Source of the DNA: an uncultured Coriobacteriia bacterium
GTDB lineage: Bacteria; Actinomycetota; Coriobacteriia; Anaerosomatales; PALSA-660
Assembly (NCBI GenBank): GCA_903831865.1
Contig: CAIKZH010000156.1
Coordinates: 867-64,866, forward strand
Direction: 5' to 3'
Length of the DNA stretch: 64,000 bases
Both the position numbers and the translations under genes were made by a program. Below, piece by piece: positions 1 to 64,000 of the stretch. Under the pieces are notes generated by a model. That model was not told the origin of the DNA and ran no database searches. It saw only the letters and a list, made by a program, of their open reading frames with translations. Positions within the stretch are counted from its first letter, which is position 1; the number at the start of each line of letters is the position of its first letter.

Positions 1-244
1 TACCGTCATACGGCGGCAGTCAGGTCAAGCTCCTGTCTCGGTCCAAGCGACAGTAACCGAGGGCATCCAGAGGCCAGCCTCAGTGATCGCCACCACGACC
101 GTCACCACGACAACGCCATAGCCCTGTGCGTGTCGCGGTCATGTTGAACAGGGACATCGAGCAGAACGCCAGAAGGTAGACTGACCTGAGAGGGCGTGCG
201 CGTCTGTTCATGCCCAGCGCGTTCGGCGTACTGGGAGGTGTGCC

Positions 245-487
245 ATGGCATCGAGCGACATCGAGCGGCGGGTCACGCTCATCTGTCCGGTGTGCGGCGG
301 CGATCAGTTCGAGTCAGACGAGCACGACGACGCCGTGCCGGTCACCTGCGCGGCCTGCGGTCGCAAGTTCTCGCGAGATGAACTCACTCAGGCGAACCAC
401 GAGCGTATCGAGGCTGAGATTCACAAGATGGGTGAGCAGGCTCTCGAGGACGCCGCCAAAGACCTCAGGAAGCTGGGCTTCAAGTGA
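245..487 (+). CDS. Small zinc-ribbon protein (hypothetical)
   Basis: 80-aa ORF. GGAGG lies 6 nt upstream of the ATG. Two CxxC pairs (CPVC, CAAC). Strong G/C third-position bias. Stop overlaps the next start (GTGA). Confidence 0.7.
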   Translation: MASSDIERRVTLICPVCGGDQFESDEHDDAVPVTCAACGRKFSRDELTQANHERIEAEIHKMGEQALEDAAKDLRKLGFK

Positions 488-954
488 GGGACTTCTCGTT
501 CGGCGTCGGCGACGTGATTGCGGCATTGGCGCTGGTCTTGTCCATTGTTGCGACGGTCACGACGATGCGTTTCAACCGCAGGCAGAAGTCGCTGATCGCC
601 AGCCAAGATCTCCTCAACAGACGGCTTCTTGAGCGTGAGGAGAGCGACTCGGAAGCGGCTCGCCGAGCTGACTTGGGCGCGAACCTCGCCAAGGTGACTG
701 ATTCTAGGTGGCGGCTCAAGGTCTTCAATAGAGGGCGCTCGGCTGCTCGGAACATCACGGTCTCGACCGACGGTGACTTGCTGCTCCAAGACGACATTGA
801 CTCCAAGTTCCCGCTCGAGATCCTGGAGCCGCAGCAGGGCGTCGAGCTTCTCGCCAGAGTCCACTTGGGTTCAGCTAGCAAGCACGCCATCACGCTCAAC
901 TGGGATGACGACGCCCAAGAAGCCAACACGAAGACGGTGTACGTGACCGTGTAG
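484..954 (+). CDS. Membrane-anchored hypothetical protein
   Basis: 156 aa. GTG start overlaps the upstream stop. One N-terminal hydrophobic helix (VIAALALVLSIVATV), then a charged linker and a soluble domain. No family recognised. Confidence 0.6.
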   Translation: MRDFSFGVGDVIAALALVLSIVATVTTMRFNRRQKSLIASQDLLNRRLLEREESDSEAARRADLGANLAKVTDSRWRLKVFNRGRSAARNITVSTDGDLLLQDDIDSKFPLEILEPQQGVELLARVHLGSASKHAITLNWDDDAQEANTKTVYVTV

Positions 955-1203
955 TACTCCGAGTTTGAAGTGCAACGGCGCGGCTCTTGACGCACCGGGC
1001 GAGGTAACGGGTCGCGATCATCCTGGCCTCTTCTCGCCGACCCTGCCTGCCAGGCGCCCTTCTTCGCGCCCGATAATGGGCGTTTCGCGATGGCGAGACC
1101 CTTCGGTCGGTGTGACGAAACCCTGACAGCCCGGCCTTACCCTGGGACATGGGCGGACGTCAACCGCCATGCTGTGCGCCCGCCGACGCAGGCAGTGGTC
1201 GCG

Positions 1204-1560
1204 CTACGACGCGACGGGGGGACCCTCCAGCATCTCGGCCCCGATCTCAAACGCGCGCCTGATGCGGGGCCGCTGGAAGAAGTAGACCGGTACGGTGACA
1301 CCGGCGAGGAGCAGGACCCCCATAGCCCAGGCGAAGGGCGGCAGGCCGACCAGCCCCGAGACTCGATAGCCCTGCGGCACGGGACGGCGAAGCGACATCG
1401 CATCCATCAGCACCGCCGCACCCCACACGCCCAGGACAACAACGACGATGATCCATTCGGTGTTGACCACGGCTGCGACCAAGATGGCGGTCGCGAAGTA
1501 GGCCAGCAGCATACCGATCGCCGCCCAGCCATTCCCGCGACCGTAGTCCGGCTTGTCCAT
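1204..1560 (-). CDS. Small integral membrane protein (hypothetical)
   Basis: ORF 1204..1641 trimmed to the internal ATG (MDKPDYGRG...), which is preceded by GGAGA. About three hydrophobic helices. Confidence 0.6.
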   Translation of the reverse strand: MDKPDYGRGNGWAAIGMLLAYFATAILVAAVVNTEWIIVVVVLGVWGAAVLMDAMSLRRPVPQGYRVSGLVGLPPFAWAMGVLLLAGVTVPVYFFQRPRIRRAFEIGAEMLEGPPVAS

Positions 1561-1612
1561 CGCTTGTTGATCTCCTCGGAGACAGAACCCGATCGCCCCG
1601 GACTCGGAAAGG

Positions 1613-1855
1613 CTACTTCTTGGTGAGGTAGACCTCGCCATTGGCCGTTGAGACTTCGATGTTCTTCAGCCCGAGGTGTCCGATGGCCTTCTTCACGCTC
1701 ACGGACGCAGATGCCTTCGCGCCCTCGATCTTGGCGATCTTCACGTCGCTGCTGGCGAACTCCTCGACGAGCTCGACGTAGACACCTCTGCGCTGAGCCT
1801 TCGGGATCTCATGGACCGCCACGAGGATCGGCTTGGTTCTCTTGCCTCTGGGCAT
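1613..1855 (-). CDS. Hypothetical 80-aa protein
   Basis: ORF 1613..1948 trimmed to ATG (MPRGKRTKPILV...), with GGAGG upstream. High G/C third-position bias. No family recognised. Confidence 0.65.
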   Translation of the reverse strand: MPRGKRTKPILVAVHEIPKAQRRGVYVELVEEFASSDVKIAKIEGAKASASVSVKKAIGHLGLKNIEVSTANGEVYLTKK

Positions 1856-1986
1856 GTCAGGACCTCCTTGATCGGCATGCTCGATACGGTATCGGGATCC
1901 CCACGGCGTGACTCGTGGAGCCCGCCAAGGATAGCGCGGCGGGCACATCGCTTCGGGCTGTGACTCACGGTGGAGTCGAGCGGAGC

Positions 1987-2283
1987 CTAGCAGGGCGTGG
2001 CGTCTGGAGTGGCAAGCTGCGGCATCAGGCCGTACTCGGTGAGCCAGTAGGTGACGCCATCGATGACGGTCGGGAAGTAGCGAAGCCCATCTTGCTCGCC
2101 ACCGACAACCACTTCCGGCTGGCTGCCGTTGACTACCTTCGCCAGGAAGAAAGCCTTGGCGGTCTCGTCGATGTCACTGATGGGGTCCACGGAAGCATCG
2201 TACCGCGAGACTCGCGTCGCATCAGACGGCAGACGCCGCGCGCCTACCTGCTGCTCAACAGCAGGAGGTCCTTCGGCCTCCAT
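1987..2283 (-). CDS. Small conserved hypothetical protein (paralog of 46498..46725)
   Basis: Shares the block TA(K/R)AFFL.K...G..PE....GG..DG..YF.....G...LTE.GL with the 75-aa ORF at 46498..46725. The ATG at 2283 lies inside repeat copy 1. An alternative GTG start at 2190 would give a 67-aa product that aligns end-to-end with the paralog. Confidence 0.55.
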   Translation of the reverse strand: MEAEGPPAVEQQVGARRLPSDATRVSRYDASVDPISDIDETAKAFFLAKVVNGSQPEVVVGGEQDGLRYFPTVIDGVTYWLTEYGLMPQLATPDATPC

Positions 2284-2442
2284 ACGTTCTCTACATCCGG
2301 GACGCGCGGCCACCGCGGGCCCCGGGCATGATGTGGATACGGCCACGGACACAGCCGTTCATATCTCCTCCCCTCCCTGCAGGTCCTTTCCGGGACGCCC
2401 CTCCCGAGACGGGCCGACGCCGAACCCGAGGCGTTTCATTAT
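2277..2442. repeat. Copy 1 of a three-copy structured element (candidate sRNA or 5' leader)
   Basis: Aligns by eye with 45722-45903 and 46887-47068. Shared blocks are CATACGTTCTCTACATCCGGGAC, CATGATGTG, GCCGTTCATATCTCC, a C-rich tract and CAGGTCCT.TCCGGGACGCCCCTCCCGA. It has its own hairpin GACGCC/GGCGTT (2416-2435) followed by TTTCATTAT. Confidence 0.75.
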
Positions 2443-2470
2443 GTCCCCGCGAATCGAGCTAGGGTGGTGC

Positions 2471-5422
2471 CTACGGAAGACCCCAAAGCGAGCGGAATCG
2501 GGAACCGATCTGAGCCTGTAGGGCCTGGCTCTTCTGCTCGAGGCGCTCCCGCTCCCGACCCACAGCCGATTGGAGACTCATGCAAACCGAGATGAGGACG
2601 CGAGTATCGGCGGTGATGCCATCGTGGGCCTTCACGCTCTCAGCATCGCCGAAGTCAACCTTCGGAACGGGAAGATCCGCCACGACAGCACTCCCCCGGC
2701 TGAAATAGCCACCTCGGAACGGACTCCCTCTCTTGCGAAGAAAGAACTCGGCGGTGGGTTGATTCAGCAGCGCCAGAATGAACTCAAGCGAGTAGCCTCC
2801 CCTCGGACTGGCGATAGCGACCTCACCCGCAGTTCCGCCAGAGGCAAAGCCGACCCCCTGCAAGTCAATCCCGTACTTGTCCCCAAGCTGGTTGACGGAG
2901 TAGATGATCTTGTTTGGTCGAAAGGCGGTCGCCAATGCCTGGTGACGACCATATCGATAGAACTCCCCCTCGGCGGGGGGCGGAGAAACGCTGCGCTGCT
3001 CGAGGCGTGTTCGATATGCCGATAGGTAGAGCCATGCCCCAGGAAACTCGGCCTGCAACCGCTCGGGGGGAATCGGGACCGCCTCGCCGTTGTCTCCGTA
3101 TTCATACGGGAAGATGACAAGGGCATCAGGTTCCACAGGCAAGTAGGAGTGGATACGAGCGGCCGAGTCCATCAGATAGGGTCTGACTAGCGCTTCCTCG
3201 ACATTCCAAGTCCGGCCATCCCGCTCGAACACGATTGAGCCGCCCAAGGATGTCCACTTCGATATCGGGAACACGTCCTCAGCGCTGGTCTGTATGCCGT
3301 TCACAACGTCCGCGATGTCGCCGAGTCTTTCCGAACCCGAGTGGAGAACCGATAGCATGAGCCGCTCCTCGGGTGTCGAAGGAAGCACCCAAGCCTTCCC
3401 GCCAAGGTCACGAATCAAGTCGTTGTCGAGCGCCATTCCCTTGTCGCTCGGACTCGCAAGCCAAGTCACGTAGTCATCAACCCGCCGGTAGCAGACCAAG
3501 GCCCGGGGCGTTTGGGAAAGGACCAAGCAGCAGACATAGGTCGATCGGTTGTGGAACAACAGCTCATTTCCGAAGTCGACTATTTCCGCAACTACGCCCT
3601 TGCGCGCCAGAAGTTGGCGGATCTTCATCCCTGACTCGATGGTCATCCACTTATTCGGCACAACCATTCCCAAAAGGCCCCCCTCCCTGAGCACGGAGAG
3701 TCCCTTCTCGATGAAGACGAAGTACTTGTCGAATTGTCGATAGGGTGTCGAGTAGGTCGACCTGTAGTAGTCGAACTCCCCCAGGCACCTCGTCTTCATC
3801 TCCTCCGTCTTCATGTACGGTGGGTTGCCCACGACGGCGTCGAAGTTCTCGGCCAGGCTCGTGGCCTGCCAGTCGAGCGGTCGAACGAGGTCCATGCTGG
3901 GCTCATCTTTGTAGTCCGGGCCGACAACCGAGTTACCCCAGACCACGTTGGTATCGAGGTTCGGAAGGATCTTTCGGCCTGGAGGGAGAGTCCCGTGTCT
4001 CTCATCCTCGAGGAGTTTCACCAGCAGACTGAACCTGGCCACCTCGACCGCCGTGTAGTCGATATCAACACCGTAGAGACATGCCTTCAGCAGTTCGCAC
4101 TTCACGGCGAAGCGGAGCCGATAGTCGTTCTCAGGCCGACGGTAGACTGCGACTGAGTCGCCCACACGCTTGAAATAGGCAATTGAAGCGTCAACAAGCT
4201 CGTCGAAAGCGCGAAGGAGGAATCGGCCCGAGCCGACGGCGATGTCTACGATGCGAAGTGCCTTGATGTCGTCATACGAGAGTCCCCCTTCGGGGATGAG
4301 CCCAGAGACTGCCCTCCGAACAATCTCATCCACCAGAGGCTGGGGTGTGGTGACAATCTCCCTGCCCTCGTAAGCAGGCTTGTCCTCCAGGACGATGGGC
4401 CCAGCTGGTCCGCCAGCAAGACGCTTGACCAAGAAGTACTCGTATACCTGGCCCAGGAAGTTCGCATCCAGCACGCTGAAGCTGTATGGCGCCCTAGGAA
4501 GGTAGAGCTCCTCAACGATCTCGAGGAATACGGAAGAGGCCAGCGCGTATTGAGTCTGGATCGGGTCGCGGCCGACATCGAAGAGCCCGGTATTGTATCG
4601 ATCGTCCATTCCCTCAAAGAACCGCCGGATTTCCACCAGATCCTGGCCCTCGGCCACCGAGCGAAGTCTTCCCTCCCCCTCGATTCCGCGATCTTCACAC
4701 ATCCGAACGAAGACCACTCGGTTGATAACCTTCTGGGCCAAGTCATTCACTTCGTCGGCGTGGAGATGTGCATATCTGGCCCATAGGTCCTCAGCAATCT
4801 TGAGGCGCCAGTCGTTCAGTCGATCCATGAACATCTTGTCAATGGGGATAGCATCTCCGGCAGCTGCGCCGAACTTGGTATCAAGAGAACCCTGGGCCAC
4901 AGCCTCCCTTCCGAAGAGCGCGAGAAGCTCATCGAACCTCGACACGAGGTCCTCGCAAGGTATCTCCATGAGCAGACCGACGTTCGCATCGTCGGTCACT
5001 TCTGGAGCGGCGTGAGTGTCGTAGACCCTGAAGTCTCGGAAGTTGGTCAATACCGAAACTGGCAGACCGCCGGTCCAACCGTAGCTACGGACCTGAAAGG
5101 CGCTCTCGCGACTTGTTCGGATGTCAACAGACGGCTTCTTCGCCTCGACGAAGAACCTGCGTACGGATTCAATCCGAAACGTGTAGTCAGGCCTCTTGGC
5201 TGACGTCTCAGTGGGCTGCGACTCCTCCCGGACGACGTCCTTGAGGCTGTTTGGTGCGCCGTGCCCGTTCTCCATGTCCCAGTCGAGGGCCTTGAACAAG
5301 GGATCAATGAACTCCACCCGGGCCTCAGTCTCCGTGTAGCCCAAAGCGGTCGAACAGTATCGATCCTGCTCCGCAAGAAACACCGCCACGCGATCTGCCA
5401 CCACTTGTTTCGCTGTCTCCAC
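2471..5422 (-). CDS. Type IIG restriction enzyme / N6-adenine DNA methyltransferase fusion (Eco57I-like)
   Basis: N-terminal PD-(D/E)xK-like motif (RPDY...VEAKK). SAM motif I (VDIAVGSGRF). Motif IV NPPY (VGNPPYM). Long C-terminal specificity region. Start placed at GTG 5422, which has a G-run upstream and lies 17 nt after the upstream stop. The ATG at 5521 would overlap the upstream gene by 83 nt. Confidence 0.85.
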   Translation of the reverse strand: METAKQVVADRVAVFLAEQDRYCSTALGYTETEARVEFIDPLFKALDWDMENGHGAPNSLKDVVREESQPTETSAKRPDYTFRIESVRRFFVEAKKPSVDIRTSRESAFQVRSYGWTGGLPVSVLTNFRDFRVYDTHAAPEVTDDANVGLLMEIPCEDLVSRFDELLALFGREAVAQGSLDTKFGAAAGDAIPIDKMFMDRLNDWRLKIAEDLWARYAHLHADEVNDLAQKVINRVVFVRMCEDRGIEGEGRLRSVAEGQDLVEIRRFFEGMDDRYNTGLFDVGRDPIQTQYALASSVFLEIVEELYLPRAPYSFSVLDANFLGQVYEYFLVKRLAGGPAGPIVLEDKPAYEGREIVTTPQPLVDEIVRRAVSGLIPEGGLSYDDIKALRIVDIAVGSGRFLLRAFDELVDASIAYFKRVGDSVAVYRRPENDYRLRFAVKCELLKACLYGVDIDYTAVEVARFSLLVKLLEDERHGTLPPGRKILPNLDTNVVWGNSVVGPDYKDEPSMDLVRPLDWQATSLAENFDAVVGNPPYMKTEEMKTRCLGEFDYYRSTYSTPYRQFDKYFVFIEKGLSVLREGGLLGMVVPNKWMTIESGMKIRQLLARKGVVAEIVDFGNELLFHNRSTYVCCLVLSQTPRALVCYRRVDDYVTWLASPSDKGMALDNDLIRDLGGKAWVLPSTPEERLMLSVLHSGSERLGDIADVVNGIQTSAEDVFPISKWTSLGGSIVFERDGRTWNVEEALVRPYLMDSAARIHSYLPVEPDALVIFPYEYGDNGEAVPIPPERLQAEFPGAWLYLSAYRTRLEQRSVSPPPAEGEFYRYGRHQALATAFRPNKIIYSVNQLGDKYGIDLQGVGFASGGTAGEVAIASPRGGYSLEFILALLNQPTAEFFLRKRGSPFRGGYFSRGSAVVADLPVPKVDFGDAESVKAHDGITADTRVLISVCMSLQSAVGRERERLEQKSQALQAQIGSRFRSLWGLP

Positions 5423-5438
5423 GTTCCCCCCGAGTGGC

Positions 5439-7109
5439 CTACTGCTCGACACCCGTCCGCAGTCTCCTGTGCCGCAATCGGCTCCACGCTTGGTGAATGA
5501 CTTCGCGTTCATGTTGTCCAAGACCTACCGCCCGCAGCACCACTTCGTCCTGCTCGACCAGTATTTGGTCCGCTTCCTCGTGTGAGCGTATCCGTCTGTC
5601 GAGATCCGCCAAGCGTCCGGCCCGCGGCTCCACGGCGGGGATGACAAGTCGCTCTATCTCAGACGGGACCAGTTCCAGGACCCCCCCACCGTAGTGCCTG
5701 CCTTCGAGCTCCGCCGTCAGTGCGGTCAGACTGTTCACGAATGAGTAGACGAGCGCCTCGAGAGACGGCGCTTCGGCCTTCGGCTTGATTCGATAGGCTG
5801 TGTCGGTCGTGTAGGCCCCCGCGGTGTTCAGGATGAGGCGGGGGAACACGCTTGACCGCTTCAGCATACCGATTGGCGTCGCATAGACAGACGGGACCGA
5901 GTACCACGGTTCTCGAATCCTGCACTTGTAGCGCTGCGGCAGCCCCTGCGCCTCACCGCGGGCAATGTACGCCTTCGGGCCCTCCGCAAGACTCTCGCTG
6001 GGTTGCGTCCCGAGGGCAACGAAGTTCGCCGGGAGCCCTCGTGCCCGATTAGCTTCGTGCATGGAATCGTCGTAGATGACTCCAGGGCAGTGTTCGCTCC
6101 GTCCGAACATCGGCGCAGTGAACTCCCCGAGGCCGTACTGGCTAACGACACTGTCGTTGACCAAGAAGAACGCATTCGCACCCGTGACGATTCCTACGTC
6201 GACGGTCGCAACATCCCTGAACGCACGCACTCCTGGAAGTTCGATGGCGCTGTCCAAGACCCGGAGTTCATCTGGCGACAAGAGAACCCTCATCCACTTT
6301 CCGCGCAGGACATCCCCGGACAGATACTGGGCATCTCTGAAGACTGGCACAGGGTCCCTGTCCAAGAACGCGTTGTCTGACATAGGGAGCACGCAGACGC
6401 CTTCGGATGCCTCGCCGTCGGTGCGCTTCTTTTCGAGAAGCAGGAGCACCGTCCCTTGTAGGGACTTGTCGAACAGCAGTTGTGCAGGGTCGATGACCAG
6501 AATCCTCTGGCATTGAGCAACTAAGAACTCGCGCAGCGACCCAGCGTGCAGGATATGGAGAATCTCGGCCGGGATGACCATTGCAAGCCGGCCACCGGCC
6601 TCGAGGAGTCCAACGCTGGCAATCACGAACGGCACCCAAGCGTTCGTGTGGCGGGTAAACCGAAGGCTCTGGCGAGCGAAGATCTGCTCCGAGAGCACTT
6701 GGTCTCTTGGTTCGAGGTACTGGTATCGGACATAGGGGGGATTGCCGAGAATGCCACCGAACGTTGCCCCGGCAGACATAGCGTCAAGACTCCACTCGAG
6801 GAAGTCGGCCGTCAGAACATCAGCATTCGCTGCCCAGCCATCGACTGCACGGCGTGACTTAGCCGCTTCCTCCGGCAGCCGCTCCACTCCCAGGAAGTCC
6901 ACATCCTGACGGCCCAGTTCGCGGACTGCCGTGATGAACGCCCCGTCTCCACAACTCGGCTCCAGCAGCGAGGAGGGCCGCGCGCTCAAGACCCACCGCG
7001 CTAGGAAGCGAGCTATCACGTGAGGCGTGTAGTAGCCGCCCCGCAGCTTGGTCGTCGATTCCTCTGCCTTGAATCTCGTGGCCGATCTCCCTGTCAGATG
7101 AGCGCACAC
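5439..7109 (-). CDS. Stand-alone N6-adenine DNA methyltransferase (gamma class, TaqI/Eco57I-M-like)
   Basis: 556 aa. Motif I EPSCGDGAF. Motif IV GNPPY. C-terminal target-recognition-type region. Sits immediately upstream of the Type IIG gene on the same strand. Confidence 0.85.
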   Translation of the reverse strand: MCAHLTGRSATRFKAEESTTKLRGGYYTPHVIARFLARWVLSARPSSLLEPSCGDGAFITAVRELGRQDVDFLGVERLPEEAAKSRRAVDGWAANADVLTADFLEWSLDAMSAGATFGGILGNPPYVRYQYLEPRDQVLSEQIFARQSLRFTRHTNAWVPFVIASVGLLEAGGRLAMVIPAEILHILHAGSLREFLVAQCQRILVIDPAQLLFDKSLQGTVLLLLEKKRTDGEASEGVCVLPMSDNAFLDRDPVPVFRDAQYLSGDVLRGKWMRVLLSPDELRVLDSAIELPGVRAFRDVATVDVGIVTGANAFFLVNDSVVSQYGLGEFTAPMFGRSEHCPGVIYDDSMHEANRARGLPANFVALGTQPSESLAEGPKAYIARGEAQGLPQRYKCRIREPWYSVPSVYATPIGMLKRSSVFPRLILNTAGAYTTDTAYRIKPKAEAPSLEALVYSFVNSLTALTAELEGRHYGGGVLELVPSEIERLVIPAVEPRAGRLADLDRRIRSHEEADQILVEQDEVVLRAVGLGQHEREVIHQAWSRLRHRRLRTGVEQ

Positions 7110-7235
7110 TCAGGTCAGTTTGGGCAAGGCTCACCGCGGAGCCGTCCGGGACTCGAACGCGACCCAAGTTCCTGCAGTCCGCCGATGGTTGGGCGGGTCC
7201 TGACCTTGACCTGCCCCCGATCGCTGGTCCACTTC

Positions 7236-7777
7236 CTATGATAGAGCGGGCGCGGGCTTTCGTCGTGTCGAGCCGCGCACGACCCATAGCTGGATCGCGG
7301 CGTCGAGAAGATGCTTGTCCGGGTCGTACTTCGAGGTCGACGTCACCTCGTTGATCGCGAACGTGCCGTCGAACAGGCGCTCCAAGACGTCCACCCGCAC
7401 TCTCACACCGCCGTGAGTGAAGGCAGCCTCGTGCACGACACTTGCACCCGCAGAAAGGGCCCCTCGGTTGCCGCGAGAGCGGTGTCGTGCTGGGTCGGGT
7501 CCTCACTTATGCGGCCCGGTGCCTGTCCTGCGACCTGCAGGCGTCGGTCCCATCGTTGGCGGGCGTACTGTCCAGTCTCGTGTCCGGCGGCGAGAAGCGC
7601 CTTCATGAACTCGTCGAACTCGGCCCGAGGAGCGTCGGTGCGCACGTCGAGCCAGACGTAGAGCGGGCACTGCATGCCATGCACGAGCCGGGTCTTCGAC
7701 AACGAGGCCGAGGGCGCTAGGGACTTGACGGCAAGGTCGCTCTTCATCGTGGCGCTTCCTTCGGCTTCTGAGCTCAC
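7236..7777 (-). pseudogene. Frameshifted and truncated DUF2779-like PD-(D/E)xK nuclease gene
   Basis: Two overlapping ORFs in different frames (7403..7777 and 7236..7436) together read LSKTRLVHGMQCPLYVWL...HEAAF..GVRVRVDVLER..DGTF.INEVTSTS...DAAIQLWV. This resembles the DUF2779 N-terminal half. The protein stops after about 180 aa, just before the methyltransferase gene. Confidence 0.55.
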
Positions 7778-7989
7778 ACCGCTGGTCCTTCGTCGATCTG
7801 AGAACCAGTCTACTCACGAGCCCTGACGCACACCCCTCGGTCGGCTATTCACGAGTCCCAGGACCGTCAAGGCAGACCGGGGGCAGGTCCGCCGAGCCGT
7901 GTCTGCCGCTATCTGTCGGGGAACGCATGAGTGAGGGGGCTTGTCCCTAGGCGTTCGCCTGTGCAAGAGACCTGCGAAAGGGGTCACCA

Positions 7990-8550
7990 ATGTCCGAGAA
8001 CGCACTTTCCGAACCTTGGCTCGGCCTAATGGAGCGGCTCGACTCCGATGTGGCCGACGTGCGCTACTGGGCGGTCTCCGAGGCCGGGAGTCGCGCCGTG
8101 GTCGGGCAGGTACTGCCCCGAGCTGTGAAGGACAAGCTCGTCGACCTGCTCAGCAATCCGTCGGGGGACGTGCGCGCCGATGCATGCTGGGCACTGGGGC
8201 AAGGCGGGGCCACCTGGGCGGTCGCCGACATCGAGGATCGGTTGCGCGACGAAGAGGAAACGCCGGGCGTCAAGGCTCGTGCCGTCGAGGCCCTGCGCGA
8301 ACTCAAGGCCACCGGCTCCGCGAAGCTGGTGCTCCCGCTGCTGCACTCACCTGAGGCGGACCTGCAAACGGCAGTGATACAGGCCGTTGGCTTTTTCGGG
8401 GTCAGCGAGGCGGTCCCCGAGCTGATCACCTTGATGTACTCGGAGAATGGTTGGATCTCCGACAACGCGGTGGATGCCCTGGCGGCGATCGGCGGGTCTG
8501 ACGCCGAGTCGGCTGTCTCCGAGTTCCGAGCGAAGATTGGAGACGAGTAG
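7990..8550 (+). CDS. HEAT-repeat protein (PBS-lyase HEAT-like repeats)
   Basis: 186 aa. AAAGGGG upstream of the ATG. Repeated D(V/L)R..A..ALG helical-repeat units (DVRYWAVSEAG, DVRADACWALGQ, VKARAVEALREL, LQTAVIQAVGFFG, NAVDALAAIG). Confidence 0.75.
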   Translation: MSENALSEPWLGLMERLDSDVADVRYWAVSEAGSRAVVGQVLPRAVKDKLVDLLSNPSGDVRADACWALGQGGATWAVADIEDRLRDEEETPGVKARAVEALRELKATGSAKLVLPLLHSPEADLQTAVIQAVGFFGVSEAVPELITLMYSENGWISDNAVDALAAIGGSDAESAVSEFRAKIGDE

Positions 8551-8781
8551 TGTCCCGCCTCGTGCGCATCGTGGCGAGAACGGCTGTGTGACCGCGCGAA
8601 CGATCGCAGGCGGAGGCGTCCGGCGCTCTCGATGTCAGGCCCCTGTGCGTATACTCTCCTCAGCAACTTGCCGCCATCGAGGGCGGCACGCGGGATTTGA
8701 AGAGCAGCTTGCAGCCGCGTAACCAACTGCTAAAGCGCCACGGGTGCACCCGTGGCACGCCTCTTCCGAAAGGAGAGGGCC

Positions 8782-9405
8782 ATGAAGAGTACCCACTCCG
8801 TACTGATTCCTTGCCCCGTCTGCTCAGGAACGCAGCTCACCCACGGGCTCGGCAATCCCGTCCTCGATCCGCCCTACGCGCCGTTCGGCGCGGTTTGGGG
8901 CTGCGCCGAGGGCTCACCGATCGGTGTCCTTCGCACACGCGGCCACGACTGGCGCTTCGACAAGTGGAGCGTGGACGGACCGGTGCTGTGGCGCTGCCGG
9001 ATGTGCAACGCCGTCGCCAAGATGGTGTCGCGCGAGTCGTTTCGTGCGTCCGCGACCAAGCCTCACGCGGTAATCATGGCAAAGGTCACCGCCAACCGGC
9101 TCGCGAGCGGGCAGACGCCGATCGCGCCCTGCGATGTGTGCGGCGGCCTGGGTGCGGTGCTGGCTCCAACTGACGGCGAGATGTCGGGCGATGGGAGCGA
9201 TCCGCGGTGCCCCATCTGCTGCAAGAGCGACCGCATTGTGCTCGTCGTGCCCGCCGACGAGAACCTGGACGTCGAGACGCTGGAGCGCGCCGCGTTCGGT
9301 GAAGTCGTCCTTGCCCGGGACATCGATCCCTCGACGCACTACTGCGGCCGCTGCGACCTCCGGTTCCTTGTCTTGCCCTGCTCCCCGGAGGCGGGACTGC
9401 GATGA
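8782..9405 (+). CDS. Cys-rich multi-zinc-ribbon protein with DnaJ-type CxxCxGxG motif
   Basis: ORF 8752..9405 trimmed to ATG 8782 (AAAGGAGAGGG upstream). Five CxxC pairs (CPVCSG, CRMC, CDVCGGLG, CPICC, CGRC). Stop overlaps the next start (ATGA). Confidence 0.6.
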   Translation: MKSTHSVLIPCPVCSGTQLTHGLGNPVLDPPYAPFGAVWGCAEGSPIGVLRTRGHDWRFDKWSVDGPVLWRCRMCNAVAKMVSRESFRASATKPHAVIMAKVTANRLASGQTPIAPCDVCGGLGAVLAPTDGEMSGDGSDPRCPICCKSDRIVLVVPADENLDVETLERAAFGEVVLARDIDPSTHYCGRCDLRFLVLPCSPEAGLR

Positions 9406-10706
9406 AGCGACGCACCTTCACCCTGCTCGATAGCATGCCTGTGCAGGAGCGCGACCGCGTCCTCGAGGCGCTGGCGAGCGAGGGCCCGCAGCTTTCCGAG
9501 CTGCTGCTCGAAATTGCGCTGCGTGCCCGAAAGGCGGGCAGGTCTGATCTGGCCTACGACCTCTACCACGAGGTGCTGTCGCAAGAGGGTGCGCGTCACC
9601 GTCGCAGCGGGCGGCTTGTGGCGGCGGCCTATCGCGCTCTATACGAGATCGCCATCCAGAACAAGGACCACAAGCAGGCCCTTCGCTACGCGGGCCTCAT
9701 GGGCGAGACCACAAGTGATGGCCGTACGCGCCGCGCCGCGCGGCGCATCGTCGAGAGACTGCAGCGCCTGTGCGAGGAGCCGACCTCTCATGGGATCGCC
9801 CACACCGCTGCCGACGAGGTCCTGTTGCGAGGAGGCGAGCCGCCGGGATACGTCGGCAACGCGCTTGTCGAGCTGCAGCCGCAGCAGCCTGAGCTGCGCC
9901 TTTGTGACGTGGGCGGCCTGGCCGCAGCCAAGCGGGCGATCCATCGCTACGGCATTCTTCCCATGCAGGACCCATCACTCGCAGAGCACTTCGGCATGCG
10001 AGCGGGCGGCGGCATCCTGCTATACGGACCTCCGGGGTGCGGCAAGACGCTGCTCGCCCAAGCTGCCGCCGGCGAGATGGGCGTGCCGCTTCTCGTAGTC
10101 AAGAACAGCGAGGTGCTGCATCCGCTGTTCGGAATGGCGGAGCGCAATGTCTCGCGCGCGTTCGAGGTGGCGCGCGCCAGCGCGCCCTGTGTGCTGATGT
10201 TCGACGAGATCGACGGCATCGTGCCGCCGCGAACCCGTGACTCGCACGCCGAGCACCGCAGCGTCGTGAGTGCCTTTCTTGTCGAGATGGACGGCACCGA
10301 GCGAAACGACGGGGTCCTCGTGGTCGCGACGACCAACGCGCCCGAGCTGGTCGACGGCGCACTGAAGCGCCCGGGCCGTTTCAGCCGAGAGATCCTTGTG
10401 GGACGTCCTGACCCTGCCGCTCGTGAGGCGATCTGGCGACTGAGGCTCGCCGGCCACCCCTTCGCCGAGGACATCGACCTGGCGCAGCTCGTGGAGCTGT
10501 CCGAGGGGCTGACGGGAGCAGACATCGCCGGTGCGGTGCTGGATGCGGTGGAGGCCGCTTGGGTGCAGAGCGCCGAGGAGAAGGCCGTCCGCGAACCGGG
10601 CATGCTGGACTTGCTCATCGGCCTGCAGCGCGCACGAACCGAAGGCCGCGCCAAGAACCGCATCGACGCGATCATCTCCGAGCGGCTGGGAAGGGAGCTG
10701 GAGTAG
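9402..10706 (+). CDS. AAA+ ATPase (classic Cdc48/FtsH/SpoVK-type AAA module) with helical N-terminal domain
   Basis: Walker A GPPGCGKT. Walker B VLMFDEID. Second region of homology TTNAPELVDGALKRPGRF. Translationally coupled to the zinc-ribbon gene. Confidence 0.85.
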   Translation: MKRRTFTLLDSMPVQERDRVLEALASEGPQLSELLLEIALRARKAGRSDLAYDLYHEVLSQEGARHRRSGRLVAAAYRALYEIAIQNKDHKQALRYAGLMGETTSDGRTRRAARRIVERLQRLCEEPTSHGIAHTAADEVLLRGGEPPGYVGNALVELQPQQPELRLCDVGGLAAAKRAIHRYGILPMQDPSLAEHFGMRAGGGILLYGPPGCGKTLLAQAAAGEMGVPLLVVKNSEVLHPLFGMAERNVSRAFEVARASAPCVLMFDEIDGIVPPRTRDSHAEHRSVVSAFLVEMDGTERNDGVLVVATTNAPELVDGALKRPGRFSREILVGRPDPAAREAIWRLRLAGHPFAEDIDLAQLVELSEGLTGADIAGAVLDAVEAAWVQSAEEKAVREPGMLDLLIGLQRARTEGRAKNRIDAIISERLGRELE

Positions 10707-10866
10707 AGGTACGTTCGCGTCACCGCCGCAAGACCGGCATCGGGCGCTGCGGGGATCGCGGAAGTGCCTCCCCTTCGGACGCGAGGGCCAGTAGCCGCGG
10801 AGCCCGTCTCGCAGCGACCGCTAGGCCAGTCGTGTCACAGCGAAGTGAGTATCTCCTGCGATCAGC

Positions 10867-12126
10867 TCAGTCGATCGCCGCCAGCGCTTGCTTCGCGTCC
10901 TCGATGTGGTCGCGCAGAATCTCCACCTGACGCTCCAGATCCTTGCGCGCAATGTCCATCTCCGCAACGATCTTGCGGCCGGTGTTCTCGATCGTCTGAC
11001 CCCAAGTTCGCACGTCGTCGGTCTTCTCAGCACGCTTGGCCACCGACTCGATCGCCTTCTCCATCGCGTCGAAGTCGACATCGGTCGTGGGGAGACTCGC
11101 ACGCTTGCCCTCGAAGACAAGGGCCTTCGCAAGCGTGATGGCAGCGTCCAGCCACAGGTCGGTCGAGGGGTCGTCGGCGTCCCACACGACGACGATGTCT
11201 CGCCCGCAGCGCCGAAGGGTCTCAACGCCGGCGGGTGCAGTACGCGCCGAGAAGATGAACACACCGACCTGCGCGCCGCGGTTTCTCCGACCCTTCTCGA
11301 TCTCCTCGAGGGCGCCGGCGAGGGTGTAGCTGCGGTCCTCCTTCGCCTCGAAGACGATCTTCTCGCCCCCGCAGGCACTGTCGGAGGAGAGCTCCATGAC
11401 GCAGTCACCAACCTTGCAGTTCTTGATGACGCCGGTGGTGGCGCCCGTGGCCGAGGCGATGTCGCCCGCACTCGACGCTTGGTTGATGACGTACTCGACC
11501 ACCGCGTCTTCGAACGCCAGCCCGTGTGTCGTCCCCCGCGCTTCGGCGTCCTTGCGCACCGCGATCTCAAGAAGTGTCTTCTCGACTTGCTCCCGGAACT
11601 CGGCGTTCGCCTTCTCGTGTTCGTCGAGTGTGCCGTTGAGCTGGCGCAGCAGTCTAGAGAGTCCCGAGTTCTCGTCGTCGAGGGAGAACTCCTTGCGCAG
11701 CGTGTCCTGCGAGTCGCGTACGTGCGCGACGAGCCGGGAGAGCGGGGAGCTAGCGTCGTCGAGGCTGAACGCGCCGAGGATCTGCTGGCCATTCTTGCTC
11801 AGGTCGGCATCGATCGCCTCGCGCAGCTGCGCGACCAAGCCGTCGGCCTGCTTGGGATCAAGGGTCTTCATGATCCGGCTCTCGGGCCCGACCATCGCGG
11901 TCATGGCGTCGGTGACCTCGCGCTCGATTTCGTTGGTAAGCTGTTTGCCCTCGTCCTTGATCGCCTGGCGGTCGATGAACCCCGATGCCTGTCGCAGGGC
12001 CAGCACCCCTATGCGCAGCGCGGTCGCCGCCTTCGTTGGACGCTCTGCATCCTCGAACTCGCTCAGCCAGGCGAGGACCTCAGGGTCGTCGATGGTCAGG
12101 GTAATCTCCATCGGCTCATTCGACAT
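10867..12126 (-). CDS. Coiled-coil protein with PD-(D/E)xK-like nuclease core (hypothetical)
   Basis: 419 aa. Long charged helical regions flank VGDCVMEL...IVFEAKED (a D...ExK motif) followed by GVFIFSA. No named family recognised with certainty. Confidence 0.65.
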   Translation of the reverse strand: MSNEPMEITLTIDDPEVLAWLSEFEDAERPTKAATALRIGVLALRQASGFIDRQAIKDEGKQLTNEIEREVTDAMTAMVGPESRIMKTLDPKQADGLVAQLREAIDADLSKNGQQILGAFSLDDASSPLSRLVAHVRDSQDTLRKEFSLDDENSGLSRLLRQLNGTLDEHEKANAEFREQVEKTLLEIAVRKDAEARGTTHGLAFEDAVVEYVINQASSAGDIASATGATTGVIKNCKVGDCVMELSSDSACGGEKIVFEAKEDRSYTLAGALEEIEKGRRNRGAQVGVFIFSARTAPAGVETLRRCGRDIVVVWDADDPSTDLWLDAAITLAKALVFEGKRASLPTTDVDFDAMEKAIESVAKRAEKTDDVRTWGQTIENTGRKIVAEMDIARKDLERQVEILRDHIEDAKQALAAID

Positions 12127-12399
12127 GGCTTCTCTCCTCTCGTGAATCCCTGCTCCTCCGGATCATGGACCTCGCCGCCGACCGCCATCGAGGACCCTGT
12201 AGTCCGGGCCACAATTCGCTCGAACATGAGTCCATGTCCGAGCAGCGTGCCCATCATAGTCGGCAGCGCGCCACGCAGGCGTCGGCCCCGCCCCAACCGC
12301 GAGCGCAGATTCACGCCCCAGGGACCCGAACCCACTTCGACGGAACAGGACCGTGCGCGCGTCAGTCGTTCCGCTGCGACGGCCTCGCCCTCTCGATCA

Positions 12400-12703
12400 A
12401 TGACGAGGGAGAAGCTGTCACCCCTCGCCGAGGACGCCGACCTGATCGCGAGCGCGATCCTCGCGGTGGCGAAGCAGTACGAGGACAGCGAGGTGCAAGG
12501 GTCCGCCCACCTCAAGGTGACCATGCCCGACGACTCGCGCAAGCAGCTTAGAGTGGTCGTCGCTCAGGACCCCAGGATCGTGCGCCCGAAGGACCTGCTG
12601 AGCGACATCGAGTTCGTGGCCTACCAAGCGAACCGGTTCGGGGGTCGTCATGGTGCAGCCACTGGAGGACGGTCCCGCGCTGATTCGCAAGATGGGCTGC
12701 TAG
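12400..12703 (+). pseudogene. Small hypothetical gene with apparent frame break at a G5 run
   Basis: ATG 12400 opens MTREKLSPLAEDADLIASAILAVAKQYED...EFVAYQANRFG. After GGGGG (12640-12644) the +1 frame (VVMVQPLEDGPALIRKMGC-TAG, ending 12703) keeps high G/C third positions, while the original frame drops to a low-bias, Arg/Ser-rich stretch. Confidence 0.4.
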
Positions 12704-12753
12704 CCCGACCCGCTCGCTCTCGCAGCGCACACCAGATTGAGGGGAACTCGCAG

Positions 12754-13992
12754 ATGGTCGCTCGGAACACGGCACTGAACGCCCGGCAGCTCGAGGTCCT
12801 GCGCTGGATATCGGATGGCTGCCCGCAGGGCGTCATGCAGGACTTCACCTACAAGCTCACCGCTGTGGCTCTGAGAAGCCGGCGCCTGGTGACGCTGACC
12901 AAGAGAGGGGGCTGGGCGGCGACTGTAACCGACGCCGGGCTCCACTATCTCGAACACGGGTGCTACCCGGAGGCACCCCTACCCAAGTCAGGGCCGGGCG
13001 GGAAGCCTTCTCAGCCGAAGGTCAAGCCGACAGACAAGCTCAAACCGAGCAATCCGGCACCACCCTCAAGGCAGGCCAAACCGGCGGCCACGCCGACTAG
13101 GCGACCGGAAGCGTCCAAGAAGCAGCGACCGACCACAGAAGCCCAGACGGTCGTGGTGCCCGCTCGCCTCATTCACCCGCACGCCGTGGTTGCCCAGCTG
13201 CGTGATGACCCCTATCGACTGGACCTGTCGGGAACAGTCCGCAACCGAGCGCTGCGCATCATCCAGGGGCTGGCGGCCACGGCGGAGCAGGAAGGCTGGC
13301 GCGTCGAGCCAGTGGCCTCGCGGCGAGACGACTACGAGCGCACGACATGGGAGTCGGGCAGCGACTTCGTCATCTGCACCGATGAATGCAGAGTCGGCAT
13401 CAGGTTCGTCCAGGAGAAGCAGCGCAGCCCGCATGTGCCCACCAAGCACGAGCTTGCGGAGCGGTCGAGGTACGCCTGGGCATTCGTCCCGAAGTACGAC
13501 TACACGCTCATCGACAGACTCCGTCTGGAGTTCAAGTCCGCCTACTGTCCCGGCCAACGCAGCAACTGGGCCGACCGCGTCCGCTGGTCTCTGGAAGACA
13601 AGCTGCCGCAGGTCATCGAGGGAGTCGCCGCGCGAAGCGAGTACGCAATGCAGCAGCGAATCATCCGAGAGGAGCGTGAAGTCGAGTTCGCGAGGCAGAG
13701 GGAGCTCGCCGAAGCCAGGGCACGCGATCAGCTTAGGGAGAACCACCGAGCCGAGGCGCTTCTGCAACAGTGCGCGAACTGGCACCTGGCCTGCGAGCTG
13801 CGGACATACCTGGACGCCGCGACGCAGCAGATCGAGGTGACGGCTGACCCTGATGAGGCGCAGGCCACCGGGGAGTGGCTTGAATGGGGACGTCGATACG
13901 CTGAGGACCTCGATCCGCTGAACTCGCCAATCGCGGCACCGCCGGACTCTGAACCCTCGGCCGAGGAGCTGAGGGCGTTCCTTCGCGGCTAG
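12754..13992 (+). CDS. wHTH-domain protein with Pro/Lys-rich linker and large C-terminal domain (hypothetical)
   Basis: ATG 12754 is preceded by GAGGGGAA. N-terminus RQLEVLRWISDG...LVTLTKRGGWAATVTDAGLHYL looks like a winged helix. The rest is unassigned with a coiled-coil tail. The ORF track shows it fused in frame to 10888..13992, whose first 1.5 kb is antisense shadow. Confidence 0.6.
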   Translation: MVARNTALNARQLEVLRWISDGCPQGVMQDFTYKLTAVALRSRRLVTLTKRGGWAATVTDAGLHYLEHGCYPEAPLPKSGPGGKPSQPKVKPTDKLKPSNPAPPSRQAKPAATPTRRPEASKKQRPTTEAQTVVVPARLIHPHAVVAQLRDDPYRLDLSGTVRNRALRIIQGLAATAEQEGWRVEPVASRRDDYERTTWESGSDFVICTDECRVGIRFVQEKQRSPHVPTKHELAERSRYAWAFVPKYDYTLIDRLRLEFKSAYCPGQRSNWADRVRWSLEDKLPQVIEGVAARSEYAMQQRIIREEREVEFARQRELAEARARDQLRENHRAEALLQQCANWHLACELRTYLDAATQQIEVTADPDEAQATGEWLEWGRRYAEDLDPLNSPIAAPPDSEPSAEELRAFLRG

Positions 13993-14204
13993 GACACCGC
14001 CCTGCATGGTCTGTGCCCGGACTACCCTAGTTATCTGGGTCGCCGCCGATCGTTCTCCCGGATTGGCTTGCGGTGGTCATAGGGGGATAGAAGCCTCCGC
14101 AGGTGGAAACGAGATTAATGTGTTCGCTGCCTTGCGACACCTCGACGATGTCCTGACGGAAGACGATGAAGCCGCTAGCAGCGCCCGAGACGTAGGGGGA
14201 ACAG

Positions 14205-14972
14205 GTGGACGACGCGGTGGACACTGTTGAGGTCGCGATTCTCACGCGGCTGCTCGAGGGGTCCGGGCTCTCGCCCGCGGCCCTGAACGAACGCGTGACC
14301 GGCAGCCCTGGCAGCGTCGAGCAGTCAGTTGAGAGGCTCGTCGGCCGCGGAGTGATTCGGCGTTCCGTCGGAGGCAACCTGTTCGTGCCCCGAGACCAGC
14401 GGCCCGGCGTCGGACGGTTGTTGGGGATCGAGCCAGCGACACCCGCGGACGTGATCGAAGTCGTTCCCGAAGCCCCGCCGCGCGACCGTCCCGAGTTCTT
14501 CAACGATGTCTTCGACCATGCGACGTACATGTACAAGCTCGAAGACTCCATCTCTGGTGCCCGTTCCGCATACGAGAACACCGTGCGCAAGATGCGCGTC
14601 GGCGATCTGATTCTGGGCTACCTGATGGATCCCTACAGCGAGTGGGTCTGCATCCTTCGGGTGGCCAAGGCGCCCTACCGAACGTCTGAGGAACTCCACG
14701 TCTTCAAGGACCTGCCGTGGAAAGTATGCGGAGAGTTCATCGCCGCGCTCAATCCTGGCGACGGGATACCGAGGCTCGAGGCTGCAGACGAGGCTCGGGC
14801 GCTGGGAGGCAAGGCCGCTCCGTATCGCGACTCCCCGAAACGGGTGAACCCCGTCGCGGCCGGGGTCATCATCAGGGGAATCCTCGAATCGCAGCGGCAT
14901 CATGGGAGCGCGGTCGAAGTCACCGATCCGGGACCGGGATTCCTTGAGATGTTCACGGGCGCGCGAGCGTGA
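14205..14972 (+). CDS. wHTH + EVE/PUA-like domain protein
   Basis: 255 aa. GTG start with GGGGGAA upstream. N-terminal MarR-like wHTH (LSPAALNERVTGSPGSVEQSVERLVGRGVIRR). C-terminal block MRVGDLILGYLMDPYSEWVCILRVAKAPY resembles the EVE/ASCH PUA-like core. Confidence 0.55.
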   Translation: MDDAVDTVEVAILTRLLEGSGLSPAALNERVTGSPGSVEQSVERLVGRGVIRRSVGGNLFVPRDQRPGVGRLLGIEPATPADVIEVVPEAPPRDRPEFFNDVFDHATYMYKLEDSISGARSAYENTVRKMRVGDLILGYLMDPYSEWVCILRVAKAPYRTSEELHVFKDLPWKVCGEFIAALNPGDGIPRLEAADEARALGGKAAPYRDSPKRVNPVAAGVIIRGILESQRHHGSAVEVTDPGPGFLEMFTGARA

Positions 14973-15526
14973 GGGTCAGTCAGGTCACCTGCGTTGGGAG
15001 GTGTCTTGGCAGCCGCTGGCGAACCAGCAGCGTTCTGGCCGATCCCGCGGGCGTCCTCCAGCGCGTCTTCAGCCAGAGCCATCGCGGTGTGCGTCCGGAA
15101 GCGGCCCTCTCCCCATACACCAGGACGCCCTGCGGACTCCGAGCGAAGATGCCAGCATCGCGGCAGACCGACTTCACGGATCCGATCAGTGCACTGAGCC
15201 CTTCACCTTGGGGGCCCCCGTTGCGAAGGAGCCGGCAGCGACGGCACTGGCCGCTAGCACCGTCTGATGGAACCGCATGGGATCATTATGGATGCCAACA
15301 AGGGGTCTGATTGCGGCCGCTAGCAGCCCCCGCGTCTCGCAGAAAGCGCGCGCACACGACCTCAATGTCGCCCGTGATTGTGAGTACTAGGCTCAAGTAG
15401 AGTCTCCACATGGTGGCCAAGCACGAGGTCTTTGGACGACGTGGTCGGCGCGGTCGTCTACTGTGTTGGTCAGACCGCTCACAGCCCGCTCGCCTGACCG
15501 CCGCACCTCTCGAGAGAGTCTTCCAC

Positions 15527-16192
15527 ATGGAGAGCCCTTGGGGCACCTTGCCGGAGAAGCCGCCCTACGTCCTCGGTTGCGACGCCTGCTATGTGGATGC
15601 GTTCAATGCTAAGGCTGATCACGATCACCGGCTACAGTTGGACTTGCTGCCCGAGCCGTTTCTCGGCCGCGTCGACGCCCCCATCGTGCTCCTCGGTCTG
15701 AATCCAGGCTTCACCGCCAAGGATGTCCCTGCGGAGCACTCATCGGACTACGTCTCGCGCTGGCACAGCAACCTAATCCACGCCCCCGCGCGCTACCCGT
15801 TCTACTTGCTGGACCCTTCGTTGGACGCACCCGGACGGAAGTGGTGGGAGCAGAGACTCGGCCAGCTCGTGAAGGCCACGAGTCAACGCGGTGTGGCGAA
15901 TTCCGTCCTGTGCGTCGAGTACTTCCCGTACCACTCGCGCAAGTACCAAGCGCACGCGGTGCTGCCATCACAGACGTACGGTTTCGAACTAGTCCGGTCG
16001 GCACTGGATCGTGGCGCACTCGTGATCGCCATGCGCGGCCTGCCGTTGTGGAAGGCCGCAGTCCCTGAGCTTGAGGCCCGCTCCCATGCTATGCGCAGCC
16101 CTCAGAACCCGACGTTCACGAGGCGCAACTGTCCGGATGCCTTCGACCAGGCGGTCGAGATGGTAAGCGCGGGAAACTGGTCGCCGGCCTGA
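15527..16192 (+). CDS. UDG-superfamily-like protein (MUG/TDG-type GxNPG motif), function unknown
   Basis: ORF 15410..16192 trimmed to ATG 15527. PEPFLGRVDAPIVLLGLNPGF resembles UDG motif A (GINPG in MUG). VEYFPYHS is a possible motif B. More A/T-ending codons than neighbouring genes. ATG 15410 is an alternative start. Confidence 0.5.
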   Translation: MESPWGTLPEKPPYVLGCDACYVDAFNAKADHDHRLQLDLLPEPFLGRVDAPIVLLGLNPGFTAKDVPAEHSSDYVSRWHSNLIHAPARYPFYLLDPSLDAPGRKWWEQRLGQLVKATSQRGVANSVLCVEYFPYHSRKYQAHAVLPSQTYGFELVRSALDRGALVIAMRGLPLWKAAVPELEARSHAMRSPQNPTFTRRNCPDAFDQAVEMVSAGNWSPA

Positions 16193-16418
16193 CTGGCAAC
16201 AGCGACGGCGGACAGCGGCAGGCCGCAAGACGACAAGGGGTTGTGCCTGATCATGACAACCGAAATCAACGTCCGCTCGCTGGACTTCAGTCTCCTGCCT
16301 TTGTCGGGATCTCGGGGACGCTTGCCTGTCTGCGACCACTCTCCGGCATCGATGTCAGACCCCCCTACTATGCTGACCTTGCGACACGGCTGTGTCGCAG
16401 AAGGGTCAGGCGAGGGAA

Positions 16419-17354
16419 ATGGACAGCACCATCACTGCACTGCTCCGAGGGATACGGCTCGGAGACCCGGTCGGGACGCACGGGCTCACGTTCGTGCCGG
16501 TCTTCTGCAAGGTCCCACCGGGACCGGACTACCTCACGTTGGCGGAAGCCGTGGAAGCGGACTCGCTGGTCGTGACGGAGATGGACGCGGGCGCCACTGT
16601 GCCCGCGCTTGAGGCACACAACGTGAGCGCGCGGCCCGTGCTGATCCTGGACGGCGAGGAGCTGTTGGGCGCCAAGCAGAACCGCGTCCTGAACACGACG
16701 GTGCTCATCGCTGCGGGCAGCAGCTACAAGTTGCCGGTGACGTGTGTGGAGCAGGGCCGCTGGAACATGGTGTCGGCGCGCTTCGCTGCGTCGGGACACC
16801 ACGCGACCCGCAACATCCGTGCGATCAACCACCGCGCCGTGGCCGAGAGCCTGCGCGCCGCGGGCGGCTACGAAGGAGCCCAGGGCAAGGTCTGGCAAGA
16901 GGTGAGGTCTCTTCACGCCAGGCACGGCGTCATCTCGCGGACCGAGGCGATGTACGACGCCTACGAGAGTCGCGCGGCCGAGGTCGGCGAGCTGATCGGC
17001 GGAATCACGCCACTGGAGGGTCAGAACGGCCTCCTCGCGCTGCTGGGCGGTGAGGTCCTCGGGCTCGACGTGGTCTCCAGACCGAGCGCCTACGCTCGAG
17101 TCCACGACAAGCTCGCGCGCAGCTACGCAGTGGACGTGACGGCCGCCAAGGCAGTCTCTCATACGCTCGATCTGGCCGCTGCGAAGCAGTTCGTCGCGTC
17201 GCTCAGCGAGATGGTCGGCACGGAGCACGACTCACCGGGGATGGGCCGCTCACACCGCTACACGTCGGAGTCCATCGTCGGCTCGGCGCTGACCTATCGC
17301 CGGGTGCCGGTGCACGCCGCGTTCTTCGCAGCGAAGCCGGGCGGCGATCGCTAG
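16419..17354 (+). CDS. DUF6569 / ARPP-1-like family protein
   Basis: ORF 16392..17354 trimmed to ATG 16419 (GAGGGAA upstream). LTFVPVF...YLTLAEAVEADSLVVTE...VPALEAHNVSARPVLILDGEELLGAKQNRVLNTTVLI...LPVTCVEQGRW matches my memory of that family. Confidence 0.55.
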   Translation: MDSTITALLRGIRLGDPVGTHGLTFVPVFCKVPPGPDYLTLAEAVEADSLVVTEMDAGATVPALEAHNVSARPVLILDGEELLGAKQNRVLNTTVLIAAGSSYKLPVTCVEQGRWNMVSARFAASGHHATRNIRAINHRAVAESLRAAGGYEGAQGKVWQEVRSLHARHGVISRTEAMYDAYESRAAEVGELIGGITPLEGQNGLLALLGGEVLGLDVVSRPSAYARVHDKLARSYAVDVTAAKAVSHTLDLAAAKQFVASLSEMVGTEHDSPGMGRSHRYTSESIVGSALTYRRVPVHAAFFAAKPGGDR

Positions 17355-17382
17355 GCCGAGAGTAGGGGCCCACACAAGGTTC

Positions 17383-17426
17383 GGCCTGCGCACCGAGACC
17401 GCTTGAGCGGCCTCGGTGCGCAGGCC
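17383..17426 (+). terminator. Strong hairpin downstream of 16419..17354 (I-shaped terminator candidate)
   Basis: Perfect 15-bp stem GGCCTGCGCACCGAG / CTCGGTGCGCAGGCC encloses a nested CCGC/GCGG hairpin. No U tail. Confidence 0.45.
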
Positions 17427-17692
17427 ACACGCACAACGCCAGACGTTGGAGATGAGGACTGCGTTGGCGAGGGACTCCGAGGTCTTCGACGGAGCGGGAC
17501 CGGAGGTTGCCGCGGCAGCCGCTTTGGCGCGCCGCGGTCATGCCGGACAGACGGACAAGGCCGGGGCTCCGTAGTGCGAGCACAGCCAGAGAGTCGCAGG
17601 GAAGCTTGAGGATGATGCGGCCAGAACGGTCGCGCTGCTGTCGATGAGCCGATCCACTCGAGGGGGAAGCTCTGACCGAAGAAGCCGTCAGG

Positions 17693-18484
17693 TTGGTGTC
17701 GCCCACAGCTCCCCGCCGGCCGCTGGTCGCGCATGTGCCGCACGCTTCGACCGCCATCCCTTCGCGCGCGAGGCGCAGCATCGTCTTGAGCGAGCACGAC
17801 CTGCGAACGGAAGTCGTGCGGCTGACCGACTGGCACGTGGATGAGCTCTTCTCATGGATTCCGGAGATCGGCGGCGCGCTGTTCGCAAGTGCGCTCTCGC
17901 GTCTGGTGTTCGATCCTGAGCGGTTCGCGGATGACGACGAGGAGCCGATGGCCGATGCGGGCCAGGGCGTCGTCTACACGAAGACCACCGACGGAGAGCA
18001 GCTCGCGCAGATCAGCATCAAGGAGCGAGAGCGCAGGATCCGGGATCTCTACAACCCCTACCACGAGGCGCTCGCGGCTCTTGTGCCCTCGATGCTCCAA
18101 CAGTTCGGCACCGCGCTCATCTTGGACTGCCACTCCTTCGCCACGGTCCCGCTGCCGAGCGAGATCGACCAGAGTCCTGACAGGCCGGACATCTGCATCG
18201 GGACGAGCCCGTATCACACGCCGGCTGAGCTCTCGGCCGGACTCGTTGCCGCCTTCGAGTCGGAGGGCCTGACCGTGGAACTCGATCGTCCGTTCCCGGG
18301 CACGCTCGTCCCGCGCCGGTTCCTCGGCACGGACTCTCGCGTGCGCTCGGTCATGATCGAGGTCCGGCGGGGCTTGTACTGCGATGAGTCGAGTGGCGAG
18401 CGCGGCCCGGGCTTCGAGTCCACACGCAGTGCACTGCAGAGGGCGGTGACCGCCGGCATCGCCCCAACCCTGAGCACCGTGTGA
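17693..18484 (+). CDS. N-formylglutamate amidohydrolase (FGase) family protein
   Basis: 263 aa. AHVPHASTAIP, LVFDPERF and LILDCHSF are typical FGase-family blocks. Confidence 0.75.
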   Translation: MVSPTAPRRPLVAHVPHASTAIPSRARRSIVLSEHDLRTEVVRLTDWHVDELFSWIPEIGGALFASALSRLVFDPERFADDDEEPMADAGQGVVYTKTTDGEQLAQISIKERERRIRDLYNPYHEALAALVPSMLQQFGTALILDCHSFATVPLPSEIDQSPDRPDICIGTSPYHTPAELSAGLVAAFESEGLTVELDRPFPGTLVPRRFLGTDSRVRSVMIEVRRGLYCDESSGERGPGFESTRSALQRAVTAGIAPTLSTV

Positions 18485-18597
18485 GGCGACGTGGCGAGGC
18501 GCACGCCGCACGCCTCGGGTTTCGGGCCGAGTGACGCGATGACCAGGGCGCCGGAGTAGGATGGCTGCGGGTGTGGCGGCAGGCACTTGGGGGGCCG

Positions 18598-19722
18598 ATG
18601 TCTGACGGGTCGAGTTCGGATCAGGGCGGGACGGGCAACGGCGGCGACGACGTGCGAGTCACTCCCGCGCAGAGGGTTGCCAGCAATTGCGCGGGGCAGC
18701 CTGAAGCGGAGCCGTTGCTTGCCGGTTCTGAAGGCGCCGCGGAGGAGGCCGGTGCCCAATCGATTTCGCAGGATCCGTCCGCGTCAGATCTCTCTGTCGG
18801 GCGCTCGCCCGACCAGCCCCGCTGGGGTCGTGTTGGGCGACGCTGGAGGACCCTCGCGGTGGTGGCCGCTGTTCTCCTGATCGTCACGGCGGGGGCCGCG
18901 GCGCTCAGACTGTCCAGAGGGGACGCTCGTGGCACCGTCGTCAGCCTGACCCGCGGCACTCCGATCCCGGGTGCCTCGATCCAGAGCCCCTCTGGGTCCG
19001 TGGTCTCCGATCGGTTCGGACGATTCGCCGTTCCGGGCCTTCCCGTGGGAAGCAACGCCGTGACGGTGGCCGTTCCCGGTTTCGAGCCCTTCACGGCAAC
19101 GCTGACCGTGTCGTCCGTCAACACGATCAGGAATCGGATCATCCTTCGCGACGCAACGCTGAAGGGCGCGCTGGCCGAAGTTGCCGCAGAGCCCCAAACC
19201 GTCACATCGGCGACCGTCCAGGTGGGCCCGGCCACTGCGACCGTCGGTCCGGACGGCGAGTTCGAGATCAAGGGCCTGCGCCCAGGCTTGGTGGTCGTGC
19301 GAGCCTCCGGGCCCGGCCACGAACTGACCGAGACGACGCTCACGCTCTCCCCCGGCGGGAATGAAGCCACCGCGGCAATCTGGCTCACACCCGCGGAAAC
19401 GTACCGTCGCTACTCCGAGACATTGGCGTTCGGGCACTGGGCCATTGCCTACTCGTATCTGCATCCCGATGCACGCAGGACCCTCTCCCTGAGCGCGTTC
19501 ACCAAGCTTGGACAGCAAGGCGGAACGACGATCTCGGTGACCATTGGCAAGACGAGGATGGTCGCACACTGGCGGTCTCCGTACACCAAGAGGAGATACG
19601 ACAACGTCGCGCTGGTCGACCGAACGCTCATCTACCAGGTGTTGGGGACTCGGTACACCGACAACTACTCGCAGCATTGGGTGAATCTCGGCGGCCTCTG
19701 GTTCTTCGTCCTCTCCGGCTAG
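18598..19722 (+). CDS. Membrane-anchored protein with two carboxypeptidase-regulatory-like domains
   Basis: ORF 18571..19722 trimmed to ATG 18598 (G-run upstream). TM helix WRTLAVVAAVLLIVTAGAAAL. Two G.V.....P..GA.V......SD..G.F...GLP.G blocks. C-terminal NTF2-like region. Confidence 0.6.
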   Translation: MSDGSSSDQGGTGNGGDDVRVTPAQRVASNCAGQPEAEPLLAGSEGAAEEAGAQSISQDPSASDLSVGRSPDQPRWGRVGRRWRTLAVVAAVLLIVTAGAAALRLSRGDARGTVVSLTRGTPIPGASIQSPSGSVVSDRFGRFAVPGLPVGSNAVTVAVPGFEPFTATLTVSSVNTIRNRIILRDATLKGALAEVAAEPQTVTSATVQVGPATATVGPDGEFEIKGLRPGLVVVRASGPGHELTETTLTLSPGGNEATAAIWLTPAETYRRYSETLAFGHWAIAYSYLHPDARRTLSLSAFTKLGQQGGTTISVTIGKTRMVAHWRSPYTKRRYDNVALVDRTLIYQVLGTRYTDNYSQHWVNLGGLWFFVLSG

Positions 19723-19755
19723 CGCGTCCGGAGCGGAAGGCCATCGTTCCGTCTA

Positions 19756-19784
19756 GGCACACTCCGGGCACACTCTAGGCACAC
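19756..19784 (+). repeat. Three GGCACAC heptamers at 11-bp phasing (candidate arm-type recombinase sites)
   Basis: GGCACAC at 19756, 19767 and 19778 (GGCACACtccgGGCACACtctaGGCACAC). Confidence 0.6.
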
Positions 19785-19899
19785 AACGCCACGCAGGGCA
19801 CCGGAGCGCCCTTGTACCAGATGAAATGAACACCGGCCACGACCTGCACAGGAGGCAACTGGACGACGCACGCCGACAAGCGCCGCCACGGCCATGGCC

Positions 19900-19947
19900 G
19901 GATTCCTAAACCATGTGCCGCAGGTTCGAATCCTGCCGGGGGCACCA
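19900..19947 (+). other. 3' fragment of a tRNA-Arg(CCT)-like gene (anticodon loop to CCA); att-core remnant
   Basis: TTCCTAA loop, ACCAT, GTGCC, T-arm GCAGG-TTCGAAT-CCTGC, acceptor CGGGGGC, then A-CCA. No complementary 5' acceptor strand (GCCCCCG), D-arm or 5' anticodon stem lies upstream. Confidence 0.6.
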
Positions 19948-20008
19948 CGCCTGACCTGCTGTTTCTCCGGAATCAGGCTCCGGATTCGAGGCCCGAGACG
20001 CCCCTTCA

Positions 20009-20026
20009 GGCACACTCCGGGCACAC
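20009..20026 (+). repeat. Two more GGCACAC heptamers at 11-bp phasing
   Basis: AGGCACACTCCGGGCACAC (20008-20026) is identical to 19755-19773. Confidence 0.6.
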
Positions 20027-20038
20027 AACACGCTGCAT

Positions 20039-20355
20039 CTAAACGGCGCTGGACGCCTCCTTGCGCAGTTCAGCGCGCGCAACAGCACGAGCATCGGCGA
20101 CCTTCCTGAGCGTGTCGCCGTCCAAGGGCAGAGCGCGCCTGCTCGAAAGCCGACTTCGGCTCGCGGAAGACGAGGCCTGTGCTCGGCTCCTGCAGCGTGC
20201 GATCGACATTGAGAACCTTCTCTCCGTCCGAGTCCCGCGTTGGCCGCGAGCAGGAGCGTCGCATAGACGCCGGGCAGTCGCTCGCCGACCTGAAGGCGCT
20301 GAGGTAGGCGAAGACGCTCCAAGCAGGCGTACTCTGTGCATGTGGCGCACACACG
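20039..20355 (-). pseudogene. Tyrosine-integrase central fragment, multiply frameshifted and truncated
   Basis: Three frames together read ...LPGVYATLLLAANAGL(R)RE / SDGEKVLNVDRTLQEPSTGLVFREPKS / SRRALPLDGDTLRKVADARAVARAELRKEA. This resembles the box-I Arg region through the KT..S.R region of phage-type integrases. The N-terminal domain and the H-x-x-R...Y catalytic half are absent. Confidence 0.4.
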
Positions 20356-20456
20356 CGGTCCGAAGTGAATCGCAGTCGACCTGCATGGCCACTGCCAGTG
20401 ACGACTTCGCGGCGGCTGGGGGGTGAAGACGCGTGGACGGCAAGTTCCGGGTCCCC

Positions 20457-20783
20457 ATGACGCTGATGCTGCTCGGCTCGATCTCCTGCATCGTCCTGAC
20501 AGTCGGGTTCGTCCTTGGGGGCGCGTTGGCCTCGATGCCCGCTGGGATCCTCGCCGTCATCTTCGCTGCGGCCGGGGGTCTCATCCTGGCGTCCGGTGTG
20601 AGTTGACTTCGCCTCTGCGGACCGGCCGTCGGCCAGGTCGTGCGGTTCGGTCTCCTCGTGCTCTTCGCTGTGATCGTCTTCTGGCGGATCGGCCCCGCCC
20701 CGGCGTCAGCGCTCGCCGTCGAGGCGCTCGTCGCCGGCATTCTGGCGATCGCCGCGTTTCGCACGCGGGAGGCATGTTCCTGA
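20457..20783 (+). CDS. Small multi-pass membrane protein interrupted by an in-frame TGA (or two separate 49/47-aa ORFs)
   Basis: ORFs 20457..20606 (MTLMLLGSISCIVLTVGFVLGG...) and 20640..20783 are hydrophobic, share a frame and have high G/C third positions. They fall below the 60-aa ORF-track cutoff. The RBS is weak. Confidence 0.3.
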
Positions 20784-20966
20784 CCGAGGTGTCGAGCGGA
20801 CGACGCAGGCTGGTGCCCACGTGAGCGCGTGCCATCCTGCTCAGGCGCAACGCGGCGGACAGGTGGAGCGAGAGGCGGGCGGGTGTTCGACTGCTGACGA
20901 GCCGCCGCCCCGCAGGGCGGTTCAGGGTACGTTCCTTCTCATCGACCGCAGAGACAGGAGCCTCTC

Positions 20967-21329
20967 GTGCCCGCGAACGCTGTCGACACCTATCTGACCG
21001 GCGTGCCCGAAGAGAAGCGTGCGGTGCTCGAAACGGTGCGTGAGCGCATCCGAGCCATCGTTCCGGATGCCGAGGAGACCATCAGTTACGGCCTCCCAGC
21101 GTTCCGAGTCGAGGGCAAGGTCGTCATCGGCTTCAAGGCGAACAGGGATGACTACTCGATCTACCCGTTCAGCGGAGGGGCGGCGGAACGCTTCCCTGAG
21201 GAGCTGACGGGACGAACCGTCACATCAGGCTCGATCCACTTCACCCCCGAGGATCCGATCTCCGATGACCTGCTCCGGCGCATCATCGAGTGGCGGATCC
21301 AGGCGAACCGCGAGCGAACCGGTCACTGA
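20967..21329 (+). CDS. DUF1801 (YdhG-like) domain protein
   Basis: 120 aa. VDTYL..VPEEKR..LE.VRE.IR...PDAEE.ISYG.PAF...GK is the typical family pattern. Confidence 0.8.
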   Translation: MPANAVDTYLTGVPEEKRAVLETVRERIRAIVPDAEETISYGLPAFRVEGKVVIGFKANRDDYSIYPFSGGAAERFPEELTGRTVTSGSIHFTPEDPISDDLLRRIIEWRIQANRERTGH

Positions 21330-21440
21330 GGGGGTCAACCTGACAGCCGCACGCTAGACTGACCTGAAGCCGTCGGGGCCGCAGGTCGCGCCCCGGACGG
21401 TTGGCGCGCTTCGGGGAGCACCCGGCCAGGGAGGTGCGGA

Positions 21441-22115
21441 ATGGCTCTCATCCTTCAGTCCATCGCTGGCTTCGCATTCCTGATGTTCGTCATGGGAGCG
21501 GCACTGTTCCTGTCAGCCGGTTCGTTCGCCTTCTGGCAGGCTTGGCTGTACCTCGCCGTCTTCGGCGGTTGCACCATCCTGATCACGATCTACCTTGCGC
21601 TGTACGACCGGGACCTGCTCGCGGGCCGTGTGCAGGTGGGACCTGTGGCGGAGACGAGACCGGCGCAGAAGGTCATCCAGTCGCTGGCGAGTCTGTTCTT
21701 CGTCGCCGTGTACGTCGTCTCGGGTCTGGACCGCCGTTTCGCGTGGTCCCATGTCCTGGCCGCGGTCAGCGTCGTCTGCGAGCTCATGGTGGCCGTGGGC
21801 TTCCTCGTCGTGTTCCTCACGTTCCGCGAAAATCGCTACACGCGCTCGACGATCGAGGTCTCCGCAGGCCAGACGCTCGTGTCCACCGGGCCCTACCGTT
21901 GGGTGCGCCACCCCATGTATTCCGGCGCGCTCCTCCTGCTTCTGTTCACGCCACCGGCACTCGGCTCGATGGTCGCCGTGCCGCTGGTCCTCCCGCTGGC
22001 GGCGGTCCTCGTCGCGCGGATCGGGGATGAGGAGCACGTTCTCTCGGACACGCTCGAGGGCTATCGGGATTACCGGGAGACGGTCCGCTACCGCCTCATC
22101 CCCTTCGTCTGGTAG
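21441..22115 (+). CDS. Isoprenylcysteine carboxyl methyltransferase (ICMT/PEMT) family membrane methyltransferase
   Basis: 224 aa and multi-pass. LVSTGPYRWVRHPMYSGALLLLL is the family signature. Confidence 0.8.
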   Translation: MALILQSIAGFAFLMFVMGAALFLSAGSFAFWQAWLYLAVFGGCTILITIYLALYDRDLLAGRVQVGPVAETRPAQKVIQSLASLFFVAVYVVSGLDRRFAWSHVLAAVSVVCELMVAVGFLVVFLTFRENRYTRSTIEVSAGQTLVSTGPYRWVRHPMYSGALLLLLFTPPALGSMVAVPLVLPLAAVLVARIGDEEHVLSDTLEGYRDYRETVRYRLIPFVW

Positions 22116-22382
22116 ACGCCGGGGCGCCCAACAATGGCGTCCGGACACACAACTCTTCGCCTTATGCCGGAGCCGAGCATGCTGTCGCGGTCCTCGGTGG
22201 TGACGAACTGGATGACGGAAGCCCCCGGCGATCGCGCGGCCAGGACCCGGGACGAGAACCCCGCGAGCCGTCTTCCCTCCGCTCGCGGCGCGGTGCCGGA
22301 GTGCGCCAAGGGTATCTTCTGCTGTGGTTCGTGGCGATGGATGCAGTGACGGGATCGGGCCGTCTTCGCAGGAGGAGAACCG

Positions 22383-22961
22383 ATGAGACGCTATGTGAGT
22401 TCCCGCAGGCTTGTGATCGGCGCGGCGCTCGTCGCCTCTCTTGCTCTGGCAGGGTGTGGAGCGCCGACGACGCCGGCATCCCGATCGACCACGCCGGGCA
22501 GCGCACCGAAGACTGGCTCGAGCAGCCCCGCGACTGCGCCGTCCGCGCCAGCGGCGGTGAGCTCTATGAACGTGATCACGCAGGCAGAGGCCAGTGCTGC
22601 GCTCGGGCAGACGGTGAGAGCGGCGGTGCCCGGAAAGGCCACGGTGGAGGGCGGCGTCGCCGCCGTCTTCTACGGACCTTCCGTTGCCGTGGGGACCAAC
22701 CCCGACGTGCCGGTGCCGAACAGTGTGCGGGTCGTCCTCGTCACGGGACCGAGGGCGCAGTTCTACTTCAACGACTACCGCAGCAAGGTCCACGCGGTGT
22801 CACTTTCAGGTCTCGGCGATAAGGCCTACTACGACGGCTATGCGTCGGTGAGCGTCTTGAAGGGCGATGCCTACATCCGGATCGCCGTCGCGGGCCCGAA
22901 GGGGATATCCGAGACGGCCGAGAAGATGCTGGCCGCCGATGCTCTGCCCAGGATGCCATAG
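22383..22961 (+). CDS. Lipoprotein (hypothetical)
   Basis: Signal peptide with lipobox LALAGC. Ser/Pro/Thr-rich linker. No family recognised. Confidence 0.65.
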   Translation: MRRYVSSRRLVIGAALVASLALAGCGAPTTPASRSTTPGSAPKTGSSSPATAPSAPAAVSSMNVITQAEASAALGQTVRAAVPGKATVEGGVAAVFYGPSVAVGTNPDVPVPNSVRVVLVTGPRAQFYFNDYRSKVHAVSLSGLGDKAYYDGYASVSVLKGDAYIRIAVAGPKGISETAEKMLAADALPRMP

Positions 22962-22988
22962 GCGAAGATGGCGGCTGGGGCGCCGCAC

Positions 22989-23016
22989 GAGAGCGTAGCG
23001 CTTCCGCAGTCCGCTG
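22989..23016 (+). repeat. 28-bp direct repeat, left copy
   Basis: GAGAGCGTAGCGCTTCCGCAGTCCGCTG matches 24962-24989 at 26 of 28 positions. Confidence 0.7.
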
Positions 23017-23026
23017 AAAGCGCCCG

Positions 23027-23551
23027 TCAGACCCCTCGCTCGGGTGCGGGCGCGCCAGAGCCGCTGCTGCCCGCTTTGCCCCTGGTCTCGGATAGCCGCC
23101 GAATGGCAGCCGTCACGTCATCTGCGTGACCTTCGATCGCGACCGCGGGCCAGACCGCGGCCACCTTCCCGGCCGGGTCGATCAGGAACGTGCTCCGCTT
23201 GGCGACGATCCCGAGAACCCCGCGCGCGCCGTAGTCTTCGATGACCTTCTTCGCCGTGTCGGGGACCATCGGGAAGGTCAGAGAGAATGCGTCGATGAAC
23301 GACTGCTGCCTCTCGGCCGGATCTGCGCTCACGCCCACCACGAGGGCGTTCAGCGACTCCAGTTCGGCCACGTGGGCCTGGAAGTCCGCTGCCTCGTGAC
23401 ATCAACCGGGTGTATTGGCCCGAACGTAGAAGAACACGACCACCCACTTGCCGCGCTGCTTTGAGAGGACGAATCGACCGCCTCCGGTCGTGTCAGCGTC
23501 GATCTCAGGTGCCGGGGCCCCGACGCTCGGCATCGGTGGGTGCGTTGGCAT
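23027..23551 (-). CDS. Bcp-type peroxiredoxin with in-frame TGA at the peroxidatic Cys position (candidate selenoprotein)
   Basis: ORFs 23402..23584 and 23027..23371 share a frame and are separated only by TGA 23402-23404. Joined they read VVVFFYVRANTPG-[TGA]-CHEAADF...LNALVVGVSAD...RSTFLIDPAGKV, colinear with Bcp (FYPK..TPGCT.QAC...VLGVS.D). Start set at ATG 23551 (GAGGAGAC upstream). Confidence 0.6.
23351..23391 (-). promoter_or_regulatory. SECIS-like hairpin 10 nt downstream of the in-frame UGA
   Basis: CAGC-G-GACT(T)CCAG-GCC-[CACGU]-GGC-(CGAA)-CUGGAGUC-GCUG gives about 15 bp with bulges. The apical loop starts 27 nt after the UGA. Confidence 0.4.
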
Positions 23552-23587
23552 GACGGTCTCCTCGGTGTGGGGGCGGATCGACACGGA

Positions 23588-24361
23588 TTATGCCCGCGGG
23601 GGCTGCGCATCAGTGGACGCCGGCGCGCTCCTGCCGGCCGTCGACCCGGGCGCCGACCTCCCGAACACGACACAGAGAAGCGCGCCGACGACTGAGAGCG
23701 TCAGCCACACGATGGAGATGACCGTGACCTCGAACCGGTACTCGAGGTTCAGGCCGAAGAACGCGGACATGCCGACGAACAAGACGATGACGAGCGCCGA
23801 GGAGACGAAGAGCACCCAGCGGGTGGCGCGCTCAAGACGCGACGAACCGAGCGCCAGTGCCAGGAACAGGAAGGCGACCCCCGCCACGAGGAAGCCGAGC
23901 TCCTCAAGTGCGATGAACACGCCGTGCGGGTTGTACTGCGACAGGATCGCCAGACCGTCGACCTCACCCCTGACCAGAGCGGGCTGCACCGTGCGCAGCT
24001 GGATGAAGTAGTCGGTCGCGATGACGACGAAGGAAGCCGTCGCCAGACTCGATCCGATGGTGCCGAAGAGCCGCTCTCCCGCCTCCCGGCGCTCCCGAAC
24101 GCAGGCCGCCAGCACAACGAACGACAGCATCATCAGAAGTGCCGGATACATCCAGAGGAAGTCGCCGGGGACGAAGCGCGCTGCCGCCGAGTAGGGATAG
24201 GCGATCGCCACGCCCGGGGCCACGAACGGTCCGGTCCGGGGTGGCGTCGCGGCGGCGACTGCGAACGACACCGCGGCAAGGGCGGCGGTTGCGGCGGCAG
24301 ACCACGCGCCGACGCGGCGCACGACGGTCTCGTGGGACATCTCACTCGTCTGATCGCTCAT
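23588..24361 (-). CDS. Integral membrane protein (hypothetical)
   Basis: 257 aa with about six hydrophobic helices. Same strand as the peroxiredoxin and immediately upstream of it. Confidence 0.65.
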   Translation of the reverse strand: MSDQTSEMSHETVVRRVGAWSAAATAALAAVSFAVAAATPPRTGPFVAPGVAIAYPYSAAARFVPGDFLWMYPALLMMLSFVVLAACVRERREAGERLFGTIGSSLATASFVVIATDYFIQLRTVQPALVRGEVDGLAILSQYNPHGVFIALEELGFLVAGVAFLFLALALGSSRLERATRWVLFVSSALVIVLFVGMSAFFGLNLEYRFEVTVISIVWLTLSVVGALLCVVFGRSAPGSTAGRSAPASTDAQPPRA

Positions 24362-24466
24362 CCATACCCCCGGTTGTGCCAGGCGTTTCCGGACTGAGCG
24401 ACAAGCATGGCGCAGTCCGCCTTGAAGCGGCTTTTCGGCGGGACGGATCCGACACCACGATGCCGA

Positions 24467-24862
24467 CTACAGTCCCGTCGAGTTGCCCATCACCAAGAGA
24501 ACGGCTCCGATGAACGGCGCGGCGATGGCTCCGAGCAAGCCCCAGGAGGCCGCCTCAACCGCAGTGGAGCCACGCTGATAGCGCCAAAGGAACACGCCCG
24601 ACCAAGCGGCAACGGCCCACGGCACAGCGGCGACCTCGAACACCGTGGTGGACGACCAGTCAGGGGAGAAGGTCGATACCGCGGTGATCGTCACCAGCGC
24701 GATCGCGACTGCCCCGACGAAGACGACCATCGGTGAGACCTTGCCAAGATGGCGTCCTTGGCGCTCTCGGATCGCGACAAGAACCGCCGCCACCGGCAGC
24801 GCCAGGACGGACAAGGCCAGGATCGCGGACACTGCATAGCCAAGCCACACCTCTGGATCCAA
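24467..24862 (-). CDS. Integral membrane protein (hypothetical)
   Basis: 131 aa with four hydrophobic helices. TTG start with GAGGAG 9 nt upstream. Confidence 0.55.
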   Translation of the reverse strand: MDPEVWLGYAVSAILALSVLALPVAAVLVAIRERQGRHLGKVSPMVVFVGAVAIALVTITAVSTFSPDWSSTTVFEVAAVPWAVAAWSGVFLWRYQRGSTAVEAASWGLLGAIAAPFIGAVLLVMGNSTGL

Positions 24863-24961
24863 TGCGCGGCACTCCTCTCATCCCCGCGGGCTGCGCCGGT
24901 ACCAACCGAGACGCTGCTCTGCCGAACGTTCGGCGAATCACCGACCGACCGTGTGCTTGGA

Positions 24962-24989
24962 GAGAGCGTAGCGCTTCCTCAGCCCGCTG
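24962..24989 (+). repeat. 28-bp direct repeat, right copy
   Basis: GAGAGCGTAGCGCTTCCTCAGCCCGCTG. See 22989-23016. Confidence 0.7.
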
Positions 24990-25047
24990 GCTCCTCCGGC
25001 ACTCGTTTCCGAGCCAGCAGCCTTGACGCGCCGGGCGTCATCGCCAG

Positions 25048-25105
25048 TTGCGGCCGGCGCCTGCCATTTGCATACTAAGCGTCTGTATGCTAAGTTTTCG
25101 CATAC
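25048..25105 (+). promoter_or_regulatory. Candidate promoter plus interlocked inverted repeats upstream of the MarR/ABC operon
   Basis: TTGCGG (25048-25053), a 17-nt spacer, then CATACT (25071-25076). GCATAC-N9-GTATGC-N9-GCATAC spans 25070-25105. Confidence 0.4.
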
Positions 25106-25157
25106 GAAACCCACCGCCGCGCTGGCCTACCACGGCGCGAAGGAAGCAGAGACCCAC

Positions 25158-25715
25158 GTGAACTCGGACTCGCATCACCTGCATGACTTGCAAGGTCACC
25201 CGCGCGGACCGCACGGCCACCCGCACCCGCCGATGCTTGACGAGGACTTCGACGACGTGGACCCACTGTCTTCGAAGGTCCTGTCGGCGCTGCGCAAGAT
25301 GATGCACGTCAACCGCCAGATCCTCCTGCGCGTGATGGCCGCCGAACAGGGCGGTCGTCCGGGGCGCGCGGGCGTGTTGCGCGTGCTGACGAAGCACGAG
25401 GGGATCAGCCAGCGCGAGCTTGCGGACCTGCTGCACCTCTCTCCGCCGACGGTCACGACGATGCTGCAGAAGATGGAGCAGGACTCACTGATCGAGCGGT
25501 GGACCGACGAGACGGACCAGCGGCTGACGCGCATCCAGCTCACCGAAGAGGGCCGCCGGCAATCCGACCGGCTGAGCGCGGGCTTCGCGCAGTACGTCGC
25601 CTGCACGATCGGTTCGATGCACGAGGCCGACCGGACAGAGCTGGCTCGCCTGCTCGACATCCTTGCCGACAACACCGCTGCGGCGCTCAAGAAGCTCAAC
25701 GAGCCCGCCGGCTGA
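25158..25715 (+). CDS. MarR-family transcriptional regulator with His-rich N-terminus
   Basis: ORF 25023..25715 trimmed to GTG 25158. wHTH block GISQRELADLLHLSPPTVTTMLQKMEQDSLIERW.DE.DQR. N-terminus HHLHDLQGHPRGPHGHPHPP. Confidence 0.8.
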   Translation: MNSDSHHLHDLQGHPRGPHGHPHPPMLDEDFDDVDPLSSKVLSALRKMMHVNRQILLRVMAAEQGGRPGRAGVLRVLTKHEGISQRELADLLHLSPPTVTTMLQKMEQDSLIERWTDETDQRLTRIQLTEEGRRQSDRLSAGFAQYVACTIGSMHEADRTELARLLDILADNTAAALKKLNEPAG

Positions 25716-25756
25716 ACCTCACTCCTCGACCGCGACCCGCTTAAAGGACACAACCG

Positions 25757-27487
25757 ATGACTGCTCTTCTCAAGACCTACCTGCGCCCCTACTGGAAGCA
25801 GCTGATACTCGTGATGGGACTGCTCATGGTGCAGGCCATCGCGAACCTCTACCTGCCGAGTCTGAACGCCAACATCATCAACAACGGCGTGGTGAGGGGC
25901 GACACCGCCTACATCATGTCGACCGGCGGGTTCATGCTCGTCGTGACCCTCGTCCTCGGCATCGTGTCCATCATCGGGATCTACTGGGGCTCGAAGACGG
26001 CCATGGCCTTCGGCCGTGACGTCCGTGGCGCCATCTTCACCAAGGTGCAGACCTTCTCGCAGAAGGAGGTCAACCACTTCGGCGCGCCGTCGCTCATCAC
26101 GCGCAACACCAACGACGTGCAACAGGTGCAGATGGTCCTGGTCTTCGCGCTCAACATGATCCTGTCGGCGCCGATCATGGCCGTCGGTGGCATCATCATG
26201 GCCCTGCGCGAGGACGTCCCGCTGTCCGGGATCATCGTCGTGGTCGTGCCCGTGATGGCCGTCCTCGTCGGGCTCATCATCTCCCGGGCCGTGCCTCTGT
26301 TCCAGATCATGCAGAAGCGCGTCGACCGCGTGAACCAGGTCGTGCGCGAGAAGCTGTCGGGCATCCGCGTGATCCGCGCGTTCGTGCGCACCGAGCACGA
26401 GGCGAAGCGGTTCGACGTCGCCAACCACGACCTCACCAACACGGCGCTGACCGTCAACCGCATCTTCGCCCTGCTGATGCCGGCCCTGACGCTCATCCTG
26501 TACACATCCACCGTGGCGGTCCTGTGGTTCGGCGGTGTGCGTGTCAGCAGCGGCGCCATGCCGATCGGCAACCTGACCGCGTTCCTCACCTACATCATGC
26601 AGATCCTGCTCGCCGTCATGATGGCCACCATCATGTTCGTGCTCGTGCCACGTGCCGCCGTGTCCGCCGGCCGCGTCCAGGAGGTCCTCGAGACCGAGCC
26701 GAGCGTGAACGACCCGCAGGAGCCGGCTGCGGCCTCCGACCTGCACGGCTTCGTCGAGTTCCGCGACGTCGAGTTCCGCTATCCGGGGGCCGAGGAGCCG
26801 GTCCTGCACCACATCTCCTTCACGAGCGGACCCGGTGAGACCACTGCCATCATCGGCTCGACCGGCAGCGGCAAGACCACGCTCGTCAACCTCGTCCCGC
26901 GGCTGTACGACGCCACCGGAGGCACGATCCTCGTCGACGGAGTCGACATCCGCGACATGCGCCGTGACGACCTGTGGCAGAAGATCGGGTTCGTCCCACA
27001 GCGTGCGTTCCTGTTCAGCGGCACCATCGCCAGCAACCTGCGATACGGCGACGAGGAGGCCAACGATGATCGACTCTGGCACGCCCTCGACGTGGCTCAG
27101 GGTCGCGAATTCGTGGACGAGCTGGAAGAGGGGCTCGACTACCCCATCGCTCAGGGAGGCACGAACGTCTCCGGCGGGCAGCGACAGCGCCTCGCCATCG
27201 CCCGCGCGCTCGTGAAGCGCCCGGAGGTGTACGTCTTCGACGACTCCTTCTCGGCTCTCGACTTCACGACCGACTCGAAGCTCCGCGCGGCACTCAAGAA
27301 GGAGATCACCGACGCCACCACGATCGTCGTGGCACAACGTGTCAGCTCGATCATGCACGCCGACCGGATCATCGTGCTCGAGCACGGGACTGTCGTCGGC
27401 ATGGGCACCCACGATGAACTGATGGAGACCTCGCCCACCTACCGCGAGATCGTCTTCTCACAGATGAGCGAGGAGGAGGCCGCATGA
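25757..27487 (+). CDS. ABC transporter permease/ATP-binding protein (type I exporter half-transporter)
   Basis: Six-TM domain plus NBD. Walker A GSTGSGKT, signature VSGGQRQR, Walker B VYVFDDSFS. Confidence 0.9.
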   Translation: MTALLKTYLRPYWKQLILVMGLLMVQAIANLYLPSLNANIINNGVVRGDTAYIMSTGGFMLVVTLVLGIVSIIGIYWGSKTAMAFGRDVRGAIFTKVQTFSQKEVNHFGAPSLITRNTNDVQQVQMVLVFALNMILSAPIMAVGGIIMALREDVPLSGIIVVVVPVMAVLVGLIISRAVPLFQIMQKRVDRVNQVVREKLSGIRVIRAFVRTEHEAKRFDVANHDLTNTALTVNRIFALLMPALTLILYTSTVAVLWFGGVRVSSGAMPIGNLTAFLTYIMQILLAVMMATIMFVLVPRAAVSAGRVQEVLETEPSVNDPQEPAAASDLHGFVEFRDVEFRYPGAEEPVLHHISFTSGPGETTAIIGSTGSGKTTLVNLVPRLYDATGGTILVDGVDIRDMRRDDLWQKIGFVPQRAFLFSGTIASNLRYGDEEANDDRLWHALDVAQGREFVDELEEGLDYPIAQGGTNVSGGQRQRLAIARALVKRPEVYVFDDSFSALDFTTDSKLRAALKKEITDATTIVVAQRVSSIMHADRIIVLEHGTVVGMGTHDELMETSPTYREIVFSQMSEEEAA

Positions 27488-29520
27488 GCGACTCCAAGAA
27501 CACGGCACCTGCGCCCGCCCGGCCGCCCATGGCGGGCGGACCCGGAGGCGGACGCCCCGGCGGAGGTGGAGGCATGTTCGGCGGCGGCCGTCACGGCATG
27601 GCGCCGGTCGCCAAGGCGAAGGACTTCACCGGTTCGGCGAAGCGCCTGGCCGGGACTTTGCGGCCCGAGATGGTCAAGATCGTCGTGGTCATGCTCCTCG
27701 CCGTCGTCAGCGTCGCTTTCGCGGTCGCGGGGCCGAAGGTCATGAGCAACGCCACGAACGTCCTGTTCCAGGGTGTCATCGGGAAGGCGCTGCCCAAGGG
27801 CGCCACGACGGCACAGGTCATAGCCGGCCTGAACGCCAAGGGCGACGTCGCGTCGAAGGACCTCGCGGCCATGATCCGCACCATGAACGTCACGCCGGGC
27901 GTCGGCGCGGACTTCGCGCTGTTCGGCAAAGAGCTGCTTCTGCTCGGCGCTCTCTACGCGCTGTCGGCCCTCTTCCTCTGGGGACAGGGCTACATCATGG
28001 TCGGGGTCGCACAGCGCACCGTCTACGAGATGCGCAAACACGTCGACGAGAAGCTCTCGCGGCTCCCGTTGCGCTACTACGACGACCACCCCCGTGGCGA
28101 CATCCTCTCTCGCGTCACCAACGACATCGACAACATCGCGAACTCGTTGCAGCAGTCCGCCACGCAGCTCATCACGGCCGTGTTCACCATCGTCGGCGTA
28201 CTCCTGATGATGTTCATCATCTCGCCGCTGCTCGCTGCCATCTCAGTCCTCGTGATCCCGCTCGCGCTCCTGAGCACTGTGCAGATAGCGAAGCGCTCGC
28301 AGAAGCAGTTCGCGCTGCAGTGGGAGCAGACCGGCGACCTCAACGGGCACGTCGAGGAGATGCACACCGGTCACAGCATCGTGAAGATCTTCGGTCGCCA
28401 GAAGGAAGCGATCGAGGTGTTCGACGAGCGCAACGCCAAGCTCTACGACTCGAGCTTCAAGGCGCAGTTCATCTCCGGCATCATCCAGCCGGTCATGAAC
28501 TTCCTCGGCAACCTGAACTACGTCGGCATCGCGGTGATAGGCGGAGTGAAGGTAGCCACCGGCACGATGACGCTCGGCGACGTTCTCGCGTTCATCCAGT
28601 ACTCGCGCCAGTTCACGCAGCCGATCACGCAGACGGCGAGCATCGCCAACGTGCTCCAGTCCGCGGTGGCTTCCGCCGAGCGCGTCTTCGAGCTGCTCGA
28701 CGAGCCTGAGGAGCAGCCCGACACCGCCACGCCGCTGACGCTGGCTGAGCCGCAGGGACACGTGACCTTCGAGCACGTCGATTTCAGCTACGATCCGGCG
28801 TCGCCGCTCATCGAGGACATGAGCCTGGACGCCAGGCCCGGCCAGACGGTCGCGATCGTCGGCCCGACCGGCGCCGGGAAGACCACGCTCGTCAACCTCC
28901 TCATGCGCTTCTACGAGATCGACGCGGGGCGTATCACCGTCGACGGCATCGACACTCGTGACCTGACCCGTGACGACCTGCGCAGGACCTTCGGCATGGT
29001 GCTGCAGGACGCGTGGCTGTTCTCCGGCACGATCCGAGACAATATCGCGTACGGCATCGACGACGTGAGCGAAGAGCGCCTGCTCGAAGCGAGCCGCGCC
29101 GCCTACGTCGACCACTTCGTCCGCACCCTGACCGACGGGTACGACACGATGCTCGATGATGACGCCTCGAACGTGAGCCAAGGCGAGAAGCAACTGCTCA
29201 CGATCGCGCGCGCGTTCCTCGCCGACCCTGAGATCCTCATCCTCGACGAGGCGACGAGCTCGGTCGACACGCGTACGGAGGTGCTCATCCAGAAGGCGAT
29301 GCGCCGGCTGATGAAGAACCGCACGTCGTTCGTCATCGCGCACCGGCTCTCGACCATCCGCGACGCGGACATCATCCTGGTGATGAACCACGGACGCATC
29401 GTGGAGCAGGGCACTCACGAGGAACTGCTCGAGGCAAAGGGCTTCTACTACGACCTGTACCACAGCCAGTTCGTCGAGAGCTTCGACGAAGTCTCCGACC
29501 GACTCGATGCCGCGGTGTAG
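27484..29520 (+). CDS. ABC transporter permease/ATP-binding protein (heterodimer partner)
   Basis: Start overlaps the upstream stop (ATGA). Walker A GPTGAGKT, signature VSQGEKQL, Walker B ILILDEATS. Gly/Pro-rich N-terminus. Confidence 0.9.
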   Translation: MSDSKNTAPAPARPPMAGGPGGGRPGGGGGMFGGGRHGMAPVAKAKDFTGSAKRLAGTLRPEMVKIVVVMLLAVVSVAFAVAGPKVMSNATNVLFQGVIGKALPKGATTAQVIAGLNAKGDVASKDLAAMIRTMNVTPGVGADFALFGKELLLLGALYALSALFLWGQGYIMVGVAQRTVYEMRKHVDEKLSRLPLRYYDDHPRGDILSRVTNDIDNIANSLQQSATQLITAVFTIVGVLLMMFIISPLLAAISVLVIPLALLSTVQIAKRSQKQFALQWEQTGDLNGHVEEMHTGHSIVKIFGRQKEAIEVFDERNAKLYDSSFKAQFISGIIQPVMNFLGNLNYVGIAVIGGVKVATGTMTLGDVLAFIQYSRQFTQPITQTASIANVLQSAVASAERVFELLDEPEEQPDTATPLTLAEPQGHVTFEHVDFSYDPASPLIEDMSLDARPGQTVAIVGPTGAGKTTLVNLLMRFYEIDAGRITVDGIDTRDLTRDDLRRTFGMVLQDAWLFSGTIRDNIAYGIDDVSEERLLEASRAAYVDHFVRTLTDGYDTMLDDDASNVSQGEKQLLTIARAFLADPEILILDEATSSVDTRTEVLIQKAMRRLMKNRTSFVIAHRLSTIRDADIILVMNHGRIVEQGTHEELLEAKGFYYDLYHSQFVESFDEVSDRLDAAV

Positions 29521-29835
29521 CGGTCAGCGCGAGCGAGACAAGACCGCCCTCCCGCCAGCCGTCGCCGGATCGCGGTTCGTAGACCCGGGTCGCCGCATGT
29601 GCTACAGCTTTGGAGGCGAGAGGAACCGGGCGCACATGGCCGCCCTGTTCGGGTGGCCGCTGGTGCCCCGCGCGCGCTATCCGGTCCTCGACAGCGAGCT
29701 CGCCTTCGCGCCCTATCTTCGGCGCACGTGAACGCCTGACCACACCATCGGCGGCTACACGGTCCTACGCCACGTTGCGGTCCCCCGGACACGTCCCTAG
29801 GGGTCCCTCAGCAGCGACGCGGGAGGCGCACCGGC

Positions 29836-31014
29836 TCAGTGCCCGGTGTCGACCAGCTTGTGTATCCTGCCGTGCGCCCAGTCGGCGACCCAGAGCCCGC
29901 CGTCCTTGTCCACGCCGAAGGTGCTGATGGTGTACGACGTCTTGATCAACAGCTTCCTCACCCACACGCCGCCGGAGTGCTTGAGGCCCCAGATCTTGCC
30001 GGCGGCATAGTCGCCGAAGTAGTAGATGCCCTGCATGCGCGGATAGGCGGAGCCGCGGTAGACGTAGCCGCCCATGACCGCCTCACCTTCCGAGTGCGAG
30101 TACTCGGCCACAGGCCACACGAAGCCTCGTGCCTTTGACTTCGCCTTGAGCAGGTGCGAGCCCTCGTAGAGTGGCCAGCCGAAGTCCCATCCTCCGCGCG
30201 AGCCCGCCGGAACCCTGTCGATCTCTTCCCATCGGTGCTCTCCCACGTCGCCGATCCAGAGGTCGCCCTGGGCGGGATCGAATGAGAACCGCCACGGGTT
30301 GCGCAGGCCGTACGCCCAGATCTCGGGACGCACGCCCTTCTTGCCGACGAAGGGGTTCGTGGGCGGAATACTGTAGCCCGGGACAGCGGGCGAGGACTCG
30401 ACGCTCAGGCGCACGATCTTGCCCAGCAGGACGCCAAGGTTCTGCGCTCGGTTGCCTGGGTCATCGACCTTCCCTCCGTCGCCAAGGCCCACATACAGGT
30501 AGCCGTCGGGGCCGAAGGCCAGCTGGCCCGCGTAGTGATCCGAGTAGGGATGGGCGACCTCGAGGACAAGCTGCCTCGTCGTCCAGTCGAGACGGTCGGG
30601 ATCGGTTGCTGAGAAGCGGACTCTGTAGACCACCGAGCGGTTGCCGGTGTTGACGAAGTAGATGTAGACGTAGTGCTTGGTCGCGAAACCCGGGGGGAAG
30701 ACGAGCCCGAGAAGTCCTTGCTCGTGTCCGGACGACAGCACGTAGGTGTGTATGTCGAGCACCGGAGTCGCCACAAGAGATCCGTTCTGCACCAGCCGTA
30801 TGACGCCGGACTGCTCCGTCACAAAGAGACGGTCCGTCCCATCGCCGGGAGAGACGATGTTCGTCGGCCGAGGCAACCCCCCGAACGATGTGCTCGCGGC
30901 CAGCGTGGGCCAGACGGGCGCGGCGCTTGCCGGCGACGTGGGGACGACCAGTACTGTGAGTGCGAACGCGAGAGCGAGTGCGATCCGGGCGCGGTATCTC
31001 GATGAACCAGTCAC
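29836..31014 (-). CDS. PQQ-dependent sugar (glucose/sorbosone) dehydrogenase-like beta-propeller, secreted
   Basis: FGPDGYLYVGLGDGG, NPWRFSFD and LLGLVFPP blocks. Signal peptide. Start set at GTG 31014 (GGGAAGGGG upstream). ATG 31056 is an alternative. Confidence 0.8.
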   Translation of the reverse strand: MTGSSRYRARIALALAFALTVLVVPTSPASAAPVWPTLAASTSFGGLPRPTNIVSPGDGTDRLFVTEQSGVIRLVQNGSLVATPVLDIHTYVLSSGHEQGLLGLVFPPGFATKHYVYIYFVNTGNRSVVYRVRFSATDPDRLDWTTRQLVLEVAHPYSDHYAGQLAFGPDGYLYVGLGDGGKVDDPGNRAQNLGVLLGKIVRLSVESSPAVPGYSIPPTNPFVGKKGVRPEIWAYGLRNPWRFSFDPAQGDLWIGDVGEHRWEEIDRVPAGSRGGWDFGWPLYEGSHLLKAKSKARGFVWPVAEYSHSEGEAVMGGYVYRGSAYPRMQGIYYFGDYAAGKIWGLKHSGGVWVRKLLIKTSYTISTFGVDKDGGLWVADWAHGRIHKLVDTGH

Positions 31015-31162
31015 GCTGGCCCCTTCCCTCGGGCGTGGTCTGCTCTGTCCTGCCAAGAGGATTCCCGAAGCGGGGCGAGGCAGACACGATCGTGTAGGAC
31101 CGCCACGGCGCCCAGCTCGTGTTCCCGGCGCGCGGGAGTGCTCTGCCCGGGCCGGTCAGGCG

Positions 31163-31420
31163 CTATCGAACGCGCGGCCTCTTGGTCAGCGGGAACCATT
31201 CCCTGCCATTCTCCCGCTGGCGGTGACGGAATATGGCGTGGGAAGCCAGCGAGTTCTCGGCCCCGCTCTCGGAGCGGACGCGGTGCATGAAGAAGTCTCC
31301 CGAGACGTGCTCGTAGCCGAGGTACACGGCCGGGACCGTCGTCTGCCACCGGGTGGCGTCGTAGACGCGGATCGCTTCACCGATCGCAGGTATCTCGTAG
31401 GGCGGGACCGGGTCATCCAT
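31163..31420 (-). CDS. Hypothetical 85-aa protein
   Basis: ORF 31163..31447 trimmed to ATG 31420, with GGAGG 9 nt upstream. High G/C third-position bias. Confidence 0.55.
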   Translation of the reverse strand: MDDPVPPYEIPAIGEAIRVYDATRWQTTVPAVYLGYEHVSGDFFMHRVRSESGAENSLASHAIFRHRQRENGREWFPLTKRPRVR

Positions 31421-31560
31421 GCTTTTGTGCCTCCCGGACGAGAGCACCCTCGGTCCGACTCACTCAGCGTGTTGCGCCTGACTCCCGAGCCGATCGGATC
31501 CCATTGTGGACGCGGACGGGCAACCCGGGTCGACGAGCTTGTCGGGCAGGAGCCGAGCGC

Positions 31561-31728
31561 TCAGCGCAAGGTCAGGTAGAAGACGAGCCCGAACACCACC
31601 GCACCTATCACGAGAGCGACCCACAGTTGCTGGCGGCGGAAGCTGAGCGGCGGCTCCGGCTCGTGATGCGGGTGGCGAGACTCGGTCTGGAGAGCGGCTT
31701 CGAGGTTCGGATCGATCCCACCCGTCAT
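31561..31728 (-). CDS. Small single-pass membrane protein (55 aa, hypothetical)
   Basis: Hand-translated as MTGGIDPNLEAALQTESRHPHHEPEPPLSFRRQQLWVALVIGAVVFGLVFYLTLR. GAGAGG upstream. Below the ORF-track cutoff. Confidence 0.3.
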   Translation of the reverse strand: MTGGIDPNLEAALQTESRHPHHEPEPPLSFRRQQLWVALVIGAVVFGLVFYLTLR

Positions 31729-31775
31729 GCGACTCGCCTCTCTGCTCGATCGACGGACAGTGTGCCCCGCGCGTC

Positions 31776-32564
31776 TTACGGCCCGAGCAGGCTCGATACC
31801 GTGAACGACGTGATCTTGGAGGCTGACACGTAGTAGCCGTCGAGCGCATCCAACCCGGCCACGAGCGTAATGGTCTGGTCGAAGGAGCTGCTGGGGACTG
31901 AGAAGCCTGCCTGACAGGTGTCGTCATGCGAGATGGTGGTTCCGTAGACCAGCAGCAGAAGGCTGGGAGGGAGTTCGAACGGGTCCCCCAAGGGGCCGAT
32001 CGTTGGGCCGCGCTCCGCGCCGAGCACGGCGAGCGCCGGGGAGGCGGTGGTGATGGCGCCCGCGGGACCCGACATGTAGGCGGAGATCGTCACGAACGCA
32101 TGCCCGTCCGGTTCGAGCGTCGCGGAGGCACCGAGGCTGCTGATGCTCAGCGCATCCTCCAGCACCTCGACTTCTCGGGATGCGGCGTGTGTGGCCTTGG
32201 AGCCGTTGAAGCGCAGCCGATAGTCGCCGCCGCTCAAAGCCAGGAAGCTGAAGTGCCCGGTCTTGGACGAGACGGTGCTGGTCACGTTCACATACTCGCC
32301 GCTGGAGTCGTCCGCGCGGTCCAGGTACACCCTGCCCACGAGTGGTGCGTCCGCCAGCACCTTCCGGTGACTCCTCACGACCACCCTGCGGTAGATGAGC
32401 ACCCCGGCGACCGTGGTGTCGGTGCTGCCTCTCGCGATAACGTATTCGCTCCTCGTCGAGCGGAACGCCGTTGCGGCTTTCGTCGTAGCGAACGCGGACG
32501 TTGGCAGGAGAAGCATCGCCACGAATCCCAGAACGAGTGCCACACCGAGCCAGTGCTTCTTCAT
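31776..32564 (-). CDS. Secreted hypothetical protein
   Basis: Signal peptide MKKHWLGVALVLGFVAMLLLPTSAFA. Beta-rich composition. No family recognised. Confidence 0.6.
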   Translation of the reverse strand: MKKHWLGVALVLGFVAMLLLPTSAFATTKAATAFRSTRSEYVIARGSTDTTVAGVLIYRRVVVRSHRKVLADAPLVGRVYLDRADDSSGEYVNVTSTVSSKTGHFSFLALSGGDYRLRFNGSKATHAASREVEVLEDALSISSLGASATLEPDGHAFVTISAYMSGPAGAITTASPALAVLGAERGPTIGPLGDPFELPPSLLLLVYGTTISHDDTCQAGFSVPSSSFDQTITLVAGLDALDGYYVSASKITSFTVSSLLGP

Positions 32565-32701
32565 CGAGACTCCCCTTGTCAGGCCCTGCCGACTGATCGC
32601 ACACCCGTACTATGAACACGTTCAAGCAGGCGGGGAAGTAACGGACGCCTGACGGGCGGCATCCCAAGGACGAGCTCGCAGAAGGCACGATCCGAGGCGA
32701 C

Positions 32702-33109
32702 TCACGACGGGATGACTGCGATGGCCTCGATCTCGACGAGGTAGTCGGGGTTACCGAGCCCACTCACCATGGCAACGGTCACTGCCGGCGGTTGCGCGTC
32801 AGCCGGCCAGACCTCTCTGAACGCCTCGAATCCAAGCGGGATCGGCTGACCCTCGACGATGAACACGTTCCATTTGATGACGTCTTCGAGCCGCCCGCCG
32901 GCCTCGATCACGGCCGCCTCGACATTCCTGAGAGCCCTCACGGATTGCGCCTTGAGATCACCCTTGCCGACAAGGTTGCCCTCTGAGTCGACGGCGTCCT
33001 GTCCTCCGACGTAGACCGTCTTGACGGGTCCGGCCACCGCGACGGCCTGGGAGTAGGCGGGATTCTTGTGCAGGCCGTCAGGATCGAGATGCTCGATGCT
33101 CGCTTCCAC
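32702..33109 (-). CDS. RidA/YjgF-family reactive-intermediate deaminase
   Basis: 135 aa. Typical blocks VYVGGQ...G.L.G.GD...Q....L.N......AGG.L.DV.K..VF. Confidence 0.85.
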   Translation of the reverse strand: MEASIEHLDPDGLHKNPAYSQAVAVAGPVKTVYVGGQDAVDSEGNLVGKGDLKAQSVRALRNVEAAVIEAGGRLEDVIKWNVFIVEGQPIPLGFEAFREVWPADAQPPAVTVAMVSGLGNPDYLVEIEAIAVIPS

Positions 33110-33383
33110 GGGACACTCCTCTCCGGCAACACCTGGGCTGACCAGAGGGCTATACCCGAGGTCAGGCGATGGCGTGAAAGACGCAGCACCCCGTCCGCGA
33201 GGAGCGACAACGGACGGGGCGGCGTGTAGACACCCTCTCAGGAGGGGTCGTGCGACGACAACGTAGATTCCCAGTCACATCGAGACATCACACCGCAGCG
33301 CACCGCGGCTCATCGGGTGAATAGGATCCTTGCGATCGGGCAAGGTCAACCACAGGTAGATCGGGATCACCTCGAGGAGCACG

Positions 33384-33764
33384 GTGGAGTTCAGAGACCA
33401 GGCGCTCTACCACCAGATCCATCCACTCAAGCTCGCGACCGATTGGGGGACGGCGCTGGTCGCAGCGTATCTGCTCTGGCAGCATCTGCTCCTCGCAGCA
33501 CTGCTGATCGGCTTCATCCCGCCCGTCCTGGCGTCGCTTCTTGTCATTCGCTACGCGGATCTGGAGCGCCTGAAGGGGTCGCCCGCGGGTCACTACGTCG
33601 CTCGCTACATGACCCGGTCCGTGGAACTGGTGCGATCGATGGGAGCGGCCGTCCTTTGGGTGGCGGCCTGGTTCCACTGGCCCATGCTTATGGCGCTCGG
33701 GCTCGCCGCTATCGTCGTGGCCTGGGCACGCGGCAAGATCTGGCCGGGTGATGCTGCGGAGTGA
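33384..33764 (+). CDS. Integral membrane protein (hypothetical)
   Basis: 126 aa. GTG start with GAGGAG upstream. Three to four hydrophobic helices. The opposite-strand ORF 33288..33863 looks like shadow. Confidence 0.55.
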   Translation: MEFRDQALYHQIHPLKLATDWGTALVAAYLLWQHLLLAALLIGFIPPVLASLLVIRYADLERLKGSPAGHYVARYMTRSVELVRSMGAAVLWVAAWFHWPMLMALGLAAIVVAWARGKIWPGDAAE

Positions 33765-34070
33765 CCACCGCTCGCTGACTGAGCGCCTCACCCCGAGCGG
33801 GGCGTCATCGTCGCCCTGTGCTGCGCGAGTGGGGATGTGGCGAAGAGCCTCGAGCGCGTGCACGTCGTCAGCGGCGTTCCAGTGCCTCCGACTGCTTCGC
33901 TCTCCGAGGCCGTCAAGGCAGTGACCGTCCTTCTCGCATCATGAGGCGAGCGATGGCGCACCTGTGGCAAGGCGCGTTCGGCTGCTTCCAATGTCGATCA
34001 CGGTGGCCGCACCTATTCAGTCGGTTGCCACACGCAAGAGTGTCCTCATGGCTCAGCCGAGCCGAGAGCG

Positions 34071-35207
34071 CTACTCGCTTCGCGTGCCGACACTGACTCG
34101 ATTACGGCCTGCCGCCTTGGCGGCATACATCGCCCGATCAGCCGCGGCGATCAGCGCGTCTCCGGTCCGACCATCGCGGGGGAACGTCGCGACACCGAAC
34201 GAGGCGGTCACGGCGATGCTCGAAAGCCCGTGGGCGATGGGAGCGGCGGCCATCGTGCTGCGCAGTTCCTCGGCGCGCTCGACGGCTTGCTGCTCAGCCA
34301 TGCCCGGCATGACCAGCAGAAACTCCTCGCCCCCGTAGCGGCAGTAGATGTCGCTCCCGCGCGCATGCCGTCTCATCAGGTCGCCGAATACCCGGAGCAC
34401 CTCGTCGCCGGTCAGATGTCCAAAGCGGTCGTTGACCGCTTTGAAGTGGTCGAGGTCCCCCATGATCACACTCACGGGATACCCTTCGCGTTCTGCCAGG
34501 ATCAGCTCGCGCACGAGTGTTTCCTCGAGGTAGCGGCGATTGTAGAGGCCGGTCAGCGCATCATGTATGGACTCTTCGCGGAGCCTCTCTTGCAGAGCAT
34601 GCATCTCGCGCTCCGTGCGGGTTCGATCGGTCACATCCATCACGAGGCTGATCAGCGCGCGCCGGCCGCCGATCTCCATGGTGTTGCCATGAACCTCCAC
34701 ATCGATGACATCACCGTTCTTTCGCAGGCCATGAAACGTGTACTCGACTCGCGCCGCTTCGCCGCTCAGACGCTTCCGAGCGTTCTCGGCCACCAGGGGC
34801 CTGTCGCTCTCGATCGCGGTGTCCATCGGACCCAGCTCGATGATCTCCGCAGCGCTGTAGCCGAAGATCTCGTTGAACTTGAGGTTGGTGTAGGTGAACT
34901 TCCCTTCGCCCACTATGGCGATCCCGACCAGAGACTGACTCACCACGCCGTGGAATTGCTCTTCGGACTCACGAAGAGCGCGGGTGATCTTCTCGTTGTC
35001 ACGGAGCGCGGCCTCCAGCTCCGCGGTGCGTCCGCGCACCTGTTCCTCAAGCATCACCGAACTCTGGAACAAGCTGAAGTCGGACCCCTTCGCATTCGTG
35101 CTGCGCTCGGCGCGGTTCATGAGCGCCTGCACGACCTTGTTCAGCCTCGCGATCTCGGCCGACAAGTCTGCGCAACCGCCTGCTTCAGGCAGGGCGATCT
35201 CAGGCAT
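34071..35207 (-). CDS. Coiled-coil + PAS + GGDEF diguanylate cyclase
   Basis: ORF 34071..35360 trimmed to ATG 35207, which overlaps the upstream stop (ATGCCTGA). PAS block followed by DALTGLYNRR...RYGGEEFLLVMP. Confidence 0.85.
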   Translation of the reverse strand: MPEIALPEAGGCADLSAEIARLNKVVQALMNRAERSTNAKGSDFSLFQSSVMLEEQVRGRTAELEAALRDNEKITRALRESEEQFHGVVSQSLVGIAIVGEGKFTYTNLKFNEIFGYSAAEIIELGPMDTAIESDRPLVAENARKRLSGEAARVEYTFHGLRKNGDVIDVEVHGNTMEIGGRRALISLVMDVTDRTRTEREMHALQERLREESIHDALTGLYNRRYLEETLVRELILAEREGYPVSVIMGDLDHFKAVNDRFGHLTGDEVLRVFGDLMRRHARGSDIYCRYGGEEFLLVMPGMAEQQAVERAEELRSTMAAAPIAHGLSSIAVTASFGVATFPRDGRTGDALIAAADRAMYAAKAAGRNRVSVGTRSE

Positions 35208-36372
35208 GCGTGGCCTCCGTGGCAGGGCGGCCGATGGCGATACCGGTGAACGTCTGATTGACATGGACGCCGCCGAACTGCTCTCCGTAGGTGTCGAACC
35301 CGGTGACGTTGTTGTCACGGAACAGCGCCGCGACGTCGCCCCCGAGCCCCTGCTGCTCAATCTCGAGCTTGCGAAGGATGCAGTCGCATCCGATGACCAG
35401 CTGCGGCAGACCTATCGCGGCACGGATCTCGGTGAACGCATGGTCGAGGTTCTTGACCAGGTCCAGCCCGCGCGCCACCCGCAAGACCAGGCCCTCTTCA
35501 ATGGCGCAGAAGAACGTCAGGCTCCCGTCGGGGTCTGACTTCTGAATCGAGCGAACGTAGTTCTCGCCATCGATCAACACCACCACCGGCGATCCCGCGA
35601 AACTGGTGGGATCCAAGTCCTGAACCTGCGAGCCGACCAGCCGGGCATACGCTTCGGCCGCGGGGTAGCCGTCAAGCTCCATGACACGGCGATGCTGGGC
35701 ATCGGCAGCGGTAACGACCACCCGCTGTTCGGTGGGAACGAAGTGCTGGGTCTTGAAGACCCGAAAGGGCACTTCCGTGGTGACAAGCGTCAAGACGGCG
35801 CTGTCGTCGTGGAAGCAGCCATCGCAATACACCAAGGTCCTTCCGAAATCCAGCCCATCGCCTGCGGAGCCGCCGACCAGGGGGAAGCTGCCCAGAGCGC
35901 CTTGCAGGACACGTGTGACGGGCTCCTCGCGCACCGACAGACCGTCGATCAGCAGGAGCGCGAATGTGTTGTCGGGCTTGCTCCCCGGTCTCGAGCTTTC
36001 CAGCTCCTGCAGCAGGCCCTGCACGAGCGACTGGCCCGAAGCGTCCTCGAACTGCTGCAGGTGATCGATCACCCCGCATGCCGCACCGAAACTGCCTGCG
36101 GGAAAGCTTGCTCCCGAGATGCTGTGCTCGTTGCAGCCACCTGGTCCGATTTCACCGGCCGTCGTGCAACCAACGACGCGCACACCGGCGAACTCGCGAC
36201 CCATCTCGTCGGCGAGCACGTCCAGGTCGTACTGACTGGAGCAGAAGAAGACGACCAGCGCCATCTCCGGCTGAGCCACCGCAGCGCGAAACTCGCGCAC
36301 GGCTTGCCTCGGGTCCATCGCACAAGACTGTCCTCGGCGTATGTTGGTCTCTGCGTCCATTTCGTGCCCCAT
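35200..36372 (-). CDS. FIST-domain signal-transduction protein (FIST_N + FIST_C)
   Basis: ORF 35200..36510 trimmed to ATG 36372 (alternative 36360). LVVFFCSSQYD...VVGCTTAGEI...GGSAGD...VTGFDTYGE pattern. Confidence 0.75.
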   Translation of the reverse strand: MGHEMDAETNIRRGQSCAMDPRQAVREFRAAVAQPEMALVVFFCSSQYDLDVLADEMGREFAGVRVVGCTTAGEIGPGGCNEHSISGASFPAGSFGAACGVIDHLQQFEDASGQSLVQGLLQELESSRPGSKPDNTFALLLIDGLSVREEPVTRVLQGALGSFPLVGGSAGDGLDFGRTLVYCDGCFHDDSAVLTLVTTEVPFRVFKTQHFVPTEQRVVVTAADAQHRRVMELDGYPAAEAYARLVGSQVQDLDPTSFAGSPVVVLIDGENYVRSIQKSDPDGSLTFFCAIEEGLVLRVARGLDLVKNLDHAFTEIRAAIGLPQLVIGCDCILRKLEIEQQGLGGDVAALFRDNNVTGFDTYGEQFGGVHVNQTFTGIAIGRPATEATHA

Positions 36373-36409
36373 TCTCGGAGTCCGGCCGGGCGGCCGGGTA
36401 CCCTCGCGG

Positions 36410-39151
36410 CTAGGCAGGCGCGTCGAGGCTGGCAGCGCCGGGGGCCGACAGCAGGCCTCCCGCGCCTGGCTTCGCCGGCAGTGTCGCGCGCGCTGGAGCG
36501 GACCCGCCATTCGCAGCGTCCGGTTGCAGGACGGAGCGCTCCGTGTACTCCCCCAGCGGGAGCGGCCGCCCCACTTCGTAGCCCTGCGCGAAGTCGGCTC
36601 CGAGGCCCTCTATCGTGTCCAGGAGGCCGGGGTTCTCGACCCACTCGGCCACGGTGCGGATGTCCAGTCCCCTGCACATCTCGATGATGGCCCGCACAAA
36701 GTGCATGTCCGGCGAGTCCTCGTTCAGCCCCTTCACGAGAGCGCCATCGATCTTGAGGAAGTCGATCGGAAGGTGCTTGAGGTAGTAGAAGGACGACGCG
36801 CCGGAGCCGAAATCGTCGAGCGAGAAGCGGCAGCCGATCTCCTTGAGGGCGCCTATGAACTTCTGCGCCCGGGCCATGTCGGCGATCGCCGTGGTCTCCG
36901 TGATCTCGATCACGAGTCTGGAGGGCGAGACACGACGGTTGCGCAGCTCCTCGCGGATGATGTCGAGCAGCTCGGGGTCAGAGAACGCCGCACCGGACAC
37001 GTTGATGGCGAAGACCGTGTCACGCCCGGCGGCCCGCTCCTCGCCCAGCATCCGGATCCCACGCCGGGCGACCCATCGGTCGATGTCGCGTATGGCCCCG
37101 AGTCGCTCGGCAGTGGGGATGAACTCGGCCGGCAGGATGATCTCGCCGTTCTCCGCGATCATGCGGAGCAGCAGTTCATACACGGGAACGGCATTGTCAG
37201 CCAGACGCCGCAGGGGCTGCGCATAGAGCTCGAACCGGTCAGCGCGCAGAGCGCGCCTTATCTCCTCGGCCGTCTCTATCTGCTCGGTCATCCGGCTGCG
37301 CCACAGGTCGTCCTTGGTGTACGCGAAGAAGCGGTCGCCCCCCGTCGTCTTGGCCTCGTACATCGCGAGGTCGGCGCAGGCCATCAGCTCATCGCACGTG
37401 GTCCCGTGGTCAGGGAATCGTGCGATGCCGATGCTGGCGCTCACGCTCACCACATGTCCGGCGGCCGCGAATGACGCTTCGGAGAGCATCTCGAGCAACC
37501 TGGACGCGGTCGCCTCAGCCTGCTCCTCGTCAGCGTGCGGCACGAGCATCCCGAACTCGTCTCCGCCCACCCGAGCCACGGTGCAGTAGTCGCGCGAGTT
37601 CGCCTTGATCATCCGGGAGAAGGCGACCAGGAGATCATCTCCTGCCGCGTGGCCCAGCGAATCGTTCACGTTCTTGAAGTTGTCGAGGTCGAACCACAGC
37701 AGCGCCCCGCTTCCACCCAGGCGCTCCACCTCAGACAGCTCTCTCTCGAGCTCCGCTTCGAACTGCCTGCGGTTCGCCAGGCCCGTGAGGGGGTCATGGG
37801 CCGCGAGATAGCTGAGCTGACTGTGCGAACGGTCAAGCTCCAACTGGATCGACAACACCTGCGCGAGCCCATCGGCCAGCGCGACCGACGTCCTGTCGAG
37901 CTTGCGCGGCGAGGTGAAGTAGAACTCGAGTGTGCCGACGGCCCGTCCTCCGACCCTCAGGGGAACGATCACCCCGGCGTTCGAGGAGCACTGCGGGTTG
38001 GAGCAACCGATCTCGCCTCGGCTGCGCAGGACCTCGCGAGCGTCGTTCCTGATGGCGTCGCGCGTCGCGGTCATGCGTATCGGGCTGCCGGCGGGGTGGC
38101 GGTCGATGCCGACGCCAGCGATGCCTACGACCTGCGTCGTGTCGCACAGCACCACGGTATCGGCGGCGCTGTGTTCCAGGATGAGCCGACAGACATCCTC
38201 CGCGGCTCCTGGATTGAGGCCGTCGCGCAGGCGGTCCATCGAGGCACTGGCCGTATCCAGGATCATTTGCGACTGAAGGGCGCGCAGATGGTCGGGAAGC
38301 ACCATGGTGTCGAGCGTCAGCCCCAGACCGACGACGAGGACGAGCCCGAAGATCCCCAGCGCCGTGCCCCCGCTGAGCACAGCCGTACGGGTCAACGTGA
38401 ACGCCGTGCGAGGCTGCGTGACCCCGGCAACAAGGGCCGGCCGGCCGTCCAGCCCGTGCACGGTCGCGTAGGCGGTCAGCGTGTGTGGAGCCAGCGCAGT
38501 GCCCAGGCGACGGTCCCCTTGGCCAGCAGGCCGCAGGGCCAGCGGCAACTGCGTGAGCTTGCTGATGGCCGCAACACGACTTCGTGACAGAAGGTAGCCG
38601 GTCACCAACAGCCCGTCGTAGGGCGCGGAGCCACTGCTGGAGGAGATGGGCTGAACTGCGAGAAGCAGCGAGCCTGCCGGGAGGTGCAGGGCACCGGAGG
38701 CCGCGACGTTCGGGTCTGTCAGGTGCAGCTTCGGAAGGTGCGACGCCAGGTAGGAACCGAGTCCGGCCGGCAGAGGAACACCGCGGCCCGAGACCGGGTC
38801 GACCGCCTTGGAGAACACGATCCTGCCGCTCTTGTCGGCGAAGACCATGAAGTCGACGTCGAGCACGGCCAGGCTGGCATCAGTGAGGTTGTTGCGCACG
38901 TACGCCTGGTTCCGATCCTGCATGAACCGGTACGTGTCGTCCCAAAGTGCCCAGTCGCCTGTGACGAGCGTGAGCTGCTCGGCGCCGTGGTTGATTTGAG
39001 ACGCGACGCGACTCGCGTCCGCCGCGACGTCGCGCTCGTCGATCTGGTTGGAGACCCGGTCCCCCAGCAGGATGCCGCCAGTCTGCAGCGCCGCCCATAG
39101 CACAACGGCGGTCGTCAGCAGTAGCAGAAACGTCCTTGTCCGAACTCCCAC
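36410..39151 (-). CDS. Membrane sensor CHASE4 + LytS-type GAF + GGDEF + EAL protein
   Basis: 913 aa. N-terminal TM helix. CHASE4-like DWALWDDTYRFMQD. GAF-like ...GTLEFYF. GGDEF (VARVGGDEFGML). EAL domain (YELLLRM...EITE...DDFG). Confidence 0.85.
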   Translation of the reverse strand: MGVRTRTFLLLLTTAVVLWAALQTGGILLGDRVSNQIDERDVAADASRVASQINHGAEQLTLVTGDWALWDDTYRFMQDRNQAYVRNNLTDASLAVLDVDFMVFADKSGRIVFSKAVDPVSGRGVPLPAGLGSYLASHLPKLHLTDPNVAASGALHLPAGSLLLAVQPISSSSGSAPYDGLLVTGYLLSRSRVAAISKLTQLPLALRPAGQGDRRLGTALAPHTLTAYATVHGLDGRPALVAGVTQPRTAFTLTRTAVLSGGTALGIFGLVLVVGLGLTLDTMVLPDHLRALQSQMILDTASASMDRLRDGLNPGAAEDVCRLILEHSAADTVVLCDTTQVVGIAGVGIDRHPAGSPIRMTATRDAIRNDAREVLRSRGEIGCSNPQCSSNAGVIVPLRVGGRAVGTLEFYFTSPRKLDRTSVALADGLAQVLSIQLELDRSHSQLSYLAAHDPLTGLANRRQFEAELERELSEVERLGGSGALLWFDLDNFKNVNDSLGHAAGDDLLVAFSRMIKANSRDYCTVARVGGDEFGMLVPHADEEQAEATASRLLEMLSEASFAAAGHVVSVSASIGIARFPDHGTTCDELMACADLAMYEAKTTGGDRFFAYTKDDLWRSRMTEQIETAEEIRRALRADRFELYAQPLRRLADNAVPVYELLLRMIAENGEIILPAEFIPTAERLGAIRDIDRWVARRGIRMLGEERAAGRDTVFAINVSGAAFSDPELLDIIREELRNRRVSPSRLVIEITETTAIADMARAQKFIGALKEIGCRFSLDDFGSGASSFYYLKHLPIDFLKIDGALVKGLNEDSPDMHFVRAIIEMCRGLDIRTVAEWVENPGLLDTIEGLGADFAQGYEVGRPLPLGEYTERSVLQPDAANGGSAPARATLPAKPGAGGLLSAPGAASLDAPA

Positions 39152-39421
39152 GTATTCTCCACATCGACCGGATGCACGACCTAGGGCAGTTATCGGACGA
39201 GACCAGGGTCAGCGTGAGGGGGGACGACCGCGCGGCGCCGAGCGGCGGAGGCACCCGCGAGAGAGAAGAGCCGCGCCGTCGGCAGCGGGGGGGTGCCGAC
39301 TGCCCTGCTCGGCCGGCCCCGGCTCCGCGAGGATGTATCGCGTGCGGTAGGCTGGTCGCGGCAGGACGGCCCGCGATCCGGTGCCTGCGTCGCCGCGTGG
39401 CTCGAGGACGGGAGGTGGACG

Positions 39422-40228
39422 GTGAACCAGGCGTACGTGCACGGCTACGACCCGCGAGAGAACCTTCGCCTGAAGGACCAGGCGGGGACGCTGGCCGATC
39501 TCCTGCACAGTGACACCTCATACCCCGCCGGTTGCGTTGTCCTTGAGGCGGGCTGCGGGGTCGGCGCGCAGACGGCCGAGTTGGCCCGAAGGAGCCCGGG
39601 CGCACGATTCGTCTCGATCGACATCTCCCCCGAGTCTGTGGCCGAGGCCGAGCGGCGTGTGCGGGCTGCGGGCCTTGCCAACACGAGCTTCCAGCAGGCA
39701 GACATCTTCTCGCTGCCGTTCCAGGCCGAGACGTTCGACCACATCTTCGTCTGCTTCACGCTGGAGCATCTCCCGCGGCCGGTCGAGGCGCTGGCGGGGC
39801 TGACAAAGCTCCTCAGGGGCGGCGGCACCCTCACCGCCATCGAGGGCGATCACGGATCGACCTACTTCCACCCCGACAGCGAGGCGGCTCGCGCCGCGAT
39901 CCGTTGTCAGGTCGAGCTGCAACGCGCGGCCGGCGGCAACGCACTGATCGGGCGGCAGCTCTACCCTCTGATGGCGCGAGCGGGACTGGACGCTGTCCGC
40001 GTCTCTCCGCGAACGGTGTACGTGGACTCGAGCAGGCCCGGTCTCGTCGACGGCTTCACCCGCAAGACGTTCACGGCGATGATCGAGGGCGTTCGCCAGT
40101 CCGCGATCGACGCCGGCCTCACGACTGCTGAAGCATTCGACGAGGGCATCCGAGACCTCCACCGAACGGCCGAAGAAGACGGCGTCTTCTGCTACACATT
40201 CTTCAAGGGCGTGGGAACGAAGATCTGA
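39422..40228 (+). CDS. Class I SAM-dependent methyltransferase
   Basis: ORF 39293..40228 trimmed to GTG 39422 (GGAGG upstream). Motif I VLEAGCGVGAQT. Confidence 0.8.
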   Translation: MNQAYVHGYDPRENLRLKDQAGTLADLLHSDTSYPAGCVVLEAGCGVGAQTAELARRSPGARFVSIDISPESVAEAERRVRAAGLANTSFQQADIFSLPFQAETFDHIFVCFTLEHLPRPVEALAGLTKLLRGGGTLTAIEGDHGSTYFHPDSEAARAAIRCQVELQRAAGGNALIGRQLYPLMARAGLDAVRVSPRTVYVDSSRPGLVDGFTRKTFTAMIEGVRQSAIDAGLTTAEAFDEGIRDLHRTAEEDGVFCYTFFKGVGTKI

Positions 40229-40296
40229 CGGGGCGCCGCGGCGCGTCGACCGCTTGCTGGGTTGGGCCGATCGGCCGCGACACGAGAAGGGACATC

Positions 40297-40896
40297 GTGC
40301 CGACAGCGCAGATCCTTCGGGGGATCCCCTCTGAGTTCCTCGCCAAGAGTGCGGACATCCTCGCGGCAGGGTTCCCCTTGAAGATGAGGCACGAACTTCG
40401 GGCCCGCACGCCACGGCAGGCTGCCCTCCTCGTGGAGCAGAGCATCGCGCCGGACCTGGGCTGGGTCGCGCTGGACCCGGGCGGCGACGTCTTGGGTGTG
40501 CTCGGTGTCGACACGGACGGGCTGAGCTTCTTCAACTGGCGTTACCCGATGCTCGCGCGCGAACTGGGACTCCTGAGTGCGATCCCCGCCCGATTCTTCA
40601 CCGCATTGGGGGCGATCACGACGCGACCTGGTAGGGGCCTGTGGCGCATCGAGGTGATCGCCGTGGACGAGCAGGCGCGAGGCGGCGGGGTGGGGACGCG
40701 GCTGCTGCGCACCGCGATCGAGGCCGCTCGGGACACAGGCATGCGGGCGGTCACCCTCGAGGTCGTCGACACCAACGAGCCTGCCCGGGCCCTCTACGAG
40801 CGCCTGGGCTTCAGGTGCGTTCGCACGCAGCGCAGCGGCTGGCTGACGGCCCAGAGCGGCTACCAGGCGATCCGATACATGAGGCTCGACCTGTAG
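40297..40896 (+). CDS. GNAT-family N-acetyltransferase
   Basis: IEVIAVDEQARGGGVGTRLLR...EPARALYERLGF is the acetyl-CoA-binding core. Confidence 0.8.
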   Translation: MPTAQILRGIPSEFLAKSADILAAGFPLKMRHELRARTPRQAALLVEQSIAPDLGWVALDPGGDVLGVLGVDTDGLSFFNWRYPMLARELGLLSAIPARFFTALGAITTRPGRGLWRIEVIAVDEQARGGGVGTRLLRTAIEAARDTGMRAVTLEVVDTNEPARALYERLGFRCVRTQRSGWLTAQSGYQAIRYMRLDL

Positions 40897-41155
40897 GAGC
40901 GCACTCAGGTGCTCTCATCGGCCGCCTTTGCCGCCTTCCAAGAAGGTGCGAACCGGTCAGCTGGCCCGCGCGTCTTAGGAACGTGCGCCCGTCGAGAGGC
41001 GGGGACCGGAGCGGTGGTCGTGCTGATCGCTACTCGATGGACCGTTACCTTTCGGGGCGCCCGGTCGTACTACGCTTAGGTGAGTTCTTCTCGTCCATCG
41101 GGTCGGCGGGCTTTCGCGACAACCGAGCGCGGGGGTCCAGAAGCGGGGGTGCGCC

Positions 41156-42694
41156 ATGAAGCGCCGTATCGTGCCTATCCTCATCGTGGCGTTGTGCGTC
41201 GCGATCCTGCCGGCGGGCGGTGCGCCCGCGATCGCGTCAGCCGCCCCGCATGCCGCCGGCCTTGCGGCAAGCGCATGGCCGATGCTGGGCCACGACCCGA
41301 CCCACTCCTTCACCAGCTCAGTCGCGGGACCCGCGACGCCGCTGAAGAAGTGGGAATCCCCACTCGGGCAGCTCTACAGCCCCTACACCGCGTCTCCCGT
41401 GATCGGGGCGGATGGCACGATCTACATCGCCACCTACTCTCGGCTGTACGCGATCAACCCGGACGGCACACAGAAGTGGCACTGGGTCTCCAAAGACGGA
41501 CTGTACGGCTCGCCCGCGATCGACTCCACCGGCACTGTCTACCTCGGTGGCACGAGTGGTGAGCTCTACGCCGTGAACCCCGACGGCACTCTGAAGTGGA
41601 AGTTCGACACGGGACTGGCAGTGGTGGCCTCCCCGGTGATCGGGACCGACGGCACGATCTATGTCGGCGCCGAGGACGGGCACTTCTACGCCATCAACCC
41701 GGACGGCACCAAGAAGTGGGACTACCTCACTGCCGGCGCCATCGCCTCCTCGGCCGCGATCGACACGACCGGCACGATCTACTTCGGCAGCGGGGACGGC
41801 AAGTTCCATGCGTTGAATCCCGACGGCAGCCAGAAGTGGGTCTTCGCCGCAGCCGGCTCCGCGCAGGGTGCCCCGATACTTGGCAGCGACGGCTCCGTCT
41901 ACTTCGCCGCGACCGACGGCTACTTCTACGCTCTGAACTCGGCCGGGGCGCTGCGGTGGGAAGCGATCGCGGGAAGCGGCTACTACGGCTACTACCCCGG
42001 CCCGTACTACTACCTTGGGACAGCAGCCGGTGCCGTGTCCGCGCTCGCCACAGCGACTCCCTCCATGCTCCTCGTGCCGAACAAGGGCGGCACGAAGCTG
42101 TTGTCGCTGTCTGCCGCCGGCGCCCTGAACTGGTCGTTCGCAGCCACCGATACCGAGTTCTACAACGTGATGCCGCCCGCCATCGACTCGAACGGTGTCG
42201 CCTACACCGGCTCCCTCGGCACCGGCAGGCTCTTCGCGATCAACCCTGACGGCACCGAGAAGTGGCACGCGACACCCGAGCCCCCGGTCTACTATGACTA
42301 CTACTATCCCGTGTCCTCGCCAGTGATCGGTGCGGACGGCACGCTGTACCTGACCGCGCGGGGCGAACTGGTCGCCATCGGCGGCAGCGCCACGTCGGTC
42401 TCGATCCAGGCCAGCAGGAGCACCATCTTCCTGCACAAGTCCGTCGCCTTCTCCGGGTCGGTCACGCCCGGAGTCGCGGGGGACCGTTTCGCGGTCGACG
42501 TGATGCTGCCCGGCAGCCGCAGTTGGACCTACCTCAGCACGCGACTCGCGAGTTCAGTCATCGGCGGTCACGCGAACTGGTCGTACAGCTACACACCGAG
42601 GAAGCGCGGCGCCTACCACTTCCGCGTGAGATTCCTCGGCGATGCGACCGGCGCGATGTCGGTGTCGTCATCGGTGAGAGTTCGAGTGCAGTAG
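41156..42694 (+). CDS. Secreted PQQ-like (BamB-type) beta-propeller repeat protein with C-terminal Ig-like domain
   Basis: Signal peptide. At least seven repeats of G..YA.NPDGT.KW......(S)SPVIG.DGTIY. Confidence 0.8.
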   Translation: MKRRIVPILIVALCVAILPAGGAPAIASAAPHAAGLAASAWPMLGHDPTHSFTSSVAGPATPLKKWESPLGQLYSPYTASPVIGADGTIYIATYSRLYAINPDGTQKWHWVSKDGLYGSPAIDSTGTVYLGGTSGELYAVNPDGTLKWKFDTGLAVVASPVIGTDGTIYVGAEDGHFYAINPDGTKKWDYLTAGAIASSAAIDTTGTIYFGSGDGKFHALNPDGSQKWVFAAAGSAQGAPILGSDGSVYFAATDGYFYALNSAGALRWEAIAGSGYYGYYPGPYYYLGTAAGAVSALATATPSMLLVPNKGGTKLLSLSAAGALNWSFAATDTEFYNVMPPAIDSNGVAYTGSLGTGRLFAINPDGTEKWHATPEPPVYYDYYYPVSSPVIGADGTLYLTARGELVAIGGSATSVSIQASRSTIFLHKSVAFSGSVTPGVAGDRFAVDVMLPGSRSWTYLSTRLASSVIGGHANWSYSYTPRKRGAYHFRVRFLGDATGAMSVSSSVRVRVQ

Positions 42695-42701
42695 CGCTTC
42701 A

Positions 42702-42739
42702 CGGACGAGGGTCGGGTCCAGCCCCCCGGCCCTCGTCCG
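42702..42739. terminator. Bidirectional terminator-like hairpin between convergent genes
   Basis: Perfect 10-bp stem CGGACGAGGG / CCCTCGTCCG with an 18-nt loop. Confidence 0.45.
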
Positions 42740-42772
42740 GACCTCACCCGGATGTGCGCCATGCCGCGCCGC

Positions 42773-43993
42773 TCAGTTCTTGGCGGCAGTCACTTCGTCC
42801 TTGTCCAGGACGGTCACGAACCCGCCGAACAGCCGGCATTCGTCCATCCGGCACGAGTTGACGAACTTCCCGTCGTAGATGGTGATGTCCGGGCAGGAAT
42901 CGCACATGTCCGCTCGCCCGTCCGGCAGTATGTCCGGAGCCTGTATGACGGCGATGCTCTGAATGTAGATCCTCTCGAACAGACTCAGCGGGTGGCGCAG
43001 CAGATACGCGAGTCTGTTCTTCCATGCCTGGCGCAAGGTCCGGTCCCACGGCGCGAGCAGGAAGATCTTGCTGCCGACCTTCGATGCCGAGAGATACGCG
43101 AGGTATCTGCCCGTCCACAGGTGGTGACCGGTCTGCGAGAGTTCCATCGTGCGCTTGCCTATCGAGCCGTAGACCTTGTGCCTGCTGCCCATCTGCGCGC
43201 CGACCAGCCACTTGAACGAGTCGTGCTTCACCGTCCCGCCCAGGTAGGCCGCCGCGTCGTACTCCGGGAACTCCCGGCGCAGCAGCTCGTACACCTGCGG
43301 TGAGGTCACGAACTCCTCATCGAAGGAATCTCGCGTGTAGCTGAGCTTGCTGATGTCGACATCGCGGTCCAGCGCGTCCATGGCCACGCTGTCGTCAAGG
43401 GTGGCGGTGCGGTACGTGATGAAGACCATGCCGTGGACCCGATCGATGTTGGCCTGGCCCCACCTGACCACATCGGGGATCTCAGAGAACGTCGAGGGAT
43501 AGACAGTCGAGTTGAAGATCACGTACATGCCGCCCTCGTCCGCGATCATGTCCGCGTACTTCTGCCGCAACTCGTTGAGCTCGGATTCCGACTTCCCGAT
43601 CCAGCCCGGCCGCTCCTGGTGGCTGTCGATGTGGATGGTGAATCCGGCCACTCCAGCCTTCTTCAGGTCCTTCAGCAACTCGGGGGTGAGCGCCTTCGCG
43701 TTGGTCAGGATGACGGGCTTGACGCCCCTGGTGGCGATGTACGAGACAAGCTCGAGGACGTCGGGGTGGATCAGCGGCTCACCGCCCGCCAGCGAGAAGT
43801 TGTCGGGATTCCGCCACTGGCAGAAGAAGTCGACCTCGTCCTTCATCTGGTCCAGCGTCTTGTGCCCGGTGACGTTCTGGCGATAGCAGCCGTCGCAGTG
43901 GATGTTGCAGATATCGGTGAGTTCCAGCCACGCGATCGGGTTGTCGTTCATCGACCAGGGCAAGCGATACAGCTCACGCTTCTCGGGGCCCAT
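42773..43993 (-). CDS. Radical SAM protein with C-terminal Cys-rich region, function unknown
   Basis: ORF 42773..44401 trimmed to ATG 43993 (GAGGGGG upstream). CxxxCxxC = CNIHCDGC. GGEPL motif. C-terminal CDSCPD...SCRMDEC. Confidence 0.8.
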   Translation of the reverse strand: MGPEKRELYRLPWSMNDNPIAWLELTDICNIHCDGCYRQNVTGHKTLDQMKDEVDFFCQWRNPDNFSLAGGEPLIHPDVLELVSYIATRGVKPVILTNAKALTPELLKDLKKAGVAGFTIHIDSHQERPGWIGKSESELNELRQKYADMIADEGGMYVIFNSTVYPSTFSEIPDVVRWGQANIDRVHGMVFITYRTATLDDSVAMDALDRDVDISKLSYTRDSFDEEFVTSPQVYELLRREFPEYDAAAYLGGTVKHDSFKWLVGAQMGSRHKVYGSIGKRTMELSQTGHHLWTGRYLAYLSASKVGSKIFLLAPWDRTLRQAWKNRLAYLLRHPLSLFERIYIQSIAVIQAPDILPDGRADMCDSCPDITIYDGKFVNSCRMDECRLFGGFVTVLDKDEVTAAKN

Positions 43994-44163
43994 CAGCCAT
44001 TCCCCCTCGCTCAGCGGATCGCCTCCTCTCGAGATGGCCGAAAGCGCCGTCGGGCTTCCCTCGAAGAGCCTTGTCTGCCACACCGTATCCCAAATGGCGC
44101 ACGCTGGGGGCGCGAGAGGCGTTTCCCCCTCGCCGCACGCCCCGCGAGCGGACTTGATAAGGT

Positions 44164-45693
44164 GTGTGCGGGGTGAGGCCGCGTGCAAGCGGCGCGGCTC
44201 TTGCAGCAGTGTCGCTGGCGTTGATGGCCGGACTGCTGCCCGAAGGGCGAGTGAGCGCACTGAGCGACGACAGAGGATTCCCGCGCGGCGGCGCGCGACG
44301 GTCCGACCGCCATGAGGCGAAGCGGGCGCCTGCGAAGCCGCCGCGACCCCTGCGGTCGCCCGTCGATCCCGCAGCACCGCGATCCGAATCTCGGCGCGCA
44401 TGGACCACCTACGACCCCGGGGCCAGACGCCGTCGGCGACTGGGCAGGCTCGCGCTCGTCGGTCTCGTCGTCGCGCTGCTGGCCGTCATCGGCGGAGGTG
44501 CGGCCTTCGCCTGGTACCGCACCATCGACCGCAACATCCACCCGGTCACCGGCTCGCTCGCCAACCTTCAGTCGGCTCTCTCGGTAGCACCGCCGCCGGG
44601 TCAGCCCTTCTACATGGTGATCATGGGCGTGGACACGAGAGCCACCGACACCTCGCTCGATCACTCGGACACGCTGATGGTCGCCTACGTCGATGCCGCC
44701 CGCAAACGCATCACCACGATGTCCATCCCGCGCGACACCCGAGTGACCATCCCGGGCCACGGCGTGCAGAAGATCAACGCGGCCATGTCGATCGGTGGGC
44801 CTCAACTGACGATCGAGACGGTCAGACAACTCACCGGCCTGCCGATCTCGCACTGGGCCTACATCGACTTCAGCGGGTTCAAAACCATCGTGGACGCCGT
44901 GGGCGGCGTCGAACTCTACGTGCCCTACACCATCAACGACCTGGAGGCGTCGGGTAACCATCCGAGCGCCAGGCTGGTCAAGAAGGGGCTGAGGGTGCTC
45001 GACGGTGCGCATGCCCTCACGTTCGTGCGCGCCCGCCATCAGTTCGCGAACCAGGACTACACCCGCATGAAGGACCAGCAGATCTTCATGAAGGCACTCG
45101 CGAAGAAGGTCCTGTCGGTCAATGTCATCAACATGCCGGCGCTCGCCAACAGCATCTCGCAAAACGTGCACACCGACCTGAGCATCCCGCAGATCGTCGG
45201 GCTGGCCCTCAACTTCCGAGGCATGAACGACAAGATGCTGCAGTCGATCACGATGCCGAGCACCCCGCAGACGATCGGCGGGGTGGCCTACGTGATCGCG
45301 GACCCCGCGGGCCTCGCGGCCGATGCGGCCAAGATGCAGAGAGGCGAGCTGTTCGTCGCGGTGCCCGCGAGTGTCACGGCGAACCCGACCGCGGCGTCCG
45401 TCGCTCCTGCCCCCAAGACCATCACGGTCTCGGTGCGCAACGGGGCCGGCGTGAGCGGGATCGCCAAGAAGGTGGCGGCGGCACTGGCGAAGCAGGGCTT
45501 CGTCATCAAGGAGGTGGGCAACATCGGCTCCTCTCCCTTCGCCACCTCACTGGTCATCTATCGCTCGAGTGCCGACAAGGCCAAGGCGGATGTGGTCGCC
45601 AAGGCGTTGCACATCACGAACATCCAGGCTTCGAGCCGCTACACGTTCTCGGGCGAAGTGCTCGTGGTGATCGGCAAGGACTACCGACCGTAG
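44164..45693 (+). CDS. LytR-CpsA-Psr (LCP) family cell-envelope phosphotransferase with LytR_C domain
   Basis: TM anchor. MGVDTR...SDT.M......ITTMSIPRDT...KIN.A...GGP...I..V..LTG.PI.H...IDF.GF. C-terminal ITVSVRNGAGVSGIA. Exact start uncertain. Confidence 0.85.
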   Translation: MCGVRPRASGAALAAVSLALMAGLLPEGRVSALSDDRGFPRGGARRSDRHEAKRAPAKPPRPLRSPVDPAAPRSESRRAWTTYDPGARRRRRLGRLALVGLVVALLAVIGGGAAFAWYRTIDRNIHPVTGSLANLQSALSVAPPPGQPFYMVIMGVDTRATDTSLDHSDTLMVAYVDAARKRITTMSIPRDTRVTIPGHGVQKINAAMSIGGPQLTIETVRQLTGLPISHWAYIDFSGFKTIVDAVGGVELYVPYTINDLEASGNHPSARLVKKGLRVLDGAHALTFVRARHQFANQDYTRMKDQQIFMKALAKKVLSVNVINMPALANSISQNVHTDLSIPQIVGLALNFRGMNDKMLQSITMPSTPQTIGGVAYVIADPAGLAADAAKMQRGELFVAVPASVTANPTAASVAPAPKTITVSVRNGAGVSGIAKKVAAALAKQGFVIKEVGNIGSSPFATSLVIYRSSADKAKADVVAKALHITNIQASSRYTFSGEVLVVIGKDYRP

Positions 45694-45721
45694 CCGCAGC
45701 GCTTCCGGCGGGCGCCGGCGA

Positions 45722-45903
45722 CCTCCATACGTTCTCTACATCCGGGACACGCGGGCGCCACGCGCCCCGGACATGATGTGGATACGGCCGATGTGATCGC
45801 CGTTCATATCTCCCCCCTCCCCGCAGGTCCTATCCGGGACGCCCCTCCCGAAGGACCACCCAAAGCGGCGGGACCCGCCCCGGTCCCGCCGCTTCCCCCT
45901 TTG
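45722..45903. repeat. Copy 2 of the three-copy structured element
   Basis: See 2277-2442. Contains the perfect hairpin GCGGCGGGACC[CGCCCC]GGTCCCGCCGC (45865-45892) followed by TTCCCCCTTTG. Confidence 0.8.
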
Positions 45904-46000
45904 TGCCGTCAGGCGTCCCGCCAGCCAGGAAGTCCGCCAGGCCTGCTTTCAAGTCCGCGCACGACGGTGCATGATCGGTGGGTGTCCGAAGGAGGCGCGC

Positions 46001-46474
46001 ATGAGCGACATCGAGCAGGTACGGGATCTTCTGGCACGGCAGCTGGACTGGGGGGCGGCGCACGTCGGGTATGTGCGCGCTGTGGCCGACTTCCCCGCGG
46101 AGCTTCGCGCTGAAGTGCCGCGCGGACTCACCCACTCGGGCTGGCAGGTCGTCGAGCACATCCGCCTGGCGCAGGCGGACATCCTCGACTTCTGCGTGAA
46201 CCCCGACTACGTCGCCCGACCGTGGCCTGAGAGCTACTGGCCCGGCGTCGCACCGCGAGACGACGCGGAATGGGAAGCCAGCGTCGAGGACTACCAGCGG
46301 GACCTGAGGACGTTGCAGGAAATGGCTCGCGACGAGAAGACCGACCTCTTCGCCCCGATCGCCTGGGGCGACGGCCAGACGATCCTGCGCGAGCTGTTAC
46401 TGGTGGCCGACCATGGGGCCTACCACGTGGGACAGCTCGTCGCCATGCGACAGACGCTCGGCTGCTGGCACTGA
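46001..46474 (+). CDS. DinB-family (DinB_2) metal-dependent protein
   Basis: ORF 45971..46474 trimmed to ATG 46001 (GGAGG upstream). HIRLAQADIL...VADHGAYHVGQLV is the His-triad helix-bundle pattern. Confidence 0.8.
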   Translation: MSDIEQVRDLLARQLDWGAAHVGYVRAVADFPAELRAEVPRGLTHSGWQVVEHIRLAQADILDFCVNPDYVARPWPESYWPGVAPRDDAEWEASVEDYQRDLRTLQEMARDEKTDLFAPIAWGDGQTILRELLLVADHGAYHVGQLVAMRQTLGCWH

Positions 46475-46497
46475 TGAGTGAAGCTGGCGAGTCGGCT

Positions 46498-46725
46498 TCA
46501 GAGATACCTGGGAACCGGCTCGCTCCACGGCTGTTCGGCGATGGGCAGACGAGCAAGACCCTCTTCGGTGAGCAGAAGCTGCGTTCCTGAAGAGGCGTCG
46601 AGCCGGAAGTAGAGGACGCCGTCCATCCTCCCGCCCTTCCATGTCTCCGGCACCTCGCCGCCGGCGAGCTTCAACAAGAAGAACGCTCGCGCGGTTCCCT
46701 GGACATCATCGGGCATCCTGCCCAT
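46498..46725 (-). CDS. Small conserved hypothetical protein (paralog of 1987..2283)
   Basis: 75 aa. GAAGGGGG/GGAGGG upstream. Shares the TARAFFLLKL...GG..DG.LYF...LTEEGL block with the 1987..2283 product. Confidence 0.5.
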   Translation of the reverse strand: MGRMPDDVQGTARAFFLLKLAGGEVPETWKGGRMDGVLYFRLDASSGTQLLLTEEGLARLPIAEQPWSEPVPRYL

Positions 46726-46886
46726 GCCCTCCGCCCCCTTCCGCGTGCTGACCCGGATCCTTCCTGAGCGCGCGCCCCGGGTCGTGATGCTCCATGCATG
46801 CGTATCGTAGACCCAGGTCGAGGCCTCGGGCAGCCATCACTCTGCCGAAAGGGGGGGCTTGCAGCCGGCCGACGCGAGACGGTGGA

Positions 46887-47068
46887 CTCCACACGTTCTC
46901 TACATTCGGAACACGATGCCGCCACCGGGGCCGGGCATGATGTGAGTGCGGCCATGCGATCGCCGTTCATATCTCCTCCCCCTCCCCACAGGTCCTATCC
47001 GGGACGCCCCTCCCGAAGGACCACCCAAAGCGGCGGGACCCGCCCCGGTCCCGCCGCTTCCCCGTTTC
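46887..47068. repeat. Copy 3 of the three-copy structured element
   Basis: Reads identically to copy 2 over 75 nt (caggtcc...gcttcccc), including hairpin 47030-47057. One nt shorter than copies 1 and 2 inside the mini-ORF. Confidence 0.8.
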
Positions 47069-47218
47069 TTGGAGGCCCCTCCAACCGGGTAACGCACGTC
47101 CACCGTGCTCCTCACGGGAGCATGGCCAGCGTCAAGACCCCGGCTCGCCGGGATGGCCGCAGCACGCGGAGGGCGTCGAGACCCTGATCCACGCGTCGCG
47201 CTCGATCAGACGGCCTCC

Positions 47219-47261
47219 TTGACAATCGCTAGGCGCCTAGGTAATATCACTAGGTACCTAG
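47219..47261 (+). promoter_or_regulatory. Near-consensus sigma-70-type promoter overlapped by two palindromic operators
   Basis: TTGACA (47219-47224), a 17-nt spacer, TAATAT (47242-47247). Palindromes CTAGGCGCCTAG (47229-47240) and CTAGGTACCTAG (47250-47261). AGGAG lies before GTG 47281. Confidence 0.65.
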
Positions 47262-47280
47262 CTATTGCGACAGGAGCCCC

Positions 47281-47721
47281 GTGGAAACCCCGACAGCACA
47301 TCCCGAGTACCTCTCATACCGTGTCAAGCGGGTCTACCTGCTCCTCAGCCAGCGCATCGACGATGCGCTGAAGCCGTATGGGATCGCGCGCAGTCAGTGG
47401 CAGGTCCTCTCCCGCGTGTCGCGTGCCGGCACGCTGGCACAGAAAGACCTCCAGCACGCGATGTGCGTCGAGTCCGCCACGCTGACAGGGATCGTCGACG
47501 TCCTGGCGGCCAGGGGCTGGTTGGTGCGGACCGAGAGCGCGGACGACAAGCGCGTGCGCGTGCTCTCCCTCACCGCCGAGGGCCTTGCGCGCCTCCAGGC
47601 CGTCCCCGATCCATACAAGCTCGTGGAGACACGCATGCTGCATGGCGTTCCCGACGACGAGCGCACGCAGGTGCAGGCGACGCTCGAGACGCTGATCCAC
47701 AACCTCGAAGATCGGAGCTGA
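47281..47721 (+). CDS. MarR-family transcriptional regulator
   Basis: 146 aa. SQWQVLSRVSRAGTLAQKDLQHAMCVESATLTGIVDVLAARGWLVR...DDKRV is a wHTH. Confidence 0.85.
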   Translation: METPTAHPEYLSYRVKRVYLLLSQRIDDALKPYGIARSQWQVLSRVSRAGTLAQKDLQHAMCVESATLTGIVDVLAARGWLVRTESADDKRVRVLSLTAEGLARLQAVPDPYKLVETRMLHGVPDDERTQVQATLETLIHNLEDRS

Positions 47722-47729
47722 CCGTTCCA

Positions 47730-49049
47730 GTGCCCACCCAACCGCAGTCGATAAGCCCGAGCGCCCCCCTGAGCCTGAAGCAGCGCGTGCATCACACGTT
47801 CTCGTCGCTCAAGGTGCGCAACTACCGGCTGTTCTTCATCGGGCAGACGATCTCGCTGTGCGGCACGTGGATGCAGTCCATCGCGCAGGCGCTGCTGGTG
47901 CTCAAGTTGACCAACTCCGGGATCGCGCTGGGACTCGTGGTGGGACTGCAGTGCGCACCGGTGCTGCTGCTCGCCTCCTACGGCGGCTTGCTGGCGGACC
48001 GCTTCCCCAAGCGGAGACTGCTGCTGATCACTCAGTCGTGCGCCGGCGTACTCGCCCTCACTCTGGGCATCCTGGTGGCCACCGGATCGGTGCAGCTGTG
48101 GATGGTCTACATACTCGCGTTCGGGCTGGGCGTCGTGAACGCCGTGGACAACCCGGTCAGGCAGACCTTCATCCACGAGATGGTCGGACGCTCTCAGCTG
48201 ACCAACGCGGTCACGCTGAACTCACTCATCGTGAACATGAGCCGAGTGGTGGGACCGGCCATCGCCGGCGTCATCGTCGCGCAGTTCGGTCTCGCGCCGT
48301 GCTTCGTCGTCAACGGACTCTCCTTCGGAGCCGTGCTGGGCTGCCTCTATCTCATGGACGGCCGCGCCCTGATGAAGTCCGAGCCCGTCAAGGCCGCGAA
48401 GGGACAGCTGCGCGCCGGCTTCAGCTACGCTTGGAAGACGCCGGCCGTTCGCGACGTGCTGCTGATGATGGCGCTGGTGGGAACGCTCACCTACGAGTTC
48501 GTGGTCTCGCTCCCCCTGCTCGCCCACGTCACGTTCCCCGGCACCGAGGCGCAGGTCGCGGCGGGCGTCGCACTGCTGATGGTCGCGATGGGCATCGGAG
48601 CCGTGGTCGGCGGCCTCTTCACCGCAAGCAGGATGACCGCATCGTGGCGCACTCTCACCATCGCGTCCTTCGGTTTCGGGGCGGGGATGGTGATCGTGGC
48701 GCTCTCGCCTTCCCTCATGTGGGCGGCCGCGGCCATGGTCGTCGTCGGGTTCTTCTCGGTCCCGTTCACGTCGCTGACGAACAGCCTGCTGCAGCTTGCA
48801 GCGGCAGCTCGGATGAGGGGACGCGTGATGGCGCTGTGGACGATGGCCTTCATCGGCTCCACCGTGATCGGCGGACCCATCATCGGATGGGTGGGGCAGA
48901 GCGCGGGCCCGCGTTGGGGCCTCGTCGTCGGCGCCGCGGCCGCGGTCGCTGCGGGCGGGATCGGCGTGCGTGTCATGCGCCGCCGCAGCCGCGAGGCAGT
49001 GAGCACGCTGCCTGGCAGCGTCCCGGACCAGGAGCGGCTGCCGGCGTAG
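47730..49049 (+). CDS. MFS transporter (EntS/MFS_3-like)
   Basis: ORF 47265..49049 trimmed to GTG 47730, 9 nt after the MarR stop. About 12 TM helices. FSSLKVRNYRLFFIGQTIS is a typical N-terminus. Confidence 0.85.
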   Translation: MPTQPQSISPSAPLSLKQRVHHTFSSLKVRNYRLFFIGQTISLCGTWMQSIAQALLVLKLTNSGIALGLVVGLQCAPVLLLASYGGLLADRFPKRRLLLITQSCAGVLALTLGILVATGSVQLWMVYILAFGLGVVNAVDNPVRQTFIHEMVGRSQLTNAVTLNSLIVNMSRVVGPAIAGVIVAQFGLAPCFVVNGLSFGAVLGCLYLMDGRALMKSEPVKAAKGQLRAGFSYAWKTPAVRDVLLMMALVGTLTYEFVVSLPLLAHVTFPGTEAQVAAGVALLMVAMGIGAVVGGLFTASRMTASWRTLTIASFGFGAGMVIVALSPSLMWAAAAMVVVGFFSVPFTSLTNSLLQLAAAARMRGRVMALWTMAFIGSTVIGGPIIGWVGQSAGPRWGLVVGAAAAVAAGGIGVRVMRRRSREAVSTLPGSVPDQERLPA

Positions 49050-49061
49050 GTCCGCGGGGCG

Positions 49062-49700
49062 CTACTTCACCCAGGTGACGATCTCGTCCAGCCCTACGCG
49101 CTCGCGCTTCGTCTCGTTCAGCTCCGAGTCGAGATCGGGATAGCCGAGCGCCACAGCGATGACGAACCGCAGGCCTTCGGCGGGCACGACGGGGCGGAGC
49201 ACGTCGGGATAGCGCACGAGCATCGCCATGATGCAGGTGCCGAGCTCATGGGCCGTTGCGGCCAGACAGATGTTCTCCGTCAGCAGCCCCGCGTCGTAGC
49301 TGGAGTACGCCGGCGACAGGCGCTCGTCGGCTGCGAGCAGCAGCAGGATGGGCGCGCCGTAGACGTCCGTGAGTCCGGGCCGCAGCGGCGGGGCCGGCGC
49401 GGCCCCCGGCGCGGGGCGCCGGTAGGTCATGCGCGACGCCAGGTAGTCGGGCCACTGTGTGGCCGGCCACGGGAGGTCGGGCGCGGGCGGCGCCTCGCTG
49501 CCGGCCACGTCGGCCAACCCGGCCTTGACCTTCGCGAGCGCCTCGCCGGTCACGACGAACACCCGCCAGTCCTGCGCATTGCCCCACGAGGGCGCCCATC
49601 GCGCCTCGTCCAGGATCGCGATGACGGTCTCGTCGGGCACGCCATCGGGCAGGAAGGCGCGGATGCTCCTGCGCTCGCGCATCGCGGCGATGATCTCCAT
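49062..49700 (-). CDS. Nitroreductase-family oxidoreductase
   Basis: MRERRSIRAF...EARWAPSWGNAQDWR is the family signature. Confidence 0.85.
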   Translation of the reverse strand: MEIIAAMRERRSIRAFLPDGVPDETVIAILDEARWAPSWGNAQDWRVFVVTGEALAKVKAGLADVAGSEAPPAPDLPWPATQWPDYLASRMTYRRPAPGAAPAPPLRPGLTDVYGAPILLLLAADERLSPAYSSYDAGLLTENICLAATAHELGTCIMAMLVRYPDVLRPVVPAEGLRFVIAVALGYPDLDSELNETKRERVGLDEIVTWVK

Positions 49701-49713
49701 GAGAGCTCCTCTC

Positions 49714-50874
49714 CTACTTCGCGGGCACGTCGTGGAAGGTCGTGGCAGTCTCCTTCAGCAGCTCCCGGATAGGCAGGCCCTGCGGGCAGATCTCCTCGCA
49801 CTGGCCGCACTCCTCGCACAGAGACGCCTTGCCTTTGACCTGCAGATAGCCGGTGGACCACGGGTTCGCGTCGCCCCACATATTGGCCGCGTTCAGCGCG
49901 GCGAAGCAGGCGGGTATGTCGACGCCGGACGGGCAGGGCTGGCAGTAGCGACAGGACGTGCACGCGACCCTGGTCTTCGCCTCGAGCGCGCGGCGCGCGT
50001 CCCGGAGCACACCCAGCTGCTCGTCGGTCAGGGACCCCGCGACGCCGTGCTCCGCCGCCGCGATGTTCTGGTCCACCTGCTCGATGGAGTTCATGCCGGA
50101 CAGCAGCAGACTGACGCCGGGCTCGTTCCAGACGAATCGCAGGGCCCACTCGGCCGGCGACCAGCCCTCAGACCGGGCGTCCAGCACCGACTGGATCTCC
50201 GGCGGAAGGTTCGCGGCCAGCTTGCCGCCCTTGAGCGGCTCCATGGCCACCACGCCGATGCCCTTGGATGCGGCGTAGCGCAGACCCGGCAGGCCGGCCT
50301 GGAAGGCGACGTCCGTGTAGTTGAACTGCATCTGGCCGAAGCCCCAGCCCTCGTACTCGTCGATGATGCGACGGAAGTCCTGGGGCTCGCCGTGGAACGA
50401 GAACGCGGGGAAGCGGATCAGCCCCTCGTCGCGCGCCTTGTCGAGGAACTCGCGCACGCCGAGGTCGCGCATGCGGTCCCACGTGTCGCCGTTGAGCCCG
50501 TGCACCAGGTAGAAGTCGAGGTGGTCCGTCCGCAGCCGCGTGAGCTGCTCCTCGAGGAAGCGGTCCATGTCGTCGCGCGTGCGCACCAGCTGCTGCGGCA
50601 ACTTGGTCGACAGGGTCACGCGCTCGCGCCATCCGTCCGAGAGCGCCTCGCCCACGAAGGGCTCGCTCTGTCCGGCCTGGCCGAACTGGAGGGCGTGGTA
50701 GAAGTACGCGGTGTCCACATAGGTGATGCCGCTGTCGATGGCGTGGCGAAGCATCGGTACTGCGGCTTCGTAGTCGATCTTGTCGGCCTGCTTGTCGATC
50801 ACCGGCAGACGCATACAGCCGAATCCGAGGATGGACGTCTCGACGCCGGTGCGGCCGATCGCGCGATGAAGCAT
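49714..50874 (-). CDS. Aldo/keto reductase with C-terminal 2x[4Fe-4S] ferredoxin-type domain
   Basis: AKR N-terminus (LGFGCMRLP...DTAYFY). Cys clusters CTSCRYCQPCP and CEECGQCEEICP. Confidence 0.85.
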   Translation of the reverse strand: MLHRAIGRTGVETSILGFGCMRLPVIDKQADKIDYEAAVPMLRHAIDSGITYVDTAYFYHALQFGQAGQSEPFVGEALSDGWRERVTLSTKLPQQLVRTRDDMDRFLEEQLTRLRTDHLDFYLVHGLNGDTWDRMRDLGVREFLDKARDEGLIRFPAFSFHGEPQDFRRIIDEYEGWGFGQMQFNYTDVAFQAGLPGLRYAASKGIGVVAMEPLKGGKLAANLPPEIQSVLDARSEGWSPAEWALRFVWNEPGVSLLLSGMNSIEQVDQNIAAAEHGVAGSLTDEQLGVLRDARRALEAKTRVACTSCRYCQPCPSGVDIPACFAALNAANMWGDANPWSTGYLQVKGKASLCEECGQCEEICPQGLPIRELLKETATTFHDVPAK

Positions 50875-50965
50875 GGGACCATCTCCTTGATCTTCGGCGA
50901 CAGGGGCAAGACTACGCTTCGCCCGCGCGCCGGTTCAAGGTGGGCCCATCAGCCCCGCCGAGCAG

Positions 50966-51187
50966 TCAGGCCAGCGCGAACCAGTCGCGACCCAGGATGT
51001 AGCCCTCGTCCTGAAGAGCGGCCACGATGCGCTCGACGGACGTGACAGTGGGGTCGAACTCGAGATGAGCCCGACTCTCGCCGTCGTCCGCGGTCACCGA
51101 AGACACGCCGGGAAGATGCGCCGCGACGTTCTCGATGGCTTTGGAAGAGCGGCGCACGCTCATCCTGCTTAGAACCGTCGATCTCAT
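50966..51187 (-). CDS. HMA-like small protein lacking the metal-binding CxxC
   Basis: 73 aa. The ..A..LPGV..V......A.L.FDP......IV.AL.DEGY pattern fits an HMA fold, but GMTCxxC is replaced by RMSVRRS. Confidence 0.4.
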   Translation of the reverse strand: MRSTVLSRMSVRRSSKAIENVAAHLPGVSSVTADDGESRAHLEFDPTVTSVERIVAALQDEGYILGRDWFALA

Positions 51188-51403
51188 GAGAGCCCCTCCA
51201 GGATCCGCTGCCGACTTGCCCCCGACCTATGCCCTCGCGCTAGCACAGCTCGTGCCATGTGTGGGGACACAAGGACCGCCGCCAGCGCGGGGCTGTCGGA
51301 CCGATGACCGCGCGCGCTGGTCAAGTCGTGCCTACAGGCTTCGCGGCACGCGCCCGATAACAGACTCTGACGGATCGATCGACCACAAGGGATCGAGGCC
51401 ATC

Positions 51404-53362
51404 TTGAGGATATGGGCCTGGGCGGCCGCACTACTGCTCACCACTGCGCTCGCAGTGTGGGGGATGCTCGCCGGCGTCACGTCCGTGGCGCTGGTCGCCG
51501 TCTTCGTTCTGCTGGGTCTGGCCGTGGTCCCGATCCTGGGGCTGCGGTTCGACAGGGCGGCCGCCGAGGTCGCGATACCCGACAAGACCCGCGCACAGCA
51601 GTCGAAGTCGATCCTGGACATCGCCCGGGAGTCGATGAGCTGGATCGGCTCCGGGCTCACCCCGGAGTCGGCCGCCGCCGTGTGCGCCCTCATCCAGCGT
51701 GACACCGGCGCTGCCGCGGTGGCGATCACGGACCGCGAGAAGGTGCTGGGGTTCCAGGGTGTGGCCGCCGACCATCACAAGGTGGGCGGTCCCATCGTCA
51801 CCCAGGCCACCAGGGACGCCATCGCCCGCAACGAGCGCCGGATCATGGTGGATCGCGACGAGATCGGCTGTCCCGACCCCAAGTGCCCTCTTCGCGCGGC
51901 CATCGTCGTCCCGCTCACCGCGGGTGATCAGGCGATCGGCACCCTGAAGTTCTACTACACCGACCCGAAGGATCTGCACGAGACGGCGATCGTGCTGGCC
52001 GAGGGCCTCGCGCACCTGTTCTCGACGCAGCTCGAACTCGACAGCTCGAGAAGAGAGCTCTCGTTCCTGGCGGAACACGACCCGTTGACCGGGCTCAGCA
52101 ACCGCCGAAGGTTCGAGACGGAACTCTCGAAGGAGCTCTCGGAACAGCGAAGGCTCGGCGGCGCCGGTGCGGTGCTCTGGTTCGACCTGGACAACTTCAA
52201 GGACATCAACGACAGCCTGGGGCATGCGGCCGGCGACCAGCTGCTCGCCACCATCGCCGAGGTCCTGCGCGAGACCAGCCGCAGCTACGACGTCGTCGCG
52301 CGGCTGGGGGGCGACGAGTTCGGCGTGCTCATCCCGCACGCGGACCGCGCCGAGGCCACCCAGGCCGCCGCGCGCCTTCGGCGCGAGCTTGCCTCCCACG
52401 CGTTCCACGTCGTGGGCCAAGAGGTGCACGTCACCGCGAGCATGGGGATGGTGTGCTACCCCGAGCACGGGCAGTGCCGCGAGGATCTGCTGGCCCGTGC
52501 CGACCTCGCGATGTACGAGGCCAAGGGCAAGGGCGGCGACGAGCTCATCATCTACGAGCCCGGCGAAGCCGGACACGACCAGATGTCGAAGAACGCCGAG
52601 TGGGCGAGCGCGATCTCCTCGGCGCTACGCGACGATCGCTTCTGCCTGGACGCGCAGCCGATCCGCAGCCTCGTCGGAGGCACGGACGTCGCGTACGAGA
52701 TGCTCCTGCGGATGGTGGGGGAAGACGGGCAGCTGGTGGACGGCGACGAGTTCCTCCCCGTCGCCGAGAGGACTGGGCTCATCGGAGGCATCGACCGCTG
52801 GGTGGCGCGAAGAGCCATACAGCTTCTGGCCGAGGAGAAGGCGCAGGCACGGGACACCGTGCTCGCCATCAACGTCTCTCAGCACGCGTTCGCCGACCAC
52901 GCTCTGCTCGACATCATGCGTGTAGAGTTCGCTTCCACCGCGGTGGCCCCGAGCAGGCTCATCGTCGAGATCTCAGAGTCGGCGGTCGTGGCGGACATCA
53001 CGGGAGCGGCGGAGTTCGTCCGCTCCCTCCGCGAGCTGGGTTGCCGGTTCGCGCTGGACCATGTCGGCTCCGGCAGTTCGCTCTTCTTCTACCTCGAGCA
53101 CCTTGGAGCCGACTTCCTCAAGTTCGACAGCGACCTGATCAAGGGCCTGGAACGCGACGGTGGTCCCACCGACGCGGCGTTGATCCGGGCCCTGGTGGGG
53201 ATGTGCAAAGCCATGCGGATCCCCACGGTCGCTGAGTCGGTCGGGAACGCGAACCTCCTGCATGTGGTCGCCGCCCAGGGCGTCGACTACGTGCAGGGCG
53301 AAGAGGTCGGGCCGGCGGCGTCGCTCGGCAGCCAGGCCGCAAGCGGACCGATCGTTGCCTGA
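51404..53362 (+). CDS. Membrane LytS-type GAF + GGDEF + EAL protein (paralog of the C-terminal two-thirds of 36410..39151)
   Basis: Two N-terminal TM helices. GAF-like ...IGTLKFYY. GGDEF (VARLGGDEFGVL). EAL (YEMLLRM...EISE...DHVG). TTG start at 51404 is uncertain. Confidence 0.85.
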   Translation: MRIWAWAAALLLTTALAVWGMLAGVTSVALVAVFVLLGLAVVPILGLRFDRAAAEVAIPDKTRAQQSKSILDIARESMSWIGSGLTPESAAAVCALIQRDTGAAAVAITDREKVLGFQGVAADHHKVGGPIVTQATRDAIARNERRIMVDRDEIGCPDPKCPLRAAIVVPLTAGDQAIGTLKFYYTDPKDLHETAIVLAEGLAHLFSTQLELDSSRRELSFLAEHDPLTGLSNRRRFETELSKELSEQRRLGGAGAVLWFDLDNFKDINDSLGHAAGDQLLATIAEVLRETSRSYDVVARLGGDEFGVLIPHADRAEATQAAARLRRELASHAFHVVGQEVHVTASMGMVCYPEHGQCREDLLARADLAMYEAKGKGGDELIIYEPGEAGHDQMSKNAEWASAISSALRDDRFCLDAQPIRSLVGGTDVAYEMLLRMVGEDGQLVDGDEFLPVAERTGLIGGIDRWVARRAIQLLAEEKAQARDTVLAINVSQHAFADHALLDIMRVEFASTAVAPSRLIVEISESAVVADITGAAEFVRSLRELGCRFALDHVGSGSSLFFYLEHLGADFLKFDSDLIKGLERDGGPTDAALIRALVGMCKAMRIPTVAESVGNANLLHVVAAQGVDYVQGEEVGPAASLGSQAASGPIVA

Positions 53363-53399
53363 CCCCGTCACCTCGCCCTCAAGGCGGAAGGAGCCACAC

Positions 53400-54245
53400 A
53401 TGGCCTACCCACTGGCAGCATGGAGACCGGCGATCGATGTCCGGCAGTCGCGCAGGACCTACACCCGCGCGCCGCTCACGCAGGAACAGACCGCCAAGCT
53501 GCGCAGACTGTGCAAGGACTTCAGGCCGTTCGACGATGCCCGCGTTGAACTGATCGAGGATGCCGGCGACCTGTTCACCAGCGATGACGTCGGCTACGGC
53601 CGCATCTCAGGGGCGCGCACGGCTCTCGTCTTCATCGGCCGGGTCAAGTCCCCGCAGTCCGATCTCCACGTGGGCTATCTGGGCGAGGCCGCGGTGCTTG
53701 AAGCGACGCGGCTGGGTCTGGGGACGTGCTGGACGCATCGGATGTACAGCGCGAGCACCGTCGCGAGTCACGTCGCCCTCGACTACGGTGAGCGTGTCGT
53801 CGCAGCCAGCCCCGTGGGGTTCGTGCCGTCCGCGCCCAGCATCGGCGAGCGGCTCCAGACGCTGAGCCCGGCGGCCACCGAGCGGCTCCCCGTTGCCGGG
53901 ATCGCGGAGTCGCAGTGTCTGACGCACTCCCGCGGGATGTACCGCGAGCCGCTGGAAGCGGTCCGCCGGGCTCCCTCACCGCTCAACCGGCAGGTCTGGC
54001 GGTTCACCGTCGAGGACGGCTGTCTGTGCCTCACGCTCGCGGCGGGCCAGGAAGTGACCCGCTGCCCGAAGCGGATCGACGCGGGCATCGCGATGCTGCA
54101 CGTGGACGTCGCCATGGCGGCCACCGGCCACGAGGGGAAGTGGGAGACCTGCGGCAGCGCGCCAGTGGCCCGCTGGCGCCCGAGACTCGCAGTCGTGGAC
54201 GACATCGCCGAAGAGAACGACAGGCGACACCCGATCTACACGTGA
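53400..54245 (+). CDS. Nitroreductase-like family protein
   Basis: ORF 53262..54245 trimmed to ATG 53400 (GGAAGGAG upstream). ...IDVRQSRRTY... N-terminus and GLGTCW block. Confidence 0.65.
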   Translation: MAYPLAAWRPAIDVRQSRRTYTRAPLTQEQTAKLRRLCKDFRPFDDARVELIEDAGDLFTSDDVGYGRISGARTALVFIGRVKSPQSDLHVGYLGEAAVLEATRLGLGTCWTHRMYSASTVASHVALDYGERVVAASPVGFVPSAPSIGERLQTLSPAATERLPVAGIAESQCLTHSRGMYREPLEAVRRAPSPLNRQVWRFTVEDGCLCLTLAAGQEVTRCPKRIDAGIAMLHVDVAMAATGHEGKWETCGSAPVARWRPRLAVVDDIAEENDRRHPIYT

Positions 54246-54270
54246 GGACGCGCGACTCCTCATCCGAGGG

Positions 54271-56148
54271 ATGAGCGCTGTCGTGCCCAGAAGGGGACGC
54301 GGATCCGTGAGAGCAGAAGAACCTAAGCGCGACTGCGGGACGCCCGGGCAGGTAGAGCGCCCCGTGCAAGACTCACCTGCTCTCCAGGCGTGCGACCTCG
54401 CCCTTGCCGAACAGGCCAAGCGGCTCCAGGCCATCGTGGACAACGCGCCCTTCGGCGCGCACACGTATCGGCTGGACGCCGGTGATCGACTCGTGTTCAT
54501 CGGCTACAACCGCAAGGCCGAGGAGCTGCTCGGCTTCGACCACGGCCCTCTGCTGGGCAGGACGCTTGAAGAGGCGTTCCCGGGCAACGCCGGGACCGAG
54601 ACGGCAAGAGCCTACAAGCGTGTGGCCCGCGAGGGCGGCACGTGGGAGACGGACGAGTACGCGTACGACGCTGAAGGCATATCCGGCGTCTTCGAAGTGC
54701 GGGCGTTCTCCATCGGCGAGGCGCGCATGACGGTGTTCTTCCGTGACATCACCGAGAGGCGCAAGCTTGAGATCGAAGCGCGAGAGAATCGCGAGCTTCT
54801 CCGCGCGACTGTGGAGCAGGCGGCGGCCGGCATCGCGCGAGTGAGTCTTGACGGCACGTGGCTCGACGCCAACGACTGCCTGTGCCAGATGCTCGGCTAC
54901 ACCGTGGAAGAGCTACGGGAGATGCGCTTCCTGGACGTCACTCACCCGGCGGACTCCGGCGACGACGCCGATGCGCTCAAGGGGCTGGCGAGCGGCGAGA
55001 TCGATGCGCACCAGGTGGAGAAGCGCTACCTCACCAAGGACGGCCGGACCATCTGGGTGGATGTCGCGGTCACTCTGGCGCGCGATCCCGACGGCAGGCC
55101 GGCCTACATCGTCACGGTCGCCCGGGACATCACCGCGCAGAAGACCGCCTCACTCGCGCTGCAGGAGAGCGAGCGCACGTATCACGACCTGTTCAACAAC
55201 ACCGAGACGGCCATGTTCCGCTCAAGGCTGGACGGGTCGGAGACGCTGAACGTGAACGACAAGTTCCTCGAGCTCGTCGGCCTCACGCGCGACGAGGTCG
55301 TCGGCAAGCCCTCCGCGAACTACTGGGCCGATCCGCGCCAGCGCGAGGAGATGGTCCGGCTGCTGACGCGCGACGGGCGCGTCGTCGACTTCGAGTACAA
55401 GATGCTCAACAAGGCGGGCGAGGTGCGTGACTGCATCACGTCACTCAACCTCTACGCCGACCGGGGCGTGCTGGACGGCTCCATCCTGGACATCACGGAG
55501 CGCAAGCAGGCGGAGCGCGGACTACTCGAGGCCAACGCGCGGCTCGAAGGCGTGCTCAAGAGCGTCGTGACCACGATGGGCAAAGTGGTCGAGAGTCGCG
55601 ATCCCTACACCCAGGGTCACGAGGTGGGCGTCGCCCGGATCGCACGAGCCATCGCTGGAGAGCTCGGCATGTCGGCGGCGGACATCAACGGGATCGAGGT
55701 CGCGGCGCTCGTGCACGACCTGGGCAAGCTCCGGGTGCCCGCCGAGGTCCTCACCAAGCCGGGCAAGTTGTCCCCGCTCGAGTTCGAGCTCATGAAGGAG
55801 CACCCGCGGACCGGATACGAGATCCTGAAGGGTGTCGACTTCGGGTGGCCCGTCGCGGAGGCGGTGCTCCAGCACCACGAGCGCATGGACGGCTCCGGCT
55901 ACCCGAGAGGGCTCGCCGGCGACGAGGTCTCTATGGCTGCGCGCGTTCTGGGCGTGGCGGATGTCATCGAAGCCATGGCGTCGCACCGTCCGTACCGGCC
56001 GGCCCTGGGCCTCGCGGCTGCTATCGAGGAGATCACCGGCGACCCGGGCAAGTACGACGCCGATGTGTCCGCCGCCTGCGTGCGACTCTATGAACAGGGC
56101 CGGATCGAGGTAGAGAACGGCGCCGGAGCCGACCCGACAGCCGCGTGA
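54271..56148 (+). CDS. Triple-PAS + HD-GYP c-di-GMP phosphodiesterase
   Basis: Three PAS-like modules. HD-GYP core HDLGKL...HHERMDGSGYPRGL. Confidence 0.85.
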   Translation: MSAVVPRRGRGSVRAEEPKRDCGTPGQVERPVQDSPALQACDLALAEQAKRLQAIVDNAPFGAHTYRLDAGDRLVFIGYNRKAEELLGFDHGPLLGRTLEEAFPGNAGTETARAYKRVAREGGTWETDEYAYDAEGISGVFEVRAFSIGEARMTVFFRDITERRKLEIEARENRELLRATVEQAAAGIARVSLDGTWLDANDCLCQMLGYTVEELREMRFLDVTHPADSGDDADALKGLASGEIDAHQVEKRYLTKDGRTIWVDVAVTLARDPDGRPAYIVTVARDITAQKTASLALQESERTYHDLFNNTETAMFRSRLDGSETLNVNDKFLELVGLTRDEVVGKPSANYWADPRQREEMVRLLTRDGRVVDFEYKMLNKAGEVRDCITSLNLYADRGVLDGSILDITERKQAERGLLEANARLEGVLKSVVTTMGKVVESRDPYTQGHEVGVARIARAIAGELGMSAADINGIEVAALVHDLGKLRVPAEVLTKPGKLSPLEFELMKEHPRTGYEILKGVDFGWPVAEAVLQHHERMDGSGYPRGLAGDEVSMAARVLGVADVIEAMASHRPYRPALGLAAAIEEITGDPGKYDADVSAACVRLYEQGRIEVENGAGADPTAA

Positions 56149-56927
56149 GTCCCGCCCGACGGCACAACCGTTGCTCCCTCACTGGGATGCGAATCCATCG
56201 GATATCCGGTCTCATGGCGTACTGCTATCTCATCGAGACCGCGGGGGCACTGTTCCTGGTGGACGGGGGCATGGCGGGCACGGGGCGCAAGATCCTGAAC
56301 CGCATCGCGCGGATCGGTCGCAAGCCCGAGGATCTGGTCTTCACTGTGATCACGCACGCGCATGCCGACCACTTCGGCGGACTCGCCGAGGTGCAGGAGG
56401 CCAGCGGCTGCGACATCCTGTGCCACCCCTCCCACGCGCAGACCGTTCGGACAGGCGGCGCCATCGTGTCTCCCGGGCTCAACGCATACGGCAAGATCTA
56501 CGAGCGCATCGCCAGGTTCACACTGCCGTCCTTCAAGCTGCCGAAGCTGAAGCGCGTCCGCGCGCTCGAGGACGGCGCCGAGCTGCACGACCTGGGGTTG
56601 GACGGCCACATCCTGTTCACGCCGGGGCACAGCACCGGTGACGTGACGCTGGTGCTGGACGAGGGCGCGGCATTCGTCGGCGACCTCGTGCAGGGTCGGC
56701 GCATCCCCAGGATCACCCCGCCCGAGTTCTCGATCATGGCGGTGGACGAGCCGGCGATGTTCGCGAGCTGGAGAGTGCTTCTGGGATCCGGAGCCAAGGT
56801 GCTCTACCCGGGACACGGCAAGATCATGAAGATCGAGGAGATCCTGCCGGTGTTCCTGCGCGCCGCCGCCCGCAAGGCACGCATCGCGCGCCGCCTCGTG
56901 GCCGCGCCGGCGCCCTCGCACGGGTAG
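56145..56927 (+). CDS. MBL-fold metallo-hydrolase
   Basis: VITHAHADHFGG (HxHxDH). GTG 56145 overlaps the upstream stop. ATG 56187 (MRIHRISG...) is an alternative start. Confidence 0.8.
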   Translation: MSPARRHNRCSLTGMRIHRISGLMAYCYLIETAGALFLVDGGMAGTGRKILNRIARIGRKPEDLVFTVITHAHADHFGGLAEVQEASGCDILCHPSHAQTVRTGGAIVSPGLNAYGKIYERIARFTLPSFKLPKLKRVRALEDGAELHDLGLDGHILFTPGHSTGDVTLVLDEGAAFVGDLVQGRRIPRITPPEFSIMAVDEPAMFASWRVLLGSGAKVLYPGHGKIMKIEEILPVFLRAAARKARIARRLVAAPAPSHG

Positions 56928-56955
56928 GCGCCGCGCGCCCGCTCGATCGCTCGCT

Positions 56956-57606
56956 TCACCCTCGCGGCTCGTCGCACATCGGGCTCACGCCCCGCGACGA
57001 GAACCGCCGTGCGCTGACCCGTGCCTGCACGATCCACATGTTCGCGGCGACGGCGGTCATGAAGACGAGGAGCTGCCAGTCCGCGTGAGCGATGGTCAGC
57101 ATGACCAGGAGCACCGGCAGCATGACCAGCGGCGACGTGCTCGCCCACCGCGTCGCGATCCACGTGATCGCGATGATCGCCACAAGCACGGCGATCTGCG
57201 CCGTGGAGAGCCATCCGCGGGAGAGCGCCACGGCGATCCCGTAGAGCAGCAGTCCCGCCGACGCCGCCATGCCCTGGCCGCCGCCCCGGAACCCGAGGAA
57301 CACCGGGAACCGGCGGCCGACAAGCGCCGCGACGCCGGCCAGGTACGCAGGACCGTCAGCGAGCCCGAGCAGCCTCGCGATCTGGATGGCGACGACGCCC
57401 ACGAAGACGTCGTAGACCGCGGTGATCAGGCCGCGCGGCCAGCCCAGTGCCTTGACCGCGTTCACCGTGCCGGGATTGCCGTCGCCCACACGCCGGATGT
57501 CGATGCCGCTCCTGCGCGCCAGCAGGTCCGCCGGGATCACGGACCCGAGCAGGAAGCCGATCAGCAGGGCCACCGCGGCCCGCAGTATCTCGCCCGTCGC
57601 GGCCAC
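56956..57606 (-). CDS. plsY: Glycerol-3-phosphate acyltransferase PlsY-like
   Basis: GDGNPGTVN (cf. GSGN.GATN) and FLGFRGGGQG (cf. F.GFKGGKG). Multi-pass. GTG 57606 overlaps the upstream stop by 1 nt (TAGTG). ATG 57639 is an alternative. Confidence 0.7.
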   Translation of the reverse strand: MAATGEILRAAVALLIGFLLGSVIPADLLARRSGIDIRRVGDGNPGTVNAVKALGWPRGLITAVYDVFVGVVAIQIARLLGLADGPAYLAGVAALVGRRFPVFLGFRGGGQGMAASAGLLLYGIAVALSRGWLSTAQIAVLVAIIAITWIATRWASTSPLVMLPVLLVMLTIAHADWQLLVFMTAVAANMWIVQARVSARRFSSRGVSPMCDEPRG

Positions 57607-58790
57607 TACTTCGCCTTGCCTGCGCTGTCGGCGGGACATTCCTCGGGCGCGGCGGCGAAACCGTCGGGCACGCGGACGCGACGGCCCTTCCACAGGACGC
57701 CGGGGCCGAACCCGGTGCTCAGCATCGAGGCGTTGAGGATGAGGATCAGGTTCAGGAACACGAGCGGGTAGAGCACGAAGGCCACAAGGGGCATGTTCCG
57801 GTCCCACACCAGGACCGCCCACTGCACCGCGAAGAGGACGACCGAGAAGGCGATGGGGCCCGCCGGGACGCCGAAGCGGAGGCCCGGCACGATCAGGGAC
57901 GAGGCCGGCCACACGATGACGCCCGAAGCCAGCACCGTGAGCGCGATGACCGTCACGGGCCTGCCGCCCACGGCGCTGTAGATGGGCCGCTCGATCCCCT
58001 CGAAGGCGTCGCGGTAGCCGCGGTACATGCGGCAGCTGGCGGCCTTCTTCGCATCCAGGAAGACGTTGCGGTAGCCGAGCTCCTTCATGCGGCTCGCCAT
58101 CGACATGTCCTCCACCATGGAGTCCTTGATCGCCTCCAGCCCGCCGATGCCGTCGAACGCCTCTCGGCGGACCACGACGTACTGCCCGATCGCGAACGAG
58201 TGCCGCGGGTTCCTTGTGCGCGGAAGAAGGTAGAGCGGCACCATCAGCATCATCGCGTAGAGCACCGGGACGATGACGCGGTCGCCCAGCGCGGTGTAGT
58301 CCTGGGTGAGGTAGCCGGAGAGGATGTCGGCGCGGCTGTCGCGAAGGTTGGTGACCGCCCACGAGAGACTCTCCGGCTCGTGGACCGTGTCCGCATCCGT
58401 GAAGAGCAGCACCTCGCCCCGAGCGACGGCAGCGCCCTGCGACAGCGCGTGCGGCTTGCCAAGCCAGCCGTCAGGCAGCGTCCCCGCCGGGACGAGTCGC
58501 AGCCGCGATTCACCCGCCTGCAGCGCGGTCACGATCTTCGCCGTGGCGTCCGTCGAGCCGTCGTCCACGACGATGACCTCGTAGTCCGCGTAGTCCTGCT
58601 TCAGCAGCGAGCCCACGCAGCCGGCGATGGAGTCCTCCTCGTTGCGCGCCGGCACGATGACGGAGACGAACGGGCCACCCTTCACACGCGGTGTGCTGGT
58701 GCTTCGTCTGAAGTAGAGCGTGTTGGACAGCGCCGTGACAAAGAACCAGCCGTTGACAGCCAGCAGCGCGAACAGGAAGACGGACTGCAT
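57606..58790 (-). CDS. Family 2 glycosyltransferase, membrane-bound
   Basis: ORF 57606..59021 trimmed to ATG 58790, which overlaps the upstream stop (TGATG). VSVIVPARNEE...VIVVDDGSTD...FTDADT. C-terminal TM helices. Confidence 0.8.
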   Translation of the reverse strand: MQSVFLFALLAVNGWFFVTALSNTLYFRRSTSTPRVKGGPFVSVIVPARNEEDSIAGCVGSLLKQDYADYEVIVVDDGSTDATAKIVTALQAGESRLRLVPAGTLPDGWLGKPHALSQGAAVARGEVLLFTDADTVHEPESLSWAVTNLRDSRADILSGYLTQDYTALGDRVIVPVLYAMMLMVPLYLLPRTRNPRHSFAIGQYVVVRREAFDGIGGLEAIKDSMVEDMSMASRMKELGYRNVFLDAKKAASCRMYRGYRDAFEGIERPIYSAVGGRPVTVIALTVLASGVIVWPASSLIVPGLRFGVPAGPIAFSVVLFAVQWAVLVWDRNMPLVAFVLYPLVFLNLILILNASMLSTGFGPGVLWKGRRVRVPDGFAAAPEECPADSAGKAK

Positions 58791-59197
58791 CACTTGTAGC
58801 CGGCCGGCCACTGCTGCAGCGTCCACAGGTTGCCGTCGGGGTCCGAGAACCACGCGTAGAGGACGCCGCCGAGGTCCTGGACCTCGGCGATATCGATCCC
58901 CCGCTTCACGAGCGCACCGCGTGCCTCGTCCATGTTCTCCACAACCAAGTGCAGACCTTTGACCGAGCCGGGGACCATCTCGTTGATGGGCCCCATGCCG
59001 GTCCCGAACACGATGGCGCACGACGAGCCGGGCGGCGTGAACTGGACCACTCGCATCGTATCGCTCATCTGATTGTCGTGGAGGTTGCCGAACCCGACCT
59101 GCTCGTAGAACACCTTGGCGCGCTCGACGTCCGTCACAGGGATGGGAACGAGTTCGAGTCTCATATCGGGCACGGGGATCGAGGTCCAGTCGGGCAT
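58790..59197 (-). CDS. VOC (glyoxalase/bleomycin-resistance) family protein
   Basis: ORF 58790..59305 trimmed to ATG 59197 (GGAGG upstream). IPVTDVERAKVFYE.VGF...DPDGN.W. Confidence 0.8.
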   Translation of the reverse strand: MPDWTSIPVPDMRLELVPIPVTDVERAKVFYEQVGFGNLHDNQMSDTMRVVQFTPPGSSCAIVFGTGMGPINEMVPGSVKGLHLVVENMDEARGALVKRGIDIAEVQDLGGVLYAWFSDPDGNLWTLQQWPAGYK

Positions 59198-59277
59198 CGG
59201 GGTGCCTCCTTCAGGAGTGTCGCAACGCTGCTCAGGGTTCGTACCCGCGACGGCGGGCGAGCGGCCGGGGCGCAACG

Positions 59278-61659
59278 GTGGGCGCGGCGACCCAGCGGGT
59301 ATCATGCGATGACCGGCTTGGAGCTGCCCACCACCTGAATCGCCGGAGGCTCACGATCCGCGCTCTTCGACTCCATATCGCGGCGATCACGCTCCTCCTA
59401 GGCGTCGCCCTCGCGCTGCCGGCTGCGGCATCGGTGCGCGCCGCCTCCAACGGCGACTTCTTCGAGGACAACGCATCGGGGCAGGCCGTCTACGAGGACA
59501 TGGTCATCCACCCGGAGGCCGTGCGCGTGGGCTCCGAGGTCTTCGCGGTCTACCAGGGGCTCGGCCTCGCACCGTACATCGCGGTGTTCCACGACGGGGG
59601 CGGCATCGACGGCCCGTACCGCATCGGCGTCAACCCGCTCGCGCAGGGCAAGGACATGGACGACTCGCACGGCGCGCCCGCCATCCTGGTGGACACGAAG
59701 CGCGGCGTCATCCACGTCTTCTACGGCGCGCACGGCACCACGCTCATGCACGCCACCGCGAAGGTCTCGAGTCCGTCGAGGTGGAGCGTCACTGCGATGC
59801 CGCTGGGACCGGTCACGTATCCGCAGGTGTTCACGGACGCGTCCGGGACCGCGCACATCTTCTATCGCAAGCACGCTCCCACGGCGAGCGACCCGGACAA
59901 CCTCGCCTGGTGGCACGCCGTGTCCTCGGACGGCGGAGCGATGTGGAGAGGCGCGAAGCAGGTGCTGCTGGTCTCCTCGGGTCGGAGCTGGTACGTGCAC
60001 TTCACGCAGGGGGCGGACCTGCGCATCCACATGATCGCCACCACGGCCAGCCAGAGCGGCACGCCGCTGGCCCGCAGCCTCGTCTACTACGCGTGGTTGG
60101 ATCCGGCGGTGGGCCGCTGGCGGGACGCGAAGGGGACGGCGGTGGGCACGGCGGGCAAGCCGCTGGTGCTGGCGGACCTCGCGTCGACCTCCACCGCGTG
60201 CGCGATCCCGCTGGGAGGCGACGCCAACCAGAACGGCGTGACCGCTTCCGACGACGGCTCCGGGACGGCCGGGCTGCTCTACGTGAGCGGCGGTCAGGCG
60301 GGCCCGGACGCGCTGCGCTGGACGTTCGCGCACTGGAACGGCTCGCAGTGGGCCACCAGCACCATCGCCTCCACGGACTTCCTGATGGACAGCGGCACGC
60401 TGGAGCACTGGCAGGGCGGCATCGACGCCTACCTCACGGTGGGAGGCGCGCCCAGCTACGTCTCCCAGGACCCGTACGCCTTCCGAGGCGGGGACATCGT
60501 CGACTACCGCTCCACCGACGGCGGCGCAAGCTGGGCGAAGGTGGCGACCATCGCGACCGCCCAGCCGGACAGTGCGCTCATGTACAACGACCCCCAGATC
60601 GTCGAGGCGCACACGAGCGGCGGGCCACGGCTGCTGTTCTCAGAGTGGGACAACGATGCAGGCGCGGTGGGCCACAAGGTCTACATGTGGGGCCCCGACG
60701 GGTTCCGCGGCCGTGACTTCCAGACGGGCGTGAGCCGGATGGCCGGCACAACCCGCTACGACACCGCCGTGGCGATATCGAAGATGGCCTTCCCGAACGG
60801 ATCGGACACGGCAGTGGTGGCCTCGGGAGACTCCTGGGCCGACGCGCTAGCGGCCGGGCCGCTTGCCGAGGCCTACCACGCGCCCCTGCTCCTGGTGCCG
60901 AAGAACGGGGCCACCAGCGCAATGCTCTCCGAGCTCCGGCGACTCAAGGTGCGCACCGTCATCGTGGTGGGAGGCCCCGGCTCGGTGCCGAACAGGACGA
61001 CGTCCGGGCTCGATGTGGCTTGGGTCACCAAGGTCCGCCGCATCTCCGGCTCCGACAGATACGGGACCGCCGCCGCCGTGGCCGCCGCGGTGAAGGCGGA
61101 GAGCGGCCGGCGGGGTCTGGCCTTCGTCGCCTCCGGCGAGAGCTTCGCCGACGGCCTGTGCGCCTCCACGCTGGCCGCCAGCTGCGGCGCGCCGGTGTTG
61201 CTCGCGCGTCGAGACTCGGTCCCGCCGGCAACGCTCAAGGCGCTCGCGTCGCTGGGAGTCACCGCGACGATCGCCACGGGCGGCCCCGCGACCATCAGCG
61301 ACACCACGCTCGGCGAGCTTCCGTCACCCACCCGTGTCAGCGGCGCCGATCGCTACGCCGTGGCCGCGAATGTGGCCGCGCTGGGGCTGGAGGGCACGGC
61401 CGGCGTGCCGCCGACGCTTCGGCCGGACCGCATGATCGTGGCCTCGGGCGACTCCTGGACCGACGCCCTGCTGGGAGCCTCGCTTGGCGCGAGACTGCGC
61501 GCGCCCCTGCTGCTGACGAAGGGCAACCGGCTACCCGGGGCCACGAGCGACATCCTCAAGGCGAATGCCGCGCAGGTGCTGAACTGCTACGTCATCGGCG
61601 GCAGCGGGACCGTGAACGCCGCGACCGCGAGGGCGATCGCGGGAGCGTTCGGGGGGTAG
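59278..61659 (+). CDS. Secreted BNR/sialidase-like beta-propeller protein with three C-terminal CWB2 cell-wall-binding repeats
   Basis: Signal peptide. BNR motifs SSDGGAMW and STDGGASW. Three repeats of (D)RY.TA.A......(V/M)(V/I)ASG(D/E)S(W/F)(A/T)D(A/G)L......APLLL. Start codon uncertain. Confidence 0.8.
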   Translation: MGAATQRVSCDDRLGAAHHLNRRRLTIRALRLHIAAITLLLGVALALPAAASVRAASNGDFFEDNASGQAVYEDMVIHPEAVRVGSEVFAVYQGLGLAPYIAVFHDGGGIDGPYRIGVNPLAQGKDMDDSHGAPAILVDTKRGVIHVFYGAHGTTLMHATAKVSSPSRWSVTAMPLGPVTYPQVFTDASGTAHIFYRKHAPTASDPDNLAWWHAVSSDGGAMWRGAKQVLLVSSGRSWYVHFTQGADLRIHMIATTASQSGTPLARSLVYYAWLDPAVGRWRDAKGTAVGTAGKPLVLADLASTSTACAIPLGGDANQNGVTASDDGSGTAGLLYVSGGQAGPDALRWTFAHWNGSQWATSTIASTDFLMDSGTLEHWQGGIDAYLTVGGAPSYVSQDPYAFRGGDIVDYRSTDGGASWAKVATIATAQPDSALMYNDPQIVEAHTSGGPRLLFSEWDNDAGAVGHKVYMWGPDGFRGRDFQTGVSRMAGTTRYDTAVAISKMAFPNGSDTAVVASGDSWADALAAGPLAEAYHAPLLLVPKNGATSAMLSELRRLKVRTVIVVGGPGSVPNRTTSGLDVAWVTKVRRISGSDRYGTAAAVAAAVKAESGRRGLAFVASGESFADGLCASTLAASCGAPVLLARRDSVPPATLKALASLGVTATIATGGPATISDTTLGELPSPTRVSGADRYAVAANVAALGLEGTAGVPPTLRPDRMIVASGDSWTDALLGASLGARLRAPLLLTKGNRLPGATSDILKANAAQVLNCYVIGGSGTVNAATARAIAGAFGG

Positions 61660-61668
61660 AGGGGGCGA

Positions 61669-61687
61669 GACCGGCCGGGGTCCGGTT
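61669..61687 (+). terminator. Small hairpin between convergent genes
   Basis: GACCGG[CCGGGGT]CCGGTT followed by CGTATTGT. Confidence 0.35.
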
Positions 61688-61703
61688 CGTATTGTCCTAG
61701 CGC

Positions 61704-62048
61704 CTACGCAAGCCTGTCGTACTTCTCCCGACTCCCCGTGACCTTCTCAGCCGGGTATTTCGCATCGTTCTCGGCGAGCTTAGCGGCGATGGCCGCCTCG
61801 AGATCGATCCCGACCTCGTGCGCCATCAGCAGGGTGTAGATCGCGATGTCGGCCAGCTCGCGCTCGAGATCCTCGCGCCGGGACTCAACGTCTTCACTCA
61901 GCGTCGCGTCACTGCTCCATTGGAACAGTTCGAGCAGTTCCGCAGCCTCGATGCTGATCGACGCCGCGAGATTGCGTGGGGAGTGGAACTGCTTCCAGTC
62001 CCGCCGATCTCGGAAGGCGACGATACGGTCGGTCACGTCCTCGAGCAT
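61704..62048 (-). CDS. MazG-like nucleotide pyrophosphohydrolase (DCTPP1-type, single domain)
   Basis: 114 aa. F...RDW.QFH.P.NLA..I.IEAAELLE.FQW...ELADI..Y.L is the family pattern. Starts 4 nt after the upstream stop. Confidence 0.8.
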   Translation of the reverse strand: MLEDVTDRIVAFRDRRDWKQFHSPRNLAASISIEAAELLELFQWSSDATLSEDVESRREDLERELADIAIYTLLMAHEVGIDLEAAIAAKLAENDAKYPAEKVTGSREKYDRLA

Positions 62049-62051
62049 GGG

Positions 62052-63998
62052 TCAGTCCCCCAACGGGTCCTCGGCGGCGATCGATCCAGAATGCGAACGG
62101 GCTGTGTACTCGGCCCGTGACGCAGGGGTCGGCATCTTGGTCTTCAGATACTCGGAGAGCGCGCGGTCGGTACAGAAGACGTAGCAGCCCTTCATGCCCC
62201 TCGTCATGAGTACGCGGTAGGTGTTGCGAATTACCTCGTCGGCGATGCGCCGAGCGCGCTCGGGATCGGTCTTCGCGAGAGACTTGATGCCCTTCAGCGA
62301 GGCGTCGCTCTTCGCGCGCTTGGTGTAGTCCGTGACAATTTGGCCGTGCTCGAAGCGCAGATCGTCGCCAACGATCACCCCGACGTAGTCGAACTCCAGG
62401 CCTTGGGCCGTGTGCACGCAGCCGACTTCCTGGATCGAACCTTCGTCGATCGCCCACGTGCCCGTGGCATCCAGATTCCAACTCCTCGAGAACGCCCACT
62501 CTGGCAGGACAATATCGTGGGCGCTTGGATTGCCTCTGCTGCCGGTCGGCCACTCCCAGCAGTAGCCCGCGACCACGCGCGACCTGTTGTTCGCGGCGTT
62601 CTTGCGGGCGACGGCGGCGAACAACTCGTTGGGATCATCGAATACGCGGAAGTCGTAGTCGAGATCGATGACCGGCTCCTCGACGGGCTTGATACCGAGC
62701 ACATCGTCAAGCCAGTCGAGGTACCCGTTCGATCCGTTGCAGCGGAACTGGGAGAGCAGTTCGTCCTCCACCACCTTCGCACCGGCAGTCAGAGCAATGG
62801 CCCGGATGCCGTCGACGCTACCGGCGTCCTTGATCGTCACGCGTTGCGCATCATCGATGAAGAAGACCGCGAACCTGGCGGCTGCAACGATCTCCTTGAT
62901 CTGGTTCTCACCCAGATTGCCGAAGAGACCCGACCTCTCGTTGAGCCTATGAGCCTCGTCAACGACGATCGCGTCGAGCGGAGCACCCGTGTATTCATAG
63001 AAGGTCCCAGGCCCGCGGAAGAGTCCGCTGATGTACGCCCTCGAACGGTCACCAGCGAGCAGCTTCTTGGAGTAGACGTTGCGCGGCGCGCTGTTCTTGG
63101 ACACGTACTGGCCCACCATGTCCTCCGCGGTGAGCCGAACAAGCAGATTGATAGCGATGACAGACTTCCCTGTACCGGGACCACCCCGCACGATGAAGAC
63201 GCACTTCTCACCGGTCACCCGCGCCTCGCGGGCGAGTTGCAGCGCAGTCTCGAAGACGACCTTCTGGTCGTCGATCATCACGAACTCCTCGTTGCCCTTG
63301 AGCATGCTGGTGAGCGCGTCTTGAAGTGACTTGGACGGACGCAGGCGACCGGACTCGATTGCGTAGAGAACCTTTCCGTCATCCGCCTGCTTGATGGACT
63401 TGCAGATGAAGTCGCGCAGCTTCAGCACGTCGCCACTGCAGAAGGCCGGGGCCTTCTCGAGATAGTCGAGGTAAGCCGGGTCGAGCAGAGGGTCGTAACC
63501 TTCGCTGACCTCGTAGTTGTGCAGGTAGGCGCACGGCCGGAGTTCGATGTGCGCGTCGCGGACGCCCTCGTTGTAGTCCTCGATCATGCGAGCGTAGGAC
63601 CACGCTTGGTACGAGGGATGCGGGACATCGCGATGCGCGCCTGCGAGCCAAGTCCGAACCACGCCATCCTTCAGCGGCAGCGCCTCGATTGCATCCCACT
63701 GCTTGAGCTCGATGATGACGGCCGCGTCGTGCTCAAGCGTGGACCGTCCGGTGAGCAAGAAGTCGATCCGGCTCGACGTGTAGGGGACCTGGAACTCGAT
63801 AGCCACGCCGCAGCCGCCAGGAATGTCCGCCGTGTTGAGCACCTTGTACATGTACTCGAGCGAGTTCTTCCAGGAAGTCACCTCTCGGGGATTCGCCCGG
63901 TGGAGAAGGCGCTCGAACGATCGCGTGACTTCGTCCACGATGACGTCGCGATCGACATCGTCCATGAACTTGGTCTTCGTGGCCTGGTAGACCAGCAT
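62052..63998 (-). CDS. DUF2075-family protein (N-terminal PD-(D/E)xK-like module + SF1-type P-loop NTPase)
   Basis: 648 aa. ATG at 63998 lies 2 nt from the window edge. SRIDFLLTG...VIIELKQW (D...ExK). Walker A GGPGTGKS. VVDEAHRL. Confidence 0.8.
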   Translation of the reverse strand: MLVYQATKTKFMDDVDRDVIVDEVTRSFERLLHRANPREVTSWKNSLEYMYKVLNTADIPGGCGVAIEFQVPYTSSRIDFLLTGRSTLEHDAAVIIELKQWDAIEALPLKDGVVRTWLAGAHRDVPHPSYQAWSYARMIEDYNEGVRDAHIELRPCAYLHNYEVSEGYDPLLDPAYLDYLEKAPAFCSGDVLKLRDFICKSIKQADDGKVLYAIESGRLRPSKSLQDALTSMLKGNEEFVMIDDQKVVFETALQLAREARVTGEKCVFIVRGGPGTGKSVIAINLLVRLTAEDMVGQYVSKNSAPRNVYSKKLLAGDRSRAYISGLFRGPGTFYEYTGAPLDAIVVDEAHRLNERSGLFGNLGENQIKEIVAAARFAVFFIDDAQRVTIKDAGSVDGIRAIALTAGAKVVEDELLSQFRCNGSNGYLDWLDDVLGIKPVEEPVIDLDYDFRVFDDPNELFAAVARKNAANNRSRVVAGYCWEWPTGSRGNPSAHDIVLPEWAFSRSWNLDATGTWAIDEGSIQEVGCVHTAQGLEFDYVGVIVGDDLRFEHGQIVTDYTKRAKSDASLKGIKSLAKTDPERARRIADEVIRNTYRVLMTRGMKGCYVFCTDRALSEYLKTKMPTPASRAEYTARSHSGSIAAEDPLGD

Positions 63999-64000
63999 TC

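Follow-up and report, generated by a model that had tools for sequence, protein, structure and literature searches.

Related small RNAs

The closest described systems to the element treated here are small RNAs that expose C-rich sequences. In the cuckoo/CcsR RNAs, two to four adjacent hairpins each carry the anti-Shine-Dalgarno (anti-SD) motif CCUCCUCCC in the loop, according to passages of one report (PMC4615179). Parts of that report and of a second (PMC8034643) describe several copies per genome, co-transcribed from the untranslated region (UTR) of a gene encoding a small DUF1127 protein and with a terminator at the end. For high-G+C Gram-positive bacteria, an excerpt of PMC6486639 describes the 6C RNA as binding mRNAs through C-rich loops without chaperones, and small RNAs with C-rich loops from Streptomyces appear in the portion of PMC3765725 drawn on here.

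The element occurs three times in the 64,000-nucleotide stretch of an uncultured Coriobacteriia genome that was analysed (the window) and a fourth time elsewhere in the same genome (G000; 2.16 Mb, 192 contigs, 67.8% G+C, estimated 96% complete). A first-pass annotation had read the minus strand of two of the window copies as a small open reading frame (ORF) of 23 codons. With a probability of roughly 0.75, this mini-ORF is not a selected gene but the minus-strand spelling of a plus-strand, non-coding, UTR-derived element. The element itself is a real plus-strand RNA module derived from UTRs, uncatalogued in that it has no Rfam match and confined to one family, and we infer a regulatory role for it. 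The features are given below; R1 is a covariance model built from the 3' part of the element (C-rich tract, hairpin H2 and terminal hairpin).

2278..2442, plus strand: W1, short copy; 5' box 2278-2295, variable GC region, C-rich tract 2360-2383, H2 approximately 2382-2415; R1 match 2338-2447, 40.4 bits
2416-2442, plus strand: terminal part of W1, with its own, different terminal hairpin plus UUUCAUUAU
45723..45902, plus strand: W2, short copy; 5' box 45723-45740, C-rich tract 45805-45827, H2 approximately 45826-45857, terminator-like hairpin 45862-45902; R1 match 45781-45905, 71.7 bits
46887..47063, plus strand: W3, short copy; 5' box 46887-46904, C-rich tract 46968-46992, H2 approximately 46991-47022, terminator-like hairpin 47027-47063; R1 match 46950-47070, 72 bits
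2291..2362, minus strand: mini-ORF copy 1 (in W1), 23 codons and TAG; judged a by-product
45736..45807, minus strand: mini-ORF copy 2 (in W2), 23 codons and TAG; judged a by-product
46900..46970, minus strand: mini-ORF copy 3 (in W3), 1 nt shorter; the frame of the ATG misses the TAG and continues to 99 codons

Read on the plus strand, the element runs from a 5' CU-rich box through a variable GC region and a C-rich tract to H2, with its YGCCCC loop, and then to a terminator-like hairpin. The 5' module comprises the box (CUCCAY-N4/5-UCUCYACA), P1 (a GC-rich stretch of variable sequence) and P2, a hairpin based on UGCGGC. In the 3' module, the C-rich tract (CAUAUCUCCUCCCCUCCCUGCAGG in W1), which is predicted to be single-stranded between hairpins, is followed by H2 (GGUCCY...GGGAYGCCCCUCCC...RGGACC), which presents the loop, and a strong terminator-like hairpin.

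No Rfam family matched the window at gathering score. At E<=1, the C-rich and H2 part matched solely C-rich small RNAs, all in plus orientation and all far below threshold. The best of these, Scr3202 (RF02833), scored 33 bits against a cut-off of 52 (E 0.25, on locus L006, plus orientation), followed at a distance from their own cut-offs by CcsR1 (22.4 against 65.3), ar14 (25.5 against 58.8) and sX13 (23.8 against 50). The 6C model (RF01066) matched none of 13 element-bearing loci at E<=1, nor the window at gathering score, and neither the window nor any element-bearing locus contains the exact motif CCUCCUCCC. The element thus lies below the gathering cut-offs of Scr3202, CcsR1 and ar14 and outside each family in all membership tests run, and is therefore filed as an RNA working like these rather than as a member.

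The likeness to cuckoo/CcsR and ar14 (RF02791, RF02344) lies in the C-rich, anti-SD-like motifs, in the modular hairpins with a terminator-like end, in the location in the UTRs of a small-protein gene (here SHOCT-like, in three genomes) and in the several paralogous copies at different loci. Unlike those RNAs of Alphaproteobacteria, the element lacks CCUCCUCCC, has a SHOCT-like and not a DUF1127 partner gene, belongs to a host from a high-G+C lineage, and combines one hairpin with a C-rich loop (H2) with an unpaired C-rich tract. A hairpin with a C-rich loop beside a terminator is also found in the actinobacterial small RNAs 6C and Scr3202, and chaperone-independent G-C pairing with mRNAs, as set out for 6C in the excerpt of PMC6486639, may be a further point of likeness. 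Compared with both of these RNAs, the element has a greater length, a 5' module and a link to the UTRs of a protein gene.

Copies in the window and their neighbours

The copies are homologous. A core of about 104 nt is repeated at 2274-2377, 45719-45822 (84%) and 46883-46986 (66% ungapped), and copies 2 and 3 have an additional 97-nt stretch in common at 95% identity. The UUUCAUUAU that follows the terminal hairpin of W1 is found on the plus strand only.

W1 is located between a gene for an Eco57I/MmeI-like restriction-modification protein (2474-5521, minus strand) and a small minus-strand ORF. W2 begins 30 nt after the stop codon of a LytR_cpsA_psr/LytR_C gene (44164-45693, plus strand) and is followed by a DinB-like gene, and W3 is upstream of an MFS transporter gene (47265-49049). 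The product of 2474-5521 is a 1016-aa Eco57I/MmeI-like type IIG protein (Pfam Eco57I at 6.6e-34, N6_Mtase and HSDR_N), and its gene ends about 25 nt from the terminal hairpin of W1.

A promoter scan of both strands at the three loci returned none attributable to the element, nor were promoter-like hexamers evident within the 5' box or ahead of it. The sole sigma70-like match near the elements, at 47219-47247 on the plus strand (TTGACA-17-TAATAT, 10/12), is between W3 and the MFS gene and belongs to the latter. A strict terminator scan of both strands at the same three loci called no terminator. Since the T-tails of the big hairpin are, by eye, only slightly richer on the plus side, the hairpin may be bidirectional. 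The 5' box (2278-2295, for example) reads as two CUCCAC-like words 11 nt apart; it might act as single-stranded RNA, as a site of processing or as a site to which a protein binds. A loose form of the box pattern, used as a regulon motif, found the four element copies and six unrelated matches.

Distribution and link to a small-protein gene

Of the 15 genomes in the family, 10 have full-length matches to R1, with four copies in G000 and one in each of the other nine. Among 146 genomes of the order, R1 found nothing convincing outside the family; the sole outside match, L035 (32.9 bits), shares only a C-rich word and a hairpin. An exact-pattern scan of metagenome contigs yielded 14 loci, all 14 of them confirmed by R1. 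With a looser pattern, R1 matched none of 80 contig loci among the matches listed.

The fourth G000 copy, which is the canonical one, is on contig C172 at approximately 32205-32727 (L012:1051-1624), and there the halves of the element are about 340 nt apart. The insert is an 86-aa ORF (L012:1219-1479) on the strand opposite to that of the mini-ORF, with a GGAGAGGAGG tract before its ATG. A sequence identical to this copy is present on metagenome locus L158. The modules flank a plus-strand ORF in three genomes from two genera, with products of 86, 63 and 103 aa in G000 (C172), G001 and G014, and these proteins are homologous across the genera (E 5e-20 and 3e-12). Against Pfam SHOCT (PF09851), they score 19.5, 26.6 and 26.6 bits, respectively, with E values from 5e-6 to 8e-4; the curated cut-off is 27, and because the scores fall under it, the protein is named SHOCT-like. 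It is small (63-103 aa) and has a hydrophobic N-terminal stretch.

In seven further genomes (G002, G004, G006, G007, G008, G009 and G013), there is no ORF, and a non-coding spacer joins both modules. Relatives from the same genus have one longer copy each, of about 230 nt. The short copies, namely W1-W3 and a fourth on metagenome contig L156 from another organism, have only about 30 nt between P2 and the C-rich tract. These short copies look like deletion derivatives of an ORF-bearing copy because they share words with the ORF-bearing versions: CAUGAUG and CAUAUCUCC, as well as GGUCCUUUC...GAAGGACC with G001. ORF-containing and ORF-less versions together form a series. On the preferred reading, which is probable, the element represents the two untranslated ends of the mRNA for a small SHOCT-like membrane protein. 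The ORF is still in place between the modules in G000 (C172), G001 and G014; it has been deleted in the seven genomes, with both modules kept, and the three ORF-less short copies in the window lie at new loci in G000.

A different origin can be considered, in which the element is a dispersed, structured intergenic repeat like REP/BIME, BOX or ERIC, serving mainly as a (bidirectional) terminator or mRNA-end stabiliser, with no role in trans and with C-rich tracts that are incidental or used for spreading. The element does resemble such repeats in being short, structured, intergenic, present at several loci and sometimes placed between convergent genes. The four G000 copies are at unrelated loci, a fifth copy (the short one on L156) is at yet another locus in a relative with about 90% identity, and the big hairpin is convergent to the 3' end of the neighbouring gene both at W1 and in L156; the absence of TIRs and of Rfam family matches would also fit. 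However, the copy number is one to four per genome, with a single copy in each of the nine other genomes that have a full-length match, which is unlike REP-type families, and palindromic unit structure is absent as well as TIRs. Each genome has one syntenic canonical copy, which in five of the eight loci tested comes after an EamA-family gene of the same orientation, and the element corresponds to the UTR pair of a protein gene. In addition, conservation is higher in the single-stranded C-rich tracts and the loop of H2 than in the stems, a pattern that a mere terminator would not need. An origin as a terminator-type repeat is thus unlikely, and the UTR-derived reading is preferred.

The L156 copy follows a gene (L156:213-640) that is 91% identical to a G000 homologue in the window (58796-59219, minus strand). 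The latter is directly followed by another ORF, with no element behind it, so that element presence varies between close relatives. Synteny between L156 and G000 ends right after the shared gene, and hence no insertion boundaries or target duplication are readable.

The 23-codon frame

The features that had drawn attention to the mini-ORF are mostly present as described. On the minus strand, W1 and W2 encode MNGCVRGRIHIMPGARGGRASRM and MNGDHIGRIHIMSGARGARVSRM, both with Met-TAG at the end, and the L156 copy also has a 23-codon frame, MNGCVQGRIHIMTGRHGGPVSGM. A GGAGGAG or GGGGGAG tract ends 2 nt upstream of the ATG, with its GGAGG core 4 nt upstream. W3 is indeed shorter by one nucleotide (68 nt from ATG to TAG, compared to 69 nt), for which reason its frame runs on for 99 codons. 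Three consecutive codons differ between W1 and W2 at third positions alone (gcc cgc ggt and gcg cgt ggc). In three of the four short copies, then, the frame is intact and of the same length, with an ATG, an SD-like tract and a Met-TAG end, and in its start codon, SD-like tract and short frame it resembles leader peptides and other translated small ORFs. These features are what would speak for a frame translated as a leader or regulatory micropeptide, with W3 as a decayed copy.

The mini-ORF shows no coding signal. The first-pass annotation had suggested that substitutions between copies are biased towards synonymous change, and the tallies over the whole frame contradict this: by codon position, the differences number 4/5/4 (W1-W2), 3/5/5 (W1-L156) and 6/7/2 (W2-L156), and the corresponding ratios of synonymous to non-synonymous changed codons are 3:6, 2:7 and 1:9. 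Values of dN/dS (Nei-Gojobori, NG86) are 0.71, 0.56 and 4.37 for the same three pairs, and in a control the same bases read in another open frame gave similar pS/pN. The three codons with third-position changes alone represent a selective choice from the 13 differences between W1 and W2. They fall in P1, the variable GC region, for which the predictions for W1, W2 and the L156 copy give different inner stems and loops.

Conservation of the peptide is similarly poor. Between intact copies, 6 to 10 of the 23 residues differ, and among the four short copies the body of the ORF is the least conserved segment of the element (72-82% identity, compared to 95-100% for the 5' box and 92-100% from the C-rich tract through H2). 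One of these four copies, W3, is frameshifted. None of 20 distinct family sequences other than the W copies keeps the 23-codon frame; read from the corresponding ATG on the minus strand, their frames vary in length between 1 and at least 57 codons, and two of the 20 lack that ATG. A search of the homologues for an intact frame together with synonymous excess thus found the frame in three of four short copies and in none of the 20 others, and no excess. Nor is an open frame of 23 codons beyond chance in G000: at 67.8% G+C, 35,665 of its 48,749 ATG triplets (73%) open at least 23 codons.

The surroundings of the frame also differ from those of a leader, since no downstream gene is conserved. W1 and W3 are followed on the minus strand by ORFs that show no relationship to one another, the first credible ORF beyond W1 begins about 400 nt away, and a 186-aa frame downstream of W1 mostly looks non-coding; a leader with a common downstream gene was rejected for these reasons. 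From W2, the minus strand runs antisense into the 3' end of the plus-strand LCP gene. A plus-strand frame starting at CAUGAUG was likewise rejected; by eye, it is open in W1 and closes after seven codons in W2.

The letters of the mini-ORF can instead be traced to parts of the plus-strand element. Its ATG is the complement of the CAU that precedes the C-rich tract, and in G000 and G001 this CAU comes directly after the stop codon of the SHOCT-like gene. Its TAG corresponds to a CUA on the plus strand of the 5' box, created by a C-to-U change common to all four short copies. On this reading, the GGAGGAG taken for an SD sequence is simply the complement of the C-rich (anti-SD) tract. Judging from the sequence, the mini-ORF would then span, on the wrong strand, the junction between the former 5'UTR and 3'UTR of the gene. 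Of the two explanations offered in the first-pass annotation, the one that saw the pattern as a by-product of a GC-rich hairpin re-registering between copies proves essentially right: the codons in question are in P1, and the "SD" mirrors the C-rich tract on the opposite strand. The other explanation, in which a leader or regulatory peptide is translated and one copy has decayed, is very improbable: there is no synonymous excess, the frame is the least conserved segment and is missing from all 20 relatives, the downstream ORFs are unrelated, and the strand is opposite to that of the ancestral gene.

Predicted structure and strand

The 3' part of the element has a structure supported by covariation. 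In 22 distinct family sequences aligned to the model, the CCCUCCC core of the C-rich tract is kept in all 22, 99.1% of cells are paired, and there is compensatory change at 11 of the 25 pairs, such as GGUCCC/GGGACC compared to GGUCCU/AGGACC, and GGGA/UCCC compared to GGAA/UUCC. All measures of the 3' structure are above those of 500 out of 500 shuffles and of all slid controls. Because the sequences are closely related and the alignment was fitted to the model, the covariation is support and not proof. The single-stranded C-rich tracts and the loop sequence of H2 are more conserved than the stems.

The strand can be judged from two observations. On the plus strand, there are 24 G.U cells versus 1 A.C cell, although 15 of the 24 trace to one pair in sequences that are close relatives. 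The direction in which the SHOCT-like ORF reads argues more strongly for the plus strand. Folding energy was rejected as a criterion: the minus strand is more stable in all nine whole elements, as is its P1 in 15 of 17 sequences, but the advantage vanishes after composition control, which equalises the strands (mean z -1.02 versus -1.13). For P2, the plus strand is the more stable in 12 of 17 sequences and the minus strand in 3, with 2 ties, and the z-scores of P1 and P2 are modest.

Transcription of the minus strand might also be imagined, with an antisense RNA to the UTRs of the SHOCT-like mRNA forming a type I toxin-antitoxin-like pair with the small hydrophobic protein. The size of that protein (63-103 aa), its hydrophobic N-terminal stretch and the stable folding of the minus strand are in keeping with such a pair. 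However, the modules are kept in the seven ORF-less genomes and in the short copies, where nothing is left to antagonise, the asymmetry between G.U and A.C cells favours the plus strand, and no minus-strand promoter was seen at the three loci. An antisense role therefore deserves hardly any weight, and the plus-strand reading is preferred.

Possible function

By analogy with the C-rich RNAs described above, it may be, tentatively and with the odds somewhat against it, that the plus-strand transcript or a processed piece of it is a C-rich anti-SD riboregulator. Such an RNA would need no chaperone to pair with G-rich ribosome-binding regions, in the manner of 6C and cuckoo/CcsR. Hfq was not found by Pfam in G000 (estimated 96% complete). 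A crude scan for sites complementary to the C-rich tract gave a raw count of 116 with at most two mismatches, a few of which are directly before long open frames (C51:1504 and C66:640, for example); these sites are not counted as support.

A more speculative extension, which we consider doubtful, is that the UTRs of a small membrane-protein mRNA became a free-standing, duplicating C-rich anti-SD riboregulator. The series of ORF-containing and ORF-less versions would then represent stages in the conversion of an mRNA into a family of small RNAs, and the element would be a counterpart of cuckoo in a high-G+C lineage in which no Hfq was found. Should ribosome-binding sites prove to be targets of the C-rich tracts, this would be an independent, non-proteobacterial example of the cuckoo/CcsR arrangement and a tractable case of the birth of a UTR-derived regulator.

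For the annotation of small proteins, the result is a safeguard against a false call: where genomes are GC-rich, C-rich RNA motifs readily give rise to short open frames with SD-like tracts on the opposite strand. Moreover, the origin of an uncatalogued RNA element is here readable directly from genomes, which show both UTRs of a small-protein gene persisting after its loss and later increasing in copy number.

Other observations

A Pfam search of G000 (estimated 96% complete) gave no match to WhiB. The window contains several other repeats. At 41442-42268, a 120-nt unit is directly repeated four to five times (D1 and D3; 61-88% identity), which probably reflects 40-residue repeats within a protein gene, and at 60817-61515, there are three direct repeats with a period of 309-312 nt (D4; 60-73%), probably copies of a domain within a single protein. 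A set of inverted repeats (I1-I3; 42-196 nt, 70-84% complementarity) is located at 36725-37395 and 52479-53149, about 15-16 kb apart; these look like diverged paralogous genes in opposite orientation.

Follow-up and report, generated by a model that had tools for sequence, protein, structure and literature searches.

A putative Brig-type DNA glycosylase and a rare winged-helix-EVE protein as probable independent neighbors in a bacterial defense island

In an uncultured Coriobacteriia bacterium, two adjacent genes in a 64-kb stretch of DNA (the window) encode a protein with a winged helix followed by an EVE domain (P1) and a homolog of the anti-phage DNA glycosylase Brig1 (P2). On balance, we favor an explanation in which the two are independent neighbors in a horizontally acquired defense island, P2 being a Brig-type glycosylase and P1 a rare winged-helix-EVE protein. 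DNA glycosylases are recent additions to the anti-phage effectors (i.e., Brig1 in 2024 and Brig2, Dag1/2, and Brig3 in 2025-26), and an earlier, sequence-only reading of this DNA had proposed that P1 and P2 may together form a module that senses and excises modified bases.

The genes and their surroundings

Both open reading frames (ORFs) are present as first described, on the same strand and 554 nt apart (Table 1), and the two strings originally quoted from P1, MRVGDLILGYL and EWVCILRVAKAPY, are found in it. P1 is identical to a 255-aa database protein (P0121). P2 lies inside a longer ORF (positions 15410-16192), and its 221-aa form begins at an internal ATG at 15527; we take this form to be the real one because the database protein P0001 is 221 aa long and 100% identical and because the homologs all begin at the same NPW motif. 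The gap between the genes has a GC content that is flat across codon positions (i.e., there is no three-base periodicity), and its ORFs are short and broken. An Rfam search of the gap gave no match, and neither a terminator nor a consensus sigma-70 promoter was found in it. tblastn gave no signal for a remnant of a nuclease gene such as those beside relatives of P1.

Table 1. Features of the P1-P2 region, in window positions.
Feature	Position	Strand	Remarks
P1, winged-helix + EVE protein (whole gene)	14205..14972	+	GTG start, 255 aa, ORF list
P1 N-terminal winged helix-turn-helix, residues ~1-72	14205..14420	+	AF2, Foldseek
P1 C-terminal divergent EVE (PUA-like) domain, residues ~95-251	14487..14972	+	Pfam, profiles
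P1-P2 intergenic gap, apparently noncoding	14973..15526		554 nt
P2, putative Brig-family (UDG-superfamily-related) DNA glycosylase	15527..16192	+	221 aa, stand-alone gene
Motif copy 1, GCCGCTAGCAGCGCCCG	14171..14187	+	18-34 nt upstream of P1 start
Motif copy 2, GCCGCTAGCACCGTCTG	15250..15266	+	In gap, upstream of P2
Motif copy 3, GCCGCTAGCAGCCCCCG	15316..15332	+	Within quasi-palindrome 15302-15331, ~195 nt upstream of P2

The surroundings of the two genes include an Eco57I-like type IIG restriction-modification system with its methylase and an IetA-like AAA ATPase, and both GC and GC3 are lower in this island than elsewhere in the window. P2 had been said to have atypical codon usage. Its GC3 of 0.76 (0.78 for P1) is indeed low compared with the 0.84 to 0.92 of most genes past ~25 kb, but most ORFs at 7.4 to 20 kb likewise fall below that range (0.78 to 0.86).

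Homology of P2 to the Brig enzymes

Based on significant homology and on the retention of required residues, we place P2 in the Brig family in the broad sense. P2 matches the NCBIfam model antiviral_Brig1 (NF047634) at 38.1 to 38.6 bits (E of ~1e-9) over profile positions 41-156 of 254, and at 38 versus 230 bits it falls short of the curated cutoff for a Brig1 equivalog. The same HMM is the sole NCBIfam model matched by the P2 family, of which 30/30 members match it (best E = 3e-12), and when the P2 family is aligned to Brig1 with hhalign (E = 2.5e-5, probability of 75%, residues 31-141), LNPG pairs with LNPG, W106-W107 with Y121-W122, E131 with E147, and FPYHS with YPWHS.

These pairings fall on residues of known importance. 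Brig1, an anti-phage alpha-glucosyl-5hmC DNA glycosylase, requires Y121 and E147 (PMC11078745); Brig3 requires N50, W100, and D127, and the authors of the Brig3 study equate Q81, W122, and E147 of Brig1 with E55, W100, and D127 of Brig3 (bioRxiv 10.64898/2026.02.25.707755). In P2, N59-P60, W106-W107, E131, and H136-S137 align with residues important in Brig1 and Brig3, and the Brig positions that mutagenesis has found to be required are all kept in the window's P2. Among 120 members of the family, N59, Y135, and H136 are present in all 120, W106 in 116, W107 in 117, and E131 in 118. The stretches LLGLNPGF and FPYHS, which had been picked out by eye, are present in P2, and no other block of the family is as well conserved as these two. 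LNPG is the counterpart of the Asn-Pro that is catalytic in Brig3, and FPYHS aligns with Brig1 YPWHS, directly after the essential E147.

P2 resembles Brig1 (Hossain et al., Nature 2024, PMC11078745) in its similar size, its single domain, its status as a stand-alone gene in a defense island, and a GC-rich host (66% GC here; Brig1 comes from actinobacterial eDNA, PMC11078745). The core that they have in common (P2 residues 31-141) consists of PEPF/PDPW, VLLGLNPG, an aromatic pair, an acid after a beta-strand, and (F/Y)P(Y/W)HS. However, identity over this core is only ~25%, the C-terminal 80 residues of P2 do not align, N145 of Brig1 is replaced by Cys, Q81 cannot be matched clearly to a P2 residue (D66 is a candidate), and the ADP-ribosylglycohydrolase neighbor reported for Brig1 is absent here. 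Given the differences in the pocket, the substrate of P2 is not predictable from that of Brig1. In Brig3, N50-P51, W100-F101, and H125-x-D127 would correspond to N59-P60, W106-W107, and C129-x-E131 of P2, as drawn solely from residue pattern and spacing. With a Cys at the position of Brig1 N145 and Brig3 H125, and a conserved Asp66, the P2 family may target a different modified base; if it does, its members could broaden the set of substrates known for anti-phage glycosylase defense.

By analogy to Brig1 and Brig3, we posit that P2 is an active defense glycosylase whose target would be a noncanonical pyrimidine, probably one modified at C5, that it flips out of the DNA of an invading phage. 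The base would be received by a pocket made up of W106 and W107 (stacking), E131 (an acid oriented toward the base), and perhaps D66, and the N-glycosidic bond would be cut with the aid of N59-P60 of the LNPG loop. The phage genome would be left full of abasic sites, blocking its replication.

Is P2 a MUG/TDG-like enzyme?

P2 had been described as a MUG/TDG-like protein with a UDG fold. The wider part of this description holds, in that P2 is, via Brig1 and Brig3, apparently kin to UDG-superfamily glycosylases acting on modified phage DNA; the narrower part does not, and we reject P2 as MUG/TDG (UDG family 2) on the grounds that it has no Pfam UDG match, no PDB sequence match, and no Foldseek match. 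The AF2 model of P2 has a pLDDT of 81.6, with the strand bearing LNPG at low confidence, and Foldseek of this model against PDB and BFVD recovered no UDG or other fold (E > 1). As the model does not match a solved UDG, the UDG-fold reading comes only through the link to Brig1. A direct hhalign comparison of the P2 family with a UDG family-4-like protein, encoded as a neighbor at one of the loci (L046), likewise gave no similarity. The likeness to MUG/TDG is confined to one short motif, Asn-Pro-Gly after a hydrophobic beta-strand (LNPG in P2 versus GINPG). The FPYHS block of P2 comes after the E131-bearing strand, whereas the canonical UDG motif B sits elsewhere in the fold.

Distribution of the P2 family and the question of repair

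The P2 family consists of proteins of ~220 aa, with several hundred members in many phyla; it has neither a name nor a Pfam model, and every member is labeled "hypothetical." Could such a family serve the cell itself, as glycosylases that repair endogenous lesions, or carry out some other activity on a Brig-like scaffold? Consistent with a role other than anti-phage defense, at 77 loci drawn from many phyla, P2-family genes have as immediate neighbors mainly housekeeping genes or a heterogeneous mix, with only scattered defense matches and few PADLOC hits; the glycosylase fold has no structural match; and the Brig enzymes keep residual uracil activity (bioRxiv 10.64898/2026.02.25.707755). Nonetheless, we consider this alternative unlikely. 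The family is spread patchily across phyla at only 30 to 50% identity, and some members adjoin serine recombinases or IS elements or lie on plasmids, a distribution typical of accessory genes; the gene studied here is within a defense island, and the sole annotated relative is an anti-phage enzyme. No neighbor family recurs at more than 4 of the 77 loci, and the P2 family is in this respect a stand-alone one. Domain fusions among the relatives of P2 include none that is informative and none with an EVE domain. A search of IMG/VR viral contigs found no member of the family, and two remote matches (26 to 27% identity) occur in uncultured "Bacteriophage sp." records.

P1 as a winged-helix-EVE protein

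The proposal that P1 joins a winged helix to an EVE/PUA-like domain is borne out by Foldseek for the N terminus and by profile searches for the C terminus. The N terminus is modeled by AF2 as three helices and a beta-hairpin (pLDDT of 70 to 87), and Foldseek against PDB aligns it with the winged helices of MarR, MexR, PcaV, DtxR/IdeR, and BirA over 70 to 80 residues at an rmsd of 2 to 3 Å, with a probability of 1.0 and E values of only ~1e-3 to 1e-2. As modeled, it is superposable on MarR or DtxR domains and is in this sense a MarR-like winged helix, with weak sequence matches to Lrs14/AsnC-type HTH proteins; a Pfam scan of P1 gave no MarR match.

The AF2 model of the C-terminal domain was poor (pLDDT of 30 to 67, with only 4 sequences), and profile searches were therefore used instead. 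Pfam EVE (PF01878) matches P1 below threshold (E = 0.0028; 18.1 bits versus a cutoff of 23) over 50 residues. A profile of the domain finds 69 relatives among 1.84 billion proteins, and Pfam EVE is present in 36 of the 64 remote relatives that were scanned once the five of P1's own family had been left out. These EVE relatives are fused to HNH, GmrSD_N, Mrr_cat, AAA_5, SIR2, or NACHT, and the nearest one outside the family is an EVE-HNH fusion (P0128; E = 2.5e-23 in a profile search). Against PDB, the family profile A6 matches 1wmm (PH1033; E = 3e-12) and 2p5d (MJECL36; E = 2.5e-11) over the full domain. Both are solved UPF0310 proteins, which we take to be EVE-domain proteins. Judged by these profile matches, the C-terminal domain of P1 is homologous to genuine EVE proteins, those of solved structure included. 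The P1 family itself is very rare, with ~5 related clusters at E < 1e-30 in 1.84 billion representatives, and scans of metagenomes and viral sequences returned no further P1 loci.

The most likely role of P1, we speculate, is to bind modified DNA; in doing so it would act either as a regulator or as a sensor or specificity factor of a nuclease whose gene lies nearby. Its relatives adjoin restriction-endonuclease-fold genes and not glycosylases. Independent P1 loci are very few (three informative ones, plus short contigs), and restriction-endonuclease-fold genes adjoin three of the four readable foreign ones: PDDEXK_13/REase-ARP at L001, Mrr_cat and an SNF2/NOV_C helicase at L002, and, at L091, an ORF of 193 aa in which a D...ECK motif occurs. 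P1 is also comparable to modification-dependent EVE-nuclease restriction enzymes such as the EVE-HNH protein VcaM4I (PMC7897488), in that the closest relative of its C-terminal domain outside the family is an EVE-HNH fusion. In contrast to those enzymes, its EVE domain is partnered by a DNA-binding winged helix, and it has no nuclease or other effector domain, so any nuclease would have to work in trans. As a very rare reader found beside differing types of nuclease, the winged-helix-EVE family may be a useful case of sensing separated from cleavage. At a further locus (L003), a 215-aa gene after an EVE-only relative was considered as a P2-like glycosylase and rejected (hhalign E = 0.58). This ORF looks like a spurious Arg/Ala-rich frame.

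A possible regulatory link

A 17-nt motif with a palindromic GCTAGC core occurs upstream of both genes and is a candidate operator. Its 12-mer core, allowing at most one mismatch, is found 3 times in 64 kb versus 0.71 expected, and all copies are upstream of P1 or in the gap. The motif is the only hint of a link between P1 and P2, and what it hints at is co-regulation. Might P1 then be a transcription factor, autoregulating its own gene, repressing P2 at GCCGCTAGCAGC sites, and responding through its EVE domain to a modified nucleotide or modified DNA as the inducer? The link between the two genes would then be regulatory, not catalytic. The MarR-like winged helix and the palindromic core fit this idea, and so does the placement of the three copies, which are the sole ones in the 64 kb: one abuts the ribosome-binding site of P1, and the other two lie upstream of P2. 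We are nonetheless doubtful of it: the motif was found post hoc, one exact 12-mer pair within 1.6 kb at 65% GC would be no great surprise, P1 relatives (whose downstream genes differ) do not conserve the motif in their upstream regions, and no promoter was detected in the gap.

Do P1 and P2 work together?

The proposed pairing of a reader with a glycosylase fails, from whichever side it is approached, the check that the earlier reading had itself set for it: the two genes do not co-occur elsewhere. tblastn with P1 found nothing in the 77 P2-family loci, and a broad EVE HMM found nothing among 750 ORFs neighboring P2-family genes. Conversely, P2 or its HMM found no P2-like gene in the four readable foreign P1-family loci and nothing in 70 EVE relatives. 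As P1 and P2 are found together nowhere else, they are probably separate defense genes rather than a new system of two parts.

Nor would the pairing be new as a concept. Brig3-BapA, a 5hmC glycosylase with an ASCH-like deglucosylase that widens its range, is a precedent, already described, for a Brig glycosylase with a PUA-like protein as its encoded neighbor (2026 preprint, bioRxiv 10.64898/2026.02.25.707755). The brig3 and bapA ORFs overlap in one operon, whereas P1 lies upstream of P2 at a distance of 554 nt, and BapA has two beta-barrels, a catalytic D101, and no winged helix, whereas P1 has a winged helix and one EVE domain. The conserved operonic pairing with a PUA-like accessory enzyme that marks the Brig3-BapA type is thus not seen for P1 and P2.

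Could P1 and P2 still be a lineage-specific pair, in which the EVE reader recognizes a modified base in phage DNA and recruits P2, hands the DNA to it, or widens its range? The genes are adjacent on the same strand, with the motif upstream of both, and two metagenome contigs from the same organism preserve this layout; the Brig3-BapA precedent also speaks for such a pair. However, both contigs are 98 to 100% identical to the window and are therefore not independent, and the lack of co-occurrence at the 77 P2 loci or at any P1-relative locus, the gap in place of overlapping ORFs, and the un-BapA-like architecture of P1 make this very unlikely in our view. We regard as highly doubtful, too, a two-component system newly combined here, in which P1 would bind modified phage DNA or GCCGCTAGCAGC sites and thereby license the expression of P2 or target it. 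If true, P1 and P2 would be an independent invention of the Brig3-BapA design, with a noncatalytic reader replacing the deglucosylase.

Other genes nearby

Neither of two neighbors, of 530 aa and 419 aa, had a sequence match in PDB. A downstream ARPP-1 gene was considered as the partner of P2 and rejected, there being no ARPP-1 near any of the 77 P2 loci. It was also rejected as a BapA. The published ARPP fold is a duplicated beta-meander with an inserted barrel. ARPP-1 travels with FGase and a HEAT protein.

Two families, one neighborhood

What emerges from the analysis is one unnamed Brig-related family, that of P2, and one rare winged-helix-EVE family, that of P1. The two plus-strand ORFs that the sequence-only reading had described are indeed present, and the P2 start is assigned to an internal ATG, since this gives the 221-aa length of P0001, an identical database protein, and puts the NPW motif at the N-terminus, where every homologue starts with it.

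Features in and around the P1-P2 region
Feature	Coordinates	Strand	Remarks
Eco57I-like type IIG restriction-modification enzyme, 1016 aa	2471-5521	-	complete-looking; PADLOC E=8e-234
M.Eco57I-like methyltransferase, 556 aa	5439-7109	-	
HEAT-repeat protein, small	7990-8550	+	
Cys-rich putative zinc-ribbon protein, 217 aa	8752-9405	+	by eye; without family match
IetA-like AAA ATPase	9402-10706	+	PADLOC E=4e-38
419-aa protein	10867-12126	-	very weak Mrr_cat match, E=0.058
530-aa protein, no assigned function	12400-13992	+	
17-nt motif	14171-14187		18-34 nt upstream of P1 start
P1, 255 aa	14205-14972	+	GTG start
P1-P2 gap, 554 nt	14973-15526		ORFs short, broken
17-nt motif, further copies	15250-15266, 15316-15332		in P1-P2 gap
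P2, 221 aa	15527-16192	+	within ORF 15410-16192; ATG start at 15527
ARPP-1 protein	16419-17354	+	Pfam E=5e-85
FGase-family protein	17693-18484	+	

P2, a predicted Brig-type glycosylase

P2 has no match in Pfam, PADLOC, or PHROGs, and its single NCBIfam match is the anti-phage DNA glycosylase Brig1 (E about 1e-9), at a score of 38 bits that lies far under the equivalog cutoff of 230 bits. The Brig1 model is the sole model matched by 30/30 aligned P2-family members, and the family aligns with Brig1 itself over P2 residues 31-141 (hhalign, E=2.5e-5); the Brig1 sequence came from the paper's supplement, with two OCR slips corrected by checking both the DNA sequence and residue numbering as published. 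Brig1 as a control gave no match to Pfam UDG, and one P2 relative gave a marginal, in-register match (E=0.11). The sequence-only reading of P2 as a MUG/TDG-like UDG-fold protein interpreted the motifs well but chose the wrong family: P2 is a homologue of the Brig-type glycosylases, a different lineage, tied to the UDG superfamily through Brig1, and not of MUG/TDG.

P2 motifs and residues beside those of Brig1 and Brig3 (Brig3 residues, as reported in the preprint, are placed by residue pattern and spacing, not by sequence alignment)
P2	Brig1	Brig3	P2-family conservation
LLPEPF	QYPDPW		
IVLLGLNPG, N59-P60	LVVLGLNPG	N50-P51	N59 120/120, P60 119/120
W106	Y121		116/120
W107	W122	W100	117/120
E131	E147	D127	118/120
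FPYHS	YPWHS		

Y121 and E147 are required in Brig1 (PMC11078745), as are N50, W100, and D127 in Brig3, and the Brig3 preprint equates Brig1 Q81/W122/E147 with Brig3 E55/W100/D127 (bioRxiv 10.64898/2026.02.25.707755). The P2 family also conserves Y135, H136, and R170 (120/120 each), N201 (119/120), and D66 (102/120). At residue 70, in the D-x3-H stretch after LNPGF, the window protein has Glu versus His in 111/120 family members; since His is the next residue, the alignment may simply be out by one position here, with no real substitution. The AF2 model of P2 has a pLDDT of 81.6 and a pTM of 0.81, with the LNPG strand at pLDDT 53-58. In the best-supported reading, P2 would be a stand-alone base-excision defense enzyme of the Brig type. 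By homology, a base would be flipped into a pocket lined by Trp, and the Asn-Pro loop and a Glu would sit at the scissile bond.

There are at least 290 P2 homologues in a database of 5.8 billion proteins; the 119 matches listed, leaving out P0001, are about 215-235 aa long and 42-52% identical, come from many phyla, and are every one labelled "hypothetical." Some relatives are longer: P0032 and P0078 (340-353 aa) have a common C-terminal extension of about 120 aa with no assigned function, and the one on P0061 (402 aa), about 180 aa long, is different. Remote relatives (26-32% identity) occur on plasmids (NZ_CP054921.1 68830-69531; NZ_LR594667.1 356728-357333), adjoining IS5 transposases on Streptomyces linear or large plasmids and surrounded by hypothetical genes and one for a SLATT protein on Variovorax megaplasmids, as well as in the records of two uncultured "Bacteriophage sp." contigs from the human gut (MT837357.1, MT836197.1).

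P1, a winged helix with a divergent EVE domain

Residues 1-72 of P1 are modeled as three helices and a hairpin (AF2, pLDDT 70-87), and the N-terminal part superposes on the winged helices of MarR, PcaV, MexR, IdeR, and BirA (prob 1.0, rmsd 2-3 A). The C-terminal domain alone falls below the Pfam EVE threshold (E=0.0028). Among 1.84 billion representatives, its profile matched 69 proteins; outside the family, an EVE-HNH fusion scored best (E=2.5e-23). Pfam EVE is found in 36/64 remote matches, with HNH, GmrSD_N, Mrr_cat, AAA_5, SIR2, and NACHT as fusion partners, all of them usual in modification-dependent restriction. Against solved proteins, the P1-family profile aligns end to end with PH1033 (E=3e-12) and MJECL36 (E=2.5e-11), which we take to be EVE-domain proteins. 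These relatives support the earlier call of a C-terminal EVE/PUA-like domain, here divergent, behind the winged helix of P1.

Very few proteins belong to the P1 family itself: E<1e-30 leaves about five clusters. Restriction-endonuclease-fold neighbors occur at 3/4 readable foreign loci, where the P1 relative adjoins PDDEXK_13/REase-ARP (L001 10001-11807), Mrr_cat plus an SNF2/NOV_C helicase (L002 492-7892), or a 193-aa ORF with a D...ECK motif (L091 458-1897), which suggests that the reader can exchange one nuclease partner for another. L091 has its winged helix on one ORF and its EVE domain on another, by frameshift or a genuine split. We posit that P1 is an independent, putative reader of modified DNA that probably acts together with a nuclease or else serves as a regulator.

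A 17-nt motif, GCCGCTAGCAGCGCCCG (the repeat also given as GCCGCTAGCAGCnCCCG), with GCTAGC as its palindromic core, lies before P1 and twice more in the gap. It was found post hoc; its 12-nt core, with one mismatch allowed, occurs 3 times versus 0.71 expected in 64 kb, only at these places. The P1 winged helix may use the motif as its operator. Conservation does not extend to the surroundings of P1 relatives, and the motif hints only faintly at co-regulation of P1 and P2.

Do P1 and P2 belong together?

Co-occurrence elsewhere, on which the sequence-only reading had itself staked a reader-plus-glycosylase pairing, is absent from both the P1 side and the P2 side. A one-genome-per-species scan gave 77 P2-family loci (Planctomycetota, Chloroflexota, Acidobacteriota, Proteobacteria, Cyanobacteria, Saccharibacteria, and others), in which tblastn found no match to P1, ARPP-1, or any other window neighbor. 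All-against-all clustering of their roughly 750 flanking ORFs placed no family at more than 4 loci, and a broad EVE HMM (70 sequences) matched none of these ORFs. Immediate neighbors are mixed (serine recombinases at 4 loci, GNAT acetyltransferases at 4, housekeeping genes at many), and PADLOC matches are scattered. Conversely, no P2-like gene lies at the four readable foreign P1-family loci (L001, L002, L091, and L003, counted together with its three short duplicate contigs). Fusions are likewise absent: none of 70 EVE relatives carries a Brig-like domain, and no P2 relative carries an EVE domain. The arrangement recurs only in contigs 98-100% identical to the window, which are therefore from the same organism. 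The claimed module is thus unsupported, and we consider a lineage-specific functional link between P1 and P2 improbable.

Pairing a Brig glycosylase with a PUA-like partner is an idea already published for Brig3-BapA, a glycosylase with an ASCH-like deglucosylase (bioRxiv 10.64898/2026.02.25.707755). The Brig3 and BapA ORFs overlap, whereas those of P1 and P2 are 554 nt apart; BapA is catalytic, unlike P1, and its architecture differs. At one P2-family locus (L046 6001-7501, Vicinamibacterales), the gene directly after the P2-family one is also glycosylase-like and exceeds the cutoff of Pfam UDG (E=9e-6, family-4-like), which would make a tandem of two distinct UDG-superfamily genes.

A defense island with an apparently separate module

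The surroundings of P1 and P2 are a defense island. ARPP is a component of ARG-centered conflict systems, and ADP-ribosylglycohydrolase genes adjoin brig1 (PMC11078745) and brig3 (bioRxiv 10.64898/2026.02.25.707755); ARPP-1 was therefore tested as the real partner of P2. It was rejected: ARPP-1 homologues travel with FGase and a HEAT protein, at loci where neither P1 nor P2 was found. At L086 (7001-10823), ARPP-1 and FGase are 60% and 58% identical to the window proteins, with an ADP-ribosylglycohydrolase (ARG) gene nearby; at L087 (7001-14220), ARPP-1, FGase, and HEAT are 48%, 38%, and 53% identical. In the window, 8 kb separate ARPP-1/FGase from HEAT, a stretch that holds P1, P2, and other genes. 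The three look like a conserved module of their own, which P1 and P2 were placed inside or next to, and like an undescribed variant of ARG-centered conflict systems.

Downstream of HEAT, the IetA-like ATPase overlaps the Cys-rich protein by 4 nt; the locus is not a canonical Ietas system, since no IetS-like protease lies nearby (7990-10706). The 530-aa and 419-aa proteins just upstream of P1 have no PDB or family match, and either could be its nuclease partner. A helix-turn-helix-like segment and a coiled-coil tail mark the 530-aa protein, as does the string SDFVICTDECRVGIRFVQEK, possibly a nuclease-like motif.

The P1-P2 gap shows no three-base GC periodicity, Rfam match, or consensus promoter or terminator. 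Window GC is about 66%, and the Eco57I-type enzyme and methyltransferase lie in a lower-GC stretch (0.58-0.62). P1 and P2 have GC3 values of 0.78 and 0.76, versus 0.84-0.92 for most genes further along; GC3 is likewise low (0.78-0.86) in most ORFs between 7.4 and 20 kb.

Follow-up and report, generated by a model that had tools for sequence, protein, structure and literature searches.

Peroxiredoxins (Prx) with a TxxU motif, in which U is selenocysteine (Sec), are an established bacterial selenoprotein family (PF00578). In 2006 the family comprised 12 members, for which five Cys-to-Sec conversions were inferred, and by 2016 it had reached 91 proteins from 78 organisms (PMC13188914, PMC1794560, PMC5029168). 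Its prototype is PrxU from Eubacterium acidaminophilum, for which the work of Sohling et al. 2001 is listed in PMC13188914 and PMC1794560. The members are found in anaerobic bacteria and contain an AhpC/TSA domain, where Sec takes the place of the peroxidatic Cys in a PxxxTxxU motif. Repeated conversion of Cys to Sec is thought to be their origin. The use of Sec for Cys in the peroxiredoxins of some anaerobes, on which the original prediction for the present locus drew, is thus well documented in the literature.

The same domain, motif and anaerobic setting can be recognized for a gene in a 64,000-nt stretch of DNA (the window) from an uncultured Coriobacteriia bacterium, where an in-frame TGA occupies the place of the peroxidatic Cys. 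The probability that this is a genuine Sec-peroxiredoxin gene, with the UGA decoded as Sec, is put at about 0.9. Sec decoding is proposed because the UGA stands at the position of the catalytic Cys, is followed by a hairpin under selection and occurs in a taxon of known Sec capacity. As in the described family, a PF00578 domain, a TPG-UGA with Cys homologues and a (putative) SECIS-type hairpin are present, and the gene is predicted to form a new clade within this already known kind of Sec-peroxiredoxin. A Sec-peroxiredoxin in an anaerobe is in itself unsurprising and the known principles of Sec decoding are unchanged. What is noteworthy is the size of the unannotated clade, together with its U-C variant.

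The window protein can be distinguished from PrxU (43 bits, where the curated model requires 270) and falls in the PrxQ/BCP subfamily instead. Its best whole-domain matches are the Cys-type PrxQ/BCP proteins (Xanthomonas campestris BCP, 3GKK/5IOX; models NF053650 and NF006960), with which it shares the ...YFYP.x.TPG-C/U-T.E... motif and a conserved Arg. In these proteins, however, the catalytic residue is Cys rather than Sec and the His at position +2 is not invariant. The thiol peroxidase Prx-SUH (NF045827) likewise combines a thioredoxin fold with Sec in a redox motif and a His shortly after it, but the similarity is marginal (20 bits versus 298) and the motif context is another. The Prx-like UxxC thiol:disulfide oxidoreductases and the VPGUxxT family are also thioredoxin-fold Sec proteins. 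Their motif context differs from that of the window protein, and the VPGU model is absent among the NCBIfam matches listed for it.

Reading frame, family and active site

The minus strand between 23584 and 23027 translates as ...KWVVVFFYVRANTPG-TGA-CHEAADFQAHVAELESLNALVVGVSAD..., and another excerpt of this reading is ...GKWVVVFFYVRANTPG-TGA-CHEAADFQAHVAELESLNALVVGVSAD.... A single TGA thus splits two ORFs in the same frame, as the original prediction had it, and no further stop or frameshift is present. The motif around the TGA reads NTPG-U-CHEA. The start is likely the ATG at 23551 rather than the GTG at 23584, since the ATG is preceded by a Shine-Dalgarno-like element and the homologues start with MP.VG. 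The features are collected in Table 1.

Table 1. Features of the proposed Sec-peroxiredoxin locus in the window
Feature	Coordinates	Strand	Remarks
Sec-Prx coding sequence	23551..23027	minus	174 codons plus TGA stop (23029..23027); PrxQ/BCP-type, proposed Sec is codon 50
Proposed Sec codon (in-frame UGA)	23404..23402	minus	replaces the peroxidatic Cys of the T-P-G-C motif
Cys codon (TGT)	23401..23399	minus	directly 3' of the Sec codon; vicinal U-C pair
Shine-Dalgarno-like GAGGAG	23563..23558	minus	6 nt 5' of the ATG (23551..23549); read from the sequence
SECIS-like hairpin	23391..23351	minus	lower stem 23391..23378 with 23362..23351; apical region 23377..23363; within the coding sequence
Upstream co-directional gene	23588..24361	minus	257-aa predicted membrane protein; no Pfam match

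When the TGA is read through, the protein matches positions 1-123 of the 124 in the Pfam AhpC-TSA profile (PF00578; E 8e-32, 110 bits) and scores 64 bits against Pfam Redoxin. The NCBIfam ranking is headed by PrxQ (110 bits), followed by BCP (69 bits) and AhpC (47 bits), and the first seven PDB matches are all BCP. Both the Pfam alignment and the alignment with the PrxQ/BCP structures 5iox and 3gkk (E 2.5e-22) pair the TGA with the TPGC Cys, so that the earlier assignment of the codon to the catalytic Cys holds. From these comparisons the protein is assigned to the PrxQ/BCP subfamily rather than to AhpC/Prx1, Prx6 or Tpx. It stays below the equivalog cutoffs of both PrxQ and BCP (110 versus 260 and 69 versus 140 bits, respectively) and therefore points to a divergent PrxQ/BCP clade.

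The catalytic Thr of PxxxT is kept (T47 of NTPGU). The Arg at position 119 (in AKRSTFLID) is invariant in the family alignment, and its counterpart in 5iox is the Arg of 'ERSTFLL'. Across the Sec family the His at position +2 after Sec is invariant as well (U-[T/C]-H); in PrxQ proteins of the Cys type this place is taken by K, T, Q, A or V. In the Sec clade this His may contribute to the chemistry of the Sec.

A resolving Cys for the atypical 2-Cys mechanism is absent from the Sec family at Cp+5, where K or A is found, and the resolving-Cys position of Xanthomonas (the Cys of 'NFCAKQ') aligns with Ile. Moreover, 34 of the 69 predicted proteins lack Cys altogether, and among the forms with Thr after Sec almost none has a Cys within the domain. 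By its residues the Sec family thus resembles the 1-Cys PrxQ variants. Recycling of the 1-Cys type is expected because both resolving positions are occupied by other residues and most domains hold no other Cys.

Conservation of the TGA codon

When each GTDB species was scanned through one genome, 76 loci were recovered: 68 family loci that cover the site, one family locus (L066) that is cut off before it and seven Cys-type homologues, which are more distant and belong to other lineages. All 68 covering loci carry TGA at this codon, in the context NTP[G/A]-U-[T/C]-H-[E/A], and the seven Cys-type homologues have TGC or TGT. The alignment with Cys-containing orthologues, which had been suggested as a check, thus agrees with an exchange of Cys for Sec. 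The hosts are nearly all uncultured Coriobacteriia or other Actinomycetota, among them an Anaerosomatales MAG and Coriobacteriaceae bacterium EMTCatB1, and the gene also occurs in complete or near-complete genomes (e.g. OY968780.1 with locus L017, BDLO01000001.1 of EMTCatB1 with locus L010, and DDXA01000004.1).

Only one base separates TGA from TGC or TGT, and a sequencing or assembly error that hides a true Cys codon could be considered. The chance of this is negligible. An identical sequence is found in two independent JGI samples (L077, L078), and the TGA recurs in 68 independent assemblies from different platforms, which settles the possibility of a misread TGC that had been raised with the original prediction.

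It could also be supposed that a nonsense mutation has killed an ordinary Cys-peroxiredoxin, as the ORF is split by a single in-frame stop and gene callers annotate nothing but fragments. Such a pseudogene is very improbable: genomes of only 57-85% identity would have to share the same stop at the same codon, purifying selection is seen on both sides of it without further lesions, and a selected hairpin lies 3' of it. Over the 21 codons on the 5' side of the TGA, the pairwise differences at the three codon positions are 0.14/0.15/0.43; over the 40 codons on its 3' side they are 0.17/0.15/0.35, and extra stops are absent. Substitution is of the coding type on both sides, so the two halves evolve as one protein-coding frame, and purifying selection acts on both. 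This bears out the strong coding character and the lack of other lesions that had been noted for the window gene. Given the conservation of the TGA and the identical sequence in the two JGI samples, decay of the gene and assembly error are both taken as excluded for practical purposes, and the claim of a candidate selenoprotein instead of a pseudogene is upheld by the conserved TGA, the selection on both halves and the selected hairpin. In two long-read MFD assemblies (L063, L070) the TGA is conserved and the frame is lost further downstream, probably through assembly indels rather than decay.

The annotation of the family reflects the TGA. In a search of 5.8 billion proteins, the relatives at 60-100% identity are almost all C-terminal pieces of 95-115 aa, because gene callers stop at the conserved TGA. 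The NCBI relatives P0061 and P0066, for instance, are annotated as a "peroxiredoxin" or "redoxin domain-containing protein" of 98-101 aa. For the window, the gene callers predict exactly the C-terminal ORF of 114 aa (GTG at 23371), and it could be argued that only this truncated redoxin-like protein is made. This is hardly probable. The internal starts vary among the homologues (V or M, at different residues) and none is conserved. Neither the catalytic motif nor the opening beta strands of the fold are included in the fragment, and the 49 N-terminal codons, too, are conserved under purifying selection. One continuous Sec-containing protein is preferred to the two-ORF reading.

Three relatives from JGI (P0001-P0003) are full-length and have W at the Sec site. 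The DNA of P0001 reads ggt TGA tgt cac at this site, so that its W stems from reading a short contig with code 4. In these JGI calls on short contigs (P0001-P0003; L079, 1064-1582), Trp is given for the Sec codon, apparently by use of code 4. The W at the catalytic site is an annotation artefact, which could mislead surveys of the genetic code. If the present reading is right, a "broken" gene is a working selenoprotein, and a whole environmental clade of Coriobacteriia has been annotated as fragments of 95-115 aa or with Trp. This would have consequences for selenoproteome counts, for the prediction of genetic codes from short contigs and for functional inference in anaerobic subsurface Actinomycetota.

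The downstream hairpin

The geometry of the hairpin in the present family fits that of bacterial SECIS elements, with the base about 11 nt from the UGA, a bulged U and a G as first nucleotide of the loop. In the window, the hairpin base lies 10-11 nt 3' of the UGA, and the minimum free energy fold pairs 14 bp and places the apical loop 27 nt past the UGA. The existence of the hairpin, its spacing and its loop position were thus correctly predicted. In the window alone, the single hairpin gives a z of -0.54 against dinucleotide shuffles, which is not significant. A weak signal of this kind is expected at a GC content of 66%. The hairpin is accepted as real from the family comparison and not from its stability in a single sequence.

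For this comparison, 66 family sequences were aligned, which is possible without gaps from the UGA onward. Columns 15-27 and 43-54 form the stem, with 85% of the cells paired; when the pairing is slid by 1-3 columns, this drops to 23-49%. Compensatory changes are found at columns 18-51 (G-C in 46 sequences, C-G in 15) and at columns 15-54 (C-G in 30, G-C in 14). At 18-51, a non-synonymous change (K to N, or K to another residue) is coupled to a synonymous one (UCC to UCG). When folded one by one, all 66 sequences yield a single hairpin of ~14 bp (mean -19.4 kcal/mol), whose apical loop starts 24-30 nt past the UGA.

The stability was further compared with a null in which synonymous codons are resampled and the protein is kept. 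The family mean of this synonymous-shuffle z is -2.14, with 89% of the sequences below -1 and the window at -1.69. Three other segments of the same genes, serving as controls, gave -0.47, -0.04 and +0.28, and the Cys-type homologues range from -0.6 to +1.9. Taken together, the hairpin is conserved with covariation and selected beyond the coding constraint. The geometry compatible with a SECIS, which had been claimed for the window hairpin, recurs in the family with the loop distance of 24-30 nt.

Two pairing registers of the stem coexist. Which of the two Glu codons, GAG or GAA, is used follows the register, and the register depends on whether Ser or Ala is encoded next (Fisher p 6e-7, without correction for phylogeny). 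Where the commoner register is adopted, a U bulges out of the stem 4 bp beneath the apical loop. In 50 of the 66 sequences the loop begins with G. RNAalifold, run on the 66-sequence alignment, did not recover the stem and returned only a trivial 5-bp structure, because the two registers coexist; explicit pair counting and per-sequence folding were used in its place. A search of the whole window with Rfam at the gathering threshold gave no matching family, and at E ≤ 10 the region 23300-23450 gave one chance-level match only (c4-a1b1, 9 bits).

The SECIS of E. coli fdhF is similar in that the hairpin follows directly after the UGA within the coding sequence, with its base about 11 nt away, and in the bulged U and the G that begins the loop. 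The family hairpins differ from it by a longer stem (11-14 bp), by an apical region of up to 15 nt that often holds extra pairs and by a loop further from the UGA (24-30 nt), and there is no sequence similarity between the two.

Proposed Sec decoding, the U-C forms and the neighbourhood

Reassignment of UGA to Trp (code 4) or general read-through in the lineage would also turn the split gene into one protein. W is given at the site in the three JGI relatives, and a clade with this reassignment was described in the same class in 2026, within the Eggerthellaceae (PMC13462651). The genomes of that clade are, however, small, have 31-40% GC and lack RF2 and tRNA-Sec, and selB is missing from all but 1 of its 34 genomes (PMC13462651). 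The window has 66% GC. TGA terminates 21 of its 49 called genes, and the TGA-ended genes show full-length domain matches. TGA is thus an ordinary stop in the window, which makes the code-4 reading unlikely. A scan for TGA-split ORFs with coding bias over ~1.2 Mb found mostly gene ends or antisense frames; within the 64 kb it left one other plausible case, with a filter that missed even most of the Prx genes. Furthermore, catalysis would be lost with Trp in the peroxidatic position, and a reassigned codon needs no conserved local hairpin. Overall, a Trp codon or general read-through is considered a very slim prospect, and decoding of the UGA as Sec is preferred.

In the same class, most Eggerthellaceae possess tRNA-Sec and selB (PMC13462651). 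According to ARAGORN, neither the 64 kb of the window nor any of 60 loci contains a tRNA-Sec. Likewise, tblastn with E. coli SelA, SelB and SelD as queries detected no selA, selB or selD, either in the window or within 10 kb of the 68 family loci (~1.1 Mb). The sole match was a selD that adjoins the Cys-type homologue of a spirochaete (L069), from which it follows that the selD query works. Pfam annotation of 40 window genes revealed neither Sec machinery nor another selenoprotein, and the literature on EMTCatB1 and Anaerosomatales mentions neither selenoproteins nor this peroxiredoxin. In the two cultured Anaerosomatales, Anaerosoma tenue and Parvivirga hydrogeniphila, the catalytic subunit of formate dehydrogenase is given as two adjacent accessions (MCK8114746-7 and MCL4079382-3; PMC9686372). 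These split accessions could represent an fdhA divided by a Sec TGA, which, if true, would be evidence of Sec use in Anaerosomatales.

The proposed mechanism would proceed as follows. During translation, the UGA would be recoded as Sec, with the hairpin acting as bacterial SECIS element from within the coding sequence. The product would then have Sec where P-x-x-x-T-x-x-C has its peroxidatic Cys, along with the motif Thr and the conserved Arg. As both of these residues are retained, the Sec is expected to attack the peroxide, presumably generating a selenenic-acid intermediate. In most members, this intermediate would be reduced directly by an external thiol or thioredoxin (1-Cys-type mechanism). 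The dependence on SelB, the insertion of Sec, the peroxidase chemistry and the reductant are those that we infer from the sequence comparisons.

In the sub-clade of the window, the last step may be different. The residue after Sec is Thr in 59 of the 69 family members and Cys in 10, the window included. The U-C forms comprise a clade of nine and one independent case (L031), and the step from Thr (ACN) to Cys (TGY) requires two nucleotide changes. It is possible that the two neighbors form a vicinal selenenylsulfide; in a speculative scheme, the Cys beside Sec would thereby act as the resolving residue. We know of no prior description of peroxiredoxin recycling by a vicinal selenenylsulfide (U-C dyad). 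A vicinal redox pair is present in mammalian thioredoxin reductase, as the Cys-Sec of its GCUG motif. The likeness lies in the adjacent Sec and Cys, which could (putatively here) form an eight-membered selenenylsulfide ring. In the reductase, however, the order is C-U and the pair sits in a flexible C-terminal tail, whereas in the present proteins it is U-C, and the pair begins a helix inside the peroxiredoxin.

From these observations it may tentatively be proposed, as a rather speculative hypothesis, that the proteins constitute an unrecognised 1-Sec PrxQ clade of at least 68 species-level lineages, in which U-C evolved at least twice as a built-in resolving pair. The hosts are uncultured anaerobic Coriobacteriia (OPB41/Anaerosomatales-like and relatives). 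The natural U-T and U-C active sites offer a comparison of how Sec-peroxiredoxins are recycled without the canonical resolving Cys.

Upstream of the Sec-Prx, a gap of 36 nt separates the end of the co-directional membrane protein gene from the Prx start. The gap contains no terminator-like site, and the two genes may be co-transcribed. The immediate neighbors, including this gene, are not conserved beside the Prx in other genomes. Relatives of a GSDH-like gene (glucose/sorbosone dehydrogenase, PF07995) occur in 26 related loci and lie within 1-2 kb of the Sec-Prx in a number of them (L049, L054, L058, L059, L067 and others). In the window the GSDH-like gene (29836-31056) is ~6 kb away from the Sec-Prx. 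A loose functional or positional association of the two may exist.

Another TGA lies between two small ORFs, 59 and 58 codons long, which share a frame of the plus strand and have hydrophobic products (~20427-20780; TGA at 20604, context ...GGLILASGVS-TGA-LRLCGPAVGQVV...). JGI calls two genes for their counterpart (L077, 3816-4166), and two neighbouring small membrane proteins, one gene that has been split, or read-through could account for the pair. Elsewhere, a lower-GC island on the minus strand (2471-7109; 57-60% versus 66% overall) contains two large genes: a 1016-aa Eco57I/MmeI-like fused restriction-methylase (Eco57I, N6_Mtase and HSDR_N domains) and a 556-aa M.Eco57I-like methyltransferase. 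Together the two genes give the impression of a type IIG restriction-modification system that was acquired horizontally. An ARPP-1 domain protein is encoded at 16392-17354 and a Schlafen-like helicase at the end of the window (62052-63998). Finally, the regions 34071-39151 and 51404-56148 are unusually rich in cyclic-di-GMP signalling genes, with the architectures GGDEF-PAS, FIST, CHASE4-GAF-GGDEF-EAL, GAF-GGDEF-EAL and PAS-HD-GYP-like HD_5.

Follow-up and report, generated by a model that had tools for sequence, protein, structure and literature searches.

A dispersed, modular and structured intergenic element in an uncultured Coriobacteriia bacterium, possibly akin to the BOX, ERIC and REP repeats

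Introduction

BOX (pneumococcal), ERIC (enterobacterial) and REP/BIME elements are short (40–200 nt), non-coding intergenic repeats that often lie just after stop codons. They are modular, form strong hairpins, are co-transcribed with their neighbours, are restricted to particular lineages and break short-read assemblies; BOX and ERIC are also found without an obvious transposase. The element described here occurs in a 64-kb stretch of DNA from an uncultured Coriobacteriia bacterium (the whole of this stretch is called the window throughout). Like those repeats, it is intergenic, modular, hairpin-rich, lineage-restricted and disruptive to assemblies, but it has no sequence similarity to any of them. 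It lacks the overall palindrome of ERIC, and the REP arrangement of a GTAG 5' of a 20–40-nt palindrome, with a RAYT gene, was not seen in the window: the GTAG on the minus strand lies 3', not 5', of the variable palindrome, and a RAYT gene was not seen there. Also unlike BOX, ERIC and REP, it has a very low known copy number, contains two hypervariable segments of fixed length and recurs beside one family of small genes.

Two kinds of C-rich RNA also invite comparison. The 6C RNA (RF01066; PMC6486639) shares with the element two GC hairpins with C-rich loops, and one proposal made in that source is that these loops pair with G-rich sites in mRNAs. It is about 75 nt long, as against about 185 nt for the full-length element; its loops contain six or more C, whereas those of the element read CGCCCC; and it is a single conserved locus, whereas the element is multi-copy and patchily distributed. 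The CcsR or cuckoo RNAs (RF02791) are multi-copy sRNAs with C-rich anti-Shine-Dalgarno motifs in their hairpin loops. They are like the element in that they occupy varied genomic 'nests', are linked to a small protein gene and can derive from 3' UTRs. However, they are alphaproteobacterial, while the element comes from an actinobacterial lineage, and their small gene lies upstream on the same strand, whereas here the small gene is divergent from the C-rich strand. Finally, the element is likewise small, structured and non-autonomous-looking when set beside a MITE or a palindrome-associated element derived from IS200/IS605; its copies in the window share one orientation, and it shows presence/absence polymorphism.

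Results

Three copies of the element in the window

The preliminary description of this DNA had reported three copies of one sequence in the same orientation. This was borne out: all three lie on the + strand, at 2277–2443 (copy 1), 45722–45903 (copy 2) and 46887–47068 (copy 3). A profile of the element matched only these sites in the 64-kb window (nhmmer, E about 3e-47 to 2e-56), and the 28-nt block CAGGTCCTWTCCGGGACGCCCCTCCCGA occurred three times, compared with 0.00 expected from shuffles. The two results together exclude chance. The element is the sole non-coding repeat family within the window.

Copy 2 is a full element that begins 28 nt 3' of the stop codon (45693) of an LCP gene. Copy 3, also full, lies 161 nt from the start of a divergent small gene and 213 nt before a MarR gene. 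These two copies are identical over 76 nt (45823–45898 = 46988–47063), including hairpins S3 and S4; the identity had been given as 75 nt, and the 11-bp hairpin GCGGCGGGACC/GGTCCCGCCGC does fall within it. Copy 1 keeps the first ~130 nt of the element. Its shared core (2277–2408, + strand) runs from block A through the 31-nt variable segment, block B, the H2 loop, block C and the C-tract into the 5' part of S3, where it is cut off and joined to another hairpin. As first described, it diverges after CCCCTCCCGA and carries its own hairpin GACGCC/GGCGTT (2416–2435) followed by TCATTATG; this private 3' end (2410–2443, + strand) has a U-rich tail on the + strand. Two details of the early account were corrected. 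The first shared block is present but reads CA(T/C)ACGTTC and not C(A/C)ACGTTC, and the hairpin said to precede a T run is there but the T run is weak (TTCCCCCTTTG): a strict scan, requiring at least 5 T in 8, detected no terminator.

It may be noted that the motif of the substitute 3' hairpin of copy 1, GCCGACGCCGAACCCGAGGCGTTTCA (2410–2438 of the window, 5663–5691 of sequence L007), recurs at 2846–2874 of L007. The second site, a 25/29-nt direct repeat 2.8 kb away, lies just past the left edge of the window and abuts an IS3-type rve fragment. The two repeats bracket the copy-1 core, its small gene and five other small genes, and the stretch so bracketed may be a small integrated unit.

Anatomy and block-wise conservation

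Four independent full copies (copies 1, 2 and 3, and that on L024, from another metagenome) were aligned together with strain variants. On the + strand the parts follow each other in the order block A, variable segment, block B, H2 loop, block C, C-tract, S3 and S4. The mean pairwise identity is 96% for block A (CTCCAYACGTTCTCTACAT), 92% for block B (CATGATGTGGATACGGCC) and 100% for block C (GCCGTTCATATCTCC). Blocks B and C pair with each other as helix H2, GATGTGGATACGGC / GCCGTTCATATC (45775–45810, + strand), which encloses a loop of 9–10 nt that is near-random (41%). The variable segment (45741–45771, + strand, in copy 2) is GC-rich, has a mean pairwise identity of 70%, and is 31 nt long in all five known versions of the element. 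The C-rich tract TCCCCCCTCCCCG (45811–45823, + strand; 83%) is single-stranded and anti-Shine-Dalgarno-like; read on the minus strand, it gives a strong Shine-Dalgarno sequence ahead of ATGAACGGC. It is followed by hairpin S3, GGTCCT..CGGGA[CGCCCC]TCCCG..AGGACC (45826–45857, + strand; 98%), and by hairpin S4, GCGGCGGGACC[CGCCCC]GGTCCCGCCGC with the tail TTCCCCCTTTG (45865–45903, + strand), whose hexaloop is the same as that of S3. From the end of S3 through ACCCAAA and S4, with its loop CGCCCC, to the tail TTCCYC, the mean pairwise identity of copies 2, 3 and L024 is 99%. S4 looks like a bidirectional terminator.

The left edge of the element is sharp at CTCCA in all five versions and the right edge, CGCTTCCYC, in three; the flanks left of CTCCA are unalignable between copies. 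The 31-nt segment (70%) and the H2 loop (41%), both close to saturation, stand beside blocks that are 92–100% identical. Such a contrast between neighbouring parts points to constraint acting on the blocks, and not simply to a recent origin of the copies; the proteins encoded beside copies 1 and 3, for their part, share only 40% identity.

Two ideas about the variable parts were dropped. The first, that they act as guides, failed because the 31-nt segment and the H2 loop showed no copy-specific identity or complementarity to the copy's own flanks or to sequence elsewhere in the window. The second, that the hairpin of the 31-nt segment keeps one register, failed as well: the registers differ between copies and the hairpin of copy 3 is weak, so that no clean covarying stem emerged.

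Occurrence beyond the window

No match to the element was obtained with blastn in plasmids or phages. Two pattern scans of the GTDB representative genomes gave no match and 11 chance matches, respectively, none of the latter with the element, and two scans of viral contigs gave no match. Among JGI metagenome contigs there were 30 scan matches, of which only L024 was genuine; here a glyoxalase gene converges on the element, and ~10 nt separate its stop codon from the S4 end. Spurious ORFs that can be translated from the element were also used to look for further copies; of the 423 candidates sharing words with them, none scored.

Outside the source species, only two instances of the element were found, a further context on L024 and a partial, diverged copy on L010, and its known copy number is low. 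At least five contexts are known: copy 2 follows LCP, copies 1 and 3 and L010 adjoin small genes, and L024 has the convergent glyoxalase gene next to it. For three of four contexts, those with LCP, the RM gene and glyoxalase, the distance between an edge of the element and a stop codon is 10–30 nt. Metagenome contigs from the source species break off within the element, which is the behaviour expected of a repeat.

L010 comes from another species and has a small gene whose product is 78% identical to that of the copy-1 gene, with the partial copy beside it. Blocks A and B are conserved, the variable segment is a different one and again 31 nt long, and the spacer is unalignable. The element part is 75% identical to copy 1, which equals the value for third codon positions of the adjacent gene (75%); the L010 comparison alone is therefore no proof of selection. 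Two of the three homologues of the small gene on other contigs, L011 (87% protein identity) and L012, do not have the element. It is also absent downstream of all five LCP orthologues (63–75% identity) in related species, where the LCP flank shows no synteny with that of the window, so that no clean empty site can be defined. Given the small-gene homologues and the LCP orthologues that lack it, the element is patchy and not vertically fixed.

In a related species, positions 458–515 of L056, upstream of an LCP orthologue, weakly resemble blocks A/B plus the variable segment (18.5 bits, E 1e-5). This stretch is without TTCTCTACATCC and could be a degenerate relic or a chance resemblance.

Comparison with known families and element classes

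The element had been placed in no known class and a check against Rfam had been proposed. Rfam 15 gave no match at gathering thresholds over the whole window, and at E<=10 over 45600–47200 it gave sub-threshold noise only; the assignment thus stands. The best of these weak resemblances were to two-hairpin C-rich sRNAs, namely Scr3202 (21.7 bits versus 52) and CcsR1 (15.7 bits versus 65.3). For 6C RNA (RF01066) there was no match on the + strand and only 20.5 bits, versus a gathering threshold of 47, on the minus strand at 47028–47094, in the flank of copy 3. The CcsR or cuckoo RNAs are recognised by the CCUCCUCCC loop motif, a match to the model and a site downstream of a DUF1127 gene; here the model score was far below threshold, and the small proteins beside the element had no DUF1127 or other Pfam match.

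The hallmarks of mobile elements were looked for as well. Terminal inverted repeats are lacking: CTCCAYACGTTCTC on the left and GGTCCCGCCGCTTCC on the right are not inverse complements of each other. No target-site duplication was found: at copy 2, copy 3 and L024 the flanking sequences have no direct repeat in common. A conserved 4–5-nt target 5' of the left end, of the IS200/IS605 type, is absent, the left flanks ending in GGC, GAC, GGA, AGC and GCA. Among the ~40 window ORFs scanned there was no transposase, integrase or recombinase, including TnpA (Y1) and TnpB. When an integron attC site (R'' RYYYAAC, R' GTTRRRY, with IntI) was sought, only GTTCTCT/AGAGAAC at one end was seen, without an inverse partner.

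Neighbouring genes

The paralogous minus-strand small genes that had been reported beside two of the three copies are real. One, of 67 aa (1987–2190, minus strand), adjoins the left end of copy 1, and the other, of 75 aa (46498–46725, minus strand), adjoins that of copy 3; their products share 40% amino-acid identity, and the left ends of both copies face the starts of these ~70-aa genes. The family comprises five clusters only, among 5.8 billion proteins. It matched no Pfam, NCBIfam, PHROG or PADLOC family, apart from one weak ParC match far under the cut-off, and the AlphaFold model of the small protein (pLDDT 78.6) had no PDB fold match with E<1. A leaderless start of the copy-1-type gene, with TACGAT as the -10 box 6 nt before GTG, was considered and dropped; in L010 and L012 an in-frame ATG overlaps the TACGAT motif.

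A DinB-superfamily gene lies at 46001–46474 (+ strand), with both DinB models just under the Pfam gathering cut-off. The nearest named relatives of the LCP protein beside copy 2 are from 'Coriobacteriia bacterium' and 'Actinobacteria bacterium HGW' MAGs (40–47% identity), and unnamed metagenome proteins reach 63–75%; the host accordingly belongs to an uncultured and poorly sampled lineage of Actinomycetota, related to the 'Coriobacteriia bacterium' MAGs.

The wider surroundings may be described briefly. The region 1–12200 is low in GC3 and has the look of a defence island. It contains a type IIG RM enzyme (2471–5521), an M.Eco57I-like methylase (5439–7109), an IetA-like AAA ATPase (9402–10706) adjoining a HEAT-repeat protein, a phrog_6723 protein (484–954) and several ORFs without a family. 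At the right edge, 62052–63998 (minus strand) encodes a Schlafen group 3 helicase-domain protein with weak matches to the AbiO, Nhi and PDC-S41 defence models. The 120-nt periodic repeats at 41442–42268 are ordinary coding blade repeats inside a PQQ/beta-propeller gene (41156–42694). Cyclic-di-GMP signalling genes (GGDEF-PAS, FIST, CHASE4-GAF-GGDEF-EAL and GAF-GGDEF-EAL) occupy 34071–39151 and 51404–53362 and are unrelated to the element.

RNA structure, strand and transcription signals

In the consensus fold (RNAalifold) S3 and S4 were found in all copies and the C-tract was unpaired on the + strand, which agrees with the exposed C-rich tract claimed for it. S4 is a 13-bp hairpin in this fold, with 11 G-C pairs, and the 12 nt that follow have 6–7 U on the + strand and 5 on the minus strand. 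When the four 3' hairpins were compared, the + strand tail was the U-richer one in each case (6–7 U in 12 nt, versus 2–5 on the minus strand). Two G.U pairs of helix H2 never vary on the + strand, and an A-to-G substitution gives copy 3 one more; read on the minus strand, all of these would be A.C mismatches. The z-scores of single-sequence folds were modest on both strands, -3.7 for the + strand and -2.9 for the minus strand. Pairs changed on both sides were 0 of 46 on the + strand and 1 of 54, a doubtful one, on the minus strand, in four independent full copies whose stems are invariant.

No sigma-70-type promoter was detected in or before the element, by scanning and by reading of the flanks. 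The sole good promoter near the element is that of MarR, and the left flanks of copy 1 and L010 have no TANNNT hexamer. The two features that tell the strands apart, the G.U pairs of H2 and the U-richer tails, lean weakly towards transcription of the element as a + strand RNA. The proposal of a + strand sRNA is thus supported in part: the G.U pairs, the U-rich tails and the unpaired C-tract agree with the strand, whereas the lack of a conserved promoter, the zero count of compensatory pairs and the absence of the element at orthologous sites in related species count against an independent sRNA gene.

The ribosome-binding region GGAAGGGGGCGGAGGGCAUG of the copy-3 small gene (46721–46760, minus strand) is unusually G-rich and is complementary to the C-tract and to the CGCCCC loops. 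By duplex energy it is among the ~12 best partners of the C-tract out of roughly 25,600 sequence windows, with a rank of about 11.

A mini-ORF on the minus strand

A mini-ORF consisting of a Shine-Dalgarno sequence, ATG, 23 codons and TAG can be read on the minus strand at 45736–45807. The frame is intact in copy 1, copy 2 and L024, and a 1-nt deletion shifts it in copy 3. The peptides differ at about one-third of their positions, with no excess of synonymous change. Coding potential of the mini-ORF was dropped, as the peptide is not conserved and the frame is broken in copy 3.

A difference of one gene module

In contig L060 the order is the 3' end of LCP, one hybrid element (left part of copy 2, right flank of copy 3) and MarR. 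A 1165-bp module that consists of the DinB gene, the small gene and one element copy is missing from it, and the crossover between L060 and the window falls within the 76-nt identical S3–S4 stretch. L060 may be a true population variant, which recombination between the repeats or insertion of a module could have produced, or else the assembly may have collapsed across the 76-nt stretch. Copies of the element can recombine, and this would add or remove gene modules. Both the presence/absence polymorphism and the dispersal of the element lay beyond the reach of the preliminary description.

Discussion

The element is restricted to one lineage and scattered among unrelated intergenic sites, and is not inherited at fixed loci. 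Our preferred reading, which we hold tentatively, is that it is a dispersed, modular, structured intergenic repeat, similar in kind to BOX, ERIC and REP, that supplies a strong terminator hairpin and a + strand C-rich, anti-Shine-Dalgarno-like RNA. The reading is favoured by the varied neighbours and orientations of the element, its sharp ends, the lack of a private promoter, its absence at orthologous sites, the assembly breaks and the module polymorphism. A neighbouring transcript that runs into the element would acquire it as an RNA 3'-end module in cis. The strong GC hairpin S4 could end transcription from either side, and the + strand would yield a stable RNA with exposed CCUCC, CUCCCCCCUCCCC and two CGCCCC hexaloops, C-rich sequences that could pair with G-rich ribosome-binding sites. 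The near-invariant blocks would be kept by selection, probably through recognition by a trans-acting protein or through a function of the RNA, while the two variable segments would drift freely. The family is new to the databases searched; its role as a + strand RNA is one that we infer.

Some observations stand against the repeat reading. No mechanism of spread is visible: terminal inverted repeats, a target-site duplication and a flanking target are lacking, as is a transposase or recombinase among the ~40 window ORFs scanned. The known copy number is low, and L060 could be a product of assembly. Young mobile repeats normally diverge uniformly, whereas here two segments are near saturation beside invariant blocks. 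Moreover, members of a single small-gene family adjoin three of the five left ends; a purely selfish repeat would have no need of the functional link at which this hints.

Four other explanations were weighed against this one. It is less likely that the element represents a family of trans-acting + strand sRNAs, transcribed from promoters of their own or released by cleavage of 3' UTRs (copy 2 after LCP), whose C-tract and two CGCCCC loops pair with G-rich Shine-Dalgarno regions and repress translation in the manner of 6C and CcsR, the divergent small gene being target or partner. The C-rich sequences exposed in the consensus + strand fold, the identical hexaloops on S3 and S4 and the preference of the G.U pairs for the + strand would fit such RNAs. 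So would the 3' ends, since both the standard one and the copy-1 substitute are hairpins with U-rich + strand tails, and so would the rank of GGAAGGGGGCGGAGGGCAUG of the copy-3 small gene among the ~12 best C-tract partners and the fact that the best weak Rfam resemblances are to the C-rich sRNAs Scr3202 (21.7 bits) and CcsR1 (15.7 bits). Those Rfam scores are, however, all far under the gathering thresholds. There are no compensatory changes; no conserved promoter is seen, the flanks left of CTCCA being unalignable and those of copy 1 and L010 without TANNNT; and the element is missing at orthologous sites in relatives. The minus-strand alternative that had been offered, a conserved 5' leader with a mini-ORF, is mostly contradicted, and we rate it as very improbable. 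It would have the strong Shine-Dalgarno sequence GGGAGGGGGGAG and ATGAACGGC open a 23-codon regulatory mini-ORF, with alternative pairings of blocks C', B' and A' controlling the downstream small gene. In its favour, none of the four full copies varies in the Shine-Dalgarno sequence or the ATG, the length and stop codon of the mini-ORF are the same in copy 1, copy 2 and L024, and a paralogous small gene lies downstream in copy 1, copy 3 and L010. But the 1-nt deletion shifts the frame in copy 3, about one-third of the peptide differs without synonymous excess, and H2 has A.C mismatches on the minus strand. No minus-strand gene follows copy 2 or L060, which face the 3' end of the convergent LCP gene; L011 and L012 carry the small gene without the element; and where the small gene does accompany it, the spacer of 74–161 nt is unalignable. 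The arrangement at copy 2 and L060 and the lack of the element at L011 and L012 speak equally against a minus-strand riboswitch, which should have a regulated gene downstream of every copy and be present upstream of orthologues.

The module difference bears on an explanation of another sort, in which the element is a cassette-like recombination or attachment site and a circular unit (cargo, small gene and left part of the element) recombines with a resident element in S3–S4 by an unseen recombinase. The window and L060 differ by exactly one 1165-bp module bounded by element copies, with the crossover in the 76-nt S3–S4 stretch; the small gene is always at the left end, at three loci; direct repeats of a 29-nt hairpin motif bound the region around copy 1 too; and the invariance of both stem arms fits recognition by a protein. 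Homologous recombination between two direct repeats explains L060 equally well, however, and L060 may be an assembly artefact. Furthermore, no recombinase was found in the window, the R''/R' core sites of integrons are absent, with GTTCTCT where an integron has GTTRRRY, and no small gene is visible beside copy 2, L060 or L024. We consider this explanation unlikely. More unlikely still is its fullest form, that the element is the recognition site of an undescribed cassette-type recombination system of uncultured Coriobacteriia-like Actinomycetota, with modules of cargo, small gene and left element half inserted and excised at the S3–S4 hairpins; there, the hypervariable segments might be module-specific identifiers or programmable RNA segments. 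The least probable explanation is that the copies are inert, functionless leftovers of segmental duplications. What favours it is that copies 2 and 3 lie just 1.1 kb from each other and match at every base over 76 nt. Yet blocks of 96–100% identity beside segments of 41–70% are unlike neutral decay, the adjacent paralogous proteins are only 40% identical, and L010, the partial copy in a different species, has kept blocks A and B.

If the dispersed-repeat reading is true, the element would be a new family of dispersed structured intergenic repeats, unrelated in sequence to those described, in a poorly sampled uncultured actinobacterial lineage. It would be one that fragments metagenome assemblies and marks sites of gain and loss of gene modules, and it may bring terminators and anti-Shine-Dalgarno-like RNA into new transcripts. 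What is unusual about it is the block-wise conservation with two hypervariable segments of fixed length, along with the recurrent pairing with one uncharacterised family of small proteins; these would become important if a dedicated protein or RNA mechanism exists behind them.
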